From contig CAVYRF010000002.1 in the NCBI GenBank assembly GCA_963770895.1, forward strand, positions 960,001 through 1,024,000: a DNA stretch of 64,000 nt, in the 5' to 3' direction. This stretch comes from an uncultured Acidobacteriota bacterium (GTDB lineage: Bacteria; Acidobacteriota; Thermoanaerobaculia; Multivoradales; UBA5704). This document shows positions 1 through 64,000 of this stretch, piece after piece. The notes under the pieces are model-generated. The model was not told where the DNA came from. It ran no database searches and saw only the letters and a program-made list of their open reading frames with translations. A program made the translations under genes and the position numbers. Within the stretch, counting starts at the first letter, position 1. Each line of letters begins with the position of its first letter.

Positions 1-1227
1 TGCCACCGGGGTGCGCGGCTCGGCGCTGGCCAGGCGCCGCAGCTCGGGGTCTTCCAGGTTGATCAGCAGCGGCCGGTGGCGAACGGCCAGCCGCAGCAGC
101 GAATCCCGCAGCAGCTCCGCCGCCGCCAGGTCCACCACCGAAGTGAACAGCACGGCGGTGGCGCGCCGCGGCTCGACGCTGGCCGCCACGTCGGCCATCA
201 GGTCGTAGGCCGGCTCGACGATCCGCGCCGCCAGGTCGAACAGCGCCGCGTAGCCCTGCCGCGCCGAGCGCGGGCCGGAATGCAGCCGCACCCGGCGCTC
301 CACCCGGTCGGAGAAAGCCACCACGCTCACCTGGTCGCCGCGCGCCGCCGCCACGCGGGTGAGCGCCAGCGCCGCCGCCAGGGCGTAGTCGAGCTTGCTG
401 CGGCCGCCGTCCATCGACGCCATGGCGCGCGCGCAGTCGAGCAGCACCACCAGCCGCTCGCTGCGCTCCCAGGTGTCCTCGCGGCTGATCAGCCGGCCGT
501 GGCGCGCCGTCGCCTTCCACTGCACCTTGACCAGCGGGTCGCCCGGCAGGTAGGCACGCAGCGCATAGGGCTCGCTGCCGACGCCCTGCAAACGCAGCGC
601 GGCCTGCCCCAGGCGCTGCCGGTGCGCGGCGGCGAGCAGCTGGCCGACGCGCCCGTCCCAGCGCACCTGCGGATACACCCTCACCTTTTCGTCCGTCAGC
701 AGGTCGCGCTGCGCCCAGCTGAGGCGCCAGGGACCCAGCACCCGCACCGTCAGCGGCGCCACCAGGTGCTCGCCGCGGCGCCGCGGCACCAGCATGTACC
801 GCCAGGTGGCCGGCAATCCGGCGCCAGCCGTCAGCCGCCGGCGCAGCGGCGCCTCCGCCAGCGCCGGATGCAGCCCCTCGCGCAGCGACAGCTCCACCGG
901 GCGGCCCCCGCCGCGCCACACCCGCGCCCCAGCCGCACCTGCCGCCCCTGCCGCGCCCGCCGCACCCGCCGCGCCCGCCGCGAGCGGCGCCCCGACGGCG
1001 ATCGTCAGCTCGACCTGGCCGGCCGCCTGCTGCACCAGCATCGTCGGCCACCGCCGCACCGCCGCGAGCGGCACCCGCCGGGCGCGGTGCCAGTCGACGA
1101 CCGCCGCACCCAGGATCAGGACATCCAGGATCGCCGCCCAGGGCGCCAAAGCCGGCGCCAGGAACGCGCCGATGAACAGCGCCGTGACCAGGCCAAGCAG
1201 GCGGAAGCAGCGAGCGGCTGGCACCAT
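1..1227 (-). CDS. DUF58 domain protein (MoxR-associated, VWA-like); 3' end runs off the window
   Basis: Hand translation from ATG at 1227 ([14 protein letters not shown]...) gives an N-terminal TM and the DUF58 motifs '[32 protein letters not shown]' and '[10 protein letters not shown]...SKLDYAL'. Abuts the MoxR stop. Absent from the ORF track because there is no stop in the window. Confidence 0.88.
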
Positions 1228-2330
<1,103 letters not shown>

Positions 2331-2331
<1 letters not shown>

Positions 2332-2380
2332 CTCTCCAGGTCGCTCCAGGTCTCTCCGGCTCTATCCAGGTCTCTCCACG
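2331..2380. repeat. 5 x 10-bp imperfect tandem repeat (TCTCTCCAGG)
   Basis: tctctccagg tcgctccagg tctctccggc tctatccagg tctctccacg, directly upstream of the moxR start. Confidence 0.85.
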
Positions 2381-2424
2381 CGCCGCCAGATCCAGGAAGT
2401 TGCACGCCATGCCGCGCCGCGCCG

Positions 2425-3537
2425 CTAGGCCGCCGACCGCCCTTTGCGGCGGGCTGCCAGCTGCACAGCCAGGGCGACCAGGTCGTCCGGGCCGGCGGCC
2501 GCGGCCTGCCGGTCCATCGCCGCCGGCAGCACCAACCCGCGGTCCAGCTCGCGCGCCCGCGCCACCAGCAGCCGCGCCGCTTCGGCGTGGTGTCCCAGAC
2601 GGTGGTGCAGCCAGCCCAGGCCGAGCAGGAAGGTCGCCGCCGAACCGGCCAGCGGCGGCCGCTCGCTCCAGGCCGGCCCCTGCCGCCGGGCGAGCGCCAG
2701 CACTCCCAGCACGTACAGCAGGACCAGGTGGAGGAACATCAGATCCGCGACGTGGCCCAGGCGCGGGTCGCCGGCCTTGTCGATGGTGATCAGGCCGTGG
2801 TCGTATTCGTCGAAAACCCAGCGCCGGCCCAGGTTGCGCCGCAGCGCCTCCAGCAGGTTGGCGTTTCCCGGCTGGTCCAGCCTGGCATTGGACAGCGCGT
2901 CCGCCGGCAGCACGACGACCCTGCCGCGGCCGTGCCGCGCCACGGTGATCACCGGCTGGCCGGCCGGACCGGTGTATAGGACCAGCGCCGCCGGGTCGGC
3001 CCGCGGCAGCTGCCGCGGCGCCCAGATGCGCACCGGCTGCCAGCCCGGCAGGGCCGGACGCAGGGTCCACTCCTGGCGGATGAAGCGGCGCCACTGCCAA
3101 TAGCCGAGGGGCGGCCGGCGGACGGTCTTGCCTTCCCGCAGACCGGCAAACTGCTCGGCCGCCAGGCCGCTGCCGCTGTAGGCCAGGATCAGGTCGCCAC
3201 CGCGAGCCACGTGGTCGTCGAGCGCTCCTTCCAGGTCCGCGGACGGCATCCCCTGCCACGGAAACGCCAGCACCAGGACGGTATGGCTGCCGTCGCGCCC
3301 CGAGCCACCGCGCGTGCCGGCATCCGTCCCGCCGCCCTCCATGAAACGCACCGGCGACTCGGTGAGCAGGCTCACCTTGGCGCCGCGGTCGGCCAGGTAG
3401 CGGCGCGCCGCGAGCCACCCGTCGGGGCGGCGCGAAAGCGAGCTGCCGCCGCTCGACAGGCCGCCGGCCGACAGGACGACGGCGGCAAATGCCACCACGA
3501 AGACCGCCGCCGCGGCCACCCATTGCCAGCGCTTCAC
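2425..3537 (-). CDS. DUF4350 domain membrane protein
   Basis: N-terminal TM, 'SSLSRRPDGWLAARRYL', 'GRGRVVVLPADALSNARL...NANLL...VFDEYDHG', C-terminal TM; position in the MoxR operon. Confidence 0.8.
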   Translation of the reverse strand: MKRWQWVAAAAVFVVAFAAVVLSAGGLSSGGSSLSRRPDGWLAARRYLADRGAKVSLLTESPVRFMEGGGTDAGTRGGSGRDGSHTVLVLAFPWQGMPSADLEGALDDHVARGGDLILAYSGSGLAAEQFAGLREGKTVRRPPLGYWQWRRFIRQEWTLRPALPGWQPVRIWAPRQLPRADPAALVLYTGPAGQPVITVARHGRGRVVVLPADALSNARLDQPGNANLLEALRRNLGRRWVFDEYDHGLITIDKAGDPRLGHVADLMFLHLVLLYVLGVLALARRQGPAWSERPPLAGSAATFLLGLGWLHHRLGHHAEAARLLVARARELDRGLVLPAAMDRQAAAAGPDDLVALAVQLAARRKGRSAA

Positions 3538-4175
3538 GCCAGCGCCGCCTCGAGCGACGCGCGCAGCTGCCGCACCTCGTCGACGGCCGGCAGGCGCGGA
3601 CCGTACGTCAGGGCGTCCAGCCGGCGCACCAGGCTCCGCAGGTCGTCACGGCGCGTGCGGGACAGCAGCTCGCGGCCGGTCCAGGTCGGCTCGGCCAGCG
3701 GCCCGGCAAGCGAACGCGCCAGCCACCACCAGAGGGCGCGCATCGCGGCGTGCACCTGACCCGCGCTCAGGCAGCGGTCCAGCTCCGCCCGCCAGCCGTC
3801 GGCGTCCCATGCCGCGGCTTCGCCCGGTGCCGCGGCGGCGGCGCCCTCCGCCGCACCGCGGTTTGCCGGCGGCGCCGCCTTCGCCCGGCCGCCCCGCCAC
3901 AGGTCGATCGCCGCCTGAGCCGCGGCCCCCAGGGCGAAAAGCGCCGCCAGCCCCACGATCGCCAGGACCGTGTACCAGACCGCCGGCAACGTCCGCAGGT
4001 GCACGGCGCGCTCGATCAGGTCGGCCACCACGCGGTAGCTCGCGGCCAGCAGCTCGCGGGAGTACGAGGCATCGGGAGGCACCGGTTGGCGGGCGACGTG
4101 GCTCGCCGCCAGCGCTCCGTCGACCAGCGAGCGATCAGCCACCGCCGGCGGGAACGCCAGGGGCACACGACTCAT
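3534..4175 (-). CDS. DUF4129-like membrane protein
   Basis: True start MSRVPLAF at 4175 overlaps the upstream stop; one TM, then 'AMRALWWWL...TWTGRELL...LDALTYG' typical of DUF4129. Confidence 0.7.
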   Translation of the reverse strand: MSRVPLAFPPAVADRSLVDGALAASHVARQPVPPDASYSRELLAASYRVVADLIERAVHLRTLPAVWYTVLAIVGLAALFALGAAAQAAIDLWRGGRAKAAPPANRGAAEGAAAAAPGEAAAWDADGWRAELDRCLSAGQVHAAMRALWWWLARSLAGPLAEPTWTGRELLSRTRRDDLRSLVRRLDALTYGPRLPAVDEVRQLRASLEAALA

Positions 4176-5173
4176 CAGAACTGGGGTCCTCCCTCGGGCG
4201 GCTCCGGCCCGTCGGGCGGCCAGGCGGCGATCGGCGGCGGCGGCGGCGGCGACGGCGGGGCGACTGCCATGCCGGCGATCGCCGCCTGCAGGTCCTGGCC
4301 CTCGCGACGGCGGCGCGCGTCCACGAAGAGCAGCGCCAGCGCGAAGCCCCCATAGAGGTAGACCGCGGCCCGGATGGCGCTGGCCAGGACGACGAACGGC
4401 ATCTGCATCCAGACGAGCCGCGGCGTCATCCCCTGGAAGGTGCCGCCGCTCGCGATCTGGTGCAGGACGCTGCCCATGACGATGCCCATGATCGGCAGCG
4501 ACACCACCATGCCGACCAGGGAGGAGGTGATCCATAGCACTCCCACCAGGGCCAGCACCTTGGCGATCGAGCTGGTGGAGACCTGCCGCTGCGGGTTGTA
4601 AGTGGCCAGCGTGGCGCTGCGGCGCAGCGCCGCCATGCCGGCGAGCCCTTCGTCGGCCATCGCCGGGAGCGTAAAGGACAGCAGCGGGCCGACGTAGAAC
4701 ACCGGCACCAGGCAGCAGCATGCGGCCGCGGTCACGCTCACCCACAGCAACAGGACGGTGCCGAACATCCTGGGCCGCACGACAAAGCGGATGCTGCGCC
4801 CGGCGCTGGCGCCGCGGCCCGCCACCGTGTCGACCGCCGCCACCACCGTGGCGGAGGCGACCAGGATGATCACCAGGATCGTCGGCAACGCCACCGCCAG
4901 GACGCCGATCGCGAAGCCGAAGGCCTGCGCCGGGTCCGCCATGTTGGGGGCGCCGGGGCCGCCCGTCATCCTGCCTTGCGCCCAGGCCTGCACCGCGGTC
5001 TGCACCGCGGCCAGCAGGGCCAGGGTGACGGCAAACGGCGGGAACAGCCGGCGCAGGTTGGCTCGGGTCAGGCGCATCGCTTCGTCCAGGAGCCTGGTGA
5101 AGCGCTGCGGTTCCAGCGCCGACGCCGGCGCCGCCGCTGCCGCCGGAGCCGGAGCCTCAAAGCCGTTCGTCAT
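4175..5173 (-). CDS. Multi-pass membrane protein (GDPD-membrane-domain-like, MoxR operon)
   Basis: About 6 hydrophobic segments and C-terminal 'LLFVDARRRREGQDL' motif typical of this operon member. Confidence 0.7.
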   Translation of the reverse strand: MTNGFEAPAPAAAAAPASALEPQRFTRLLDEAMRLTRANLRRLFPPFAVTLALLAAVQTAVQAWAQGRMTGGPGAPNMADPAQAFGFAIGVLAVALPTILVIILVASATVVAAVDTVAGRGASAGRSIRFVVRPRMFGTVLLLWVSVTAAACCCLVPVFYVGPLLSFTLPAMADEGLAGMAALRRSATLATYNPQRQVSTSSIAKVLALVGVLWITSSLVGMVVSLPIMGIVMGSVLHQIASGGTFQGMTPRLVWMQMPFVVLASAIRAAVYLYGGFALALLFVDARRRREGQDLQAAIAGMAVAPPSPPPPPPIAAWPPDGPEPPEGGPQF

Positions 5174-6155
5174 CGTCCTCCCCCACGGATTTTCTGGGGG
5201 CGAGCGCCGCTCCCAGAAACAACGCTTCCAGGCTGAGCCCCAGCGCCAGCTTGGCGCCCAGCGGCACCGTCGGGTCGGGCGAGATGTTGCCCTCGATCAC
5301 CGCCAGGACCACGAACCACGGCAGGCAGCCGAGCAGCACGTGCAGCGAGTCCCTGCCCGCCTGGCGGATCGCCTCGTTGCGCGGCACGTCGCCGGCCGCG
5401 ACGATGGCTCGCCCGATGCCGAGACCGGCGGCGGCGGCAACCAGGATCAACGTGATCTCCAGCGGCCCATGCGCGGCGGTGAAGGCGAGCAGATCGCCGG
5501 CCAGCGAATAGCGCATGGTCACCCCGACCAGGGCGCCCAGCTGCAGTCCGTTGAGGACCACGATATACAGCGGCACGATGCCGGCCAGCAGGCCGCCGCC
5601 CCAGGCCACCAGGGCGACGCCGAGGTTGTTGGAAGCGATCTTCGACGAGGTGACGGCGGACGGCACCGACGTGGTCAGGGTTTCGGTCCACAGATGGCCG
5701 TCCTCCAGGCCCTGAATTTGCTTGGGCCCCAGCAGGATCTCGCCCAGGCGCGGCTGCGCTCCCGCCAGAGCCAACCCGAACAGGGCGGCGCCGGCGAAGA
5801 TCGTCACCACCACGGCCAGCAGGCCGAGCTGGCGGCGAAACGCGGTGGGAAAGGTGACGCGGGCAAAGTGGATCAGCCCGCGGCGCTTGCCGGTCTGGCG
5901 CGTCAGGCGCAGCGTGCCCGCCAGGGCGAGCGCCGCCAGCTGGCGGGCGACCGCGGTGCCCGGAAAACGGTTGGCCGCCAGCGCGTGGTCGTGGAGCACC
6001 TGGCGATAGTCGAAGGCCAGCTGCTCGACCTCGGCGTAGGTGGGCGCCTGCCGCCCGCCGCGCCGCTGCCGCCGCTCGCCCAGGCGGCGTACCTCGGCGG
6101 CGAAGCGCTCCCAGAGCGGCCGGCGCAGCAGCACGAACCGCGTGTAGTCCATCAT
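5157..6155 (-). CDS. Stage II sporulation protein M (SpoIIM/DUF95) family membrane protein
   Basis: Start MMDYTRFV overlaps the RDD stop; motifs 'IASNNLGVAL', 'LNGLQLGA', 'AHGPLEIT', 'AVIEGNISP'. Confidence 0.88.
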   Translation of the reverse strand: MMDYTRFVLLRRPLWERFAAEVRRLGERRQRRGGRQAPTYAEVEQLAFDYRQVLHDHALAANRFPGTAVARQLAALALAGTLRLTRQTGKRRGLIHFARVTFPTAFRRQLGLLAVVVTIFAGAALFGLALAGAQPRLGEILLGPKQIQGLEDGHLWTETLTTSVPSAVTSSKIASNNLGVALVAWGGGLLAGIVPLYIVVLNGLQLGALVGVTMRYSLAGDLLAFTAAHGPLEITLILVAAAAGLGIGRAIVAAGDVPRNEAIRQAGRDSLHVLLGCLPWFVVLAVIEGNISPDPTVPLGAKLALGLSLEALFLGAALAPRKSVGEDDDERL

Positions 6156-6856
6156 CCCTGCCGCACGTCCAGGGCGCGGCGGAGCGCCGAAACCGGGCCG
6201 CCCGGCGGGTCGTGCAGGTCGCTGTCCTTGACCAGCTGCGGCGCGTCGTGGTGAATGCGTACCAGCAGCTGCCGCGCCATCTCGTCGCGCGCCAGGCTGT
6301 CGACCAGGAAGCGCTCGCGCGCCAGGAACCCTTCGACGACGCTCACTTCCCGCGGTCCCCACCCCGGCGGCACGCGGCTGAGCAGCGGCGGCCTGTCGTC
6401 CTGGACCTCGTGGACCACCAGCGTGCCGGCCAGCCGATCGCCCAGCCGCCGCGCCAGCGGGTCCATGGCGATCAGCGGCACGCCCACCAGGTAGTCGACT
6501 TCGCGCACCAGGTTGCGCGCCAGGAGCGCCCCGGCACCGGGCTCCGCCCCCTCGGCGGTGACCACCCGCAGGCGGAACGCCATCTTGCCCAGGGTGCGGC
6601 CGCCGGTAGCGATCTCCATGCCGGCGAAGTACCCCCATTCGAGGAGGAACATGCCGCCCCCGATCACCGCGACGATCCAGACACCGTGGAACCACGCGGC
6701 GACCGCCGCTCCCAGCAGCGCCCAGAGCACCGCCAGGACCCCGACGCAGCAGTAGTCGATCAGCGCCGCCAGGCAGCGGCCGCCCAGGCCGGCCACCGGC
6801 AGGTCCAGGCGGATGTTGTCCAGCGCAAGGATGCTCTCGCGCTCAAGCTCAGCCAA
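6152..6856 (-). CDS. RDD family protein
   Basis: 'AGLGGRCLAALID', 'GGRTLGKMAFRLRVV', 'RRLGDRLAGTLVV'. Confidence 0.92.
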   Translation of the reverse strand: MAELERESILALDNIRLDLPVAGLGGRCLAALIDYCCVGVLAVLWALLGAAVAAWFHGVWIVAVIGGGMFLLEWGYFAGMEIATGGRTLGKMAFRLRVVTAEGAEPGAGALLARNLVREVDYLVGVPLIAMDPLARRLGDRLAGTLVVHEVQDDRPPLLSRVPPGWGPREVSVVEGFLARERFLVDSLARDEMARQLLVRIHHDAPQLVKDSDLHDPPGGPVSALRRALDVRQG

Positions 6857-6942
6857 CGGTTCCTTTCCGCGCCGGTCAGCGGACGCTTCAGGTGTGGCCC
6901 ACGGCCCAACCGGAATACCGCTATTCTGTCATGTGCCGGTCT

Positions 6943-7803
6943 TCAAGGCGTGCCCTGGGCCTCGCCGGTCATCGGCACGAAGAGGACCGGCAGCACCTCG
7001 TGCCGGTCGATGGCGCCGTCGCGGCCCTTGGTGAGGACCGTCAGCGTCTGCTTGCCGGAGCCGACCGGCAGCACCATGCGGCCGCCCCGCTTGAGCTGGG
7101 CGAGCAGCGGCCGCGGCACCGCGGGCGGGGCGGCGGTCAGGATGATGGCGTCAAAAGGCGCCGCCGCGGGCCAGCCGCGGTATCCGTCGCCCACCCGCAC
7201 GTGCACGTTGCGAACGCCGAGGCGGTCCAGGACGGCCTGCGCGCGCGCCCCCAGCTCGGGCAGGATCTCCATGCTGTAGACCTGGCCCGCCAGGTGCGAC
7301 AACACCGCCGCCTGATAGCCGGAACCGGTGCCGATCTCCAGCACCCGCGCCCCCGGCGTCAGCTCCAGCAAGGAGCTCATCAGCGCCACGATGTAAGGCT
7401 GCGAGATCGTCTGGGAGCTGCCGATGGGCAGCGGGCGGTCCTCGTACGCCTGGTCGCGCTCGTCCTCGGGCACGAAGAGGTGCCGCGGCACGTCCGTCAT
7501 CGCGGCAAGGACGCGCGCGTCGGTCACGCCGCGGCCACGGATCACTTCGACCATCCGCAGGCGGAGGCGCCGCATCTCCTGCTCCGGGCCGTCGCCCGCC
7601 GGGTGGTCGTCCTGGGTCGCTCGCGCGGTCATGGTGCCATCCGTGGGAGGCGCAGCGGCAGGGGCACGCGCTGCCGCCAATGCTTCCGGCAGTGCCGGCA
7701 CTGCCGGCGAAGCCAGCGTTGCCAGCAGCACGATAGAAGCCCACAGCAGCGCACGCCCGGACCTGGCGGCGGCCGCCGCGGCGCCGCCGGCGTCAGTGCT
7801 CAT
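6943..7803 (-). CDS. pcm: Protein-L-isoaspartate O-methyltransferase (copy 1) with N-terminal signal-like peptide
   Basis: 'VPRHLFVP', '[10 protein letters not shown]', '[12 protein letters not shown]', '[13 protein letters not shown]', 'GDGYRG', 'APFDAII', 'VLFVPMTG'. Confidence 0.93.
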
Positions 7804-8596
7804 CCTGGACTTGGCCGGTCATCGGCGAAACCCGCACCGGGATCACCGGGTGCCGCTCGATGCCGTGCGGGGTCTTGGTGAGGACCTGCAGGTCCTGCAC
7901 CGGCCCGCCCACCGCCACCACCATCTTGCCACCGATGCGCAGCTGGTCGATGAGCGGCTGCGGAATGCGCCGCGGCGCCGCCGAGATGAGGATGGCGTTG
8001 AACGGCGCCTTGTCGGGCAGGCCCAGATAGCCGTCACCCACCCGCACCTGGACGTTCTGGTATCCCATGACGGCAAGCGATCGCTCCGCCTGGCTGGCGA
8101 CCACCGGGTCGATCTCGATCGAGTACACCTGGCGGGCGATGCGCGACAGCACCGCCGCGTGGTAGCCGGTGCCGGTGCCGACTTCCAGCACGGTATCGCT
8201 CTGCTTGAGGTCGAGCAGCGAAGTCATCAGCGCCACCACGTAGGGCTGGTAGATCGTCCGCCCCGGTCCCAGCTGCAGGGCGCGGTCGGCGTAGGCTTCG
8301 CCGCGCATGCTCTCGGGCAGGAAGAGGTGGCGCGGCACCTGGTCCATGGCGGCGAGCACCTCCGGCTGGTTGATGCCGCGCCGCCGCAGCTGCTGCTCGA
8401 TCATCGCCCGCCGCAAGCCGCGGTAGAGGTCCGGCCGCGCCACCATGCGGCCCGGTCCGAAGTGCGGCCGCCCGTGGGGGTGCGGCGCGCCCGGCGGCTG
8501 CCCCGCGAGGCACGGCGCCGCCAGCCCGAGGCAGGCGGCAAGGCCACAGAGCAGGCCTGCCCGCCACCGCCGCCAGGGGTGGCGCCCGGCGCGCAT
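7793..8596 (-). CDS. pcm: Protein-L-isoaspartate O-methyltransferase paralog (copy 2, divergent active site) with signal-like peptide
   Basis: C-terminal part of track ORF 7793..9931; start [11 protein letters not shown] (or GTG at 8602); 'VPRHLFLP', '[12 protein letters not shown]', '[13 protein letters not shown]', 'GDGYLG'. Confidence 0.88.
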
Positions 8597-8598
8597 GC

Positions 8599-10344
8599 TC
8601 ACCGGTGCGGCTCCTCCGCCGCGGCCGCGGTGCCTGCAACCCCCGCAGCCCCCGCCCCCCCTCCCACCCCCGCAGCATCGCGCCGGTACACCACCTTGCC
8701 GTCGACCAGGGTGAGGTCGATGGGGGCGCGCGCCATGTCGGCCTCGGGCACCGTCATCGGGTCGCGGGCGAACACCACCAGGTCGGCGCGCTTGCCCACC
8801 GCCAGCGACCCCACCTCGCCGTCCAGGAAGAGCGACCAGGCTGCGTCCAGGGTGAAGCCGCGCAGCGCCTCCTCGCGGCTGAGGCGCTCGCCCGGCTGCC
8901 AGCCGCCGGGGGGCTGCCCGGCAAGGTCCTGCCGGGTGACCGCCGCGTACAGGCCCAGGCGGGGATCGGGCGATTCCACCGGAAAGTCGCTGCCCAGCGC
9001 CAGCCGGCCGCCCGCCGCCAGCACCTTGCGCCAGGCATAGGCGCCGCGCAGCCGCGCCGCCCCCAGGCGGTCTTCCGCCCACGGCATGTCGGAGGTGGCA
9101 TGGGTCGGCTGCATCGAGGCGACGATCCCCAGCCGCGCCATGCGCTGGATGTCCTCCAGCCGCAGCACCTGCGCGTGCTCCAGACGGAAGCGCAGGTCGG
9201 GGCGGGGACCGCCGCCCATCGCCGCCTGCATGGCGTCGAGCGCCAGCAGCCCGCCGCGATCGCCGATGGCATGGATCGCCACCTGGAAGCCGCGTTCGAC
9301 GGCGCGGCGCGCCACCGCTTCCATGTGGGCGGACGAGGTCACCACCAGCCCCAGGTTGCCCGGATCGTCGCTGTACCCCTCCAGCAGCGCCGCGCCGCGG
9401 CTGCCCAGGGCACCGTCGGCGTACATCTTGACGCCGCGCACCGTGATCCGCGCCTCCGGGTCGATCTGCGGCCCGCGCGCGAACCACCGGTCGAGGACCG
9501 GCTGGCGATCGGCGATGAACAGTGCGGCGCGCAGCGGCAGCTGGCCCGCCTGGCGCACCGCTTCGTAGGCCTCGTACTCCGGCTGGTCGATCCCCATGTC
9601 GGTGACCGTCGTCAGACCGCGCTCGACGCAGTAGCGCGCCGCCGCGGCCAGCTGGCGGCGGAGGTCGGCGGGGGTCGGCTCCGGCAGACGCCCCAATTCC
9701 ATGGCGCGGTCGAGCAGCACGCCGGTGGGGCGGCCGGCCGCATCGCGCAGCAAGCGGCCGCCCGGCGGATCGGGCGTCGCCGCCGAGACGCCGAACGCCG
9801 CCATGGCGCGGGCGTTGACCAGCGCCGCGTGGCCGTCGACGCGGGTCAGCCAGACCGGGTGGTCGGGGACCGCCTGCGACAGCGCTTCGTGGGTCGGGAA
9901 GCTCTTGCCGGGCCAGTGGTTCTGGTCCCATCCGCGGCCCAGCACCCAGGCCCCCGCCGGCCGCCCCGCCGCCGCCTGGCGCACCCGGCGCACCACCTCG
10001 GCGAAGCTGTCGGCGGCGCGCAGGTCGACCTGCTCCAGGTCCGATCCCAGCCCACCCAGGTGGGAGTGGGCGTCGATCAGTCCGGGTGTCACGGCCCGCC
10101 CGGCCAGGTCGATGACCTGGGTCGAAGGCCCGCGCCGCGCCAGCGCCCCGGCATCGTCACCGATGTAGACGATGCGGCCGCCACGCACCGCCAGGCCGCC
10201 CGCGACGCGGCCGGGCGGCGCGACCGGATACAGCACGCCGTGCACCAAGATGAGGTCGGCCGCGTCCTCCGAAAAGGATGGCGCCGCCGCTGTCATGAGC
10301 CACGTCACAGCCAGGGCGATCCCGAGCGAAACCCTTGAAATCAT
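8599..10344 (-). CDS. Exported amidohydrolase (Amidohydro_3, YtcJ/NfdA-like)
   Basis: Signal peptide; 'PGLIDAHSH', 'GVKMYADGALGSRGA', 'IHAIGD', 'RLEHAQ', 'SMQPTH', 'GSDFPVE', 'GKRADLVV'. Confidence 0.93.
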   Translation of the reverse strand: MISRVSLGIALAVTWLMTAAAPSFSEDAADLILVHGVLYPVAPPGRVAGGLAVRGGRIVYIGDDAGALARRGPSTQVIDLAGRAVTPGLIDAHSHLGGLGSDLEQVDLRAADSFAEVVRRVRQAAAGRPAGAWVLGRGWDQNHWPGKSFPTHEALSQAVPDHPVWLTRVDGHAALVNARAMAAFGVSAATPDPPGGRLLRDAAGRPTGVLLDRAMELGRLPEPTPADLRRQLAAAARYCVERGLTTVTDMGIDQPEYEAYEAVRQAGQLPLRAALFIADRQPVLDRWFARGPQIDPEARITVRGVKMYADGALGSRGAALLEGYSDDPGNLGLVVTSSAHMEAVARRAVERGFQVAIHAIGDRGGLLALDAMQAAMGGGPRPDLRFRLEHAQVLRLEDIQRMARLGIVASMQPTHATSDMPWAEDRLGAARLRGAYAWRKVLAAGGRLALGSDFPVESPDPRLGLYAAVTRQDLAGQPPGGWQPGERLSREEALRGFTLDAAWSLFLDGEVGSLAVGKRADLVVFARDPMTVPEADMARAPIDLTLVDGKVVYRRDAAGVGGGAGAAGVAGTAAAAEEPHR

Positions 10345-10452
10345 TTCAATTTCCCATGGTCAAACCCGGTCATTCTGCCAGGGCGGAAGTGCAAAGTCCA
10401 AGCCACCGCCAGCCGGCCCGCCGGCGCGATCCGGGCCGCTATACTGCGCAGC

Positions 10453-11952
10453 ATGCCGCAACCCGCTCTGACGCAGCTGGACGACATCCTGACGCGGCTC
10501 GACCGGCTGATCGCCGGTTCCCCCGCCGACAGCACCGAAGCCGCCTGGATCGAGGTGCGCCGCGCCGCAGGATCGAACGGCAACGGCAGCGCGGCAGCGG
10601 CCGGCAGCAGTCCCGCGGCACCGCGCGAGCGCACCCTGCTGATTCGTGTGCGCCAGAGCGGCCGCACCGGCCTCCACCGCACCGGCGCCGGCGATCCGTC
10701 GGAACTGGAAAACGCCCTGCGCGACGCCCTGGCCCAGGCCCGGCTGGCGGCGCCCACCCCCGCCGAGCCGCTGGCCGGCGCCGCCGAACCCGCGACGCGC
10801 CCCGACGGCCGCGCCCCCGAAGAGCCGGCGACGCTCTACGACCCCGAAATCGCCGAGCTCGCCCCCGCCCGCGCCCGCGAGCTGCTGGACAGCCGTGCCG
10901 AGCGCGGCGAAGACCTGCACCTGGGCTGGCTGGAAGGCCGCGTCGCGGTCGCCAACAGCGCCGGCCTGCGGCGCGCCGTGCGGGTCACCGCGGTCACCAT
11001 GACCGCCAGCTGCGGCCAGGGCCCCGGCGCCGGGCGAGCGGCCGGCGCCGCCAGGAGGCTGCAACACCTGGGCGCCGCCACCCTCCTGGACCGAGCGCGG
11101 CGCCGCCACCCCCCCGCCGGCGCCGTCGCCGAATCGCTAGCCTCAGGCGCGCCCGCAACCTGGGCTGCCACAATGGCAGAGGCCGCGGCGCCAACGCCAG
11201 CGGAATCGCCGGCGGCAGCGGAGGCAGAAGCGCTGGAGCAAGCGGCGATCGCGCTGGAACGGCCGCAGGGCCCGGCGATGGTCCTGTCCGAGCAGGCCAC
11301 CGCCGCCCTGCTCGACCTGCTCAACCGCCACGCGCTGGCCGCCGCCGCCTACCGCGACCCCGCCGGATGGCTGCACGGCAAGCTGGGCCAGGCCCTGTTC
11401 GCCCCCTGCCTCCACCTGCGCGACGACGCCACCGATCCCGCGACGCTCGCCTTCCCCTTCGACCTTGCCGGCTGGGCCAAGCGCCCGGTGGACATGATCG
11501 TCGCCGGCACCCTGGTCAGCCCCGCGATCGACCCCGCCCTGGGCCGCGAGCTGGGACGCTCCCCCACTCCCCACGCCATGGCCTCCGACGAGTCGATCGC
11601 CACCAACCTGCTGGTCCTCCCCGCCGCCGGCGCCGGGTTCGCCGAAGACGACCTGCTGCGCCAGGCCGAAGGCGGCCTCTGGATCGCCGCCCTCACCAAC
11701 CTGCACTGCTTCGACGCCCGCAACCTCCGCTTCCGCGCCATCGCCCGCGGCGTCCGCCGCATCCAGGCCGGCGCCCGCACCGCCCCCCTCCCCGACCTCC
11801 TATGGGAAGACCACCTGCCCGCCGTCCTGCGTCACATCCAAGCGCTGGGCAGCCACCCCGTAGCCATCGCCACCCAGGACCCCCTCTTCGGCGCCATCGT
11901 CGCCCCCCTAACCCTCCTCCACCCCACCCACCCCCCCACCGCCGTCCCCTGA
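10453..11952 (+). CDS. TldD/PmbA family protein (PmbA/TldE-like, no HExxxH)
   Basis: 'VAVANSAGL', 'LHLRDDATDP...FPFDLAGWAKRPVDMIVAG', 'TNLLVLP', 'LHCFDARNLRF'; no zinc motif seen. Confidence 0.8.
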   Translation: MPQPALTQLDDILTRLDRLIAGSPADSTEAAWIEVRRAAGSNGNGSAAAAGSSPAAPRERTLLIRVRQSGRTGLHRTGAGDPSELENALRDALAQARLAAPTPAEPLAGAAEPATRPDGRAPEEPATLYDPEIAELAPARARELLDSRAERGEDLHLGWLEGRVAVANSAGLRRAVRVTAVTMTASCGQGPGAGRAAGAARRLQHLGAATLLDRARRRHPPAGAVAESLASGAPATWAATMAEAAAPTPAESPAAAEAEALEQAAIALERPQGPAMVLSEQATAALLDLLNRHALAAAAYRDPAGWLHGKLGQALFAPCLHLRDDATDPATLAFPFDLAGWAKRPVDMIVAGTLVSPAIDPALGRELGRSPTPHAMASDESIATNLLVLPAAGAGFAEDDLLRQAEGGLWIAALTNLHCFDARNLRFRAIARGVRRIQAGARTAPLPDLLWEDHLPAVLRHIQALGSHPVAIATQDPLFGAIVAPLTLLHPTHPPTAVP

Positions 11953-12255
11953 CCCCAATCCACCGCGGTCAAGGCTCGCCCAGCAGCCGCGTAGGGAGCT
12001 CTCCATTGCGATCCAGGCCCCGTGGCCGCGGTCGCGATCCTGGCGGATCAGAATCGCGCTATCCACAGCGTTGCGCCCGCGGGTCGAACTGCGCAGCGCC
12101 GCCGCCCGCTGCCAGAAATCCGGACCCGCCGCCCCCAGAGCCCGCTCAAGAATCACACGATGCTCCGCCTCCGCCGATCGCCCATTCTCCGCCGCCCGGA
12201 CCTTCAACCGCCTGACCAGCTCAGGGTCAAGATTGCGCACCGTCAGCCGTGCCAC
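11908..12255 (-). CDS. FitA-like ribbon-helix-helix antitoxin, orphan, 3' end runs into the tldE-like gene
   Basis: GTG start at 12255: 'MARLTVRNLDPELVRRLKVRAAENGRSAEAEHRVILERAL...SAILIRQDRDR'; no PIN toxin follows. Confidence 0.85.
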   Translation of the reverse strand: MARLTVRNLDPELVRRLKVRAAENGRSAEAEHRVILERALGAAGPDFWQRAAALRSSTRGRNAVDSAILIRQDRDRGHGAWIAMESSLRGCWASLDRGGLGSGDGGGGVGGVEEG

Positions 12256-12530
12256 AGGAGCGCCCCTTCTCGCCAACAAGGCCTTCATTGACAGCAATGC
12301 CATCACTCTTTGTGAGGCACCAAGCCGCCAGAATTGATGCCGCCGGACCGCGCGGGCGCGGGGGTTTCCGTACGGCGACCACATCATGTGGCGCAAAGAC
12401 CAAGAAATTCACTCCAGCGCTACGTCTGAAGGTACCGAGAGCGACTGCCGAACCCCACCCGGCAGGTTCTGTTATTATCGATGAAGACATAGAAATGCGA
12501 AGTAATCCGAGGCATGGAGGGATCACCCTG

Positions 12531-12947
12531 ATGACGGATCTCAGTGCGCGAACATGGTTTGGTCGCGAGCGCCGAACTCACTTCGGGGTTTGTAGCTGCC
12601 TTTATTGGGCGCTCATGCTGGTCGCCTCATACGGAATGGCTCGGGCCGACACACCAGCGAAAAACGACGCTACGATACCGGCCCTCTCCTCGGCCATCGA
12701 CCTACAGCCTGCTCCACAGACCATCGTATTCGGAGCGGGGGGAGCGGCCAACACCTGCACGGACGGCAAACAGCATCTCCGGAAAGCGTCCGTCTGTACC
12801 GAACCGGTATCGCCAGCAGATGGCTGTACCAACCAGTGCCGCTCCTACATCTATGATCGCGTGTTTTGTGTTGTCTGCTGCGACTGCTGCACCGTTGCGA
12901 CCCTTCCTCCCTCCTGCTCGTGCTCGTCCGACTGCATAACAGATTGA
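12531..12947 (+). CDS. Exported cysteine-rich small protein (138 aa)
   Basis: GGAGG at 12516-12520, ATG at 12531; signal-like 'LYWALMLVASYGMARA', spacer ending 'PAPQTIVFGAGGAA', C-terminal ~63 aa with 12 Cys. Confidence 0.7.
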   Translation: MTDLSARTWFGRERRTHFGVCSCLYWALMLVASYGMARADTPAKNDATIPALSSAIDLQPAPQTIVFGAGGAANTCTDGKQHLRKASVCTEPVSPADGCTNQCRSYIYDRVFCVVCCDCCTVATLPPSCSCSSDCITD

Positions 12948-12960
12948 ATAGGACTAAGGT

Positions 12961-14109
12961 ATGCATATGCGCACCACGGCTGTCTGCATCTCAGCGTTCC
13001 TTGGGTTGTCCGTAGGAGCCCTTTCGCAGGCGCCGGTGGCGCAGAGTGCGGGTTACGCGAAGATCCGCTTGATCAGGGTTGGTGCGCCGCCGCTCGACAA
13101 GGCGGAGACGACGCAGTTTCTGGCGGCGAATGCGAAGGGCCATCCTTTGCTGTTGCGGGGGGATACGTTCGAAGTGTTCAGCCAGGGCGCGGATGGGGAA
13201 TTCGATCACCGCCATGGCGTGCTGGCCTGCGATCACTTCGATGCCCCGGCGTATGCCGCGGCAATGGACCCGGTGAGCCAGACCTGGGTGGTGGGGTCGA
13301 TGCAGGAGGTGGCGCTGTGCGACTTCTCGCGGCAGGAGCGCCCGCAGGGACTGCACTGGACGGTGTCGTCGCTGGCTTATGGGGCGTCGGGTCCGTTGGT
13401 GGGGGTCACATCGCTGGGTCCTCGGCCGGACGCCGCGGCGGATCGCTTCCAGAAGACCATACCGCGGGTGTTCGGCATCACGGACGGACGCTGGCAGCCG
13501 ATTGCCTGGGCGCCCGTCGAGCGGCTCAAGGAATTACCGCCCAACCCCATCGAGATCCTGCTGCAGGGCAAAGCCAGCAGCGACGCCCTGCTTTGCTCCG
13601 GGCCGAAGAGCGCCTTGTGGACCGCCGCCTGGAACAGCTACCGCCTGCAGAAGCTCTCCTCTTCCGCAAAACCCGATCGCGAGATCGTGGTCGGCACCGG
13701 CGAGGTGGAATGGCAGAAGCTCGATGCCAAGGAGCAGGCGCAGGAGGCGCGCGTCAGCGCGGCGCAGGGAGCCAACGGCGCCCTGCCGCCCTCCGCGGCG
13801 GGCGTGCCCCGCGGCGTCGTGCGGGCGCTGGTGTGCAGCCGGGACGGAGATCTCTACCTGGTGGTGTCGACTTCCGAAGGGCTGGCCCTCGATCGCTTCA
13901 ATCCCTCGCAGAACCTGCTGGAGCGGGTGATGCTCGAGGGGGCGACGGTCTCATCCGGCCCGATGACGGCGGTGCTGACCGGCGACCAGCTCTGGCTGGG
14001 CGGCCGGCTGGCAGCCGACGGACTGTGGCGAATTCCGACGGAAACCCTCGCCAACGCCCACTGGAAGCCCGTCAAGAACGCCTTTGCAGACGGCAAGCCC
14101 CTGAGCTGA
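12961..14109 (+). CDS. Exported hypothetical protein, probable beta-propeller
   Basis: Signal peptide 'MRTTAVCISAFLGLSVGALSQA'; repeated blade-like strands ('AAAMDPVSQTWVVG', 'SSLAYGASGPLVG', 'ALVCSRDGDLYLVV', 'AVLTGDQLWLG'). Fold is inferred. Confidence 0.7.
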   Translation: MHMRTTAVCISAFLGLSVGALSQAPVAQSAGYAKIRLIRVGAPPLDKAETTQFLAANAKGHPLLLRGDTFEVFSQGADGEFDHRHGVLACDHFDAPAYAAAMDPVSQTWVVGSMQEVALCDFSRQERPQGLHWTVSSLAYGASGPLVGVTSLGPRPDAAADRFQKTIPRVFGITDGRWQPIAWAPVERLKELPPNPIEILLQGKASSDALLCSGPKSALWTAAWNSYRLQKLSSSAKPDREIVVGTGEVEWQKLDAKEQAQEARVSAAQGANGALPPSAAGVPRGVVRALVCSRDGDLYLVVSTSEGLALDRFNPSQNLLERVMLEGATVSSGPMTAVLTGDQLWLGGRLAADGLWRIPTETLANAHWKPVKNAFADGKPLS

Positions 14110-14218
14110 GGGACAGGAGCCGCTGCTGTCGAATCAAAGACGCGGCGACGCCAGACCCCGACAAGGCTCCGAGATGGATCAAACGCTGCGCGCCGATGGC
14201 CCGCGGGCGGCGCCGGGG

Positions 14219-16036
14219 TCAGGCGGGATTGCGGCGGAGCAGGACGACGGTCTGGTCGTCGCCTTGGGGGAGGCCGGCGGAGAAGGCGGCGGTGGCGGCT
14301 TGGATGGCGTCCAGGATGTGTTGCAGGGGGCGGTCGCTGTGCTCTTGCAGCACGGCGAGCAGGCGCGCGGTGCCGAACTCTTCTTCGGCGGCGGATTCGG
14401 CTTCGGTGATGCCGTCGCTGTAGATGCACAGCAGGTCGCCGGGCTGCAGGTCGACGGCGCGGGTGGTGAAGCGGCTGCCGGGCAGGACGCCGATGGGCAG
14501 GCCGGTGGAGCCCAGCTGTTCGTGCCCGCCGCTCTCCGCCGCTCCCGCTCCCGCCCCCGCTCCGGCGCCGTCACCCTGGCCGGCTCCAGGCCCGGCGGCG
14601 GGGTGGCGGTGCAGCAGCAGGGCGGGGTTGTGGCCGGCGTTGAGGTAGGTCAGCGAGCCGCTTGCGGGGTCCAGGTCGGCCAGCAGCAGGGTGATGAACT
14701 TGTTGGAGGCGCTCGATTCCAGGACGTGGCGGTTGAGGCGTTCGAAGAGCTCGGGGCCGAAGCCGGCCTGGTCGAGCAGCAGGTGGAGCGCCGAATGCAG
14801 GGTGGACACCATCAGTGCGGCGGGCATGCCCTTGCCGGAAACGTCTCCCACCACCAGGCCGACGCGGCCGTTCTGGCGCACGAAGAGGTCGTAGTAGTCG
14901 CCGCCGATCTGGCGCGCGGGGCGGTTCCAGCCGAGCAGCTCGTAACCGGCGACCTGCGGCGCTTCGCGCGGCAGGATGCGGCGCTGGATGTCGGCGGCAA
15001 GGTGCATCTCGCGCTCGAGGCGCTCCTGCTCCAGGGCCTGCAGGTGGAGGCGGGCATTTTCCAGCGCGATGGCGGCCTGGTTGGCAAACAGACCCAGGGT
15101 GCGCAGGTCGGAGGACGGGAAGGGGCCGACGCCGCGGCGGCTCTCCTTGTCCCCCACCGCCAGCAGGCCGCGCGGGCTGCCTTCGATGTCGATCGGCACG
15201 CCCATCAGGTAGCGGGCGCCGGGCAGCAGCTCGGCCGGAGCGGCACCGCTGCCGGCAAGGAACAGCAGCAGCTCGGTATTGGCGCTGTCGAACCAGGGCG
15301 CGGCGTCGCCGCCGAAGGTGCGCTGCAGGCGATAGCGGCCGTTTTCGACGATGTACAGGGCGCCGCGCCGCGCGTCGAGCAGCGACACGGCGCGCAGCAG
15401 GATCTCTTCGCTGAGCTTTTCCAGGTCCAGGGTGGCGGCGACCGCCAGGCCCACGTCGTAGAGCGATTCCAGCTCGACGACGCGGTAGTTGACCTGGAAC
15501 TGCTGGTCCTTCAGCTCCTGGCGCAACCGCATCACCTTGAGCGCCGATCCCAGCAGCGCCGCGACGGCGAGCGGCAGCGGCGTCGCGCCGTCGTCAGCCC
15601 CGGCCGCCGCCGCGCCGGCCGCGGCCCCGGCGCCGTCCAGCGCGTGCTGCGGGGCATACAGCAGGCCCCCGGGAAGGTGCAGCAGCACGTCGGCCGGATC
15701 GGCCGCCGCCGGGTCGAGCACCTTCGGCAGCGCCCGCCGCTGATCGCCGGCGGAGGTCAGCGGCGGCGGCGAAGCCGGCGCCGCGGCATGCGACGCCGGG
15801 GTCAGCGGGATCAGCGGGGTCACCAGCTCCAGCTGGTGGCGGCCTTCCCGTTCTACGTAGAGGGCGGCGCAGGAGGCGCCGTTGGCGTCGCGCCAGAACG
15901 CCAGCAGGCGCTCGACCACGGCCCGCTCGCCCAGCTCGTCCTGCGACAGCACCAGCAGCTCGCGCCAGGTGTCCGGCGCCAGCCACGCTCCCGGCGAAGC
16001 GGCCACCGCGGCCGCCTCAAGCCGAGAGCCCGGCAA
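14219..16036 (-). CDS. GAF + SpoIIE/PP2C serine phosphatase (RsbU-like)
   Basis: PP2C motifs 'IGGDYYD', 'VGDVSGKGMPAALM', 'YLNAGHNP', 'YSDGITEA', 'GDDQTVV'; GAF ending 'FANQAAIALENARL'. Confidence 0.93.
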   Translation of the reverse strand: MPGSRLEAAAVAASPGAWLAPDTWRELLVLSQDELGERAVVERLLAFWRDANGASCAALYVEREGRHQLELVTPLIPLTPASHAAAPASPPPLTSAGDQRRALPKVLDPAAADPADVLLHLPGGLLYAPQHALDGAGAAAGAAAAGADDGATPLPLAVAALLGSALKVMRLRQELKDQQFQVNYRVVELESLYDVGLAVAATLDLEKLSEEILLRAVSLLDARRGALYIVENGRYRLQRTFGGDAAPWFDSANTELLLFLAGSGAAPAELLPGARYLMGVPIDIEGSPRGLLAVGDKESRRGVGPFPSSDLRTLGLFANQAAIALENARLHLQALEQERLEREMHLAADIQRRILPREAPQVAGYELLGWNRPARQIGGDYYDLFVRQNGRVGLVVGDVSGKGMPAALMVSTLHSALHLLLDQAGFGPELFERLNRHVLESSASNKFITLLLADLDPASGSLTYLNAGHNPALLLHRHPAAGPGAGQGDGAGAGAGAGAAESGGHEQLGSTGLPIGVLPGSRFTTRAVDLQPGDLLCIYSDGITEAESAAEEEFGTARLLAVLQEHSDRPLQHILDAIQAATAAFSAGLPQGDDQTVVLLRRNPA

Positions 16037-16385
16037 TCGCGCTCTCCTCGCTGGCGAAGATGGGCGCGTACTGCGCGAGACCCATGATGTGGAAGGTCTT
16101 TTCGATGGTGGCGGTCAGGCAGCAGAAGCCCAGCTTGCCTTCGATCTCGATCATCTTTTCGATGATCTCGATCAGGATGGAAATGCCGATGGAGTTGACG
16201 ATCTTGGTGCCCGCGAGGTTGAGCAGCAGGACCTTGAAGCCCTCATCGATCAACTTGTAGGCGGCGCGCGCGATCTCTTCGCCGCCCTGGTTGTTGATGT
16301 AACCCTCGGTATAGATCACCGCCAGGCCGGCGCGGCGGTCCACGGTCAGATTCAGGCTTTCGGTCATCGACATCCCCGCTTTCAA
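16017..16385 (-). CDS. STAS-domain anti-sigma-factor antagonist (RsbV-like)
   Basis: About 120 aa STAS fold with 'LLNLAGTKIVNSIGISILI' (phospho-acceptor Ser) and 'KTFHIMGL'. Confidence 0.92.
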   Translation of the reverse strand: MKAGMSMTESLNLTVDRRAGLAVIYTEGYINNQGGEEIARAAYKLIDEGFKVLLLNLAGTKIVNSIGISILIEIIEKMIEIEGKLGFCCLTATIEKTFHIMGLAQYAPIFASEESAIAGLSA

Positions 16386-16819
16386 CGCAGCTTGCTCATC
16401 ACGACGATCGTGCCTTCGGCTCCGGAATGGATCTCCACTTCGTCCATCAGGCCGCGGATGATCTTGAGGCCCCAGCCCCGCTTGCGGCTGGCCTTCAGCT
16501 TATCCTCGATACGGGGTTCGGCCATATGCGTGGACTCGAAGCCGACTCCGGTATCCCGCACCGTGATGCGCAACTTTTCGGGAAGGTCTTTGTCGCCGAG
16601 GACCTGGAAGGTTACGTAGACTTCCCGCTCGCGCGCGTGGCTGTGTTCGATCGCGTTGATGCAGGCCTCAACCACCGCCATCTGCACCTCGCCGATCCGA
16701 TCGGGGCTCATCCGCATCGATTCGGCGACAGCAGTCGCCGTCTTGCCCGCCTCGATCTCGATCTCGGGCACCATCGGCAGCGCCAGCGTGACCTCCCTCA
16801 GCACAACGTCACCAGCCAT
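16382..16819 (-). CDS. Anti-sigma-factor Ser kinase (RsbW-like, HATPase_c_2)
   Basis: Start MAGDVVLREV; 'MAVVEACINAIEH', 'VRDTGVGF', 'RGWGLKIIRGLMDEV'. Confidence 0.93.
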   Translation of the reverse strand: MAGDVVLREVTLALPMVPEIEIEAGKTATAVAESMRMSPDRIGEVQMAVVEACINAIEHSHAREREVYVTFQVLGDKDLPEKLRITVRDTGVGFESTHMAEPRIEDKLKASRKRGWGLKIIRGLMDEVEIHSGAEGTIVVMSKLR

Positions 16820-16848
16820 GTCCGTGCAGTAGCGAGTGAGAATCGCCT

Positions 16849-17007
16849 TCAGAAGGACAGGTAGAGCTGCAGAGCGTAGACCACGATGGGATGCACCAGT
16901 CCGTGTGCCAGCAGCCAGCCGAAGCTGGTCAAGGTTGCAGCGGACAGTAGCACCTTCACCGGCACCTGGGGAACGGCGGTCACGTACCTGCGGACCAGAT
17001 CGGGCAT
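16849..17007 (-). CDS. Small hydrophobic membrane peptide (52 aa)
   Basis: GAGGAG 7 nt before ATG at 17007; MPDLVRRYVTAVPQVPVKVLLSAATLTSFGWLLAHGLVHPIVVYALQLYLSF; lies between a sigma-54 promoter and rsbW. Confidence 0.7.
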   Translation of the reverse strand: MPDLVRRYVTAVPQVPVKVLLSAATLTSFGWLLAHGLVHPIVVYALQLYLSF

Positions 17008-17040
17008 TCGAGTTCTCCTCATCCTCGTCACCCTCCTGTC

Positions 17041-17055
17041 GCAAGCCCCCTGCCA
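17041..17055 (-). promoter_or_regulatory. Sigma-54 (-24/-12) promoter
   Basis: Minus strand TGGCAGGGGGCTTGC (GG-N10-GC; consensus TGGCAC-N5-TTGC), about 35 nt upstream of the small-peptide start. Confidence 0.8.
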
Positions 17056-17095
17056 GATCCGCCGCACCGCCGCCCCCCTCCGGCAAGCCATTTGT

Positions 17096-17108
17096 TATCA
17101 GCGCTTTG
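17096..17108 (+). promoter_or_regulatory. IHF binding site
   Basis: TATCAGCGCTTTG matches WATCARNNNNTTR and lies between the UAS repeats and the sigma-54 promoter. Confidence 0.65.
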
Positions 17109-17128
17109 ACACGCAATCCCCAGCCATC

Positions 17129-17250
17129 TCGACAGATTGTCCCAGGCAGCCGCGCGACAAAATGACCCAAGTTGCCCCGCCCCCCATACGCAGCCGCGGA
17201 TGGAGGCGTCCATTCAGCCCCTGAAAATGGCATGTGGGTCAAAATGTCCC
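17129..17250. promoter_or_regulatory. Three palindromic bEBP upstream activating sequences (GGGACA-N3-TGTCCC-like)
   Basis: tcgaca-gat-tgtccc (17129-17143), gcgaca-aaa-tgaccc (17154-17168), gggtca-aaa-tgtccc (17236-17250). Confidence 0.7.
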
Positions 17251-17289
17251 CGATTGCACCAGGAAGTCGCAGATGATTGAAGCGGACGT

Positions 17290-18762
17290 TCAAAAACCCT
17301 TGCGCTGGAGGGTTTTGCGATCGACGCCCAGGATCTTGGCGGCCTCGCTCTTGTTGCCGCCGGTCAGTTTGAGCACGCGGCTGATGTGGCGGCGTTCCAT
17401 GGCGCCCATGTCGAGCGGCTCCGGCGCCTGCTGCAACGGGGTGCCTAGCAGCGACCGGATGAGGTCGGCGTCGATCTCGCGGTCGGCCAGCGACACCGCG
17501 CCCTCCACCAGGTTTTGCAGCTCGCGCACGTTGCCGGGGAAGTCGTGGGCGATCAGCAGAGCCAGCGCTTCGGGGCGCAGCTGCGGCACCGGAATGCCCT
17601 CCCGCCGGCAGAACTCCTCGACGAAGGTGCGCACGAAGTGCGGGATGTCCTGCCGCCGCTCGCGCAGCGCCGGCAGCTCCAGCTCGACGCCCTTCAACCG
17701 GTAGTAGAGGTCTTCGCGAAACCGCCCCTCGCGCACCAGCGCTTCGATGTCCTGGTGGGTGGCGGCGACCAGCCGCACGTCCACCGGGATCGGCCGCCGC
17801 CCGCCGAGCCGCACCACCTCCCGCTCCTGCAGGGCGCGCAGGAGCTTGACCTGCAGCGAGGTCTGCATGTCGCCGATCTCGTCGAGCAGCAGGGTGCCAT
17901 GGTCCGCCAGCTCGAACTTGCCCGGCCGCGCCTGCACGCCGGTCGCCACCCCGCCCTCGATGCCGAACAGCTCGCTTTCCAGGAGCGATTCCGGCAGCGC
18001 CGCGCAGTTGACTGCGATCAGCGCCCCTTCGCGCCGCGAACGCAGGTGCAGGAGCTTGGCGATCAGCTCCTTGCCGGTGCCGCTTTCGCCCCGCACCAGG
18101 ACGTTGACGCTGCGCGGCGCCACCCGCTCGACGACCTCCAGCACGCGCCGCATCGGCGGCGCCGAAGCGACGATGCGCCGCCCCGCCACCTCGTCGGCCA
18201 GGAACCCTTTGAGCGTCTTGTTCTCTTCTTCGAGGCGCTCGCGCTGCGCCTCCAGCCGCTCGACCTGGCGCGCGGCGTCCAGGGCGACGCCTGCCAGCGC
18301 CGCCACCGAATCCAGGAACCGGCGGTCGTCGGCGGTGAACGCGGCGTCGGCGTCGCCGCGCACCTCCTTGTCGAGCACCGCGAGGTACCCCAGGTAGACG
18401 CCGCGGTAGGCCAGCGGCGTCGCCACCAGGTGCTGGTAGGCCCGCCCGGCCAGCGCTCCCGCGGCGCGCGCCAGCTGCCGCCCTTCGCTGAGCAGCTCGC
18501 GCCACAGCGGCGCCCCGAGCAGCGTCGCGCCGTCCGGCGTGGCGTCGGTCCAGCCGACCACCGCCACCCCGCGCGCGCCGCCGTAGCCGTCGCGCGTCAC
18601 CGCCACCGCCGCCGCCGGATCGAGCACCGCGCAGACGCGGCCCAGCAGCTCTTCGACCAGCTCCTGCTCGGCGCGCTGCGAGTGCAGGGCCAGGGCGAGG
18701 TCGTACAGCGTCTCCAGCTGGAGGATGCGCCGCTTTTCGATCAGGCTGACTTCGCTGCGCAC
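17290..18762 (-). CDS. GAF-domain sigma-54 enhancer-binding protein (GAF-AAA+-Fis HTH)
   Basis: 'VLVRGESGTGKEL', 'VNCAALPESLLESELFG', GVATGV in place of GAFTGA, 'LLDEIGDM', 'FREDLYYRL', 'FPGNVRELQN', HTH 'GNKSEAAKILGVDRKTL'. Start uncertain (GTG at 18762 chosen). Confidence 0.93.
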   Translation of the reverse strand: MRSEVSLIEKRRILQLETLYDLALALHSQRAEQELVEELLGRVCAVLDPAAAVAVTRDGYGGARGVAVVGWTDATPDGATLLGAPLWRELLSEGRQLARAAGALAGRAYQHLVATPLAYRGVYLGYLAVLDKEVRGDADAAFTADDRRFLDSVAALAGVALDAARQVERLEAQRERLEEENKTLKGFLADEVAGRRIVASAPPMRRVLEVVERVAPRSVNVLVRGESGTGKELIAKLLHLRSRREGALIAVNCAALPESLLESELFGIEGGVATGVQARPGKFELADHGTLLLDEIGDMQTSLQVKLLRALQEREVVRLGGRRPIPVDVRLVAATHQDIEALVREGRFREDLYYRLKGVELELPALRERRQDIPHFVRTFVEEFCRREGIPVPQLRPEALALLIAHDFPGNVRELQNLVEGAVSLADREIDADLIRSLLGTPLQQAPEPLDMGAMERRHISRVLKLTGGNKSEAAKILGVDRKTLQRKGF

Positions 18763-18829
18763 GCTCAGGAGCCCCGTGCCTTTCCCGGCGAATCGACTGC
18801 CGCCGCTGCCGCCGCTGCCGCCGCCCCGC

Positions 18830-21688
<2,859 letters not shown>

Positions 21689-21830
21689 GAATGGCTCACT
21701 CTAACAGACCGCGTGGAAGGGGAAACGGGCGGGCGGCTCGCCTGCCCATCCCCAGGAAGAACCGCCCCGCGGCGCGGAAACTTCCCGCGCCGGAGGTGGT
21801 GGGCGAGGCGGCGCGGCAGGGGGGTGTGGG

Positions 21831-23087
21831 TTAGAAGTCGACGTAGCCGCTGGCGGCGCGCACCCGGCAGCCGCTCTGGTCGACGCTGACCTTGACGTTG
21901 TGCCAGCTGCCGTCGTTCTTGACGTTGCTGGGATAGAAGCCGATGGCGTACTGCTCGCGCAGCTCCTGCATGATGCCGCGGAAGACGCCCTCGATGTCGG
22001 AGGTGCGCTCGATCCGCTGCACCCGCCCGCCGCTCTCGTCGACCGCCCGCTCCAGCTGGCGATAGTCCTTGTCGTTTTCGGCGTGGCCGCGCCACGAGCT
22101 GGTGTAGGACTTGTGCTTCTCGCCGCCGTCGAGCTGCAGCCAATAGATCAGCGACTGGCTGGCCTTCGCCTTGCGCAGCACGTCCGACATCGACAGCACG
22201 CTGTTGACGTCGGAACCGTCGGACAGCAGCACCACCACCCGCCGCCCCTGGCGCCCTTCCAGCATTTTGAGCGACATGTACAGGAAGTCGTCGACCGCGG
22301 TGCCGCCGCGCGCCTCGACGCCGGTCAACGCCGCTTCCAGGGCTGCATGATCGGAGGTGAAGTTGGTAACCCGCAACAGCTGGTCGGAGAACAGCGCCAG
22401 CATGGCTTCGTCGAGCGGCCGCATGCCGCCGATGAAGGCGCGCGCGCCGCTCTCGGCGGCGGCCAGCAGCTCGCCGCGCATGCTCTCGCTGGAATCGAGC
22501 AGCAGCACGGCGGTGATCGGCAGCTCGCCCTTGTCGAAGGTGACGATCGTCTGCGCGTCGCCGTTGTCGACGACGTGGAAATCCTGGGCGCCCAGGTTGA
22601 GGGTGCGCGCGTTGCCTTGGGTCACGGTGACAAAGAGCTGCTGCAGCCGCAGGCTCATCTGCTCGTCGATGCGCACCGGCAACGTCACCAGCTTGGCCTC
22701 GGCCGTGGCACCGCCCACCGCGTGGGCGACGGCGCGGAACTCCCGCTCGCGGTTGTCGTCGCCGACGTCGACCATCAACCGGTAGGGCGGCCGCCGCACC
22801 GTCCCGGCGGGTTTGCCGTCCACCAGCAGGTCGACGTGATCGATCGCTTCGGTGCCGCTCACCTGCACCTCGAACGCCACCTGTCCGAAGACCGGCTGGT
22901 CCGGCGCCGGCGTCACGATCCGCACCGCGACCGCCGCGCGCGCCGGCGCCGTCGCCAGCAGCGCACATCCGCCGGCGCTGACCAGGCCGGCGACCTGCGC
23001 CAGCGCGACCAGGGTGGCGCGGGAGACGAGGGACGCACGGGCAGAGAGGGTGCCGCCCGCCGCGGATGCAAACCGGGAGCGTCTCAT
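21831..23087 (-). CDS. Exported Ig-like + VWA domain protein (acidobacterial VWFA-related type)
   Basis: Start MRRSRFAS overlaps the TPR-gene stop; MIDAS 'LLLDSSESM', 'GGTAVDD', 'LLSDGSDVNS', 'QYAIGFYP...GSWHNVKV'. Confidence 0.88.
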   Translation of the reverse strand: MRRSRFASAAGGTLSARASLVSRATLVALAQVAGLVSAGGCALLATAPARAAVAVRIVTPAPDQPVFGQVAFEVQVSGTEAIDHVDLLVDGKPAGTVRRPPYRLMVDVGDDNREREFRAVAHAVGGATAEAKLVTLPVRIDEQMSLRLQQLFVTVTQGNARTLNLGAQDFHVVDNGDAQTIVTFDKGELPITAVLLLDSSESMRGELLAAAESGARAFIGGMRPLDEAMLALFSDQLLRVTNFTSDHAALEAALTGVEARGGTAVDDFLYMSLKMLEGRQGRRVVVLLSDGSDVNSVLSMSDVLRKAKASQSLIYWLQLDGGEKHKSYTSSWRGHAENDKDYRQLERAVDESGGRVQRIERTSDIEGVFRGIMQELREQYAIGFYPSNVKNDGSWHNVKVSVDQSGCRVRAASGYVDF

Positions 23088-24547
23088 GGCTGCTGCACCT
23101 CCGCCGGCCTGCCGGCCGCCGCTTCGTCGGGCGGCCGCACCGGCTCGCCCAGGGCCTGCTCCAGCACGCGCATGCGCGAGGCCACGTTTTCCTCGAAGAA
23201 GGTGCGCGAGGCGGCAACGGTGTCGGCGCCGCTGGTGTTGTAGCGGAACCGCGCGCCCTCGCTGCTTTCGGGGGCGGACAGGTTGAGCGTCGCGATCTCG
23301 TCGATCACCTGGCGCCCCTCCTTGACCTTCCCCTGGTGGTCCAGCGCGGCGGCCAGCTGGACGCGCATCCGCACGCTGCGCGGGTAGCGCTCCAAGCCCT
23401 GGCGCAGCACCTTTTCGGACGCCGCCGGAGCCCTTGTCTCGTGCAGCCGGGCCAGCTCCTCGAAGGCGAGCGGCAACACCCACGAGTCGCCGTGCTCGGC
23501 GGTCAGCACCTCCAGCAGCCTGGTCTCCTCCGCCGTCTTGCCCAGCCGCCCCAGGTTGATCGCCAGGCGCAGCCGCGCCTCCTGGTTGGTGGGATCGAGC
23601 GCCACCACCTTGCGCAGCCAGTTGGCGGCGCTCTGGTACTGCTCGAACTTCTCGTAGATCAGCCCCAGGTTGAGCGCCGGCGCCGGGTTGCGCGGGTCGA
23701 GCTCCGCCGCCTGGGTATAGAGCTCGGCCGCCGATTCGTGCTGGGCGCCGCGCCGCAGCAGGTCGCCCAGCACGGTGAGCACGTGGCTCGCCACCAGGGT
23801 GGCGCCTTCGCTGCCGGACTGCTTGCGATAGAGCAGAGCCAGGTCGCGGACCATGGTGCGCGAGTGGTTTTCCACCAGCGCGTGCCCCATGGGCGGCTGC
23901 CGGAGATAGGCCTGGTAGACCTCGAAATGCATGCGGGCGATCGGCAGCAACACTTCCAGGTCGGCCGCCGCCACCTGGTCGATGACCGCCTCTTCCGCCT
24001 TGAGCAGCTTTTTGGCGGTGCGGGCGTCGCTGTCGCGCACCACCCTGGTTTCGAGCGCGCCCAGCTCGCCGCAGGCCACCTCGGACTTGCCGGCCGCCCA
24101 ATGCATCATCGCCTGCCGGTAGAGCGCCTGCACGCGCTCACCCTCGGGCTGCTCGCCGGGCGCAAGCGGCGGCACCGGCGCCGCCGGAGCCATGGCCGCG
24201 GCGCGACCGCCGGGACCCATGCGAGTGCCGGGCGCCGGCGGCGGCGGCACGGCGCCGGGAGCGAACGGGTCGGGCTTGCTGAACAGCACTCCGGACCAGG
24301 GATCGCCGCCGCCGCCCACCGGCGCGGTGGTGGTGACCATCGGCGCGGGCGCCGACGCGCCGGACGGCGAGGGCGCCCCCGCCGGAGACCCCAGCGAAGC
24401 GCCCTGCTGCAAACCCTTGGGATGGGATGCGGCCAGCGCGCCCGCGGCACCGGCGCCGGCGACCAGAACGGCCGCCAGGGCTACCTTGGTCCGTGGAAAA
24501 GTCCGGCGATGCGCGGCCGCGACGACTCCAAACGGCGATCTGACCAT
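23084..24547 (-). CDS. Exported tetratricopeptide-repeat protein
   Basis: Signal-like N-terminus; TPRs 'YTQAAELDPRNPAPALNLGLIY', 'LRKVVALDPTNQEARLRLA'. Confidence 0.85.
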   Translation of the reverse strand: MVRSPFGVVAAAHRRTFPRTKVALAAVLVAGAGAAGALAASHPKGLQQGASLGSPAGAPSPSGASAPAPMVTTTAPVGGGGDPWSGVLFSKPDPFAPGAVPPPPAPGTRMGPGGRAAAMAPAAPVPPLAPGEQPEGERVQALYRQAMMHWAAGKSEVACGELGALETRVVRDSDARTAKKLLKAEEAVIDQVAAADLEVLLPIARMHFEVYQAYLRQPPMGHALVENHSRTMVRDLALLYRKQSGSEGATLVASHVLTVLGDLLRRGAQHESAAELYTQAAELDPRNPAPALNLGLIYEKFEQYQSAANWLRKVVALDPTNQEARLRLAINLGRLGKTAEETRLLEVLTAEHGDSWVLPLAFEELARLHETRAPAASEKVLRQGLERYPRSVRMRVQLAAALDHQGKVKEGRQVIDEIATLNLSAPESSEGARFRYNTSGADTVAASRTFFEENVASRMRVLEQALGEPVRPPDEAAAGRPAEVQQP

Positions 24548-24791
24548 GCTGGCCTCCCTAAGTCGATGTCAGAACGTACCACAGACATCAAACAATGCGC
24601 AAGCCAGTGTCATGCGATTGCAGAATTGGAGATACCGCGCACAGTATCCGCCAGCGTTTGCGCATTCTGTTGCAGGGCTCGAACGACGTCCAGGGACGCG
24701 GGATGGAAGAGAGCTGCGGGACCTGCGGCCCGCCGGCGCTTGGCACACCGGCGGGCGGGAGAGCACTGCGAAGGTCGCTTTTGGCGGCGGA

Positions 24792-26165
24792 TCAGTGCTT
24801 CTTGCGGTGGCCGCCGCCGTTGGTGGCGACCGGTTCCTTCGGCACCAGCACCTCGGCCAGGTTGGCCGCGGCCTGAGGAGAGAACAGGTACCGCGTCCAG
24901 ACCGTCCTGGCCACCGCCTTGCGCGCTGACGCCGCGGCGGCTTCGGGGGCCGGTTCGGAGAACATCGAAGGCGCCAGGTCGGCCGCCGGGATGTCGGCGC
25001 CGAACTGGGCGTTGATCGCGGCGATGAAGGCGTTGGCGACGTAGGCGTAGCCGAACGCCGTGGGATGCACGCCGTCGTAGCCGAACACGCCGCCGGTGAG
25101 GAAGTCGGCGTTGAACGCCACGCCGCCCACTTCGATGCCGGAGGAGGCCAGCTGGGCGAGCAGCGAATTGACGTCCACGTAGGCCGCTCCCAGCTGGCTG
25201 GCGGTCGCCTGGATGATCTGGTTGTACTGCTGCACCGCGGCGTCGATCGTCGCCGCGTCGCCGGCGGTGAGCACCACCGAGGCCGGCAGCCCCTTGCCGG
25301 TGCCGCCCAGCGCCGCCGGAATGCCCACCCCGGCCGCCAGGTAGGCGCTGGCCGGGAGCAGCACGTGGTCGTCCGCCGCCAGCGGCCCATTGGGACCGAG
25401 GATCGGCACCGGCGCGCCGCCGATCAGGACCAGCTGGTTGGTGGCCGGATTCACCACGAAGGGCGGAATGGTGGTCACGAACGGAATGCTGGTGACGTCA
25501 GGGATGTTGGCCAGCGCCATCTTGGCGCCGGTCGTCGCCAGCGCGCCGGCGATCTCGGTGTACTCGCTCTGGAAGGTGGCGACCGGGGTGAGCAGCGCGA
25601 CGTTGCCCGAGGTCGCCGCGCCCAGCGCGTCGTTGTTGCCGATCCACAGCGTCACAAAGGTCGGCTTGGACCCCACCGCTTCTTCCAGCTGGGTGCCGAA
25701 GCCGCGCAGGATGATGTCGTGGAAGCCGGGCGTGAAGGGCGGCACCTGGGTGTCGCTCTTGATCGTCAGCATGCTGGTCAACGTTTCGCCGGGGATGCCC
25801 AGGTTGTTGTAGGGGACCGGCAGGGTGAGGTTTTCGGGCGCCCCTTCGCCGGCCACGGGCGTGATGTCGGTCGGGAACAGGCCGACCAGGTGCAGGATGC
25901 CCGGGATGCCCGGCGGCGAGATCAGCGGCTGCTGGAAGTTGAGCGTGCCGGCCGTCGCCTGGTTGGCGATGATCGAGGGGTAGTCGCGCTTCTGCGCGAT
26001 GTCGATCAGGCTGGCGCTGGTGTAGCCGGCGGTGAGGCTGTCGCCGCACGAGACGTAGTTGGTGAAGTCGGCGGAGCCGGTATTGACGGCGAAAGCCGCG
26101 CCCGGTGCCGCCAGCAGCGGAAGGGCGAGCGCCAGCAGCGGGGCGAGTGCGCGGTTACGGTTCAT
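24792..26165 (-). CDS. Exported SGNH/GDSL lipase/esterase
   Basis: GGAG RBS; signal peptide MNRNRALAPLL; blocks 'GDSLTAG', 'NNLGIPG', 'WIGNND', 'DGVHP'. Confidence 0.92.
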   Translation of the reverse strand: MNRNRALAPLLALALPLLAAPGAAFAVNTGSADFTNYVSCGDSLTAGYTSASLIDIAQKRDYPSIIANQATAGTLNFQQPLISPPGIPGILHLVGLFPTDITPVAGEGAPENLTLPVPYNNLGIPGETLTSMLTIKSDTQVPPFTPGFHDIILRGFGTQLEEAVGSKPTFVTLWIGNNDALGAATSGNVALLTPVATFQSEYTEIAGALATTGAKMALANIPDVTSIPFVTTIPPFVVNPATNQLVLIGGAPVPILGPNGPLAADDHVLLPASAYLAAGVGIPAALGGTGKGLPASVVLTAGDAATIDAAVQQYNQIIQATASQLGAAYVDVNSLLAQLASSGIEVGGVAFNADFLTGGVFGYDGVHPTAFGYAYVANAFIAAINAQFGADIPAADLAPSMFSEPAPEAAAASARKAVARTVWTRYLFSPQAAANLAEVLVPKEPVATNGGGHRKKH

Positions 26166-26185
26166 GGCGTGGTCTCCTCGCGTGC

Positions 26186-27562
26186 TTACTGGTGGAATCC
26201 GACAGTCAGGCTGACCAGCAGGGCGCGCGTGCTGTAGGTGCCGTAGAAGGGGCCCAGCTGATCGTCGGAGAAGGTGGAGGTGCGGGTGCGGTCGGCAAAG
26301 AACAGGTACATGACGCCCAGGTCGACGCTGGTGTGCGCGCCGTACCAGCCGGCGCCGACGGTGACGCCGTTGCGGTTGGCGTCGGGCAGCAGCGGATTGA
26401 CCGTCTCGGTCGGCTGCGGGCTCTGGTCGAACACGTAGCCCAGGCGCCACTTCCACATCGGGCTGGAGGCCCATTCGAGGCCGCCGCGCACCGCGTACGA
26501 ATCCTTCCACCGCTCGACGATCGATTCGTTGGCCAGCTGCCCACCGGGGAAGTTGATGTCCACCTGGTCGAAGCGGCCCCAGCCGAACCAGTTGCCGTCG
26601 ACTTCGAGGGTCAGCGACGGCATGATCTTGTAGCCGACGCCGATGCCGCCCTGGCCGGGGTACTTGATCTCGGTCTTGACCGGGATCGGGGTGTTGAAGG
26701 GGGTGGTGGCGGCCACCAGCGCGTCGAACGTCGGGTCGCCGCTGGTGCGCGGGAAGAGCGTCGCGTTGCCCGTATAGTTGACGTTGATCTGGCTGCGGTA
26801 GGTGGCGCCGAACGACCAGACGTCGTTCTTCCACAGGATGCCGATGTCGCCGCCGAAGCCGTCGTCATAGTTGCTGCGCAGCTTGACCTTGGCGACGTTG
26901 ACCACCTGCAGGGTGAAGGGGTCTTCAGACGGCACGTCCCGTTCCAGCGTGACGTCGGAGACGCGGATGATCGCGCCCAGGCCGATGCCGAAGTTGGGGG
27001 TCACCTGGAACGACACGGTGGGATTGATGTCGAAGTCGTGGATCGCCGCCAGCGTCGACAGGTAGCGGCCGGAGAACGTGTCGGGATTGTTCCATTGGGT
27101 GGTCAAGCCGAACGGCGTTTCGATGCCCAGGCCCACCTGCAGCGTCGGCGTGATCGGCTGGATGTAGTAGGCATGCGGCGGGAACACCTGCAGGCGGTGC
27201 TCCGACGCGTTGGACCCCACACCCGGGAAGGGATTGGCGCCCTGGAAGCTGGCGCGCGTTTCGGTGATGTAGGTGGCCCCGACCGAGCCCGCCGCCTTGC
27301 TGAAGAACGCCATGCCGCCGGGATTGAAGAAGATGACGGACGGGTCGTCGCTCTGCGCGATGACGGCGTCGCCCATGCCGGTGGCCTTGGCGCTCTGCTC
27401 GTAGATGCTGAAGCCCGCCGCGTACGCCGGAGGGGCGGTCATGGTGGCCATCGCCAGGGTTGCCAGGGTCGCCGACACCGCCAGCGCCGCCGTTGCCAAC
27501 GCCGGCGAGACGGCCATCCGGGCGACCGTGGCCTTGAAGGTGAGTGCTCCTCTCCTGCGCAT
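26186..27562 (-). CDS. FadL/OmpP1 family outer-membrane long-chain fatty acid transporter
   Basis: 'AGFSIYEQSAKATGMGDA', 'FFNPGGM', 'PFGLTT', 'INPTVSF', 'PLLPDANR', C-terminal beta strand. Confidence 0.92.
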   Translation of the reverse strand: MRRRGALTFKATVARMAVSPALATAALAVSATLATLAMATMTAPPAYAAGFSIYEQSAKATGMGDAVIAQSDDPSVIFFNPGGMAFFSKAAGSVGATYITETRASFQGANPFPGVGSNASEHRLQVFPPHAYYIQPITPTLQVGLGIETPFGLTTQWNNPDTFSGRYLSTLAAIHDFDINPTVSFQVTPNFGIGLGAIIRVSDVTLERDVPSEDPFTLQVVNVAKVKLRSNYDDGFGGDIGILWKNDVWSFGATYRSQINVNYTGNATLFPRTSGDPTFDALVAATTPFNTPIPVKTEIKYPGQGGIGVGYKIMPSLTLEVDGNWFGWGRFDQVDINFPGGQLANESIVERWKDSYAVRGGLEWASSPMWKWRLGYVFDQSPQPTETVNPLLPDANRNGVTVGAGWYGAHTSVDLGVMYLFFADRTRTSTFSDDQLGPFYGTYSTRALLVSLTVGFHQ

Positions 27563-27691
27563 CCCTTGGATCCTCCTTGCAATCACATCAGTTGACCGCG
27601 ACTTCGCTCCCGGTGGGCGGCCCTGGAGGTGGGCGTAAAGGCCTGTCGAGAGGCTGAGCACGGAGGCGTCAGACGCGCGGAATCTATTCGA

Positions 27692-27720
27692 ACGTTAGTC
27701 GCAAGCGTTCGGGGTGTCAA
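27692..27720 (-). promoter_or_regulatory. Sigma-70 promoter for fadL-lipase operon
   Basis: Minus strand TTGACA-N17-TAACGT, about 130 nt upstream of the fadL start. Confidence 0.65.
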
Positions 27721-27859
27721 TGCTGCGACAGCCGGCACCGCGCCAGGGCGGACGCGCCGGTCCGCGCCGCCCGCGCCGGGCGCCCGGCACAGGGCGCGAG
27801 ACATGCTGCTAGAGTTAGGGCCGCGCCCAGGCGCGGCACCGGAAGAGAGGCAGGCACCC

Positions 27860-28339
27860 ATGGAGTTCGAAAGCGAGATCCACGCGGACACGTTCCACCG
27901 GCTCAAGGAGTATCTGGGGGAGCTTTTCGAGGAGCCCTTCCACGATCCCGAGAACGACCACTTCTATGTCCGCTACGGCACCACCGTGCTGGAGATCTCC
28001 GTCGCACCCTACGGCGACGAAGAAGCGATCGTCGTCATCATGTCGTATTGCGTCCAGGACGTGGAGCTGGCCGAAGACCTGCTGCTCGGCCTGCTGGAGC
28101 TCAATCACCAGCTGCCGTGCGGCTCTTTTTCGCTGGTCGGCAACGACATCTTCTTCTCGCACTCGCTCTTCGGCCGCGGTCTGGAACCGCGCGACCTGCT
28201 GCGCGCCATCACCGCGGTGGCAACGGTGGCCGACGACTACGACGACCGCATCGTCGCGCGCTACGGCGGCCAGACCGCGCTCGAACGCATTCAGGACACC
28301 GGCGGCCGCCGCCGGCGCCAGGGCCTGGGCGACGACTGA
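27860..28339 (+). CDS. YbjN-like (T3SS chaperone fold) protein
   Basis: Acidic 159-aa protein, 'FYVRYGTTVLEISV', 'LLELNHQLPCGSFSL', 'VATVADDYDDRIVARYGG'. Confidence 0.75.
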   Translation: MEFESEIHADTFHRLKEYLGELFEEPFHDPENDHFYVRYGTTVLEISVAPYGDEEAIVVIMSYCVQDVELAEDLLLGLLELNHQLPCGSFSLVGNDIFFSHSLFGRGLEPRDLLRAITAVATVADDYDDRIVARYGGQTALERIQDTGGRRRRQGLGDD

Positions 28340-28367
28340 CGTCGCCGCTCGCCGCTGACACCGCTAG

Positions 28368-28865
28368 TCACCGCCGGCCCTCCTTCATCCCCTCGGCCGC
28401 CTCGCGGTCCAGCTCCTTGCGCTTTTCGGTTTCGCGCTTGTCGTACAGCTTCTTGCCTTGCGCCAGGGCGATCTCCACCTTGATCCAGTTGCCCTTCAGA
28501 TAGATGGACAGCGGCACCACGGTGTACCCCTTGAGCAGGGTGCGGCCGAACAGGCGCTCGATCTGGCGCCGCTTGAGCAGCAGGCGCCGGGGGCGCTCCG
28601 GCGGGTGGTTCTCGCGGTTGCCGTGGCTGTAGTGGCTGATGTGGGCGCCGACCAGGAAGGCCTGGCCGTCGTGAAACTCGACAAAGCTGTCCTTGAGCTG
28701 CACCCTGCCGGCACGGATCGATTTGACCTCGGTGCCCTGGAGCTGCAAGCCGGCTTCGAACGATTCGAGGATGTGGTAGTCGTGTTGCGCGCGGCGATTG
28801 CTCGCCAGCCGGGTGGGTGGTGCCGCCGGGTCGCGCTTTGTGCCGGGTTTGGGTGCCGCCGCCAT
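28368..28865 (-). CDS. smpB: SsrA-binding protein SmpB
   Basis: 'NRRAQHDYHILESFEAGLQLQGTEVKSIR', 'NHPPERPRRLLL', 'GKKLYDKRE'. Confidence 0.97.
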   Translation of the reverse strand: MAAAPKPGTKRDPAAPPTRLASNRRAQHDYHILESFEAGLQLQGTEVKSIRAGRVQLKDSFVEFHDGQAFLVGAHISHYSHGNRENHPPERPRRLLLKRRQIERLFGRTLLKGYTVVPLSIYLKGNWIKVEIALAQGKKLYDKRETEKRKELDREAAEGMKEGRR

Positions 28866-29019
28866 GATGCGGCTAAGTCTACTTGCATCGGGCATGATGC
28901 GCTTCTGCATCACCACGTGGTGCGTAAAAGCCACACCACCTTGCGCCAGGGCGCGGCACCGCCCTGTAGAAAGCACTTCAAACCCCTCCCAGGTAACACT
29001 TTAGCCCGTCCGGGACGGC

Positions 29020-29035
29020 TGGCATCGAGCCTGCA
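29020..29035 (+). promoter_or_regulatory. Putative sigma-54 promoter of lpxC
   Basis: TGGCATCGAGCCTGCA (GG-N10-GC), 25-37 nt before the lpxC start candidates; palindrome TGATGC-N6-GCATCA at 28895-28912 upstream. Confidence 0.55.
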
Positions 29036-29059
29036 CAGCAGAAATGCCGACCGTCATCC

Positions 29060-30079
29060 ATGGACGACCCAATGCCCAAGACATCCAACCACTCGCACCC
29101 GTCCACAGCCACCACCGCCCACCCGACGCATCCGCTCTTCCGTCAAAAGACCATCGCCCGCCAGACCGGGATCACCGGCGTGGGCATCCATACCGGCCGG
29201 CCCATCCACCTGGAGCTGTACCCCGCTCCCGCCGGCACCGGCATCGTGTTCCGCCGCACCGACAGCGGCGGCGTCGAGATCCCGGCCCTGGCCAGCGAAG
29301 TCAGCTCGGTCGAGCTGGCGACGACGCTGGGACGCGACGACGTGACGATCTCGACCGTCGAGCACCTGCTGGCAGCCATCCGGGCCTGCGACATCGACAA
29401 CGTGCGCATCGACCTCGACGGACCCGAAGTCCCCATCCTGGACGGCTCGGCGCTGCCTTTCGTGCACCTCCTTGACGCAGCGGGAGTGCGGTGGCAGGGA
29501 GCGCCGCGCCGCATCATGGCGATCACCGCGCCGCTCACCGTCGAGCTGGGCGGCAAGCGCATCCGCGCCTCGCCCTTCCCCGGCCTGCGGGTGAGCTACC
29601 AGATCGACTTCGCGGTGCCGGCCATCGGCCACCAGGAAACGGACGTGGTGGTGGATCGCGACTCGTTCGTGCGCGAGCTGGCGCCGGCGCGCACCTTCGC
29701 GCTGCTGGCAGACGTCGAATGGCTGCACCGCCGCGGCCTGGGTCTGGGCGGCAGCCTGGACAACTGCGTCATTTTCAGCCCCGAAGGCCCCGCCAACACG
29801 CAGCTGCGCTACCCCGACGAGCCGGTGCGGCACAAGGCGCTGGACGTGATCGGCGACCTGGCGCTGACCGGCGCGCCGCTGTGGGCCCACATCGAAGTGG
29901 AGCGCGGCGGCCATCAGGTGCACTACTCGCTGGTGGAAGCGATCCGCGAGCGCACCGCCTGCTGGACCTGGATCGACGGTCTGGACAAGGTAGCCGCGGC
30001 GGTCGCCACGGCGGACGGCGACCGCGCCCTGGCGGCGGCGGACTGCGCCGGCCATCCGATGCAGCGGCTGGCCACCTGA
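29060..30079 (+). CDS. lpxC: UDP-3-O-acyl-N-acetylglucosamine deacetylase
   Basis: 'RQKTI', 'GVGIHTG', 'TGIVFRRTD', 'STVEHLLAA', 'EVPILDGSA', 'APARTF', 'RHKALDVIGDL', 'GGH'. Confidence 0.96.
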   Translation: MDDPMPKTSNHSHPSTATTAHPTHPLFRQKTIARQTGITGVGIHTGRPIHLELYPAPAGTGIVFRRTDSGGVEIPALASEVSSVELATTLGRDDVTISTVEHLLAAIRACDIDNVRIDLDGPEVPILDGSALPFVHLLDAAGVRWQGAPRRIMAITAPLTVELGGKRIRASPFPGLRVSYQIDFAVPAIGHQETDVVVDRDSFVRELAPARTFALLADVEWLHRRGLGLGGSLDNCVIFSPEGPANTQLRYPDEPVRHKALDVIGDLALTGAPLWAHIEVERGGHQVHYSLVEAIRERTACWTWIDGLDKVAAAVATADGDRALAAADCAGHPMQRLAT

Positions 30080-30085
30080 CCTGGG

Positions 30086-30128
30086 GCCGGTGTCCCGTCC
30101 GGGACACCGGCGCCGGACGGTATCCGGC
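30086..30128. terminator. Strong GC hairpins after lpxC (no U-tract)
   Basis: Perfect inverted repeat gccggtgtcccg-tc-cgggacaccggc (30086-30111), followed by gccgga-cggta-tccggc. Confidence 0.5.
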
Positions 30129-30163
30129 CGCTGTCGCAGCGGGGTGCTAGACTCGCTCGGTTC

Positions 30164-30730
30164 ATGAGAGCGACTCTAGCGCTCCTGTGCTTGCTTTGCT
30201 TCGCCTCACAAGCCAGAGGGGCGGAGGCGAAAATCTCTGATTTTCAGATCGCCCTGGACGGCACCCAGGTGCTGGCCAGCCTCAACCTGGTCAACGCCTT
30301 CGACCACCGCTTCCTCGCCAGGGTCGAAAGCGGCCTCCCCACCGTCATCGTCTATCGCTTCGAGCTGGACCAGAACCGTCACAACTGGTGGGACCCGCGG
30401 CTGAAGGCCAACTCGCTGGAGGTGGAAGCGCTTTACGACGCGGTGGCGCGCGTCTATGCGATCTATTTCCGCCTCGACGGCAAGCTGATCGAGAGCCGCA
30501 ACGTGCACGACCGCAAGGCGCTCGAGGCGGCAATGACCCACATCGAGCGGCTGCCGGTGTTCAGCCTGGTCGACGTCCACAATCGCAATCGCCTGCTGCT
30601 GCGCACGCGCGCGGAGCTGGGGTCGCGCAACATCCTCTCCTTCGTCCCGGTGATGATCACCACCGAGTGGGTGGAATCGGCCAAGTTCCGCTCGCCGGCG
30701 GCGGCGACGGGAGCCGCGGCCCCGCCATGA
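30164..30730 (+). CDS. DUF4390 domain exported protein
   Basis: Signal peptide; 'ESGLPTVIVYRFEL', 'LYDAVARVY'; overlaps the ntrY start as in the conserved DUF4390-ntrY-ntrX arrangement. Confidence 0.8.
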   Translation: MRATLALLCLLCFASQARGAEAKISDFQIALDGTQVLASLNLVNAFDHRFLARVESGLPTVIVYRFELDQNRHNWWDPRLKANSLEVEALYDAVARVYAIYFRLDGKLIESRNVHDRKALEAAMTHIERLPVFSLVDVHNRNRLLLRTRAELGSRNILSFVPVMITTEWVESAKFRSPAAATGAAAPP

Positions 30731-32970
30731 GCTGGCGCCAGACCCTGCTGCGCCACCGCAAGGACCAGCGCCTGATCGTCGGCGCCCTGGCGGTGCTGCT
30801 GCTGCTGTTCACCACCACCTTCTACCTGTCGCTGCGCGAGCGCGACCTGCCGGCGCTGCTGGTCACCAACCGCGTGCTGCTGTTCGTGCTCTGGTACATC
30901 AACGTCGTCCTCATCCTCATCGTCGTCTTCGTCCTGCTGCGCAACGTTTTCAAGCTGCTCATCGAGCGCCGCAACCGGATCCTCGGCTCGACGTTCAAGG
31001 CCAAGCTGGTGGCGACCTACATCGGGCTTTCGCTGATCCCGGTGCTGGCCCTCTTCGCCATCGCCACCGAGCTCCTGCAGGGCTCGATCGACCGCTGGTT
31101 CAACACCCCGCTGCGCCCGGTCCTGGAGCGCGGCAGCGCGGTGGCGATGGCGCTGTACGACCGGGTGGAGCAGACCAACCTGCGCGACGCGGCCCGCGCG
31201 CTGCGCGAGACCGCCGCCCTGGACCCGCGGTCGCCGGCGATGACCCGGCGGCTGCAAGCGCTGCTGGCCGAGATGCACCTGGACGTGCTGTCGGTCTACC
31301 AGGGGAGCGAGTTCCAGCAAGGGGCGGTCAACTCGCAGTCGGGCCTGCAGGACCTCCCCGAACCGCGGCACAATTTCCTCGAAGAGGCCGCGGCGGAGGG
31401 CGAGGCGACCCTGATCGACACGCTCGCCGGCGGGCGCAGCCGGCTGATCTACGCCGCCGTGACGGCAGCCGGCGGGGACGCCGGCGCCAAGGGTGCCAAG
31501 GGCGCCAAGGGCGCCAGGCCCGCCGCCGGCCCGGCGCGCAGTGCGCCCTTGGTGGTGGTGGCGGGGACGCTGCTCGACCCGGTGCTGGGCGAGCGCACCG
31601 CCCGTCTGATCGGCGACTTTCAGGACTTTCGCCAGCTGGAGGTCGAAAAGGACGATCTGCGCGCGAGCCACCTGCTGATCTTCGCCATGGTCACCCTGGT
31701 CATCCTGCTGGCCTCCTCCTGGGTCGGGCTCTACCTGGCGCGGCGGGTGACGGTGCCGATCCAGGCGCTGGCGGAGGGCACGCGGCGGATCAGCGGCGGC
31801 AACCTGCACCATCGCGTGGACGTCCAGGCCGACGACGAGCTGGGGGTGCTGGTCGCCTCGTTCAACCGCATGACCGAGGAGCTGGCCAGCAACAAGGACC
31901 AGCTGGAGCGCGGCAACCGCGACCTGACCCTGAGCAACCAGCGGCTGGCGGCGGAGCGGGCGCTGATCGCCGCGGTGCTGCAGAGCGTCGCCGCCGGGGT
32001 GGTGTCGATCGACTCGCAGGGACGCATCCTGACCTGCAACGAGGCGGCCCTGCGGCTGCTGCGGCAGCGCGAAGACGAGGTGGTCGGCAGGCCGGTCGAA
32101 GAGGCCTGGTCGGACGGCGAGCGGCGCAAGCTGGCGGCGCTCGCCGCCACGCCGCGGCCGGCCGCCAGCCAGGAGGTGCACCTGTTCCTGGGCGGCGAAT
32201 GGACCACCTTCGACGCCACGGTGACCGCCCTGGAAGGGGCCGCCGGCACGCCGCGCGGCCGCGTGCTGGTGCTGGAAGACCTGACCGAGCTGATCAAGGC
32301 GCAGCAGCTGGCGGCGTGGAGCGAGGCGGCGAGGCGCATCGCGCACGAGATCAAGAACCCGCTCACCCCCATCCGCCTGGCCGCCGAACGCATGCTCAAG
32401 AAACACCGCCAGGGCGACCCCGGCCTGGCGCAGGCGCTGGAGGGCGGCGTGGAAATCATCGTCCGCGAGGTCGACACGCTGCAGGGGATGGTCGACGAGT
32501 TCTCGCGCTACGCCCGCATGCCGCGGCCGCGGCCGTCGCGGGTCGACCTGCCGCGGCTGCTCGACGAGACGGTGCACCTCTACCAGAACCTCAAGCCGGG
32601 CGTCGCCGTCGAGGCCGACCCCCAGGGCGACCTGGCGGCCATCTGGATCGACGGCGAGCAGATCAAGCGCGCCCTCATCAACCTGCTCGACAACGCCGTC
32701 GAGGCGACCGAGGCTCCCGGCCGCATCACCGTCGCGGCGCGCGCCGCGGACGGCCGGCTGGTCATCCGCGTCGCCGACACCGGCCGCGGCATCCCGCCGG
32801 CGGCCAAGGAGAAGCTGTTCCTGCCCTACTTCTCGACCAAGGGGCGCGGCACCGGCCTGGGGCTGGCCATCGTCCACCGCATCGTCTCCGACCATCACGG
32901 CGTCATCCGGGTCGAAGACAACCCGCCGCACGGCACGGTTTTCATCCTGGATCTGCCCAGCCAGTCCTGA
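30727..32970 (+). CDS. ntrY: NtrY-like sensor histidine kinase (HAMP-PAS-HisKA-HATPase)
   Basis: Three N-terminal TMs, 'SIDRWF', HAMP 'DELGVLVASFNRM', H-box 'AWSEAARRIAHEIKNPLTPI', 'NLLDNA', 'GTGLGL'. Confidence 0.93.
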   Translation: MSWRQTLLRHRKDQRLIVGALAVLLLLFTTTFYLSLRERDLPALLVTNRVLLFVLWYINVVLILIVVFVLLRNVFKLLIERRNRILGSTFKAKLVATYIGLSLIPVLALFAIATELLQGSIDRWFNTPLRPVLERGSAVAMALYDRVEQTNLRDAARALRETAALDPRSPAMTRRLQALLAEMHLDVLSVYQGSEFQQGAVNSQSGLQDLPEPRHNFLEEAAAEGEATLIDTLAGGRSRLIYAAVTAAGGDAGAKGAKGAKGARPAAGPARSAPLVVVAGTLLDPVLGERTARLIGDFQDFRQLEVEKDDLRASHLLIFAMVTLVILLASSWVGLYLARRVTVPIQALAEGTRRISGGNLHHRVDVQADDELGVLVASFNRMTEELASNKDQLERGNRDLTLSNQRLAAERALIAAVLQSVAAGVVSIDSQGRILTCNEAALRLLRQREDEVVGRPVEEAWSDGERRKLAALAATPRPAASQEVHLFLGGEWTTFDATVTALEGAAGTPRGRVLVLEDLTELIKAQQLAAWSEAARRIAHEIKNPLTPIRLAAERMLKKHRQGDPGLAQALEGGVEIIVREVDTLQGMVDEFSRYARMPRPRPSRVDLPRLLDETVHLYQNLKPGVAVEADPQGDLAAIWIDGEQIKRALINLLDNAVEATEAPGRITVAARAADGRLVIRVADTGRGIPPAAKEKLFLPYFSTKGRGTGLGLAIVHRIVSDHHGVIRVEDNPPHGTVFILDLPSQS

Positions 32971-33091
32971 TCCGCCGGCGCTGCGCCGGCCCGCCGGACG
33001 CGGCAGGCCGGCCGCACATGGGTTAAAATACCCGGCGATCCCTCAAACTCGGCACGGCGGAAGTCGCGGTCCGCGGTGGAGCACGTCGGGA

Positions 33092-35158
<2,067 letters not shown>

Positions 35159-35274
35159 TTTCCAGCGGGGCCATCCGGGATGTCTGGCAGTGTCCCGGCG
35201 TGGGGGGCGGCGGCTGGCCGGCCGACCGGCGGGCGCCGGCCGGGCACGGCCTGCCGTCGGGGCGAGGTTTGCGC

Positions 35275-35445
35275 TCAGCAGACCGGCAGGCAGCTGGCGT
35301 GCGGATAGGTGACCGTACAGTTGGGCGTGCAGCTGGTGGCGGGGCCGCTGATCACGCCGGCGGCGACGTCCTTGAGCTGCATCGGCGCCAGGTGGCGAAG
35401 GGTTTCGCGGTTGAGGGTGATGCGCTGCACCTTGTTGTTTTTCAT
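35275..35445 (-). CDS. Putative RiPP (lanthipeptide-like) precursor, 56 aa
   Basis: Hand translation: MKNNKVQRITLNRETLRHLAPMQLKDVAAG-VISGPATSCTPNCTVTYPHASCLPVC*; AAAAGGGG RBS; below the ORF-track length cutoff. Confidence 0.85.
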   Translation of the reverse strand: MKNNKVQRITLNRETLRHLAPMQLKDVAAGVISGPATSCTPNCTVTYPHASCLPVC

Positions 35446-35530
35446 GGCATGCCCCTTTTCGGTGAAGATTCATTCCTGAATAGGAACATCACTATATTCC
35501 AGGCGCACGCGGCGGCGCTAGAATGACGCC

Positions 35531-37086
<1,556 letters not shown>

Positions 37087-37090
<4 letters not shown>

Positions 37091-37563
37091 CCACCCAACC
37101 CGACGCCACTCCGCAGCAGCGCATCGAAGGCGACCTCAAGCAGTCCCTCAAGGCCGGCGACAAGGCCCGCCTGAGCACCCTGCGGCTGCTGCTGACCGAC
37201 ATCAAGAACGAGCGCATCCGGCGCGGCGGCGAAGTGGACCAGGCAGGCTTCGTGGCGCTCGTACGCAAGGCCATCAAGCAGCGCGAAGACGCGGCGGAGC
37301 AGTACCGCGCCGGCAACCGCCAGGAGCTGGCAGCCAAGGAAGAGGCCGAAAAGGAAATCCTGGCCAGCTACCTGCCGGCTGCCGCCAGCGAAGCGGACGT
37401 GCGCGCGGCGATCGCCGCCCTGATCGCCGAGCGCGGCCTGGCCGGACCGGCCGCCATCGGCCCGATCATGAAGGAGATGCTGGCGCGCTTCGGCACCAGC
37501 GCCGACGGCGCGACGATCAATCGCCTCGCCCGCGAGCTGCTCGCCGCCGGCGCCGCGCGCTGA
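37087..37563 (+). CDS. yqeY: GatB/YqeY domain protein
   Basis: 'DLKQSLKAGDKARLSTLRLL', 'KQREDAAEQY', 'EKEILASYLP', 'IGPIMK', 'ADG'. Confidence 0.92.
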
Positions 37564-37572
37564 GCTGCCGGC

Positions 37573-39720
37573 GTGGCCCCTTCCAAGGACCCTGCCCGTC
37601 CCCTTGCCGGCAACGGCGCCAACGGCGCCGGCGCGGCCGGCGCCGAAGGTGCCGCCGATCCCGCGGGCGGCGGCCCACCCAGCCTGCCGCACGCCCTGAT
37701 CGGCACCGCGGGCCACATCGATCACGGCAAGACCCGGCTGCTGCTGGCGCTCACCGGCATCGACTGCGACCGCTGGGCGGACGAAAAGGCGCGCGGCATC
37801 ACCATCGACCTCGGCTTCGCGCACCTGGCCGAAGCGGGGGTGCAGCTCGGTTTCGTCGACGTCCCCGGCCACGAGCGGTTCCTGCACAACGCCCTGGCGG
37901 GGCTCGGCGGCATCCGGGTGATGCTGCTGGTGGTGGCCGCCGACGAAGGGGTCAAGCCGCAGACCCGCGAGCACCTGGCCATCTGCTCGCTGCTCGGCAT
38001 TCCGGCGGCGGTGGTGGCGCTGACCAAGGCCGACCTGGCCAGCGCCGACCTGCTGGAGCTGGCGCAGCTGGAGATCGAAGACCTGCTGGCCGCCACCCCC
38101 TTTGCCGGCGCGCCGGTGCTGCCGGTGTCCAGCCTGACCGGGCAGGGCATCGCGGAGCTCAAGTCCGTGCTGCTGGCCGCGGCGGCGCGCCACGCGGTGG
38201 CCGCCGACCCGCGGCTGCCGGCGCGCCTGCCGATCGACCGCGCCTTCCACCTGCGCGGCCTGGGCGTGGTGGTGACCGGCACGCTGGCCGGCGGCGCGGT
38301 GCGCGTCGGCGACAGCCTGGAGCTGCTGCCGCCCGAAGCGGGGGTCGACGGCGCCGTACGGGTGCGCGCCATCCAGGTCCACGGCCAGGCGCGCCAGGAG
38401 GCTCTCGGTGGCGAGCGCACCTCGCTGCAGTTGAGCGGCGCGCCGCTCGAAGCCCTGCGGCGCGGCCAGCAGCTGGGCACCGTGGGCGCCTTCGCCGCCA
38501 CCACCAGCCTGCTGGCGCGCGTGCAGCTGCTGCCGGGGGCGGCGCCGCCTGGCGGCGGCGGCTTCATGCCGGTGCGGGTCCACCTGCATACCGGCCAGGC
38601 GCTGGGGCGGATGCGCTTTCTGCGTGCGCCGGCCAGCCCGGCGCACAGGGCAGCGGCAACGGCCGGGCCGGAGGCTACGACAGGGCCGGCGGCGACGGCG
38701 GGAACGGCGGCGGCGGAAGCGGCAGCAGCCGAAGCCGGCCAGGCACTGGCCGAGATCCGCCTGCAGACACCGCTGGCCGCGGTGCGCGGCGACCGGCTGA
38801 TCCTGCGCCGGCCGTCGCCCGCCGCGACGCTGGGGGGCGGCGAAGTGCTCGACCCGCGCTGGCGCCGCCACCGCGGCGCGGCGCTCGCCATCGCCCTGCC
38901 CGCCCTCGGCGGCGACGTCGATCGGGCGCTGGCGTTCTGGGCGCTGGAGGCCGGCGAAGGCGGGCTGGACGCGGACGCGGCCGGGCGCCGGCTGGGCGTG
39001 CCGCCGGCGCGGGCCGCGGCGCGCCTGGCCGCGCTGGCCAAGGGCGCCCGGCTGATCGAAGTGGCGGAGGGGCCGGGCCACGGCCGGGTGTGGATCGCTC
39101 CCGCCGCGGTGCAGCGCGTCGTCGAGCGCGCCCGGCGGGTGCTGGCGGACTACTTCGCGCGCCAGCGCCTGGCCGACGGCTGCCCCAAGGCGGAAGCGGT
39201 GCGGCGGATCCTGCGCGGCCGCGCCGCCGACCTGGCGCCGGTCTACCTGGCGTGGCTCGCGGCGCAGAAGGTGCTGGTGGTAAGCGGCGACCAGGTGACG
39301 CTGCCGGGGCGCAGCGCCCAGCTCACCGGCGACGAATCCAAGCTGGCGGCGGCGGCGCTGGCGGAGTTCGAACGCGGCGGCCTGACGCCCCCCTCGCCGG
39401 GCGAGGTGCGCCAGCTGCTCGCCGCCAAGCCGCAGATTCTGGAAGGCGTGCTGCACCACCTGGTGACCCGCGGCAAGCTCCTGCGCCTGCCGGGGGGGCT
39501 GATCGTCGCCGCCAGCGCCATCGCGGAGCTGCGGCGCGAGCTGCTCGCCACCGGATGGGAGCGCTTTTCGGTGCCGCAGTTCAAGGAGCGCTTCAACTTC
39601 AGCCGCAAATGGGCCATCCCGTTGCTGGAGCACCTGGACAGCGCCGGGATCACCCAACGCGCCGGCGACGAGCGCCTGGTGCTCAGGACGCCGCAGCCGG
39701 CGGCAGCGCCGGATCGCTAG
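37573..39720 (+). CDS. selB: Selenocysteine-specific translation elongation factor
   Basis: 'IGTAGHIDHGKT', 'RGITIDLGFA', 'DVPGHERF', 'TKAD', SECIS-binding winged helix 'SRKWAIPLLEHLD...R'. Confidence 0.96.
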   Translation: MAPSKDPARPLAGNGANGAGAAGAEGAADPAGGGPPSLPHALIGTAGHIDHGKTRLLLALTGIDCDRWADEKARGITIDLGFAHLAEAGVQLGFVDVPGHERFLHNALAGLGGIRVMLLVVAADEGVKPQTREHLAICSLLGIPAAVVALTKADLASADLLELAQLEIEDLLAATPFAGAPVLPVSSLTGQGIAELKSVLLAAAARHAVAADPRLPARLPIDRAFHLRGLGVVVTGTLAGGAVRVGDSLELLPPEAGVDGAVRVRAIQVHGQARQEALGGERTSLQLSGAPLEALRRGQQLGTVGAFAATTSLLARVQLLPGAAPPGGGGFMPVRVHLHTGQALGRMRFLRAPASPAHRAAATAGPEATTGPAATAGTAAAEAAAAEAGQALAEIRLQTPLAAVRGDRLILRRPSPAATLGGGEVLDPRWRRHRGAALAIALPALGGDVDRALAFWALEAGEGGLDADAAGRRLGVPPARAAARLAALAKGARLIEVAEGPGHGRVWIAPAAVQRVVERARRVLADYFARQRLADGCPKAEAVRRILRGRAADLAPVYLAWLAAQKVLVVSGDQVTLPGRSAQLTGDESKLAAAALAEFERGGLTPPSPGEVRQLLAAKPQILEGVLHHLVTRGKLLRLPGGLIVAASAIAELRRELLATGWERFSVPQFKERFNFSRKWAIPLLEHLDSAGITQRAGDERLVLRTPQPAAAPDR

Positions 39721-39747
39721 TAAGGACTATTAGATCGAGAGGGACCC

Positions 39748-40122
39748 ATGAAGACCATCGCCGTGCTCGGCGCCTCCGCCGACCGCAGCAAGTTCGGCAA
39801 CAAGTGCGTGCGCGCCTACCTTGCCACCGGCTGGCAGGTCTACCCGGTGAATCCTGCCGGGCACGACATCGAAGGCTTGCCGGTCTGCCACGACCTGTCC
39901 GCGGTGCCGCAGCCGCTCGACCGCGTCAGCGTCTACCTGGCGCCGCCGCTCACCCTCGCCCTGCTGCCGGCGATCGCCGCCTGCGGGGCGCGCGAGGTCT
40001 GGTTCAACCCCGGCGCGGCGGACGGCGCCGTGCTGGCCGAAGCGCGGCGCCTGGGAATCCCCAGCCGCCCCGGATGCAGCATCGTCGACATCGGCCGCAG
40101 CCCGTCCGAGTTCCCCGGCTGA
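39748..40122 (+). CDS. CoA-binding protein (YccU-like)
   Basis: 'TIAVLGASADRSKFGN', 'VYPVNP', 'VWFNPGA', C-terminal 'CSIV'. Confidence 0.92.
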   Translation: MKTIAVLGASADRSKFGNKCVRAYLATGWQVYPVNPAGHDIEGLPVCHDLSAVPQPLDRVSVYLAPPLTLALLPAIAACGAREVWFNPGAADGAVLAEARRLGIPSRPGCSIVDIGRSPSEFPG

Positions 40123-40247
40123 ACAAAATAGAACGGCAAACGTATACAGGCGTAGACTCCGGCTGGATGGCGTCGTAGCGTCAGGCCTGACTCCGCGGGG
40201 GCGGGGCGCCCAATGCCAGGCCGTGGTCCCTTCGGGAGGACGACCAG

Positions 40248-43200
40248 ATGTTTGCGGTGCTCGTGCACCCGGCGCTCTACCAGCGTTTGCGGCGGGGCTC
40301 GCCGGCCTTGCGCTCGCGGGTGCACAAGACGCTGCTGCGGCTGCGCGACGGCCGCTGGGGAGGCGGCACGCGGGTCAAGCGGCTGCGCGGCGCCTCCCAC
40401 GCCGTCTACGAAGCGCGCACCGACGGCGGCGACCGCATGCTCTTCACCATGGCGCGCCTCGCCGCCGGCGGCGGCGACCCGGCGGGCGGCGACGCTCTCC
40501 ATTTGCAGATCTGGGACCTGGTGGAACACGACGACGTCGACCGCGCCGCCCGGCGCACCCGCTCGCCCGAGGCCGGGTTCCTGGCCCTGGCCGCGCTCGA
40601 AGAGTTCGAGATCAGCGAGCCGCCGCCCTATCCCGACGCTCCCTTCAGCGCCTGGAGCGGCGCGGGCGACCAGGACCCGCTGCTGCGCTTCCTGCTGCCC
40701 GACGCCGACCCCGCGGCGGCGGCCGGCCCCGCCGGCGACTCCGCAGCCGACGCCCGGCTTGCCGCGGCCGCCGGCGGAAGCGGGACCGGGGCGGCGCCGC
40801 GCAACGTCCGCTGGTTCCAGCTCGACGCGGCCTGGCTGGCGGGCGAAGCGCAGTTCCAGCAGCTGCTCGACCGCGCCGGCGACCAGCTGGAGCTGAAGCT
40901 GGACGCCGAGCAGCTCCGCATCCTGCGGGCGCCGGGCCCGCTGCTGCTCGCCGGCAGCGCCGGCAGCGGCAAGACCACCCTGGCCGTGCACCGTCTGGCC
41001 GCTGCCGCCCTGGCGCCCGGCGACGGCCGCGCGCTGTACGTCTCGTGCAGTCCGGCCCTGGTCGAGCGCGCCCGCCGGCTCTACGACGACCTGACGGCGC
41101 TGCGCGGTGGCGACGCGGCAGCGTTGCGCGATGGCGACGCGGCGGCGCGGCGCCCCGACTTCTTCACTTTCGACGACCTGTACGCCACCGTGGTGGGGCG
41201 CGACTTCGAGCGCCACCGCTCCCGCCTGATGAGCGAAGCGGCCTTCGAAGAGTGGTTCCGCCGCGCCGGCCGGCCGCTCGATCCGGCGCTGGTGTGGCAG
41301 GAGGTGCGCAGCATCCTCAAAGGCGCCTGCCTGGCCCCCGGCAAGAGCGCCATGCTCGACCGCGACCAGTACTTTGAGCTGGGCCGCAAGCGCGCGCCGC
41401 TCTTTGTCGACCTGCGCCCGCAGATCTACCGCATCGCCGAGCGCTACCAGCAGTGGCTCGCCGAAGAAGACCGCCTGGACTCGATCGATCTCTGCCGCCT
41501 GGCCCTGGGCGAGCTGCGACGGCGCCGCGGCGGACCCTACGACGTGGTGATCTGCGACGAGGTGCAGGACCTGACGGAACTGGAAGTCGGTTTCGTGATC
41601 GCTCTGTCGGCCCGCACCGACCTGGCCGGCGTGATGCTGGCCGGCGACGCCCAGCAGGTCCTGAACCCCAGCGGCTTCCGCTGGGCCGAGGTCCGCCGCC
41701 TGGCCGCGCGCCACGCCCGCCAGCAGGCGCCGCCCGCCGTCCTGCACCTGCGCGACCCCGCCCGCTCCACCGCGCCCCTGTGCGCCTTCGCCAGCGCCCT
41801 GTCCACCCTGCGCCGCGACGTCTTCGGCCGCGGCGACGGCGAGCAAGGCGAAGACGAGCTGCCCGCCACCGCCCCCGGCCCCTTCCCGGTCCAGATCTTC
41901 GGCGATGAGGCGGCCGTCGTGGCATCGATCGTCGCGGTCGCCACCCCCGGCGCCAACGACGCGGGCCACGAGCGCGGCTTGGATCGCGGGAACCCAGCGC
42001 ATTGCGGGTACGACGCCGACGACGCCGGCGGTTGCGCCGTGCTGGTGGCGGATGCCGTCACCGCCCAGGCGCTGCGCGAGCGTCTGCCCGGATGCGCCGT
42101 GCTGACGGTGGCCCAGGCCAAGGGGCTGGAGTTCGACACCGTGGTGATGTGGCGGCTGCTGGCGGCGGACGCCGACCTGGTGGAGCGCCACCTGCGCGGC
42201 GAAGCGCGCGGCGAGCGGGAGGCGCGCTTTGCGCGGCTGCTGCGCTGGCTCTACGTCGCCGCAACGCGCGCCCGGCGCTGCCTGGCGGTCTACGAGGGCC
42301 AGGCGCCGCACCCCTTCTGGGGCCGCGCGCCGCTGGCCGCCGCGCTCGACCCTCTGCCGGCGCAGCACCTGCCGCGCGTCTTCCGCGCCGCCGCCGATCC
42401 GGAGGAGTGGGAGCGCCAGGGCGACTTTTTCGCCGCCCAGGACCTGCCGCGCCAGGCCGCCGAGTGCTACCGCCGCGCCGGCCTGGTGGAGCGCGAAACC
42501 GCAACCCTGGCGCAAGCCGACGAGGCGCGCCAGGATTGGGCGGCGGCGCTCGCCCGCTGGCAGGCGCTGGGCGGCACGGCACCGGCCCGCGAAGCGCCGC
42601 TGCTCGCGCGCCTGGGCCGCTTCGCCGCCGCCGCCGAGCGCTACCGCGCCGCCGGCCAGCGCGCCGCGGCGCTACGCTGCGACCTCCTGCTGCTGGAAAG
42701 CCGCGGCGCCTGGACCGACGCCGCCCGCGGCTGGGAAGACCTGGGCGACGACACGCGCGCCGCCCGCTGCTGGGCCGCCGCCGGCCAACGACGCGCCGCG
42801 ACCGCCGCCACCCTGCGCACCGCCGAAGCCGCCGGCGACTGGCCCACCGCCGCCGCCGGCTGGCTCGACCTCGGCGAGCACGACCGCGCCGCCCGCGCCT
42901 TCACCGCCGCCGCCGACCCCCGCGGCGCCGCCCACGCCGCGGCCCTGGCGCACCGCGAAGCCGGACGCTGGCCCGCCGCCGCCGCCGCCTTCCGCCTGTG
43001 CGGCCGCCGCCAGGACGCGCACCACTGCCTTGCCCAAGCCTTCGAAGCCGCCGGCCGCCCCCGCCAGGCAGCCCGCCACTGGCTGCACCTGGGCGACCCC
43101 GCCAGCCATCGCCGCGCCGTCGATCGCCTGGTCGAAGCCGGCGCCTGGCTCGACGTCGCCCGCCTGGAGCCCGCCGCACCGCCCCCCGCAACCGAATCCG

Positions 43201-43811
43201 CCGGCGCCAAGCCCGGCAGCCGCGTCCTGACCCACATCGAGCAGCTGGTGGCTGACCGGACAAGCGAGCGGGAGGATGGCAACGCTGCCGTCCTGCTGGC
43301 CACACGGAGGGAGGCTCTGACGCCGCTGCTGCCGGAGGTGCCTTGGTTTCTGGCGGGCGCGGAGGAGCGGCGGGCGCGGGCGGAGTTGCAAGCGGTCGAG
43401 CAGCTCGAGCTGCGCCGGCGCGCCATCGCGGCGGAACGGGCGGGGGCTTGGAGCCGCGCCAGCCGGTGCTGGCGGCGGGCGGGCGACCTGCGGCGGGCTG
43501 ACGGCGCGCGCGACCGGCGGATCGCCGGACTTGCCGATCCGCTGCGCCAGGTGCGGGCCTGGTGGCTGACGGGCGACCCTGCCAGCCGCCGGCGTGCCGC
43601 GGCGTTGGCCGCCGGCGCCGCGGCGCGCGGGCCGCTGCTGACTGTCGCCGTCGCGGCGCTGGCTGCTGAAGGTGAGGGCCGCTGGCAGACGGCCGCGGAG
43701 CTGTGGGCGCGGATCGCGCGGCGCGGCGACGTGATGCGCTGCATGGCCCGGGTGGCCGCATTCCGTGACGAGGCGCTGCCGCCGGCCCACGGCGGCAGGA
43801 GGCGGTCCTGA
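40248..43811 (+). CDS. RelE/ParE-like domain + SF1 (UvrD-like) helicase + TPR-like repeats
   Basis: GGAGG RBS; N-terminal 'VKRLRG...VYEARTDGGDRMLF'; helicase 'LDAEQ', 'GSAGSGKTT', 'CDEVQDL', 'AGDAQQ', 'AKGLEFD', 'LYVAATRAR'; C-terminal Trp/Ala helical repeats. Confidence 0.88.
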   Translation: MFAVLVHPALYQRLRRGSPALRSRVHKTLLRLRDGRWGGGTRVKRLRGASHAVYEARTDGGDRMLFTMARLAAGGGDPAGGDALHLQIWDLVEHDDVDRAARRTRSPEAGFLALAALEEFEISEPPPYPDAPFSAWSGAGDQDPLLRFLLPDADPAAAAGPAGDSAADARLAAAAGGSGTGAAPRNVRWFQLDAAWLAGEAQFQQLLDRAGDQLELKLDAEQLRILRAPGPLLLAGSAGSGKTTLAVHRLAAAALAPGDGRALYVSCSPALVERARRLYDDLTALRGGDAAALRDGDAAARRPDFFTFDDLYATVVGRDFERHRSRLMSEAAFEEWFRRAGRPLDPALVWQEVRSILKGACLAPGKSAMLDRDQYFELGRKRAPLFVDLRPQIYRIAERYQQWLAEEDRLDSIDLCRLALGELRRRRGGPYDVVICDEVQDLTELEVGFVIALSARTDLAGVMLAGDAQQVLNPSGFRWAEVRRLAARHARQQAPPAVLHLRDPARSTAPLCAFASALSTLRRDVFGRGDGEQGEDELPATAPGPFPVQIFGDEAAVVASIVAVATPGANDAGHERGLDRGNPAHCGYDADDAGGCAVLVADAVTAQALRERLPGCAVLTVAQAKGLEFDTVVMWRLLAADADLVERHLRGEARGEREARFARLLRWLYVAATRARRCLAVYEGQAPHPFWGRAPLAAALDPLPAQHLPRVFRAAADPEEWERQGDFFAAQDLPRQAAECYRRAGLVERETATLAQADEARQDWAAALARWQALGGTAPAREAPLLARLGRFAAAAERYRAAGQRAAALRCDLLLLESRGAWTDAARGWEDLGDDTRAARCWAAAGQRRAATAATLRTAEAAGDWPTAAAGWLDLGEHDRAARAFTAAADPRGAAHAAALAHREAGRWPAAAAAFRLCGRRQDAHHCLAQAFEAAGRPRQAARHWLHLGDPASHRRAVDRLVEAGAWLDVARLEPAAPPPATESAGAKPGSRVLTHIEQLVADRTSEREDGNAAVLLATRREALTPLLPEVPWFLAGAEERRARAELQAVEQLELRRRAIAAERAGAWSRASRCWRRAGDLRRADGARDRRIAGLADPLRQVRAWWLTGDPASRRRAAALAAGAAARGPLLTVAVAALAAEGEGRWQTAAELWARIARRGDVMRCMARVAAFRDEALPPAHGGRRRS

Positions 43812-45511
43812 CCGCGCCCGCACAGCACCCCGATCCAGCGGCCGTTCGCCGCCTGATCCTGGGCACCGCATCGCCGGTCGAGGCGCGGCAGGTCGTTCGC
43901 CACCTGCTGACCGGCTGCGGCCACTGCAATCGCTTCGCGCACGCCGCCGGCGCCGGCCCGACGGGCGGTGACGACGCCGCGGCGGCGTCTGATTCCGCAT
44001 CCACCGCCGCCCGCGATGCCGCCAACGCCCGCGCCCGAGGCTCGGCTCCCTCCCCGGCCCGCTCTCCCTCCCCGTCCGATTCCGCCGGCGATCCGCGGGA
44101 CGCCTCCAAGTACGACCAGGTGTTTGAGCGCATGAAGGAGCGCCTGCGCTCCGCGCCGCTCGGCGACTCGCCGGCCCATGACGCCGATGAGGACGCGCCG
44201 GAGGCGCCCGCGGCAGCCGGCGATGGGCGACCAGGCGCAGAAGCGGCACTGCCCTCGCCGGGTGCCGCGCCGTCGGGCACCCTCGCCATCTCCACCGCCC
44301 CCATCATCCGGCCCGGCCGCCCGGCGCCGGGCGCCGCGGACCTGGCGCGGCAGACGCTAGCCGCCGGCGGCGCCGCCGGGGCGGGAGCCGGCGCCGGCGC
44401 CCACGAGCTGTACGCCGAGCTTTTGGGGCACGACGCGGTGCAGGCCCTGACGCAGGTGCAAAGCACCCGGCGCTACGCCTATCTGGCGCTGTGCGAGCTC
44501 CTGCTGCGCAAGAGCTTCGGCCTGGAAAACGGCACGACGGCGGCGGCGGGCGTGGGCGACGCGGCGGCGATGGCGGCGCGCTGCGTCGTGGCGGCGGCCG
44601 AGGTCGCGGAGCTGCTCGACCTGGAAGTCTACGGCGCGCCGGTCGTCCAGGACGTGCGCGCCATCGCCTGGACCTATTTCACCGGCGGCGAGAGCATGCA
44701 GGAGGACATGCGCACCGCCGAGGTTTCGCGGCGCCTCGCCGCGCGGCTGCTCGCCGGCAGCGCCGACCGCGCACCCGGACGGCCGTCGCTGCTCGCGGCG
44801 CAGGCGGCGCTCGCCGGACATTGCGGACATTTTGGCGAGTCGCTGCGCCTGCTCACCGGCGCGGCCGGGTGCTATCGCCGCACCGATCAGGCTCACCTGG
44901 CTGCCCGCTTCCTGCTCAAGAAGGGCATGGCGCTGGGCAACGCCGGCGAAACCCAGGCCGCCGTCCGCCTGCTGTGGCGCGGCCTCGACACCATCGAGCC
45001 GGCGCGCGAGCCGCGGCTGCTGGTGTGGGCGACCCACAACCTCGCGTGGTTCCTGCACGAAGCCGGGCGCACCGGGCAGGCCGCCTCGTGCATCGAAGCC
45101 GCCCGCAAGCTCTATCGCGCGGCGCGCGACCGCCGCGAAATGTCGCGCTTGCGCTGGCTGGAAGGCAAGCTCGCGGCCGACTTCGGCACCGCCGAAACCG
45201 CCCTCGCCGAGGCCCGCGACGGCCTGGCGCGCGAGGGCCTGGCCTACGAGGCGGCGCTGGCCGCGATGGATCTCGCCGTGCGCTATGCCGGCGAGCGGCA
45301 GGCGGCGCGGATGCGCCAGCAGGCCGACGGCATGCTGGCGCTGTTCCGGTCGGATAGCATGTACGGGGAAACGGTCTTCGCCATGCGCTCCTTCCGCGAG
45401 CACGGCGGCGGCGACGACCCCAGCGACCTGTTGCGCGACCTGACCGCCTACCTCGACCAGGCCCGCCGGCCGCAAAACCCCAAGGCCCTGGCAGCCAGCA
45501 TTCCGCCCTGA
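43808..45511 (+). CDS. Zinc-finger (zf-HC2-like) + TPR-like protein, probable CTG start
   Basis: Frame open upstream of track start 44120 back to a stop at 43766-43768; AGGAGG (43797-43802) 5 nt before CTG at 43808; N-terminal 'HPDPAAVRRLILG...VVRHLLTGCGHC'; helical repeats 'RLRWLEGKLA...YEAALAAMDLA'. Confidence 0.8.
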   Translation: MTAPAQHPDPAAVRRLILGTASPVEARQVVRHLLTGCGHCNRFAHAAGAGPTGGDDAAAASDSASTAARDAANARARGSAPSPARSPSPSDSAGDPRDASKYDQVFERMKERLRSAPLGDSPAHDADEDAPEAPAAAGDGRPGAEAALPSPGAAPSGTLAISTAPIIRPGRPAPGAADLARQTLAAGGAAGAGAGAGAHELYAELLGHDAVQALTQVQSTRRYAYLALCELLLRKSFGLENGTTAAAGVGDAAAMAARCVVAAAEVAELLDLEVYGAPVVQDVRAIAWTYFTGGESMQEDMRTAEVSRRLAARLLAGSADRAPGRPSLLAAQAALAGHCGHFGESLRLLTGAAGCYRRTDQAHLAARFLLKKGMALGNAGETQAAVRLLWRGLDTIEPAREPRLLVWATHNLAWFLHEAGRTGQAASCIEAARKLYRAARDRREMSRLRWLEGKLAADFGTAETALAEARDGLAREGLAYEAALAAMDLAVRYAGERQAARMRQQADGMLALFRSDSMYGETVFAMRSFREHGGGDDPSDLLRDLTAYLDQARRPQNPKALAASIPP

Positions 45512-45613
45512 GCCAGCGCCCCGGCGCCGCGACGACACGCCGACCCGGCGGCCCGGGGAAGCGGAGCCGATGCCCCAGAGACCACCGCGAACCACCAGGA
45601 GACCCGCCGACCC

Positions 45614-46804
45614 ATGCCGCCACAGATCCCCGACACCGAGCTGCTGGCCCGGCTGGTCGGCTTCGACTCGACCAGCCGCAACAGCAACCTGCCGATCGCG
45701 GATTTCCTCTGCGACTACCTCGATCGGCCCGGCATCCGCGTGCACCGCAACCTGTCGAGCGCGGGCGACAAGGCCAACCTGATCTTCACCGTCGGTCCGC
45801 CCCACGACGAAGCCGCCGGCGGCGACGGCAGCGGAGCCGGCCCGGCCCGGCCCGGCCTGGTGCTGTCGGGACACATGGACGTCGTGCCGGCCGAGGAGGC
45901 GGGTTGGCAGAGCGATCCCTTCACCCTCACCGACCACGCCGACCGCCTGGTCGGGCGAGGTGCCTGCGACATGAAAGGCTTCCTCGCCCTGGCCGCCAAC
46001 CTGGCGATCGAGGCCAGCGGCGGGCGGCTGGCCCACCCGCTGGCGCTGCTCTTCACCTACGACGAAGAGGTGGGGACCCTGGGCGCCAAACGGCTGGTCG
46101 AAAGCTGCGCCGCGGCGCGCTCGCTGCCCTCCAACGCGGTCATCGGCGAACCCACCTGCCTGCGGGTGGTGCGCGCCCACAAGGGCCACCTCACCATGCG
46201 GGTCACCCTGCACGGCCGCAGCGCCCACAGCGGCTACCCGCACCTCGGGCAGAATGCCATCGAACCCGCCGCCCTGGTGGTGACCGCTCTCGCCGGCCTG
46301 CGCCGCCAGCTGGCCGCCGAGTCGACGCCGCACGCCGAGCTCTTCCCCGAAGTGCCCTTCGTGCCGCTCAACGTCGGCAGGGTGCACGGCGGCGCCGCCA
46401 TCAACGTCGTCCCCGACCGCTGCGTGATCGAGCTCGGCATGCGGCGGCTGCCCGGCGGCGACTCGCGGCAGCTGGCGGCGCGGGTCGAGCAGATCGTCCA
46501 GGACGTGGCGGCCGGCTGCCAGCCCCAGGTGGAGGTCCTCACCGACAGCCCGCCGCTGCTGGCGGCGAACGACGCGCCGGTGGTCCGCCGCCTGCTGGAG
46601 CTCAGCGGCCAGCAGGAACCGCAAACCGTCTCCTATGCCACCGACGCCGGATGGCTGCAACAGCTCGGCATGGATTGCGTCCTGTTCGGTCCCGGCTCGA
46701 TCGACGTCGCCCACCGCCCCAACGAGCACCTCCCCAAGGCCGACCTTGCCGCCGCTCGCCAGGTGATCGGTCAGGCGGTCGCTGCGTTCTGCGCCGAGAC
46801 CTGA
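45614..46804 (+). CDS. argE: M20 family deacylase (ArgE-like)
   Basis: 'LSGHMDVVP', 'GRGACDMKGF', 'YDEEVG', 'IGEPT', 'GRSAHS', 'GPGSIDVAHRPNE'. Confidence 0.85.
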   Translation: MPPQIPDTELLARLVGFDSTSRNSNLPIADFLCDYLDRPGIRVHRNLSSAGDKANLIFTVGPPHDEAAGGDGSGAGPARPGLVLSGHMDVVPAEEAGWQSDPFTLTDHADRLVGRGACDMKGFLALAANLAIEASGGRLAHPLALLFTYDEEVGTLGAKRLVESCAAARSLPSNAVIGEPTCLRVVRAHKGHLTMRVTLHGRSAHSGYPHLGQNAIEPAALVVTALAGLRRQLAAESTPHAELFPEVPFVPLNVGRVHGGAAINVVPDRCVIELGMRRLPGGDSRQLAARVEQIVQDVAAGCQPQVEVLTDSPPLLAANDAPVVRRLLELSGQQEPQTVSYATDAGWLQQLGMDCVLFGPGSIDVAHRPNEHLPKADLAAARQVIGQAVAAFCAET

Positions 46805-46808
46805 GACA

Positions 46809-48224
46809 ATGCCGCGACGCCCGGCGCCCCGATCGCCGCGTCCATTGACGCCCGAGGCCACCTTGCCCCCCGACCGCCTGCCCAGTCCCGAGATCATCGA
46901 GGCCGACCTGACCTGGACCGGTGAAGCGTTCACCTCCGGCATCCAGCTGCGCCTCGATGCCGCCGGCCGCATCGCCGAAGCCGGCCCGCTGGGGGCCGTG
47001 CCGACGCGCCGCCTGCGCGGCCAGGCGCTGCTGCCCGGCATGGTGAGCGCCCATTCGCACGCCTTTCAGCGCGGTCTGCGCGGCCAGGGCGAACGCTTTC
47101 CGGTGGGCGTCGGCAGCTTCTGGAGCTGGCGCGAAGCGATGTACGACCTGGCCGCGCGGCTCGACGGCGACGGCTTCGAGCGCCTGTGCCGCCACACCTT
47201 CCAGGAGATGCGCGCCGCCGGGATCACCACCGTCGGCGAGTTCCACTACTTCCACCACGATCGGGAAACCGCCGAGGGCCAGTCTCCCGACTACGCCATG
47301 GACGCCCGCGTGCTGCGCGCCGCCGCCGCGACCGGCATCCGCATCGCCCTGCTCAACACCTACTACCGCACCGGCGGCATCGCGCAGCCGCTGACCGGCG
47401 CGCAGCGCCGCTTCGAATCGCCCGAACCGGCCGTCTTCTGGGAGCAGATGGACCGCCTGGCCGCCAACCTGGACGGCCCGCTGCAAACCCTGGGAGCCGC
47501 GGTCCACAGCGTCCGCGCCGCCACCCCCGCGGAGCTGGGCGCGATCTACACCGAAGCCCGCCGGCGCAACCTGGCGATCCACATGCACATCGAAGAACAG
47601 CGCCGCGAGATCGACGACTGCTTTGCCCACTACGGCCAGAGGCCCATGCAACTGCTGCTCGCCACCCTGCCCTCGGCCCAGGGCTTCACCGCCATCCACT
47701 GCACGCACACCTCGCCCCAGGACATGGAGGGCTTCCTGGCCGCCGGCGGCGCCGTCTGTCTCTGCCCGCTGACCGAGGCCAACCTGGGCGACGGCCTGCC
47801 CGATCTCGCCCTGCCCCACCGCGCCGGCAGCCGTCTCTGCCTGGGCTCCGACTCCAACGCCCGCATCTCGATGCTCGAAGAGATGCGCTGGCTCGAATAC
47901 GGCCAGCGCCTGCGCGGCGAAAGCCGCGGCGCCCTGCGCGACGCCGGCGGCGACGTGGCGCGCACCCTCCTGCACGCCGCCACCACCGGCGGCGCCAGCG
48001 CCCTGGGCCTCCCCTGCGGCGAGCTGACCGCCGGCCGCTGGGCCGACTGCGTCGCCATCGATCTGGAGCACCCCAGCCTGGACGGCGCCGACGCCGCCTC
48101 GCTCCTGCCGGCGCTCCTCTTCGGCGCCGGCGACGACGCCATCGTCGCCACCGCCGTCGCCGGCACCTGGCAACAGCGCACACCGCGCGGCCAAGACCAG
48201 CGCGCCGCCAACCGCGGCCGCTAG
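46809..48224 (+). CDS. hutF: Formimidoylglutamate deiminase
   Basis: 'HSHAFQRGL', 'FWSWREAMY', 'VGEFHYFHH', 'HSVRA', 'HMHIEEQ', 'CPLTEANLGDG', 'GSDSN', 'EEMRWLEYGQRL'. Confidence 0.93.
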   Translation: MPRRPAPRSPRPLTPEATLPPDRLPSPEIIEADLTWTGEAFTSGIQLRLDAAGRIAEAGPLGAVPTRRLRGQALLPGMVSAHSHAFQRGLRGQGERFPVGVGSFWSWREAMYDLAARLDGDGFERLCRHTFQEMRAAGITTVGEFHYFHHDRETAEGQSPDYAMDARVLRAAAATGIRIALLNTYYRTGGIAQPLTGAQRRFESPEPAVFWEQMDRLAANLDGPLQTLGAAVHSVRAATPAELGAIYTEARRRNLAIHMHIEEQRREIDDCFAHYGQRPMQLLLATLPSAQGFTAIHCTHTSPQDMEGFLAAGGAVCLCPLTEANLGDGLPDLALPHRAGSRLCLGSDSNARISMLEEMRWLEYGQRLRGESRGALRDAGGDVARTLLHAATTGGASALGLPCGELTAGRWADCVAIDLEHPSLDGADAASLLPALLFGAGDDAIVATAVAGTWQQRTPRGQDQRAANRGR

Positions 48225-48324
48225 GCCGCGGACACCAAACCCCCGGCAGCCCGCCCGCCGCGAGCTGCCGGATCGAGGCCACCCGAGCCGCAAGGCTGGT
48301 GGCCACCTGTCGCGGAGGACGGAT

Positions 48325-48996
48325 ATGTGCGGACGCTACACCCTCACGTCTCCCGGTGAAGTCGTCGCCGAAGTCTTCGAGCTGCCCTTTGTGCCCGACC
48401 TGGCACCGCGCTACAACATGGCGCCGACCCAGGAAGCCGCCATCGTCCGCGTCCCGGCCGCGGGAGCCCCGCGCACCCTCGACCGCCTGCGCTGGGGCCT
48501 CATCCCCGCCTGGGCCAAGGACCCCGCCATCGGCAACCGCATGATCAACGCCCGCGCCGAAACCGTCGCCGAAAAACCCGCCTACCGCGACAGCTTTCGC
48601 CGCCAGCGCTGCCTGGTCGCCGCCGACGGCTTCTACGAATGGAAGCGACAAGGCAAAGCCAAGCAGCCCTACCTCATCCGCCGCGCCGACCGCCAACCCT
48701 TCGCCATCGCCGGCCTCTGGGCCGCCTGGCGCGGCGCCGGCGTCCCCGTCGAAACCTTCACCATCCTCACCACCGAGCCCAACGACCTCATGCGCGACCT
48801 CCACGACCGCATGCCCGTCCTCCTCGACCGCCGCGACTTCGCCGCCTGGCTCGACCCCGCCAACCGCGACACCGCCACCCTGCAATCCCTCCTCGTCCCC
48901 GCCCCCACCACCGGCTGGGAAGCCCTCCCCGTCACCACCCGCGTCAACAGCCCCGCCAACGACACCCCTGACTGCCTGGAGCCCCTCATCCCCTGA
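48325..48996 (+). CDS. SOS response-associated peptidase (SRAP/HMCES/YedK, abasic-site protein)
   Basis: 'MCGRY', 'RYNMAPTQ', 'RWGLIP', 'INARAET', 'GFYEW', 'HDRMPV', 'VNSPAND'. Confidence 0.97.
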   Translation: MCGRYTLTSPGEVVAEVFELPFVPDLAPRYNMAPTQEAAIVRVPAAGAPRTLDRLRWGLIPAWAKDPAIGNRMINARAETVAEKPAYRDSFRRQRCLVAADGFYEWKRQGKAKQPYLIRRADRQPFAIAGLWAAWRGAGVPVETFTILTTEPNDLMRDLHDRMPVLLDRRDFAAWLDPANRDTATLQSLLVPAPTTGWEALPVTTRVNSPANDTPDCLEPLIP

Positions 48997-49108
48997 CCCC
49001 AGCCGCAGCGCCTGAACCGCCAGACACATGCAAGGTGAACGCTCAGCCTCCGGGCGGCGGGCCAGCCCGCACGCCCGCAAGCCTGCATGTCGGTGCTACC
49101 GTGCTGTC

Positions 49109-49351
49109 ATGGGCAAGCAGCTGACGATTCGCGGGGTATCGGAAGAGATCCAGAGCAAGCTGAAGAGCATTAGCCGAGCGCGAGGCCAGAGCGTCAACGC
49201 CACAGTGCTCGAGATCCTTGCGACAGCGGTCGGATTGGACGAGCGACGGCAGAAGCTGAGCCGCTATATGACGTGGAATCGGGAAGACCTGGCGGAGTTC
49301 AGCGAGGCTCTGACGGCGCAGAGGTCGACGGATGATCCCCTTCGGCGCTGA
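49109..49351 (+). CDS. FitA-like RHH antitoxin, orphan
   Basis: 'MGKQLTIRGVSEEIQSKLKSISRARGQSVNATVLEIL...TWNREDLAEF...QR'; no toxin directly downstream. Confidence 0.8.
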   Translation: MGKQLTIRGVSEEIQSKLKSISRARGQSVNATVLEILATAVGLDERRQKLSRYMTWNREDLAEFSEALTAQRSTDDPLRR

Positions 49352-49439
49352 CGATGCCAGTCGATTGGTCCTCTGGCAGCCCCCAGCTGGGCAATAGGTC
49401 GGCATGGACGGAAAGCTGTTTTTCTGGAAAAATGGGGCC

Positions 49440-49712
49440 ATGAAGGCCACTTTCGAGATTCCTGACGATCTCTTCGTCGAAGTGAAGGTGGAGGCGGCCC
49501 GCCGTCACAAGAAGCTCAAGGAGCTGGTGCCGGATCTGGTGCGCGCGGGCCTGCGGGCGCAGCAGGCCGCCGGCCCCGTTTCGCGGCGGGACAGCGAGCG
49601 GTGGCTGGAGGAGTGGGTACGACTTGGCCAGGCGGCGCTCAAAGACCGGCCGCCAAGGCCGACAGCCACCGAGATCCTTGCCGCGGATCGCCGGCGCCTT
49701 GACGATCGCTAG
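49440..49712 (+). CDS. VapB-type RHH antitoxin
   Basis: 'MKATFEIPDDLFVEVKVEAARRHKKLKELV...GLR'; stop abuts the PIN toxin start. Confidence 0.85.
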   Translation: MKATFEIPDDLFVEVKVEAARRHKKLKELVPDLVRAGLRAQQAAGPVSRRDSERWLEEWVRLGQAALKDRPPRPTATEILAADRRRLDDR

Positions 49713-50315
49713 GTGCTCGTCCTTGACGCAAACGTCTGGGTCGCCGCCTTCGATCCATCGGACAGATTCCACGATGAGAGCGTGGCGGTGTTTGCCACGG
49801 CGGCGCGCGGCGGCCTGCGGCTGGCAGGTCCGGCGTTCCTGGCGCTGGAATCGATTTGTGCCCTCAATCGGCGCCTGGGCAATCCGACGTTCGCGGCAGC
49901 GGCCGCCGCGCAGATCGCGAACCATCCGGCGCTGTACCTTCAGCCACTCGACGAAGAGCTCCTTGCTGACGCTCAACGACTTGGGGTCGAACGCCGATTG
50001 CGGGGCGCCGACGCGCTCTACCTGGCGACTGCGGTGCGGTTGGGTTGCCCGCTCCTGTCCTGGGATGCGGAGCTGCAGTCCCGCGGCGGGGCGTGGTCGC
50101 CGCGCGATTGGCTGGAGCGGCAGTCAGGAGTGCAGCAGGTAGACGGCGGCGAACAGGGCGAGCATGGTGAAGATGAGGGCAAGGTTGCCGGCGGCGGCCA
50201 GGATGAGGCCGAACCAGGCGGCCAGGCCGGCGCGGCCGGCGCGGCGCAGGTCGCGGCGGGCGATGAGCTCGCCGGTGAAGGCGCCGACGAAGGGGCCGAG
50301 CAGGACGCCGGGTAG
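49713..50315 (+). CDS. VapC-type PIN-domain toxin (3' extension overlaps the convergent gene)
   Basis: 'MLVLDANVWVA', 'LRGADALYLATA', 'LLSWD'; PIN domain ends near 50120, remainder is antisense to DUF456. Confidence 0.9.
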   Translation: MLVLDANVWVAAFDPSDRFHDESVAVFATAARGGLRLAGPAFLALESICALNRRLGNPTFAAAAAAQIANHPALYLQPLDEELLADAQRLGVERRLRGADALYLATAVRLGCPLLSWDAELQSRGGAWSPRDWLERQSGVQQVDGGEQGEHGEDEGKVAGGGQDEAEPGGQAGAAGAAQVAAGDELAGEGADEGAEQDAG

Positions 50316-50630
50316 GGAGAAGAAGAGCCCTGCCAGGCCGCCGATGAAGGCGCCGGCGAGGGCGAGCCGGCTGGCGCCGACGCGGCGGGCGCCGTGGCGC
50401 GCGGCCCACAGGTCGATGACGAAGTGGCAGAGGGCCAGGATGCCCAGCAGCGTGAGGGTCACCCAACCGACTTTCTGAAAGTCGTCGATGGACGCGGCGA
50501 CGAGCAGCCCCGCGAAGACCAGCGGCGCGCCCGGTATCGCCGGGACGACGGTGCCGGCGATGCCGCCGGCGACCAGCGCGCCGGCGAGCAGCCACAGCAG
50601 CGGCGCCATCTGCGGATCGGGCGTCGCCAT
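50124..50630 (-). CDS. DUF456 family membrane protein
   Basis: 'GIAGTVVPAIPGAPL', 'GARRVGASR', 'GVLLGPFVGAFTGEL'. Confidence 0.9.
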   Translation of the reverse strand: MATPDPQMAPLLWLLAGALVAGGIAGTVVPAIPGAPLVFAGLLVAASIDDFQKVGWVTLTLLGILALCHFVIDLWAARHGARRVGASRLALAGAFIGGLAGLFFSLPGVLLGPFVGAFTGELIARRDLRRAGRAGLAAWFGLILAAAGNLALIFTMLALFAAVYLLHS

Positions 50631-50650
50631 GGCAACCCAGGCCAGGACGG

Positions 50651-51391
50651 TCACACGCCCGCCTCGGCGCCACGCTGTTGGCGCCTCGCGGTCAGCCGGC
50701 GGTAAAGGCGGTCGAAGCGGCGGCGGTGCAGGTTGGCGTCGGCGAAGTCGTAGTGGTTGGGGAGGATGCGGCCAGGGGCCAGGGCGGCCACCCGGTCCAG
50801 GCTGGCGGGGATCAGGCGGGGGACGCTGTTGAGGATGGGCGGCGGCAGGTTGAGATTGAAAAAGTAGCTGGCAAAGAGGTCGCCCGCGAACAGCAGGTCG
50901 TGCCGCTCGCTGTAGAACCCGCAGTGTCCCTCGGTGTGGCCGGGCAGGTGGACGACGCGCAAGCCGCCCCAATAGGGCAGCAGGTCGCCGTCTGCGAAGT
51001 GGCCGGCGAGCGGCGCCGCGCGATAGCGCAGCACGGCGCGCCCGAACGCTTCCAGCCGCCCGCACCAGCGGCTCACGCCCTGGTAGGGGTAGGTGCCGCG
51101 GACGTGCAGCTCCTCCTTTTCGTGGGCGAAGGCCGGGGCGCCGGTCCAGCGGCAGATCGGCGACAGGTTGCCGGCGTGGTCCAGATGGCCGTGGGTGAGC
51201 AGGACGGCCTGGACCGCCTGCGGCGCCAGCCCGAGCCGGCGCAAGCGGCGCCGCAGCCCGCGCACTTCGCCGTACAGGCCGGTGTCGATCAGGCAGGCGC
51301 CGGTATCGTCCACCAACAGGTGGCAGATGCCCAGCACCCCGCGGATGGGATACAGACCGGCAGGGAGCGGCGGCACCATCGCGCGCCTCAC
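50651..51391 (-). CDS. Metallo-beta-lactamase fold hydrolase
   Basis: 'LIDTG', 'LTHGHLDHAG', 'PGHTEGH', 'LFAGD', 'PNH'. Confidence 0.92.
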   Translation of the reverse strand: MRRAMVPPLPAGLYPIRGVLGICHLLVDDTGACLIDTGLYGEVRGLRRRLRRLGLAPQAVQAVLLTHGHLDHAGNLSPICRWTGAPAFAHEKEELHVRGTYPYQGVSRWCGRLEAFGRAVLRYRAAPLAGHFADGDLLPYWGGLRVVHLPGHTEGHCGFYSERHDLLFAGDLFASYFFNLNLPPPILNSVPRLIPASLDRVAALAPGRILPNHYDFADANLHRRRFDRLYRRLTARRQQRGAEAGV

Positions 51392-52212
51392 CGCCCGCCC
51401 GCGGGCGGCGGCGGGTTGGCCGGCGGCGCCGCGGCCGGCGGCGGCACGCTGGGCGACGGCGGAGCCGCGCCGGGAAGCGGCGTGGCGCCGGACGGCGGCG
51501 AAGGCGCGCCGCGAGGCGGGGTGGCGCCGGGCGAAGACGGCGCGGCGGCCGAGCCGCGCGCGGCGGGCGGCGCCGCCGCGGGCGCCATGGTGAAGCCCAG
51601 CTGGCGCAGGAAGCCGGCCTGGTCGTTGAGCACGAAGGCCGAGTCGATGCGGCCGCCATGCATGTGGAAAAAGGCCACGCCGTCGAGCGCCACGGTGGGC
51701 GGCGCGGGCTTGCCCGGCAGCGGCCGGGGGGTGCCCAGGACCAGGTAGTGCACCGCCACGCGATCGTCTTCGGCGGTCAGCTCCTGCGGGTCGTACTCGA
51801 CGGTGGCAAACACCGTGCGCACGCGCTGCGCCGCCTGCCGCGCGGCGTCCAGGCCGCGCGCGTTGGGCGCCGCCGGCGAGCGGTCGACAAAGGTCTTGGC
51901 GACGATCTGGTCCAGCTGGTCGAGCCGCCCGGCGGCCAGCACCTCGGTCAGATATCGCCGCGCCAGCAGCTTGTTCTCCTGCCGGTGGTCGGCGGCAGGG
52001 GCGGTCTTGGCGCCGGCGGCGGGCAGCGCCGGCGCGGGGGCGACGGCGGCCGTGCTCGGCGGGGTCGCCACGGCAGGCGCGGCGGCGGCGATCGGCGCGG
52101 CGCCGCGGATGACCAGGGTGAGGAGCAGCAGCGCAAGCGAGGCCGGCGCGGCCAGACGGCGCGCGCGCGGGCGGCGAGCTGGGATCGGCCGGCGGGGGCT
52201 GCCCGGAGTCAC
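51388..52212 (-). CDS. Exported SnoaL/NTF2-like protein
   Basis: Signal-like hydrophobic stretch, 'ENKLLARRYLTEV', 'AEDDRVAV', 'GGRI...DQAGFLRQLG'; start approximate. Confidence 0.75.
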   Translation of the reverse strand: MTPGSPRRPIPARRPRARRLAAPASLALLLLTLVIRGAAPIAAAAPAVATPPSTAAVAPAPALPAAGAKTAPAADHRQENKLLARRYLTEVLAAGRLDQLDQIVAKTFVDRSPAAPNARGLDAARQAAQRVRTVFATVEYDPQELTAEDDRVAVHYLVLGTPRPLPGKPAPPTVALDGVAFFHMHGGRIDSAFVLNDQAGFLRQLGFTMAPAAAPPAARGSAAAPSSPGATPPRGAPSPPSGATPLPGAAPPSPSVPPPAAAPPANPPPPAGGR

Positions 52213-52231
52213 GATGCCCGGCTCCCCCGGC

Positions 52232-53398
52232 TCAGGCGAGCACGGCGGCCAGCCGCTCCAGGCCTTCGAGCAGCTGGGCGCGCGAGCAGGCAAAGGAAAT
52301 GCGGATGTGGTTGTCGGCGCCGAAGGCGGCTCCGGGCACCACCGCCACCTGCGCCTTGTCGAGCAGGAATTCGGTGAACTGGACCGATCCCTGCCGTCCC
52401 GGCCCAAAGGCGCCCGACACGTCGGGGAAGGCGTAAAAGGCGCCGAGCGGCGGCTGGCAGCGCACACCGGGGAGCTGGTTGAGGCGGGGGATGAGCATCT
52501 CGCGACGGGCGCGGTATTCGGCGATCATCCGCTCGACGTCGGGTTCGGCGTCGCGCAGGGCGGCCAGGGCGCCGACCATGGCGAAGGAGGTGGGATTCGA
52601 CGTGGCGTGGCTCTGGATGTTCTCGATCGCGTTGACCAGCGGCTTGGGGCCCAGCAGGTAGCCGATCCGCCAGCCGGTCATGGCGTAGGTCTTGGAAAAC
52701 GACCCCACCAGGACGACGGTGTCGGGAAATTCCGCGGCCAGGCTGGCGGCGCTGGCGTGGGGCTGGTCGTAGACGAAGCGCTCGTAGGTTTCGTCGGAAA
52801 TGACGATCAGGCCGCGGTTGGCGGCGAAGCGCACGACCTGGCGCAGGTCCGCGGCGGCGATGACGCCGCCCGTCGGGTTGCACGGCGAATTGAGCAGGAT
52901 GGCCCGCGTGCGGTCGGTGACCGCCGCCAGGATGGCGTCCGCGTGCTGGCGGAAACCGTCGGCGCCGACGGTTTCAAAGGGCACCGGCACCGCGCCGGCA
53001 AAGCGGATCTGCTCGCCGAAGCTGACCCACGAGGGATTGGGCAGCACCACTTCGTGGCCGGGCTCGAACAGCGCCAGGGCCAGTTGGAAGAGCGCCGCCT
53101 TGCCGCCCACCGTGACCACCGAGTCCTGAGCCTGCCAGGGAGCGCCGTAGCGGTCCCGCGCCCAGGCGGCGAGCGCCTGCCGCAGCTCCGGCGTGCCGCT
53201 GCCCGGCGTGTAGCGGGTGAACCCGGCGGCCAGCGCCTGGCAGGCAGCTTCGACGGCCACCGCCGGGGAGTTGAAATCCGGCTCGCCGGCGCCGAAATCG
53301 ACCAGGGCGACGCCCTGCGCCTTGAGCGCGGCGGCGCGGCGCGTGACCGCCAGGGTCGCGGATTCGGCAATGCCGGCGGCTCTGGCAGAGAGAATCAC
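52232..53398 (-). CDS. PLP-dependent class I/II (aspartate) aminotransferase
   Basis: 'GAGEPDF', 'NSPCNPTG', 'SDETYE', 'SFSKTYAMTGWRIGY', 'GAFYAF', 'IRISFA'. Confidence 0.95.
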   Translation of the reverse strand: MILSARAAGIAESATLAVTRRAAALKAQGVALVDFGAGEPDFNSPAVAVEAACQALAAGFTRYTPGSGTPELRQALAAWARDRYGAPWQAQDSVVTVGGKAALFQLALALFEPGHEVVLPNPSWVSFGEQIRFAGAVPVPFETVGADGFRQHADAILAAVTDRTRAILLNSPCNPTGGVIAAADLRQVVRFAANRGLIVISDETYERFVYDQPHASAASLAAEFPDTVVLVGSFSKTYAMTGWRIGYLLGPKPLVNAIENIQSHATSNPTSFAMVGALAALRDAEPDVERMIAEYRARREMLIPRLNQLPGVRCQPPLGAFYAFPDVSGAFGPGRQGSVQFTEFLLDKAQVAVVPGAAFGADNHIRISFACSRAQLLEGLERLAAVLA

Positions 53399-53516
53399 CG
53401 GCGAATGCTATCACCGCTGCGCGCCGCTGCCGGGCGGAGGCGGCGGATGCTATTGTGCGGCAAGGGGCTGCCGCGCGCCCGCGCCACGCCGACGTCGCAT
53501 CCCAAGGACAAAGGTC

Positions 53517-55640
53517 ATGAAGCCATCCGTTTTGCACCGTCTTCCCGCCCGCCGCAGGGCGCTTGCCGTCGCCGCGGCGGCGCTCGCCGTGGCGGCCGCC
53601 GCAGCTTGCGGTCCGGGCGTCGCCACCGCCTCGGCCGCCGGCATCCCGCGCCCCGAAAAAGCCAAGCTGGCGCTGCAGGCGGACGCCTCCTCCTACCCCG
53701 CCGGCGCCGCCGCCGGGATCTCGGCGCAGGTGTCGATCGAACCCGGATGGCACGTCAACAGCCACACGCCGACGTTCGACTACCTGATCCCCACCGCCCT
53801 CGAAATCGAGATGCCGGCCGCCTGGCCGGCGGCGGAGATCCAGTACCCGCCGGCACAGAAGAAGAAGTTCACCTTTGCCGAGGTGCCGCTGTCGGTCTAC
53901 GACGGCGACGTGACCATCCTGGCCGTGATCCACATCCCCGAGGGCAGCCCGCAGGGGCGCTTTCCGCTGCACGCGCGCCTGAGCTACCAGGCCTGCAACG
54001 ATTCCCAATGCCTGCCGCCGGTGAGCGTCGCCGGCCAGGTCTCGATCACCGTCGGCGGTCCAGCCGCCGGTGCCGCCGGCAGCGCCGCGGCGCCGGCCGC
54101 CGCCACGCCCACCGCGTCGACCGCATCGACCGCATCGACCGCTGCAACCACCGCGACCGCACCCGTCGCACCAGACGCACCGGCCGGCCTGGCCACGGCG
54201 CACGGCACGGCCGCGGCATCGGCGCAACCGCTGCTGTCCGCGCATGCCGCCGGCGGCGATGGCGCGGCGCCAACGGCGCCCGCATCGGCAACGACCGCAA
54301 CGACTTCGACAACGCCGCCGCCGCCGGCCCCCAAGGCCGCGGCGCCGCTTTCGGCGCGCACGCTGGCCGGCATGCTGCTGGTGGCGGTGCTGGGCGGTCT
54401 GATCCTCAATGCCATGCCGTGCGTGCTGCCGATCCTGTCGCTCAAGGTGTTCGGCATGGTGCGCAGCGCCGGCCACGGCCGGTCGGAAGTGACGCGCGGC
54501 GCGCTCGCCACCGCGGCGGGGATCCTGCTGTCGTTCCTGCTGCTGGCCGGCGCGGCCATCGCGGCGGCTGCCGCCGGCGCCGCCGTCGGCTGGGGCGTCC
54601 AGTTCCAACGCCCCGGCTTCGTCGCCTTCCTGCTGGTGGTGGTGACGCTCTTCTGCTTCAACCTGTGGGGCCTGTTCGAGATCCCGCTGCCCGGCGCGCT
54701 CGCCCGCCTGGGCGGCACCGGCGGCGCCCGCGAGGGCCTGGCCGGCCACTTCGTGTCGGGCCTGTTCGCGACCCTGATGGCGACCCCCTGTTCGGCGCCC
54801 TTCCTGGGCACCGCCATCGGCTTTGCGCTGGCGCAGCCGGCGCCGGTTATCGTCGCCATCTTCGCCGCCGTCGGTGTCGGCCTGGCCCTGCCCTACCTGA
54901 TCCTGGCCGCGGCGCCCGGCGCGGCGCGCCTGCTGCCGCGCCCCGGCCCCTGGATGGACACGCTGCGCGGCACGCTCGGCTTCGTCCTGGCGGGCTCGGC
55001 GGTATGGCTGCTGTACGTGCTTGGCGCCCAGGTCAGCCCCGAGCGGCTGGCGCTCCTGGAGGTGGGCCTGGTGCTGATGGGCCTTTGCACCTGGCTGCGC
55101 CACCGCGCCGAGCAGCAGCGCTACGCCACCGCAGACAGCCCGGCGGCGCGGCCGGCAGCCGCGGGCCGGCACGCCGTCCTCGCCGGGCTGGCCGTCCTGG
55201 TCATGGCGGTGGCCACGATCGCCGCCGCCGCCGCCGGCGGTTCGGCCGCCGCCGCGGAGGGCCGCTTCGCCGCGCGCTCCCACTCCGCCGGCCTGATCGG
55301 CTGGGTCGCGTTCGACCGCACGCGCGCCGAATCGCTGGCGGCTGGCGGCCAGCTGGTCTTCGTGGACGTGACGGCGGACTGGTGCTTCACCTGCAAGGTC
55401 AACGAGCGGCTGGTCCTGGATACGCCCGAGATCGCCGGCGCCTTCGCGCGCCATCACGTGCTGCCGATGCGCGCCGACTGGACCAACCGCAGCGACGAGA
55501 TCGCCCACTTCCTCGCCGAGCACGGCCGCTACGGCATTCCGTTCTACCTGCTCTACCGCCCCGGCCGCGACCCCTACGTGTTCAGCGAGGTGCCCACCAA
55601 GGGCACGATCCTCGCCGCCCTCGACGCCGCGACGTCCTGA
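53517..55640 (+). CDS. dsbD: Thiol:disulfide interchange protein DsbD
   Basis: N-terminal domain 'GWHVNS...ACNDSQCLPP', TM 'NAMPCVLP' and 'ATPCSAP', thioredoxin 'TADWCFTCKVNE'. Confidence 0.92.
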   Translation: MKPSVLHRLPARRRALAVAAAALAVAAAAACGPGVATASAAGIPRPEKAKLALQADASSYPAGAAAGISAQVSIEPGWHVNSHTPTFDYLIPTALEIEMPAAWPAAEIQYPPAQKKKFTFAEVPLSVYDGDVTILAVIHIPEGSPQGRFPLHARLSYQACNDSQCLPPVSVAGQVSITVGGPAAGAAGSAAAPAAATPTASTASTASTAATTATAPVAPDAPAGLATAHGTAAASAQPLLSAHAAGGDGAAPTAPASATTATTSTTPPPPAPKAAAPLSARTLAGMLLVAVLGGLILNAMPCVLPILSLKVFGMVRSAGHGRSEVTRGALATAAGILLSFLLLAGAAIAAAAAGAAVGWGVQFQRPGFVAFLLVVVTLFCFNLWGLFEIPLPGALARLGGTGGAREGLAGHFVSGLFATLMATPCSAPFLGTAIGFALAQPAPVIVAIFAAVGVGLALPYLILAAAPGAARLLPRPGPWMDTLRGTLGFVLAGSAVWLLYVLGAQVSPERLALLEVGLVLMGLCTWLRHRAEQQRYATADSPAARPAAAGRHAVLAGLAVLVMAVATIAAAAAGGSAAAAEGRFAARSHSAGLIGWVAFDRTRAESLAAGGQLVFVDVTADWCFTCKVNERLVLDTPEIAGAFARHHVLPMRADWTNRSDEIAHFLAEHGRYGIPFYLLYRPGRDPYVFSEVPTKGTILAALDAATS

Positions 55641-55699
55641 CCCGGCGGCCCGGACACCCTGCGGCCCGCCTCCGGGAGCTCCGCGGGGTCGCCCCCACC

Positions 55700-57244
55700 T
55701 CAGTAGTTTTTGGCGAAAACCACCGTTTCGCGCCGCGGCGCGCCGCACATGACGCAGCGCGAAAAGTCGCCGGCCGGCACCTGATCGATCGGGATGCAGC
55801 GGATGGTCACCTTGAGCTCGTCCTTGATGCGCGCCTCGCACGCCGCTTCGCCGCACCACGGAGACACGGCGAAGCCGCCGTGGATCTCGGGCCGCTCGGC
55901 GTTGCGCGGGGTGAAAAAGGCCGCGAACTCGCCGGCGTCGCCGATGGCGCGCATGTGGCGGGCGCGGAATTCCACGGCGCGGGCGAACAGGCCGGCCTGC
56001 ACCTGGTCGAGCGCCGCCAGCACCGCGGCGGCCAGGCCGTCGGCCGGCAGCTCCGCGGTCGCCTGCACTTCCTGGTCCCGGCGCGAGAACGACACCACGC
56101 GGCGGTCCACGTCGCGCGGGCCGATCTCCAGCCGCAGCGGCACGCCCCGCTTCACCCATTCCCACTTCTTCTGGCCGCCGCGGACGTCGCGGCGATCCAC
56201 CTCCACCACCACCGGCGCGCCGTGGTAGCGCTGCGCGCGCAGGTCGGCGGCGATCGCATCCACGTAGTCCAGCACCTTCTGCCGCGTGTCGTCGGCGCGC
56301 AGGATCGGCAGGATGACGACGTGCGCCGACGCCACCCGCGGCGGCAGCACCAGGCCGTTGTCGTCGCTGTGCGTCATCAGCAGGCCGCCGATCAGCCGCG
56401 TCGACACTCCCCATGAAGTGGTCCAGGCCAGCTCGTCCGCTCCCGACTGGCCCTGGAACTTGATGCCGCTGGCCTTGGCGAAGTTCTGGCCCAGGAAGTG
56501 CGAAGTGCCCGCCTGCAGCGCCTTGCGGTCCTGCATCATCGCCTCGATGGTGTAGGTTTCGACCGCCCCCGGAAAGCGCTCGCTCGCCGTCTTGCGGCCG
56601 CGCAGGACCGGCATGGCCAGGTACGACTCGGCGAACTCCTTGTACAGGTCCAGGATCTTCGCCGTCTCCTCCTGCGCCTCGCGTTCGGTTTCGTGCGCCG
56701 TGTGCCCTTCCTGCCAGAGGAACTCAGAGGTGCGCAGGAACATCCGCGTGCGCAGCTCCCAGCGCACCACGTTGCACCACTGGTTGATCAGCAGCGGCAG
56801 GTCGCGGTAGCTCTGCACCCAGCGCGCGAACATCTCGCCGATGATGGTTTCGGACGTGGGCCGCACGATCAGCGGCTCTTCCAGCTCCGCCGCGGGATCG
56901 ACGACCAGCGCCCCCTTGTCGTTCTGGATCAGCCGGTGGTGGGTGACCACCGCGCACTCCTTGGCGAAGCCCTGCACGTGCTCGGCTTCCTTTTCCAGGA
57001 ACGACTTGGGGATGAACAGCGGGAAGTAGGCGTTGCGGTGGCCGGTCGCCTTGAACATCGCGTCCAGGTCGCGCTGGATGTTCTCCCAGATGGCGAAGCC
57101 CCACGGCTTGATCACCATGCAGCCGCGCACCGGCGAGTTCTCCGCCAGATCCGCGGCGCGGATGACCTGCTGATACCACTCGGCATAGTCGTCTTCGCGA
57201 GTGGGGGTGATCGCGGTCGTGCTCGATTCCTGATTCTTGGCCAT
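55700..57244 (-). CDS. proS: Proline--tRNA ligase (archaeal/eukaryal-type)
   Basis: 'PVRGCMVIKPWG', 'VRPTSET', 'NQWCNVVRWE', 'EFLWQEGHT', 'QAGTSHFLGQNF', 'SWGVSTR', C-terminal 'FAKNY'. Confidence 0.98.
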   Translation of the reverse strand: MAKNQESSTTAITPTREDDYAEWYQQVIRAADLAENSPVRGCMVIKPWGFAIWENIQRDLDAMFKATGHRNAYFPLFIPKSFLEKEAEHVQGFAKECAVVTHHRLIQNDKGALVVDPAAELEEPLIVRPTSETIIGEMFARWVQSYRDLPLLINQWCNVVRWELRTRMFLRTSEFLWQEGHTAHETEREAQEETAKILDLYKEFAESYLAMPVLRGRKTASERFPGAVETYTIEAMMQDRKALQAGTSHFLGQNFAKASGIKFQGQSGADELAWTTSWGVSTRLIGGLLMTHSDDNGLVLPPRVASAHVVILPILRADDTRQKVLDYVDAIAADLRAQRYHGAPVVVEVDRRDVRGGQKKWEWVKRGVPLRLEIGPRDVDRRVVSFSRRDQEVQATAELPADGLAAAVLAALDQVQAGLFARAVEFRARHMRAIGDAGEFAAFFTPRNAERPEIHGGFAVSPWCGEAACEARIKDELKVTIRCIPIDQVPAGDFSRCVMCGAPRRETVVFAKNY

Positions 57245-57359
57245 ATCCTCTACCGGTCCGCTGCCTGAAGATGCCGCCCGCGCCCCCCGGGCAGCCGGGC
57301 GCGAGGCCGCATGATACCCGACGCGCGGTCCGCCGGCGGCACCCCGCCGGCAGGGCACG

Positions 57360-58817
57360 CTACGGTTTCGGCCGTTCCTGCCGCTCGCGCCGCACGCCGG
57401 CGCGCAGCGCGCGAACCTCTTCCAGGCGCGCCTTGAGCGCCTCTTCGAAGCCGCGGCCGCGGGGTTCGTAGAAGCGCGTGCCAGCCAGCGATTCGGGCAG
57501 GCAGTCGATGCCGCCGACGCCCTCTTCGGTCGCGTGGGCGTAGACGTATCCGGCGCCGTAGCCCAAGCCCTTCATCAGCCGCGTCGACGCGTTGCGGATG
57601 CTCATCGGCACCGGGTCGGCGGGGCGTTCCTCGACCGTGTGCTGGGCGGCGCCGAAGCCGGCGTAGACCGCGTTGCTCTTGGGCGCCAGCGCCAGGTAGA
57701 CGACGGCCTGCGCCAGGGCCAGCTCGCCTTCGGGCGACCCCAGCAGGTGGAAGGCGTCGCGCGCCGCCAGCGCCTGCGGCAGGGCCTGCGGGTCGGCCAG
57801 GCCGACGTCCTCGCTGGCGAAGCGGACCATGCGCCGGGCGACGTACATCGGGTCCTCGCCGGCGCCGAGCATGCGCGCCAGCCAGTAGAGCGCGGCGTCG
57901 GGGTCGCTCTCGCGCAGCGACTTGTGCAGCGCCGAGATGAGATTGAAGTGCTCTTCGCCCGCCTTGTCGTAGACCAGCACCTTGCGCTGCGCCACCCGCC
58001 GCACCGCCTCGGCATCCAGGCGGCGCCGGCCGTCCGCTGCAGCGGCGCCTTGCGGCGCGCCGCCGCCGGCGGCCGGGTCCTCCGCCGCTGCCGCCGGATC
58101 GGCGGCGTCGGCCACCGCCAGCTCCAGCAGGTTGAGCGCCCGCCGGGCGTCGCCCGAAGCCAGCTGGGCGAGGGAGGCAAGGGCGTCGTCCTCCACCTCG
58201 ATCGCCGCCGCGGCCTCCCCCAGGCCGCGCTCGCGGTCGGCCAGGGCGCGGCGCAGCAGGACGGTCAGGTCGTCGGCGGTGAGCGGCCCCAGCACCACCA
58301 CGCGGCAGCGCGACAGCAGCGCCGCGTTGAGCTCGAAGGACGGGTTTTCGGTGGTGGCGCCGACCAGCACGATGTCGCCGCGCTCGACGTAGGGCAGGAA
58401 GGCGTCCTGCTGCGAGCGGTTGAAGCGGTGGATCTCGTCGACGAACAGCAGCGTCCGGCGTCCCTGGGCGCGCCGCAGGCGGGCGGCCTCGGCCATCACC
58501 TCCTTGACCTCCTTGATGCCCGAGGTGACGGCGGAGAAGGGGACGAAGACGCAGGCGGTGGCGGTGGCGATCAGCCGCGCCAGGGTGGTCTTGCCCGATC
58601 CGGGAGGGCCCCAGAAGATCAGCGACGGCACGCGGTCGGCGGCGATGGCGCGGCGCAGGAACGCCTGCGGCCCGACCACCGCGGCGTGCCCCACCACCTC
58701 GTCGAGGCTGCGCGGACGCATGCGCTCGGCCAGCGGAAAGCCCCCGCCGCCCCCCGCTTCGCCGTCTGCCGCCGCCCCGCCGCCGGCCGGGGCCTGATCG
58801 TCGAACAGACCCCGCAT
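57360..58817 (-). CDS. rarA: Replication-associated recombination protein A
   Basis: 'PLAERMRPRSLDE', 'WGPPGSGKTT', 'DEIHRFNRSQQD', 'TTENPSF', 'ISALHKSLR', 'ASEDVGLADP', 'MKGLGYG'. Confidence 0.97.
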   Translation of the reverse strand: MRGLFDDQAPAGGGAAADGEAGGGGGFPLAERMRPRSLDEVVGHAAVVGPQAFLRRAIAADRVPSLIFWGPPGSGKTTLARLIATATACVFVPFSAVTSGIKEVKEVMAEAARLRRAQGRRTLLFVDEIHRFNRSQQDAFLPYVERGDIVLVGATTENPSFELNAALLSRCRVVVLGPLTADDLTVLLRRALADRERGLGEAAAAIEVEDDALASLAQLASGDARRALNLLELAVADAADPAAAAEDPAAGGGAPQGAAAADGRRRLDAEAVRRVAQRKVLVYDKAGEEHFNLISALHKSLRESDPDAALYWLARMLGAGEDPMYVARRMVRFASEDVGLADPQALPQALAARDAFHLLGSPEGELALAQAVVYLALAPKSNAVYAGFGAAQHTVEERPADPVPMSIRNASTRLMKGLGYGAGYVYAHATEEGVGGIDCLPESLAGTRFYEPRGRGFEEALKARLEEVRALRAGVRRERQERPKP

Positions 58818-60913
58818 CAGGCGCCGGGATCGCGTTCGACGTCCACCTGCGCGTCGTTGAAGCAGGCGCCGCCGCCCACGTCGGACAGGCTCGCCGGCGT
58901 CAGGGCGTTGGCGGTGGTGCCGGAACGGGTGTTGTGGCTCCACAGACCCTTGGGCAGCATGACCACGCCGGGGCGCAGGTCGGGGTTGAGGCGCACGTCG
59001 GTGCGCACTTCGCCCAGCTCGTTCCACACCCGCACCGGCATGCCGTCGGCCAGGCCGCGCTCCGCCGCGTCCACCGGGTGCATCTCGACCGCGACCAGCT
59101 TGCGGTGCAGCTCGCCGAGCGTCGAGCTGATGGTGCGCGACGACGCCGGCGAGATCAGCGTCAGCGGAAACCGGACGCTGGCCTGCGGCTCGCGATAGGC
59201 ATACAGCCCGCCCGGCGCCTCGCTGTCCAGCTCCGCCGGCACCAGGTCGATGCGGCAGTCGGGGGTGCGCGGAAAGACGTCCACGAACTGCACCGGGTTG
59301 GCGCCGCAGTCCGGCAGCGCCACGCCGCCGCGGTCCAGGTCGCGGCGCACCCGCGGCGCGCCGGCAAAGAGCGCCGCGGTCAGCTCTTCGGCGTTGCGCG
59401 GATCGCCGGGCCGCGACAGGCCCAACCGGTCGCACAGCTCGCCGAACACCTGGTAGTTGGGCCGCGACTCGCCCACCGGCGCGATCGCCGGCGCCGATTG
59501 GTGGATCAGCAGCGAACCGTAGCTCTTGACCAGCTCGTGGTGCTCCAGAAACGTCGTCGCCGGCAGCACCAGGTCGGCATAGCGGGCGGTGTCGGTCAGC
59601 ACCGGGTCGAACACCACGGTGAACAGGTCTTCGCGCTCCAGCCCGCGGCGCACCCGCTGCTGGTCCGGCATGGTCGCCAGCGGATTGCAGTTGTAGACGA
59701 ACAGCACCTTGACCGGCGGCTCCCCGGCGCCGCCGCCGGCACCTTCACCGTCGCCGCCGCCGTCGCCGCACAGCACCTGGCCAAGGCGGTTCATGTTGAC
59801 CAGGCGCGGCGGCCGTCCGCCCGCGGTCGCGGCGGGCGCCGGCGCCGCCGAGGGGTCGCCCAGCTGCCAGGCGCCCGAGGCAGACATCATGTAGCCGCCG
59901 CCGCGCACGCCGAACTTGCCGGCCACCGCCGGCAGCGCCAGCGCCGCCGCCACCGCGGCGCCGCCGTTGCGGTTGCGCTCCAGCCCCCAGCCGGTGCGCA
60001 CCACCGCCGGAGACCGGTCGGCGTACAGCCGCGCGAAGCGCTCGATGTCGGCCACCGGCACCCCGGTGACCGCGGCGGCGCGCGCCGGTTCCCACGCCGC
60101 GGCGCGCCGTCGCAGCTCTTCGGCGCCGCGCGTGTGCCGCGCCAGGAACGCCAGGTCGGCCCGTCCCTCTTCGAACAGCCAGCGCAGCACCGCCAGCGCC
60201 AGCGGTAGGTCGGTGCCGGGCCGCGGCGCCAGGTGCAGGTCGGCGCGCTTGGCCAGCGCCGTCCGCCGCGGGTCGACGATCACCAGGGCGGCGCCCTGCC
60301 GCTGCGCCTCCTGGATCACCGGCACCAGGTGGATTCCGGACGCCGACGGATTGGCGCCCCACAGCACGATCAGCCGGGCGTGCACGAAATCCGTCAGCGC
60401 CACTCCCGGCATGCGCCCATACATGCCGGTCGTCGCCGCGGTCGAGGGGGCGGCGCAGACGGTGCGCGCCAGCTGGCTGGCACCCAGGCGGGCGAACAGC
60501 CGCTGGTCGGTGGTGTCCTGGGTGAGCAGCCCATTGGAGCCGCCGTAGCTGAACGGCAGGATCGATTCGGCGCCGTGGCGGTCGCGCGCGTCGCGTATTT
60601 CCGCGGCGACCAGGGCCAGCGCTTCGTCCCACGACACCCGTTCGAAGCTGGCCGTCCCCTTGCGGCCGCGGCGCACCGCCGGGTGCAGCAGCCGCGCCTC
60701 GCCGTAGGCGTGTTCCGGCCAGCGCCGCACCTTGGCGCAGATGAAGCCCGCGGTCAGCGGATTGAGGTGGGTGCCGTCGAGCTTGACCGCCCTGCCGTTT
60801 TCGATCTCGACCGTCAGGCTGCACGCGTCGGGGCAGTCGAGCGGGCACGCGCTGCGCACCGCCGTGCGCACCGCGGGCGTAGGTGCGACCAGGCTTGCAG
60901 TCGGCGGCGCCAC
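58817..60913 (-). CDS. Molybdopterin-dependent oxidoreductase (YoaE-like)
   Basis: Fe-S motif 'CPLDCPDAC...C', 'WDEAL', 'WGANP', 'TDTARYADLVLPAT', C-terminal molybdopterin-dinucleotide domain. Confidence 0.92.
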   Translation of the reverse strand: MAPPTASLVAPTPAVRTAVRSACPLDCPDACSLTVEIENGRAVKLDGTHLNPLTAGFICAKVRRWPEHAYGEARLLHPAVRRGRKGTASFERVSWDEALALVAAEIRDARDRHGAESILPFSYGGSNGLLTQDTTDQRLFARLGASQLARTVCAAPSTAATTGMYGRMPGVALTDFVHARLIVLWGANPSASGIHLVPVIQEAQRQGAALVIVDPRRTALAKRADLHLAPRPGTDLPLALAVLRWLFEEGRADLAFLARHTRGAEELRRRAAAWEPARAAAVTGVPVADIERFARLYADRSPAVVRTGWGLERNRNGGAAVAAALALPAVAGKFGVRGGGYMMSASGAWQLGDPSAAPAPAATAGGRPPRLVNMNRLGQVLCGDGGGDGEGAGGGAGEPPVKVLFVYNCNPLATMPDQQRVRRGLEREDLFTVVFDPVLTDTARYADLVLPATTFLEHHELVKSYGSLLIHQSAPAIAPVGESRPNYQVFGELCDRLGLSRPGDPRNAEELTAALFAGAPRVRRDLDRGGVALPDCGANPVQFVDVFPRTPDCRIDLVPAELDSEAPGGLYAYREPQASVRFPLTLISPASSRTISSTLGELHRKLVAVEMHPVDAAERGLADGMPVRVWNELGEVRTDVRLNPDLRPGVVMLPKGLWSHNTRSGTTANALTPASLSDVGGGACFNDAQVDVERDPGA

Positions 60914-60970
60914 GCCACCATTGTAAATCGCCCCCTCCCGCAGCGGTAGCGAACCGCCGGAAGGCGACCC

Positions 60971-63532
60971 TCAGGCGGCCGGGAGGCCGGCGGGCTGCGG
61001 CCCCGGGCGCCCGCCACCGCCAGGCGGCCGACCGCGGCGACTCCAACGACCGCGGAGACCCCGGCGATCGCCAGCGCGGGACACCAGCGCCAGCCCGAGC
61101 GTGACGGCCAAGGCCAGCCCGCCGAGCGCCGTGCCGGCGAGCAGGCCAGGCGGCCGGTAGGCCAGGTCGACGCGCTGCACGCCGGGCGGCACCACGACAC
61201 CCAGAAAGGCGCCGTCGACGGTGATCTCGGCCAGCGGCCGGCCGCTGTCGCCGCCACTGCCGCCATTGCCGGCGCCGGCGGTATCGGCGGCCTGCGCCCG
61301 CCAGCCGTACGGACCGGCGAGCGAGGTGGCGAGCAGCCGCACGCCCGCGCCCGGCACCGCCAGCCGCGCCCATCCCGGACCCGACGCCAGCGCGCGCGCC
61401 GGCGTCACGGCGGCCGCCGGGCGGCTCGCACCCGCCCCTGCCCCTGCCGCCGGCGTGGGAGCCGCGCCGCCCAGCGGTACGCCGGCGAGCGCCGGCAGCT
61501 GGTCGCGATACACCGCCACGCGGCCGGCGTCGTCCATCCTGGCCAGCCAACCGGTGAACGCCGCCCGCTCGATCGGCTCGATCGCCGCCGGCACGAACCA
61601 GCGCGGCAGCGCCCGCGGGTTGCGGTAGACGATGAACGGCAGCAGCTCCGGTTCGTCGAGCGGCACCAGCGTCCTGGGCCGCGGCAGGTAGAGGTTGCCG
61701 ACCGCCGCGCGCACGCCCAGGAAGGACATCATCGGGTGGTCGGGATGGCGGAAGGCGGCGTAGTAGTTGAGCAGGGTGGGCGCAAACCCGCCGGCGTACT
61801 CCAGCACCTGCAAATACGAGGACGGCACCATCACCTGGTTGGTGCGGATCTCGGCGATGCCGTACGCCGGCAGCAGCGACGGGTACACCAGCAGGTCGAT
61901 GCCCACGGCGCGCCACGGCGCGCCGGCGCCGGTGGGCGCCGTCTCCCTGGCCAGCACGCGCGTCAGCGGGTTGGCCGGCAGGAACAGCTCCGGCTGGCCG
62001 CGCGGCAGCAGCCGCTCCGCCCACGGTCCGAGGTCGAGCGCCAGGGCCAGCGCCAAGACCGCCACTGCCATGCCCCGCCGCCGCGGCGCCAGCAGGGCGC
62101 CGGCCGCGAGCAGCGCCCAGCACAGCACCACCCACGCCGACCGGTCGCCCACCAGGCTGACCACCGCCGCCACCGCCAGCGCCGCCAGCGCCCGCCGGCG
62201 CGCCGCGGCCGTCAGGCGCCGCAGCAGCAGGTCGACGCCGAAGCCGCCGGCCACCGCCACCGCCAGGCTGCACACCGGCAGCAGCCGCGTGTACGCCGGC
62301 AGCCGCAGCGCCGGCACCCGCTCGACGAGCAGCGCGAAGGGCACGAAATCACCCGCCACCAGCAGCGCGGCGACGGCGAAGCCGAGGAAGGGCAGGGCGC
62401 GCCGCGCCTGCCGTCGCCGCCAGCCGACCAGCGCCACCGTGGCGCCGGCGAAGGCGACCAGGCCGGTGTAGCCCGACAGCGCGTCGACCCAATCTTCCGG
62501 GCCCTTGAACGGCTCCTGGTACGGAATCCCGTACACCCGCGGGTTGGTCGGCGCCAGCACGAACTTGGCGCTCGCCGGCACGAACCAGCTGCGCGGCGAC
62601 AGCAGCCGCGCGTCGTGGTCGGGCAGGTGCAGCGCCAGCATGTCGCGCGTGCGCTGCGCCTGCGGCAGGGCGCGCACGAACGGTAGGATGACCGGCGCCG
62701 CCAGCGCGAAACCGAGCAGCGCCGCCGCCCCCGCCGCCGCCAGGCCGCGCGGCAGGCCGGTGCGCCGCCGCCGCAGGCCGATGCCGCACGCCGCCACGAA
62801 GAGGCCGCCCGCCGCCGCGGTCTCGGGATGGGCCGACAGCAGCAGGATGGCGGTGACCACCGCCGTGGTCGCCACCGTCAGCGGCCGCGGCCGCCGGAAC
62901 AGGCGCACGCAGCCGACGGCGAGCCACGGCACCCAGCACAGCACGGTGGTATGCGGATAGAGCCCCCACGACAGCATGCCGCCGCCCAGGGTGAAGCCCG
63001 CCGCCGCCAGGCCGCTGGCGGCACGGCTGATCCCCGCCTGGCGCGCCAGGAGCCAGGCGCCCTCGCACGCCACCAGCAGCTTGAGGACCAGCACCACCAG
63101 CAGGAAGTACTGGATCGGCAGGACGCGCGACAGCATGGCGAGCGGCGACAGCACGCCCAGCAGCGGATTGATCCAGGGCGAGCTGCCGCCGTCGATGACG
63201 TCGGACCACAGCGGCAGCCGGCCGGCGCGCAACGCGTGCCGCACCTCCAGCTCCCAGGGCAGCAGCTCGTAAAAGGTGTCGCTCTGGATGATGTGGGTGG
63301 AGCGCACCACCGCCGGCGGCGCCGCCGGCAGCACCCCCGCCAGCACGCCGGTCGGCGCCAGCAGGACGTTGTCGCGGAACAGGAAGGGCGCCAGCAGGAC
63401 CAGCGGCAGGATCAGCCCAAGCGCCATCGCGCGGCGCTCCAGGCGCACGCCGAGCCCGCGCGCCAGCAGCCAGCAGAGCGCCTGGACGACGGCGAGCAGC
63501 AGACAGACTTTGAGCGGCAAGCCCAGCAGCAC
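60971..63532 (-). CDS. YfhO-like polytopic membrane protein (GT-C-like)
   Basis: 'GRLPLWS...GGSSPW.NP', many TMs, C-terminal 'GWRA...FLGVVVPPG...YRPPG' then TM. Confidence 0.8.
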   Translation of the reverse strand: MLLGLPLKVCLLLAVVQALCWLLARGLGVRLERRAMALGLILPLVLLAPFLFRDNVLLAPTGVLAGVLPAAPPAVVRSTHIIQSDTFYELLPWELEVRHALRAGRLPLWSDVIDGGSSPWINPLLGVLSPLAMLSRVLPIQYFLLVVLVLKLLVACEGAWLLARQAGISRAASGLAAAGFTLGGGMLSWGLYPHTTVLCWVPWLAVGCVRLFRRPRPLTVATTAVVTAILLLSAHPETAAAGGLFVAACGIGLRRRRTGLPRGLAAAGAAALLGFALAAPVILPFVRALPQAQRTRDMLALHLPDHDARLLSPRSWFVPASAKFVLAPTNPRVYGIPYQEPFKGPEDWVDALSGYTGLVAFAGATVALVGWRRRQARRALPFLGFAVAALLVAGDFVPFALLVERVPALRLPAYTRLLPVCSLAVAVAGGFGVDLLLRRLTAAARRRALAALAVAAVVSLVGDRSAWVVLCWALLAAGALLAPRRRGMAVAVLALALALDLGPWAERLLPRGQPELFLPANPLTRVLARETAPTGAGAPWRAVGIDLLVYPSLLPAYGIAEIRTNQVMVPSSYLQVLEYAGGFAPTLLNYYAAFRHPDHPMMSFLGVRAAVGNLYLPRPRTLVPLDEPELLPFIVYRNPRALPRWFVPAAIEPIERAAFTGWLARMDDAGRVAVYRDQLPALAGVPLGGAAPTPAAGAGAGASRPAAAVTPARALASGPGWARLAVPGAGVRLLATSLAGPYGWRAQAADTAGAGNGGSGGDSGRPLAEITVDGAFLGVVVPPGVQRVDLAYRPPGLLAGTALGGLALAVTLGLALVSRAGDRRGLRGRWSRRGRPPGGGGRPGPQPAGLPAA

Positions 63533-63554
63533 CGGCCGTGCTCCTTAGAAGAGG

Positions 63555-64000
63555 TTAAGCAAAGCCGTCGCGCTCGCCGGCGGGCTCGATGCCCGCGTCG
63601 AGCGCCGCCACCACGGCGTCGGTAAAGCGGGTGGTGGTGGCGTCGCCGCCCAGGTCGCGGGTGAGCACGCGATCGACCACGATGACCTTGCGCACCGCGG
63701 CGCCGACGCGTTGCGCCACCGCGTCCTTGCCAAGGTGATAGAGCATCAGGATGGCGGAACGGATCAGCGCCAGCGGGTTGGCCAGGCCGCGGCCGGCGAT
63801 GTCGGGGGCGCTGCCGTGCACCGCTTCGAACACCGAGGATTCAAGGCCGATGTTGGCGCCCGGCACCACGCCCAGCCCGCCCACCAGCCCGGCGCAGAGG
63901 TCGGAGACGATGTCGCCGTACAGGTTTTCGAGCAGCAGCACGTCCCATTCCTCGGGCCGCATCACCAGCTGCATGCACATGTTGTCGACGATCCGATCGT
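63555..64000 (-). CDS. icd: Isocitrate/isopropylmalate dehydrogenase family (NAD-IDH-like), 5' part outside window
   Basis: 'IVDNMCMQLV', 'NLYGDIVSDLCAGLVGGLG', 'FEAVHGSAPDIAG', 'TRDLGG'. Confidence 0.88.
   Translation of the reverse strand, partial: DRIVDNMCMQLVMRPEEWDVLLLENLYGDIVSDLCAGLVGGLGVVPGANIGLESSVFEAVHGSAPDIAGRGLANPLALIRSAILMLYHLGKDAVAQRVGAAVRKVIVVDRVLTRDLGGDATTTRFTDAVVAALDAGIEPAGERDGFA

Follow-up and report, generated by a model that had tools for sequence, protein, structure and literature searches.

Genes and regulatory sites at the locus

The window analysed here is a stretch of 64,000 nucleotides from an uncultured Acidobacteriota bacterium (GCA_963770895.1, CAVYRF010000002.1:960001-1024000). 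Read on the minus strand, it presents in order the gene of an activator, three palindrome-like 15-bp sites (UAS), an IHF-like site, a promoter, a small open reading frame (ORF) for a peptide, and genes for an RsbW-like protein, a STAS protein and a GAF-PP2C protein. ORF, Pfam and motif checks of the window recovered every one of these parts where a preliminary description of the DNA had placed it, and on the minus strand.

The activator (17290..18762, minus strand) is a sigma-54 enhancer-binding protein (bEBP) with a GAF sensor, an AAA+ core and a Fis-type HTH. Its longest ORF extends to 18894, and the first start past the uvrA stop (18830) is the GTG at 18762. The GAF-AAA+-HTH architecture claimed for it holds, as Pfam recognizes Sigma54_activat (PF00158; 1.1e-60, 204.6 bits vs a cutoff of 20.2), AAA_lid_14 and, at the C-terminus, HTH_8 (3.6e-10), with weak matches to GAF that fall short of the cutoff (GAF_2, 7e-5). 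In the loop ELFGIEGGVATGV, GVATGV replaces GAFTGA and is invariant in 41/41 aligned orthologues. Of the 20 bEBP-like domains that the genome encodes, only two, the activator's included, have this loop, and 17 retain G[AS][FY]T[GD]A. The hallmarks of a bEBP found here are thus the AAA+ domain, the Fis-type HTH with cognate upstream sites, and the promoter together with rpoN, which the genome encodes; GAFTGA is the one that is missing. With GVATGV in its place, the case for sigma-54 activation therefore comes from two sources only, the conserved promoter and the precedent of DVUA0100 of Desulfovibrio vulgaris Hildenborough, a one-component sigma-54 activator that has the same loop and whose action at sigma-54 promoters is itself a prediction (PMC4641369). 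DVUA0100 differs in its predicted control of type III secretion genes, and the likeness considered here is one of loop and type (PMC4641369).

The three upstream sites are GGGACATTTTGACCC (17236..17250, distal position class, one mismatch to the palindrome), GGGTCATTTTGTCGC (17154..17168, proximal position class, two mismatches) and the weaker GGGACAATCTGTCGA (17129..17143, two mismatches). They score 20.4, 19.5 and 13.3 bits, respectively, against the matrix (PWM) described below. The claim of three GGGACA-N3-TGTCCC palindromes at 17236, 17154 and 17129 is thus right in position and overstated in perfection. The IHF-like site at 17096..17108 (TATCAGCGCTTTG, plus strand) lies between UAS and promoter and departs by one mismatch from WATCAANNNNTTR. 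The -24/-12 promoter TGGCAGGGGGCTTGC (TGGCAG-N5-TTGC; 17041..17055, minus strand) is the sole TGGCA-N6-TTGC in the window, a match that alone is not above chance (0.59 expected). Transcription is predicted to start near 17030.

The peptide gene (16849..17007, minus strand) encodes a hydrophobic protein of 52 amino acids, MPDLV...HPIVVYALQLYLSF, from an ATG at 17007 to a stop at 16849, with HPIVVYALQLYLSF as its C-terminal end. As claimed, a ribosome-binding site, GAGGAG (17020-17015), stands 7 nt before the ATG. A structure model gives a helix at residues 17-34, a kink and a second helix at 38-51 (pLDDT 74.8). Hydropathy and this helix-kink-helix model together predict a membrane location.

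Conservation across the class and reach of the activator

Gene order is identical in related loci L002-L055 and in 9/10 deep loci. The STAS orthologue is single-copy in 144/151 genomes of the class (141/148 without the unpublished G135, G004 and G104), and from 4/5 of the STAS-less genomes tested RsbW and the activator GAF region are missing as well, although rpoN is retained there. By these comparisons the module is vertically inherited and kept in nearly the whole class of soil Acidobacteriota. Its conserved neighbours are uvrA and pmbA/tldD, with no sigma gene among them.

The regulatory region shares in this conservation. The promoter, as the preliminary description had it at 17055-17041, is in the same place in 48/51 assessable related loci, and the other three have one-base variants of the -12 element. 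The peptide ORF is found as first gene in 51/51 assessable loci, and is first also in 10/10 deep loci. Its dN/dS values of 0.31 and 0.23 indicate that the peptide is under purifying selection, and a profile search returned 71 clusters of small stand-alone proteins, nearly all short and ending where the profile ends. The peptide diverges fast (mean 48%), its C-terminal helix varies among sub-clades, and its gap to rsbW widens to 130-300 nt in some loci. An IHF-like site (at most one mismatch) occurs in 17/49 upstream regions, with all 18 matches in a single 20-nt bin, and an upstream-region search found it missing from the 24 loci L032-L055; comparison shows an IHF-type site between UAS and promoter to be a trait of the window's sub-clade. 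The genome encodes four HU/IHF-family proteins, of which one exceeds the IHF-beta cutoff.

The palindrome pattern was fitted to the window's own sites, so that its four matches vs 0.16 expected are post hoc and the real test lies with the relatives and a genome scan. Among the relatives the consensus is a 15-bp G[G/C]GACA-N3-TGTC[C/G]C, and two position classes relative to the promoter take in 110 of 116 sites (61 at -220 to -181 and 49 at -120 to -81). Positions that the search pattern left unconstrained are conserved as well, with G in 102/116 sites and C in 109/116. The sites are kept in four genomes that have the activator gene on another contig. Deep families with the same gene order have a site motif shifted to a TGCAAC type, which fits co-evolution of HTH and site. 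The peptide ORF and the palindromes, whose loss would have counted against the preliminary description, are thus both kept across relatives in the class. UAS, IHF-like site, promoter and peptide ORF are supported as phylogenetically footprinted across the class, and the 15-bp sites are presumably bound by the activator.

A PWM built from relatives only, with the window left out, was scanned over the 8.16-Mb genome. The scan gave 137 single matches and one cluster, which is the module locus. No sigma-54-like promoter lies within 350 bp of any other of the top-30 PWM sites, and the scan detected no further target promoters of the activator. The proposed search for a regulon with the palindrome matrix returned this locus as its only cluster, in keeping with the description of the circuit as self-contained.

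Partner-switch proteins and sigma factors

The three remaining genes, called rsbW-, rsbV- and rsbU-like, are borne out by Pfam. The RsbW/SpoIIAB-like serine kinase of GHKL fold (16382..16822, minus strand; HATPase_c_2, 6.6e-25) has SpoIIAB (anti-sigma F) and RsbW as its nearest solved structures. Its N-box (E52/N56/H60), D90-G92-G94 and G116-G118 vary little or not at all across 41 sequences. The kinase does not reach the NCBIfam equivalog cutoffs for RsbW and SpoIIAB (60.1 vs 145 bits and 55.8 vs 135 bits, respectively). The single-domain, RsbV-like STAS protein (16017..16367, minus strand; STAS, 1.1e-10) has its phosphorylatable Ser in VNSIGIS, and [IL]VNSIGIS is found in 53/53 loci. STAS ranks first in conservation among the module proteins in 41/42 loci (mean 76.7% vs 68.1, 61.1 and 52.6). 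Constraint from kinase and phosphatase alone might give such conservation. The GAF-PP2C phosphatase of the SpoIIE family, RsbU-like, spans 14219..16036 on the minus strand (SpoIIE, 1.1e-45; GAF_3, 1.7e-10; alternative start GTG at 16006), and has the PP2C aspartate motif DV[S/T/A]GKG in 49/49 loci and DD[Q/V]T in 46/47. By these conserved motifs kinase, STAS and phosphatase are predicted to be competent partner-switch parts. The kinase boxes, the STAS serine and the PP2C aspartates of a partner switch are all present; a group-3 sigma and an equivalog-level score are not.

The GAF domains of activator and phosphatase are 32% identical over 178 amino acids. With the activator GAF as query, the sole other match in the genome is the phosphatase GAF; in the reverse search another locus is slightly better (E 5e-4 vs 0.01). 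In paralogous GAFs at 32% identity the same ligand is not a given.

No sigma factor gene lies in the window, and the nearest Sigma70_r2 match is more than 100 kb off. In the genome (94.95% complete) no group-3 sigma of SigB/SigF/FliA type was found, the sole Sigma70_r3 match being RpoD, so the circuit was rightly called sigma-less, and the output of the switch would therefore not be a group-3 sigma. The genome holds 40 Sigma70_r2 matches, with about 39 ECF-type sigma genes elsewhere, and RpoD (sigma-66) is an Rsb target under chlamydial RsbW control according to the available part of PMC8256260. A sigma factor of another kind could therefore still be the output.

A candidate two-branch circuit, its alternatives and its relatives

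Comparison shows that the operon encodes, in order, the hydrophobic protein of about 52 amino acids, the RsbW-type kinase, STAS and the GAF-PP2C phosphatase. The best explanation of the whole, to which we give a little less than an even chance on the strength of sequence and analogy, is a vertically inherited module in which one signal feeds two branches, transcription and STAS dephosphorylation, with an output other than a sigma factor. A single intracellular signal would be sensed by both GAFs and act twice, because the activator and phosphatase GAFs are each other's only clear paralogues. Through the activator GAF it would license transcription of the operon; it would also switch on the phosphatase, which would dephosphorylate STAS and drive it onto the kinase. 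The output would be carried by STAS, on which constraint is strongest within the module, in its unphosphorylated form. Its partner would be encoded outside the kinase, STAS and phosphatase genes; for a partner at the membrane, the co-transcribed peptide is the closest candidate.

The peptide may have a larger part than this and take the place of the sigma factor, bound by kinase or STAS and released or engaged on STAS dephosphorylation, so that the circuit is closed and a small membrane protein is its sole effector. In rsbV-rsbW-sigB and spoIIAA-AB-AC one operon encodes both the target and its anti-factor, as is usual for canonical operons. The peptide is the only non-enzyme product here, holds the first position throughout the related and deep loci, is under purifying selection (dN/dS 0.23-0.31) and is served by an activator without other detectable target. 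Set against this are its fast divergence (mean 48%) and its sub-clade-specific C-terminal helix beside a nearly frozen STAS, and the 130-300 nt that separate it from rsbW in some loci; we consider this reading rather unlikely. If true, a partner switch would for the first time be known to have a small membrane protein under its control, and the circuit, in which a GAF signal leads through sigma-54 transcription to the post-translational release of a membrane-active micro-protein, would count among the core traits of a widespread class of soil bacteria. The switch could also act back on its own driver, the RsbW-like GHKL protein being a putative anti-activator on the GAF-AAA+ protein (compare NifL-NifA and PspA-PspF) and STAS an anti-anti-activator. 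Partner-switch operons are often driven by their own target, as the sigB operon is by the factor that its partner switch controls; the driver here is the activator, which apparently controls the module operon only and whose odd, invariant GVATGV loop might mark a special regulatory surface. Such negative feedback would leave the circuit with the peptide as sole output, and we hold it to be quite improbable. That four genomes keep the module with the activator unlinked was counted as neutral.

An ordinary anti-sigma switch, in which the kinase sequesters a distant ECF sigma or RpoD, is favored by the 40 Sigma70_r2 matches, by the anti-sigma F and RsbW structures nearest to the kinase, and by the control of sigma-66 reported for chlamydial RsbW in the accessible portion of PMC8256260. 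We judge it improbable, as region 3 is found in RpoD only, no sigma gene is found less than 100 kb away or among the conserved neighbours uvrA and pmbA/tldD, and the kinase scores far short of equivalog level for RsbW and SpoIIAB (60.1 vs 145; 55.8 vs 135). The small ORF and the motifs upstream could, lastly, be chance features of a GC-rich spacer between four real large genes, given a promoter match not above chance in the window alone and a palindrome pattern that is post hoc. This is scarcely credible and was rejected, as it is contradicted by the comparative data: all elements keep their positions across some 50 diverged loci, the peptide has a dN/dS of 0.23-0.31, and its 71 profile clusters are nearly all short proteins.

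The proposed two-branch module resembles the Syp system of Vibrio fischeri, where, as far as the available parts of PMC4517449 and PMC8256260 describe it, one relay both activates the sigma-54 regulator SypG and brings about SypE-dependent dephosphorylation of SypA. In both systems a sigma-54 activator and enhancer drive an operon, one upstream signal leads, in the module by prediction, to transcription and to STAS dephosphorylation, the first Syp gene is itself part of a STAS phospho-switch, and the Syp STAS has a non-sigma target (same portions of PMC4517449 and PMC8256260). They differ in that the module has one-component GAF sensors and Syp a phosphorelay; that the module kinase and phosphatase are separate and lack REC, whereas SypE is an RsbW-REC-PP2C fusion; and that the module operon is led by the gene of a small hydrophobic protein, ends after the phosphatase without polysaccharide genes, and has an activator that apparently serves a single promoter. 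Partner-switch parts without a cognate sigma occur also in BtrUVW (Bordetella), RbaVW (Rhodobacter) and HmpUVW (Nostoc), to go by the accessible text of PMC8256260. Of the claim that the system is undescribed, the arrangement stands, since literature searches found no published report of it, and the sigma-less switch as such does not, because its kind is already known (PMC8256260, in the part available). The same searches found no report of a non-canonical, STAS-only system with a dedicated sigma-54 activator, paired GAFs or a leader peptide gene.

With the Bacillus systems RsbU-RsbV-RsbW-SigB and SpoIIE-SpoIIAA-SpoIIAB-SigF the module has in common the three protein families, their conserved kinase, STAS and PP2C motifs, and an operon turned on by a dedicated transcription factor. 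In contrast to them, it has no group-3 sigma in operon or genome, is predicted to be transcribed by sigma-54 with an activator, has a phosphatase with GAF as input domain, and scores under the equivalog cutoffs. Psp (PspF-PspA-PspBC), which has small membrane proteins, and NifL-NifA are examples of sigma-54 operons that carry the genes of their post-translational regulators; the module operon differs in having no PspA or NifL homologue. The PspA-PspF pair is mentioned in PMC4641369.

A conserved operon and its promoter

The genes of the module lie on the minus strand, next to uvrA, which ends at 18830 on the same strand. The activator gene runs from a GTG at 18762 (the longest ORF starts at 18894) to 17290 and matches Pfam Sigma54_activat (1.1e-60), AAA_lid_14, HTH_8 and, weakly, GAF. 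A spacer of 283 nt separates it from a 52-aa ORF and holds three 15-bp sites (17250-17236, 17168-17154 and 17143-17129), an IHF-like site on the plus strand, TATCAGCGCTTTG (17096-17108), and a sigma-54 promoter match on the minus strand, TGGCAGGGGGCTTGC (17055-17041). The peptide ORF (17007-16849) opens with an ATG at 17007, has GAGGAG 7 nt upstream of this codon, and is followed by the genes for an RsbW-like kinase with a HATPase_c_2 domain (16822-16382), a STAS protein (16367-16017) and a GAF-SpoIIE/PP2C phosphatase (16036-14219).

Taken alone, the promoter match of the window is no excess over chance (0.59 expected), and the palindrome pattern was fitted to the window's sites after the fact; the test must therefore be comparative. 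A search with the kinase as query gave 80 loci. Gene order (activator, peptide, kinase, STAS, phosphatase) is identical in L002-L055, the related loci that carry the module, whose record titles name Thermoanaerobaculia, Acidobacteriota, Holophagales or 'Multivorans' MAGs and, for the 1-kb contig of L018, Bipolaricaulota. Because the upstream DNA of L009, L010 and L018 is too short, 51 loci could be assessed. TGGCA-N6-TTGC is present in 48 of these, 218-521 nt ahead of the kinase gene, and the remaining three (L015-L017) differ by one base of the -12 element at the same location. The distance from TGGCA to the start codon of the peptide is 41-57 nt in most loci. Both the promoter and the gene order that the preliminary description had read from the window alone are thus recovered in its relatives, with conserved neighbors limited to uvrA (30/42 loci) and pmbA/tldD (28/42). 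Among the more distant RsbW relatives from other phyla (L056-L081) the promoter is absent in all except L062, so the sigma-54 wiring cannot be extended past this lineage.

Across the whole window no Rfam family reached its gathering score. The sigma-70 promoter scan detected none, and the one terminator-like site (14152-14139, minus strand) is no excess over chance (1 vs 1.9 expected). At the 3' end of the activator gene (17290-17320, minus strand) the last codons (...KTLQRKGF, stop) form the hairpin AAACCCT-N8-AGGGTTT, which could be a terminator insulating the operon promoter; the TTTT after the hairpin overlaps the stop codon and does not satisfy the T-run rule of the terminator scan. A 382-aa ORF (12961-14109, plus strand) with a signal-peptide-like start and no Pfam family is convergent with the operon and is present in just 2 of 42 related loci.

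Enhancer sites and the reach of the activator

We scanned 49 promoter-anchored upstream regions with the loose pattern G-CA-N3-TG-C, which gave 116 matches. At the outer positions, unconstrained by the pattern, G is found in 102 and C in 109 of the 116 sites. Relative to the promoter, 61 sites fall between -220 and -181, 49 fall between -120 and -81, and 6 are elsewhere. Site conservation in the relatives thus gives the family consensus GGGACA-N3-TGTCCC, in which positions 2 and 14 vary between G and C. Three copies of this palindrome had been claimed for the window; the sequence stands as the consensus of the family, but the window's own copies are imperfect (1, 2 and 2 mismatches). With at most one mismatch, the IHF consensus is found in 17 of the 49 upstream regions, all 18 matches falling within one 20-nt bin; L032-L055 have none. 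The window's own 8.16-Mb genome (G000) encodes four HU/IHF-family genes, one of them above the IHF-beta equivalog cutoff (121.9 vs 115 bits).

In the deep families of this class (L093-L102 and L062), spacer inverted repeats of the TGCAAC/TGCATC type replace GGGACA-N3-TGTCCC, with the gene order unchanged. Co-evolution of the DNA-binding domain with its site would give such TGCAAC-type repeats in the deep families, and in all of these loci the specificity of the HTH appears to have switched along with its sites.

A site matrix made from the relatives only was applied to G000, a cluster being defined as at least two matches within 160 bp. The 137 matches of at least 11 bits contain a single cluster, which is the module locus; of the 30 top-scoring single sites, the two in the module locus alone have a sigma-54-like promoter no more than 350 bp away. 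These results argue for a self-contained circuit, as had been suggested. The activator gene does not adjoin the operon in four genomes (L004, L007, L011 and L017), each of which has a single orthologue on another contig (GAF region 71-79% identical). All four loci keep the upstream sites, three with the canonical promoter and L017 with its one-base -12 variant.

In L006 and L013, about 1-3 kb of DNA is inserted between the activator gene and the operon, with the upstream sites kept. Isolated copies of the palindrome occur in G000 at C2:5354380 (21.7 bits), C1:560129 (16.3) and C1:562196 (18.2), the last two 2 kb apart, and none has a sigma-54-like promoter within 350 bp. A second activator target at C2:5354380, the best single site, was rejected, as no promoter is nearby and about one site is expected by chance.

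The peptide and the partner switch

The 52-aa ORF predicted behind the promoter was found in 51 of 51 loci: its conserved tail was detected by motif in 49 and by eye, with one residue changed, in the other two. In an alignment of 50 sequences P40 and L50 are invariant, and conservation is 90% or more at S22, F29, W31, L33, D36, V42, Y44, L46 and L48. The 177 pairs of the 51-aa group give a dN/dS ratio of 0.31, and the 44 pairs of the 62-aa group give 0.23. A leader or attenuator was rejected, since amino-acid conservation and dN/dS favor a protein-coding peptide; by these measures the small ORF is a gene. Its profile, searched against 1.84 billion representatives, matched 71 clusters at E <=1e-3, nearly all of them proteins of ~51-125 aa whose C-terminus falls at the profile end (one exception, a 672-aa protein, is a partial match). 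No Pfam or NCBIfam family covers it. In the AlphaFold model (pLDDT 74.8) a short helix at the N-terminus is followed by helices at residues 17-34 and 38-51, which are separated by a break ahead of the invariant proline. Together with a peak hydropathy (19-residue) of 1.5-1.8, the model would fit a membrane-associated micro-protein. In each of ten deep-family loci this position is taken by a small hydrophobic ORF that looks different and ends in ...LRLAWTLARVLIQL or ...RVAVRLLLLLLSV.

The switch itself is predicted to be enzymatically competent. Residues of the N, G1 and G2 boxes of the kinase are invariant or nearly so, [IL]VNSIGIS occurs in the STAS protein of 53 of 53 loci, and the phosphatase retains DV[S/T/A]GKG in 49/49 and DD[Q/V]T in 46/47. 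Among solved structures the kinase is closest to SpoIIAB and RsbW, but its NCBIfam scores are far under the equivalog cutoffs. Of the four large proteins, STAS shows the highest conservation in 41 of 42 loci (mean 76.7%).

The view that this switch operates without a SigB/SigF-type sigma was sustained genome-wide. In G000 (94.95% complete) the Sigma70_r3 model has one match, RpoD, and detects no SigB/SigF/FliA-type sigma; the 40 Sigma70_r2 matches are RpoD and ECF-type sigmas, none within 100 kb of the module locus. A second strong RsbW-like gene (G000:C2:2840119-2840484; L084, about 6120-6879) has a 111-aa STAS gene directly behind it and, on its other side, a 431-aa ORF whose N-terminus is hydrophobic; for this second partner-switch pair, too, the genome-wide Sigma70_r3 search yields no group-3 sigma.

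The activator GAF region is 32% identical to the phosphatase GAF over 178 aa, including the preceding helix. As a query in the whole of G000 it has the phosphatase GAF as its sole other match; with the phosphatase GAF as query, another locus slightly outscores the activator GAF. A single signal may work via both GAF domains, with STAS as the putative carrier of an output other than a group-3 sigma. Such a two-branch form resembles the Syp system of Vibrio fischeri, in which, according to PMC4517449 and PMC8256260, a single relay switches on both the sigma-54 regulator SypG and the SypE-dependent dephosphorylation of SypA, a STAS protein of unknown target encoded by the first syp gene. The sensors of the module differ in being one-component GAF domains.

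What the switch acts on can be weighed among four candidates. The peptide, encoded in the same operon, is a possible but doubtful partner. An ECF sigma or RpoD, the only sigma types matched in G000 by these models, is an unlikely one. We regard the activator as quite improbable. A complex model of the activator (residues 54-534) and two RsbW-like chains, built on own alignments, scored 0.00 and 0.28 against a mark of 0.32, which weighs neither way on binding. The fourth candidate is a product encoded elsewhere. Sigma-less partner switches as such are already known, and the targets of SypA, BtrV, RbaV and HmpV have been unknown for years, according to PMC8256260. In this module, the clean wiring and single-copy conservation make the choice of target narrow enough for direct binding tests.

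Distribution in the class and the contact loop

Among 151 genomes sampled from the class Thermoanaerobaculia, 144 carry the STAS orthologue in single copy, as do 63 of 68 genera; the count takes in three unpublished genomes with matches (G135, G004 and G104). Of the seven genomes without a STAS match, five were examined further. With these queries, the activator GAF region and the kinase are missing as well from four of them (2.0-3.6 Mb, 96-98% complete). The fifth carries the entire module in diverged form, and all five retain rpoN. The joint absence of module parts where rpoN stays argues that the module is acquired or lost as a whole, irrespective of sigma-54. Comparison among genomes bears out the predicted cis-regulatory circuit and shows the module to be a unit.

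Full-text literature on partner switching with sigma-54, with enhancer-binding proteins or in the class yielded no such module. The case is unusually clean, with a single activator and a single promoter for four products and no sigma of SigB type in competition. The module is a core trait conserved in single copy across a whole class with few cultured members, and its wiring is closed and testable. The module would also supply a defined enhancer/promoter pair for Acidobacteriota.

The sigma-54-contact loop of the activator (near residue 260 of the 534-aa ORF) is GVATGV, not GAFTGA, in 41 of 41 orthologues; 17 of the 20 bEBP-like domains of G000 retain the usual GAFTGA-type motif. In the literature found, this variant is reported only for DVUA0100 of Desulfovibrio vulgaris, which PMC4641369 predicts to act at sigma-54 promoters. 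The ~40 natural cases and one paralogue, in which GVATGV replaces GAFTGA beside a conserved sigma-54 promoter, bear on how activators contact sigma-54. The one further GVATGV loop among the 20 bEBP-like domains of G000 belongs to a 658-aa activator (C1:1565072-1567048; L083:5073-7049), whose N-terminus is FHA-like by eye and whose gene lies directly downstream of one resembling, also by eye, a Ser/Thr kinase.

Follow-up and report, generated by a model that had tools for sequence, protein, structure and literature searches.

The window, by which we mean the whole 64-kb stretch of soil-bacterium DNA analysed here, carries on its forward strand an open reading frame at 40248..43811 which, by the ORF list and its translation, starts with ATG and runs for 1187 codons, encoding a predicted RelE-fold domain, an SF1A helicase and an alpha-solenoid. 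Its GC content at the three codon positions (0.82/0.58/0.91) follows the pattern of the window's real genes, and a Shine-Dalgarno-like GGGAGG read from the sequence (40234..40239, forward strand) lies 8 nt upstream of the ATG. A search at E ≤ 1e-3 returned 168 homologues, full length at 40-59% identity, and a related protein from another data set, 92% identical, has its C-terminal end at the same residue. The gene is present in one copy in its own genome of 8.16 Mb, which is assembled in 3 contigs. A preliminary description of the gene, made from the sequence, had seen in it a three-part layout of effector-like N-domain, helicase and helical repeats, which AlphaFold2 models and structure searches bear out; the strings it quoted all lie in this frame where it had placed them. 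Median identity among relatives is 62-65% in the N-domain, 56-61% in the helicase and 31-50% in the tail, and the N-domain is the best conserved region of the protein.

The N-domain (aa 1-104; 40248..40559, forward strand) is predicted to fold as a toxin domain of the RelE/ParE (BECR) type, in keeping with the RelE/ParE-like pattern noticed earlier around VKRLRG (aa 43), VYEAR (aa 53), DRMLF (aa 62) and HDDV (aa 94). For aa 1-120 an AlphaFold2 prediction, based on 26 aligned sequences from several phyla, reached a pLDDT of 87.2 and a pTM of 0.81 with the topology beta-alpha-alpha-beta4-alpha, and its best Foldseek matches were RelE/YoeB/YafQ/ParE toxins (E 6e-3 or weaker). All of the best 50 VIA-align entries belonged to the RelE superfamily (RelE, YoeB, HigB, YafQ, ParE, Cami1), led by a HigB-type toxin (Z 10.4, rmsd 2.4, 93 aa) and the RelE domain of Cami1 (Z 9.8, rmsd 2.7, 101 aa), with RelE on the 70S ribosome at Z 8.5. 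At sequence level the likeness to RelE-family toxins is marginal: YoeB and RelE3 were matched in the PDB weakly (E 0.36-0.77), YoeB_toxin, Gp49 and HigB-like of Pfam were each matched weakly in 3 of 26 family members, and hhalign gave a RelE-family toxin a probability of 23%. RelE, YoeB and HigB cleave mRNA on the ribosome. The fold that the N-domain has in common with these type II toxins and YafQ (Z 7-10.4 over about 80-93 residues) comes with a set of polar residues, of which K44, R57 and R63 are invariant in 150/150 family representatives and H94 in 147/147, E55 (148/150) and D95 (139/147) being nearly so. This Lys/Glu/Arg/Arg/His/Asp set looks catalytic, beyond merely structural, and the alignments support its placement at RelE/YoeB active-site positions. 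R57 and R63 align with Arg59 and Arg65 of YoeB, whereas K44 takes the place of Glu46, the general base among the YoeB residues assigned roles in PMC3814384. That paper also describes His83-Tyr84 of YoeB, against which the N-domain has a conserved His-Asp after its last strand; judged by secondary-structure position only, H94 would correspond to His83. Its sequence similarity to these toxins lies under the significance thresholds of the Pfam and PDB searches, and the domain is a putative RNase. RelE-type toxins are small and stand alone, but here the fold forms the N-terminus of a helicase of 1187 aa, to which it is dedicated: a profile search over 1.84 billion representatives gave 349 matches, and among the best 150 of these 109 had a length of 400 aa or more. 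A P-loop is present in 108 of these 109, and the domain is N-terminal.

A different reading of the same domain is that it is ParE-like and binds or poisons gyrase or another DNA enzyme, or only makes a protein contact, with the helicase working on DNA and no RNA being cleaved. ParE structures do match (ParE1 Z 8.6, chimeric ParE Z 8.0, ParE2 Z 7.5-7.6), the helicase is a DNA-type SF1A enzyme, and the fold alone cannot tell RelE from ParE, two groups which Pfam separates uncleanly (PMC11980606). However, the best structural and sequence matches are the RNases HigB, Cami1, RelE, YoeB and YafQ, and the invariant Arg/Arg/His set coincides with catalytic and substrate-contact positions of YoeB, which makes this reading decidedly improbable.

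The N-domain is joined to the helicase by a linker (aa 105-189; 40560..40814, forward strand) comprising a short conserved segment and then an Ala-rich acidic disordered stretch. Its acidic character, claimed previously, is confirmed by composition (Asp+Glu 14% vs Lys+Arg 6%, with 26% Ala), and a pLDDT of 33-69 in the full-length model suggests that it is largely disordered. Residues 190-715 (40815..42392, forward strand) form an intact UvrD/PcrA-type SF1A helicase core, as seen from Pfam, Foldseek and the motif positions: Walker A (GSAGSGKT) at aa 236, DEVQD at 437, GDAQQ at 466, a motif IV variant (DPARS) at 503, motif V (AKGLEFD) at 624 and motif VI (TRARR) at 673. UvrD-helicase, UvrD_C_2 and Viral_helicase1 scored above the Pfam cut-offs, NCBIfam equivalog scores fell far under theirs (PcrA, for example, 23.7 vs 911 bits), and the full-length model was closest to PcrA, UvrD and Rep (Foldseek E 1e-9 to 1e-7), with HelD, an RNA-polymerase-bound helicase, also matched. 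UvrD/PcrA-type helicases are as a rule DNA enzymes, and it is conjecture that this one acts on RNA or the ribosome. Motif IV had rightly been called degenerate, as position 504 is N in at least 90% of 28 aligned relatives and P here; R506, invariant among relatives, is kept, and the 92%-identical relative has the same variant as well as a lineage-specific insertion at about aa 565-595. The family also has motifs of its own, e.g., LG(R/K)KRAPLF.

The remainder of the protein (aa 716-1187 and stop codon; 42393..43811, forward strand) is a C-terminal alpha-solenoid of Trp/Ala-rich helical hairpins and its fastest-evolving part, with a median identity of 49-50% over aa 716-973 and 31-36% over aa 974-1187. 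Ala makes up 26.7% and Trp 3.8% of these 472 aa, W-x6-W pairs lie in part 43 residues apart, and the region is modelled as helical hairpins at a pLDDT above 90 over aa 718-973. Composition and model agree with the tail of about 450 aa of Trp/Ala helical repeats described before; since no Pfam TPR model matched the window protein at E ≤ 1, "TPR" is here a resemblance and not a measured membership. A search of longer proteins for the proposed resemblance to TRANK1 gave nothing, which is weak evidence.

Downstream lies a second gene (43808..45511, forward strand), which encodes 567 aa when read from CTG 43808. Its product has a His/Cys motif at the N-terminus, an insert of low complexity and a TPR domain of TPR_12/MalT-like type (Pfam TPR_12 down to 2e-8 in orthologues). 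The start at CTG 43808 is probable from the sequence comparisons: the codon overlaps the helicase stop as CTGA, a likely ribosome-binding site AGGAGG (43797..43802, forward strand) lies 5 nt upstream inside the end of the helicase gene, residue 1 aligns with the start Met of unfused relatives, and 43808 is the counterpart of the ATG that the relatives' partner genes have 93 nt ahead of the motif in 6 loci. Alternatively, the split into two genes might stem from a recent frameshift or be artefactual, with a single fused protein of about 1750 aa as the native product. In favor of this, the partner's frame, which is -1 to that of the helicase, stays open from 43769 onward and lacks ATG, GTG and TTG up to 44120, fused forms exist in relatives, and the genome comes in 3 contigs, a long-read assembly being our guess. 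The 92%-identical protein from another data set, however, ends at the same residue, and a public-run contig of about 93% identity spanning 43781-44070 leaves 43797-43811 unchanged and has no 1-nt indel, although this is only one contig, with a depth of 5.4, which may derive from the source sample itself. Together with the alignment of CTG 43808 to relatives' start Met behind its AGGAGG, this leaves an artefactual split with very little credibility.

The putative zinc-binding motif of the partner (43826..43927, forward strand; H7...H32-x4-C37-x2-C40) is invariant at His7, His32, Cys37 and Cys40 in 18/18 aligned partners and fused C-termini, and presumably resembles the ZAS motif of anti-sigma factors. 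As in the zinc-binding anti-sigma (ZAS, zf-HC2) proteins, an invariant upstream His precedes His-x4-Cys-x2-Cys at the N-terminus and sensor-type repeats follow at the C-terminus; the spacing, however, is x4 and not the x3 of the Pfam motif, just one protein out of 8 gave a weak zf-HC2 match (E 0.072), and no ECF sigma gene adjoins the partner in the window. Among 10 examined regions with own-genome paralogues of the partner, one has a sigma-70 region-2 gene a few kb off.

Across the window's clade the downstream gene is a conserved, co-inherited, co-duplicated and sometimes fused partner. Of 37 close loci, 29 have it downstream of the helicase gene, and 7 of the remaining 8 run into a contig edge. 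Tandem copies of the pair occur in 6 loci, and at least 11 ORFs, in 8 loci, are helicase-partner fusions of 1431-1533 aa. Within the GTDB family the orthologous partner was present in 35/37 helicase-positive vs 0/54 helicase-negative genomes. The linkage, co-duplication, fusion and co-occurrence refute the earlier notion of a single-gene system; of the companion claim that no antitoxin is adjacent, it holds that the ORF list and sequence contain no small antitoxin gene near the main gene, but a conserved partner does adjoin it. At the search sensitivity used, no member of the partner family turned up next to distant homologues, so the two-gene design is shown only for the window's clade, and the large protein may suffice in other phyla.

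The preliminary description had proposed a candidate single-gene defence or ribosome-surveillance system. As a stand-alone antiphage sensor, the protein would recognize a phage trigger through its own TPR array, upon which its helicase would license the RelE-like RNase unaided by any second protein. In favor of this, the analysis confirms the effector-NTPase-repeat layout, no partner was detected for distant homologues in other phyla, and restriction-modification, nucleotidyltransferase/REase, Macro/HNH or DUF262/DUF3696 genes are neighbors at a few distant loci. Against this stand the partner's co-inheritance, co-duplication and fusion in the window's clade, and the defence reading is without direct support. 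The window has no defence genes or island and holds core-type genes, and the 21 distant homologues have no recurrent defence gene or partner beside them, their neighbors being mostly metabolic; neither here nor in those 21 loci is there an adjacent GHKL/Tiamat-like gene. PADLOC has no specific model for the main protein and returned generic, partial helicase-core matches, the best to GajB (6e-15, over separate stretches), while a search for phage copies of the family gave no matches. A defence role of the helicase-partner module is unproven, and the stand-alone sensor is improbable.

The family's distribution is patchy. In its own GTDB family 38 of the 92 genomes carry the helicase gene, including 1/9 other species of its own genus, and 54 lack it, complete single-contig genomes among them; it was found in 2 of 201 sampled genomes of the class, a floor given the strict filter. 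Homologues are scattered over Acidobacteriota, Rokubacteria, Binatia, Lentisphaeria, Verrucomicrobiota, cyanobacteria, Clostridia, Paenibacillus and Fusobacteria, and two cyanobacterial plasmids carry the gene. In 29 loci the order SelB-(CoA-binding)-helicase-partner-M20-amidohydrolase-SRAP is conserved, and the gene keeps one fixed chromosomal position across the clade, as vertical descent with losses would explain more readily than mobility. Three genomes from sister genera retain SelB and the CoA-binding gene at the locus with neither the helicase nor an orthologous partner after them, the best partner matches there being paralogue-level only. Vertical inheritance in a housekeeping context had been named beforehand as a finding that would speak against a defence system; the locus is indeed conserved, but the pair is repeatedly missing from it in sister genera. 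By its distribution the family behaves as accessory and not as universal, and the helicase-partner pair belongs to a rare, undescribed family.

It is somewhat unlikely that the protein is nevertheless a housekeeping helicase, acting in DNA repair, in removal of R-loops or transcription complexes or in ribosome/mRNA quality control, with the RelE fold as a docking, RNA-binding or constitutive processing nuclease domain and not a toxin, and with the TPR partner as an adaptor. The fixed order among the core genes SelB, M20 peptidase, amidohydrolase and SRAP would suit such a role, as would a window free of defence genes, the nearness of the helicase to PcrA, UvrD and Rep with HelD among the matches, the lack of a small antitoxin gene and the Y-family polymerase genes beside two distant homologues (L042 and L043). 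Absence from 54/92 family genomes and, under the strict filter, from 199/201 sampled class genomes argues the other way, as do tandem duplication and fusion, plasmid-borne copies, the scatter across phyla and the catalytic look of the invariant residues.

Cami1, a type III CRISPR ancillary ribonuclease (CARF-RelE; PDB 8phj/8phb), likewise tethers a RelE-fold nuclease domain to a larger regulator, which there is a cyclic-oligoadenylate-binding CARF domain and here a helicase with solenoid and TPR partner; the window offers no CRISPR context. UvrD, PcrA, Rep and Gabija GajB have the helicase in common with our protein, through Pfam UvrD-helicase and UvrD_C_2, the best fold matches (PcrA/UvrD/Rep) and the partial PADLOC match to GajB, but here a RelE-fold N-domain and a solenoid of 470 aa are added and the window has no GajA-type partner. 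CnuH of the CoCoNuT systems is a UPF1-like helicase. Bell et al. (eLife 2024, PMC11090510) describe in it an "RNase toxin-like" (RTL) domain of RelE/colicin-D fold, which as in our protein lies N-terminal of an SF1 helicase, has a predicted RNA target and is a putative nuclease; they place CnuH in operons of the McrBC type (CnuB/C), along with HEPN partners and an SmpB-like OB fold. Our helicase, in contrast, is of the UvrD/PcrA type and has the RelE fold at its very N-terminus, and the adjoining genes include no McrB/McrC, HEPN or OB-fold gene.

Overall, we tentatively favor, at a probability of roughly 0.45, a regulated, helicase-coupled RNA-cleaving accessory module, a variant of the multidomain RelE toxins. 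The locus would be a two-gene accessory module, a single fused gene in some relatives, in which a flexible linker tethers a RelE/YoeB-type endoribonuclease-like domain to an ATP-driven SF1A translocase and a fast-evolving solenoid, and in which the downstream protein, with its His/Cys zinc-finger-like motif and TPR, would be an obligate companion of the large one. The data show the folds, the motifs, the invariant residues, the linkage to the partner and the patchy distribution; from these we infer that the N-domain would cut RNA, most plausibly mRNA on the ribosome like RelE, YoeB and HigB, while the helicase would supply nucleic-acid-dependent ATPase activity and translocation, and the solenoid and TPR partner may serve as a regulatory or recognition scaffold. 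Cleavage, translocation and scaffold taken together would therefore make the module a gated effector aimed at translation or RNA, which may serve its carriers in stress or genetic conflict rather than in essential housekeeping.

The reading frame at 40248-43811 (+) is a real gene. The G+C content of the window (~74%) means that mechanical ORF lists are crowded; the codon-position G+C of this frame (GC1/2/3 = 0.82/0.58/0.91) follows the pattern of other window genes, GGGAGG lies 8 nt 5' of its ATG, and of 8000 candidates scored against its protein 168 are homologous at E <= 1e-3, many being full-length with 40-59% identity. The gene occurs once in its own genome (8.16 Mb, 3 contigs), and a scan of 37300-46000 limited to sigma-70-type promoters and intrinsic-terminator-like sites found neither. 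No RNA-type sequencing run was listed as containing the stretch. Members of the family, which share the N-terminal domain (N-domain) and the helicase, are annotated publicly as just "UvrD-helicase domain-containing protein" or "TPR repeat protein", and no description of a RelE-fold/UvrD-type helicase family was found in the literature searched. Every residue string quoted in the preliminary description was recovered where that description had placed it, and its UvrD-type helicase with a degenerate motif IV was borne out. Pfam UvrD models match aa 190-715 above cut-off, and helicase motifs I, II, III, V, and VI are all preserved (aa 236, 437, 466, 624, and 673), while motif IV (aa 503-507) has Pro in place of the Asn found in at least 90% of 28 aligned relatives and keeps the invariant Arg. 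The same Asn-to-Pro change is seen in a 92%-identical protein from another data set. The full-length AlphaFold2 (AF2) model has a pLDDT of 78, and Foldseek searches with its helicase region gave PcrA (1e-9), UvrD (8e-9), and Rep as the best matches (range 1e-9 to 1e-7), with AdnB, HelD, FBH1, and SF1B RNA helicases ranking lower. By its motifs, Pfam matches, and UvrD/PcrA/Rep fold the helicase belongs to SF1A; orthology to UvrD, PcrA, Rep, or HelD was not found, NCBIfam equivalog scores being 10-24 bits against cut-offs of 419-1144. A low-confidence insertion of ~30 residues in the helicase (window 41940-42030, aa ~565-595) likewise sets the window protein and this 92%-identical one apart from the rest of the family.

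The first ~100 residues (here aa 1-104) were initially described as RelE/ParE-like. The fold part of that claim stands, but a significant sequence match to a curated family does not accompany it. The AF2 model of the N-domain (pLDDT 87.2, pTM 0.81) has strands at residues 3-6, 44-46, 53-57, 62-70, and 84-93 and helices at 8-16 and 19-33, i.e., the N-terminal strand, helical hairpin, and 3-4-stranded antiparallel sheet of the BECR fold. In Foldseek the top ranks go to RelE, YoeB, YafQ, and ParE toxins, with no E-value better than 6e-3, and all 50 entries listed by VIA-align are RelE-superfamily toxins (Z 7.0-10.4), among them a HigB-type toxin (Z 10.4, rmsd 2.4 over 93 aa), the RelE domain of Cami1 (Z 9.8), and RelE on the ribosome (Z 8.5). 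Because the model and both structural searches agree, we regard the predicted RelE/ParE (BECR) fold as a sound assignment. Residues 1-200 have no match in Pfam, NCBIfam, or PADLOC, and the Pfam RelE, YoeB, HigB, ParE, and Gp49-type models do not match the window protein at E <= 1. In an alignment of the first ~120 residues of 26 members, from loci in several phyla, YoeB_toxin matches 3/26 (best 3.4e-4), as do the Gp49 and HigB-like models. The profile of this alignment finds three marginal matches among PDB sequences, all of the RelE superfamily (YoeB, E 0.36-0.38; RelE3, 0.77), and hhalign against nine natural YoeB homologues gives a probability of just 23% (E 8.8e-4). Matches this marginal do not establish membership of the RelE/ParE superfamily at the sequence level. 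An ordinary small YoeB-family toxin gene (Pfam YoeB_toxin, 64 bits) lies elsewhere in the same genome, at G000:C2:4811940-4812182, so the organism also has canonical toxins of the RelE superfamily.

Conservation within the N-domain may be that of a working site. Searching 1.84 billion cluster representatives with the N-domain profile returned just 349 proteins, 199 of them at E <= 1e-10, and the family is therefore rare. Among the best 150 of the 349, 96 have at least 800 aa, 13 have 400-799 aa, and 41 are shorter and may be fragments; the RelE-fold domain is N-terminal in nearly all, and a P-loop is present in 108 of the 109 proteins with 400 aa or more. K44, R57, and R63 are kept in 150/150 of these best matches, E55 in 148/150, H94 in 147/147, and D95 in 139/147, giving a conserved Lys/Glu/Arg/Arg/His/Asp set. 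In YoeB, Glu46 is the general base, and Glu46, Arg59, Arg65, His83, and Tyr84 are catalytic and substrate-binding residues (PMC3814384). R57 and R63 align with Arg59 and Arg65, and K44 with Glu46, in two independent alignments that agree, one with Staphylococcus aureus YoeB and one with the nine-homologue profile (hhalign, 23% probability). H94-D95 directly follows the last modeled strand, where YoeB has His83-Tyr84, and from this placement H94 may correspond to His83. Within the clade of close relatives the N-domain is the most conserved part of the protein, with median identities of 62-65% against 56-61% for the helicase, 49-50% for the solenoid, and 31-36% for the C-terminal part, a pattern that one would not expect of a structural spacer. 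A ParE-like function of the N-domain is a smaller alternative: in its favor, ParE toxins are among the structural matches; against it, the two invariant arginines align with those of YoeB. The main rival, which we consider unlikely, gives the protein a role as a helicase in repair, transcription, or translation quality control, with the RelE fold serving for binding. The PcrA/UvrD likeness of the helicase would suit such a role; on the other side stands the conserved Lys/Glu/Arg/Arg/His/Asp set, which looks catalytic.

Beyond the helicase, aa 716-1187 are modeled as a solenoid of helical hairpins with helices of 10-14 residues (pLDDT > 90 to aa 973). The Trp/Ala helical repeats first read here are confirmed in that the region is Ala- and Trp-rich, but Pfam TPR models do not match the window protein and the period is partly 43 residues rather than the 34 of TPRs. 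Some homologues have precomputed TPR_1, TPR_2, or TPR_8 matches, and an Atlas feature search with the C-terminal region returned TPR/SNAP-like neighbors at scores (<= 0.80) that shuffled sequences reach by chance. We describe the solenoid as probably TPR-like in character. The proposed resemblance to eukaryotic TRANK1-type proteins found little to build on: among 2967 scored candidates for aa 190-760 no longer relatives of 2079-5000 aa, the TRANK1-like range, were present, which is weak evidence, and a literature search for prokaryotic TRANK1/UvrD proteins found no paper.

The preliminary description had proposed a single-gene system, and this is contradicted by a conserved downstream partner that is co-duplicated, sometimes fused, and co-occurring with the helicase gene. 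The mechanically listed downstream ORF, from GTG 44120, has no Pfam match. Its frame is open from 43769 with no ATG, GTG, or TTG before 44120, and relatives start at an ATG that in six loci precedes the zinc-finger-like motif by 93 nt and whose counterpart in the window is CTG 43808. This CTG overlaps the helicase stop codon (CTGA) with a perfect AGGAGG 5 nt upstream (region 43797-43811), and a contig from a public run, ~93% identical, crosses the junction without a frame-changing difference. On these grounds we place the partner at 43808-45511 (+), and CTG 43808 may be a true non-canonical start that is translationally coupled. In 74 related loci compared, 37 of them close relatives, a partner homolog follows the helicase gene in 29/37 close loci; of the remaining eight, seven are cut off by a contig edge. 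Six loci have the order helicase-partner-helicase-partner, and the pair was thus duplicated as a unit. At least 11 ORFs of 8 loci carry both as a single reading frame of 1431-1533 aa, which accounts for the 1400-1500 aa class among homologues of the main protein. A lesser possibility, that the two-gene split is an artefact of one fused gene, would be in keeping with these long frames and the lack of a standard start codon; the junction-spanning contig and the relatives' ATG argue for two genes. In one related locus (L045:8001-11294) the match to the helicase gene is broken into six pieces that lie in different frames, 3 kb from the partner; this is possibly a pseudogene or an assembly error.

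Across the GTDB family, a partner match at E <= 5e-93 is found in 35/37 other helicase-positive genomes and at this level in 0/54 helicase-negative ones, where the best matches (1e-28 to 2e-51) are paralogues. The originally proposed sensor without a partner is accordingly a small rival; the partner HMM did find no relative at E <= 1e-2 in six-frame ORFs of 39 more distant loci, where the large protein may suffice, and the linkage among close relatives speaks against it. The N-terminal His...His-x4-Cys-x2-Cys of the partner (H7, H32, C37, C40) is invariant in 18/18 sequences, and a TPR_12/MalT-like TPR domain is matched by Pfam at up to 2e-8, above cut-off in two orthologues. Pfam zf-HC2 reaches E 0.072 in one of eight family proteins, and the partner profile finds just chance-level matches among PDB sequences (E 0.04-0.15). 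ZAS-type anti-sigma factors have H-x3-C-x2-C and an ECF sigma gene, whereas the partner has x4 spacing and no adjacent sigma gene. The TPR domain of the partner is part of a strongly expanded set of paralogues, with at least 21 matches in most genomes of the family; the own genome has 18 paralogues (e.g., C2:3750552-3751637, C2:471874-473412, and C1:576668-582599) at 27-35% identity, three in tandem on contig 1, and no constant neighbor such as an ECF sigma factor was found among 54 GC3-filtered ORFs from 10 of their regions. A complex prediction for aa 760-1187 with the partner scored 0.00 against a mark of 0.32, was run without controls, and is uninformative either way.

Known systems resemble this arrangement only in part. 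Type II toxin-antitoxin modules have an adjacent small neutralizing antitoxin; here the 125-nt spacer upstream of the helicase gene holds no ORF, and the downstream gene encodes a 445-567-aa zinc-finger-like/TPR protein that is not of a known antitoxin family. The claim that no antitoxin is adjacent therefore holds for a small antitoxin but not for a partner as such. Gabija pairs GajB with the GajA ATPase-TOPRIM nuclease, whereas PADLOC GajB matches here are partial and no GajA-like neighbor is present. CoCoNuT systems have CnuH helicases that carry a RelE-fold "RTL" domain, in types II and III-A together with an SmpB-like OB domain and in an operon with McrB/McrC-like CnuB/C and HEPN CnuE (PMC11090510). 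The present module differs in its neighbors (SelB, a CoA-binding protein, the TPR partner, and an M20 peptidase) and in a helicase nearest to PcrA/UvrD. In the Gerdes survey of mono- and multidomain RelE/ParE toxins, a term search found no mention of helicase, UvrD, TPR, or SF1 (PMC11980606).

Window genes are core-type throughout (MoxR, PCMT, TldD, SpoIIE/STAS, sigma-54 activators, UvrA, LpxC, kinases, SelB, M20 peptidase, amidohydrolase, SRAP, DsbD, and ProRS), and its 64 kb hold no defense island. Two 2-kb bins of lower G+C (0.645 vs. ~0.74; 12001-18000) flank a SpoIIE-GAF phosphatase and STAS-domain gene (14219-16385) that form a partner-switching pair, followed by a sigma-54 activator and UvrA (17290-21688). 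Two further ORFs, 60971-63532 (-) of 853 aa and 4175-5173 (-) of 332 aa, are well formed (GC3 0.93-0.94) with no Pfam match at E <= 1e-5. The order SelB-(CoA-binding)-helicase-partner-M20-amidohydrolase-SRAP is conserved in the clade. A 1566-aa protein from a public MAG (P0073) apparently joins SelB domains to the helicase family; we rejected a functional SelB link, since the fusion probably arose from gene calling across frameshifts in a noisy assembly (in its locus, L013, SelB, helicase, and amidohydrolase are each matched in several frames) and SelB adjacency is part of the longer conserved-order block.

Presence of the pair is patchy: 38/92 genomes of the GTDB family (23/56 among high-quality genomes), 16/41 of the largest genus, where complete single-contig genomes occur both with and without it, and 1/9 other species of the own genus. 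Three genomes of sister genera keep the SelB-CoA-binding pair intact and lack the module. A class-wide sample, screened with a stricter filter, gave at least 2/201 genomes. Proteins outside the clade that carry the N-domain come from Terriglobia, Rokubacteria, Binatia, Lentisphaeria, Verrucomicrobiota, Aminicenantes, cyanobacteria, Clostridia, Paenibacillus, and Fusobacteria. Culturable carriers include Paenibacillus kobensis NBRC 15729, Clostridium lentum NSJ-42, and Aphanothece hegewaldii CCALA 016, besides Euhalothece natronophila with its plasmid pEu1. Full family members, whose N-domains match at E-values of 1e-36 and 4e-40 (in no stated order), sit on two cyanobacterial plasmids, Crinalium epipsammum pCRI9333.06 (L109) and Euhalothece natronophila pEu1 (L108), both annotated just "UvrD-helicase domain-containing protein"; one adjoins ParA, a DUF262/DUF3696 pair, and integrases. 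On pEu1 a "3'-5' exonuclease" gene and three small kinase-like genes come after it, and a second UvrD-like gene is close by. An accessory, horizontally spreading, regulated effector fits this evidence better than a housekeeping enzyme, the core-type surroundings being what would favor the latter. The evidence does not show a defense role for the module: besides the island-free window, phage records gave no match to the helicase family, and the neighbors of distant homologues (121 ORFs, 21 loci) are mostly metabolic with no recurrent gene, a handful being restriction-modification, nucleotidyltransferase/REase, Macro/HNH, RHS, and Y-family polymerase genes.

We tentatively favor, at a probability of roughly 45%, a helicase-coupled RNA-cleaving module in which the N-domain would cleave RNA in the manner of RelE or YoeB, coupled to the helicase, and the solenoid and TPR partner would act as regulators. 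A fuller version is somewhat unlikely: an undescribed prokaryotic RNA-targeting machine in which a UvrD-type motor flexibly tethers a competent YoeB/RelE-type ribosome-dependent mRNA endonuclease, gated by the fast-evolving solenoid and a fusible zinc-finger/TPR protein, as a bacterial equivalent of helicase-coupled mRNA surveillance or antiviral translation shut-off (the helicase-plus-endonuclease logic of Upf1/SMG6 or the Schlafens), spreading sparsely by horizontal transfer with repeated gain, loss, duplication, and fusion. RelE-family nucleases are familiar as small toxins restrained by small antitoxins, and their recognition as effector domains of larger immune proteins is recent, the cases being Cami1 and the RTL domain of CoCoNuT CnuH. 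The present family would be a third such design, in which a RelE-fold domain is built permanently onto a UvrD-type ATPase and repeat proteins take over the control that an antitoxin exerts elsewhere. Should the nuclease prove active and directed at the ribosome, the licensing of a translation-targeting nuclease by an NTP-driven motor could be studied here in a tractable system, and the split and fused partner forms would be a natural handle on its regulation. Should it prove inactive, the family would show a toxin fold put to new use for docking on a helicase.
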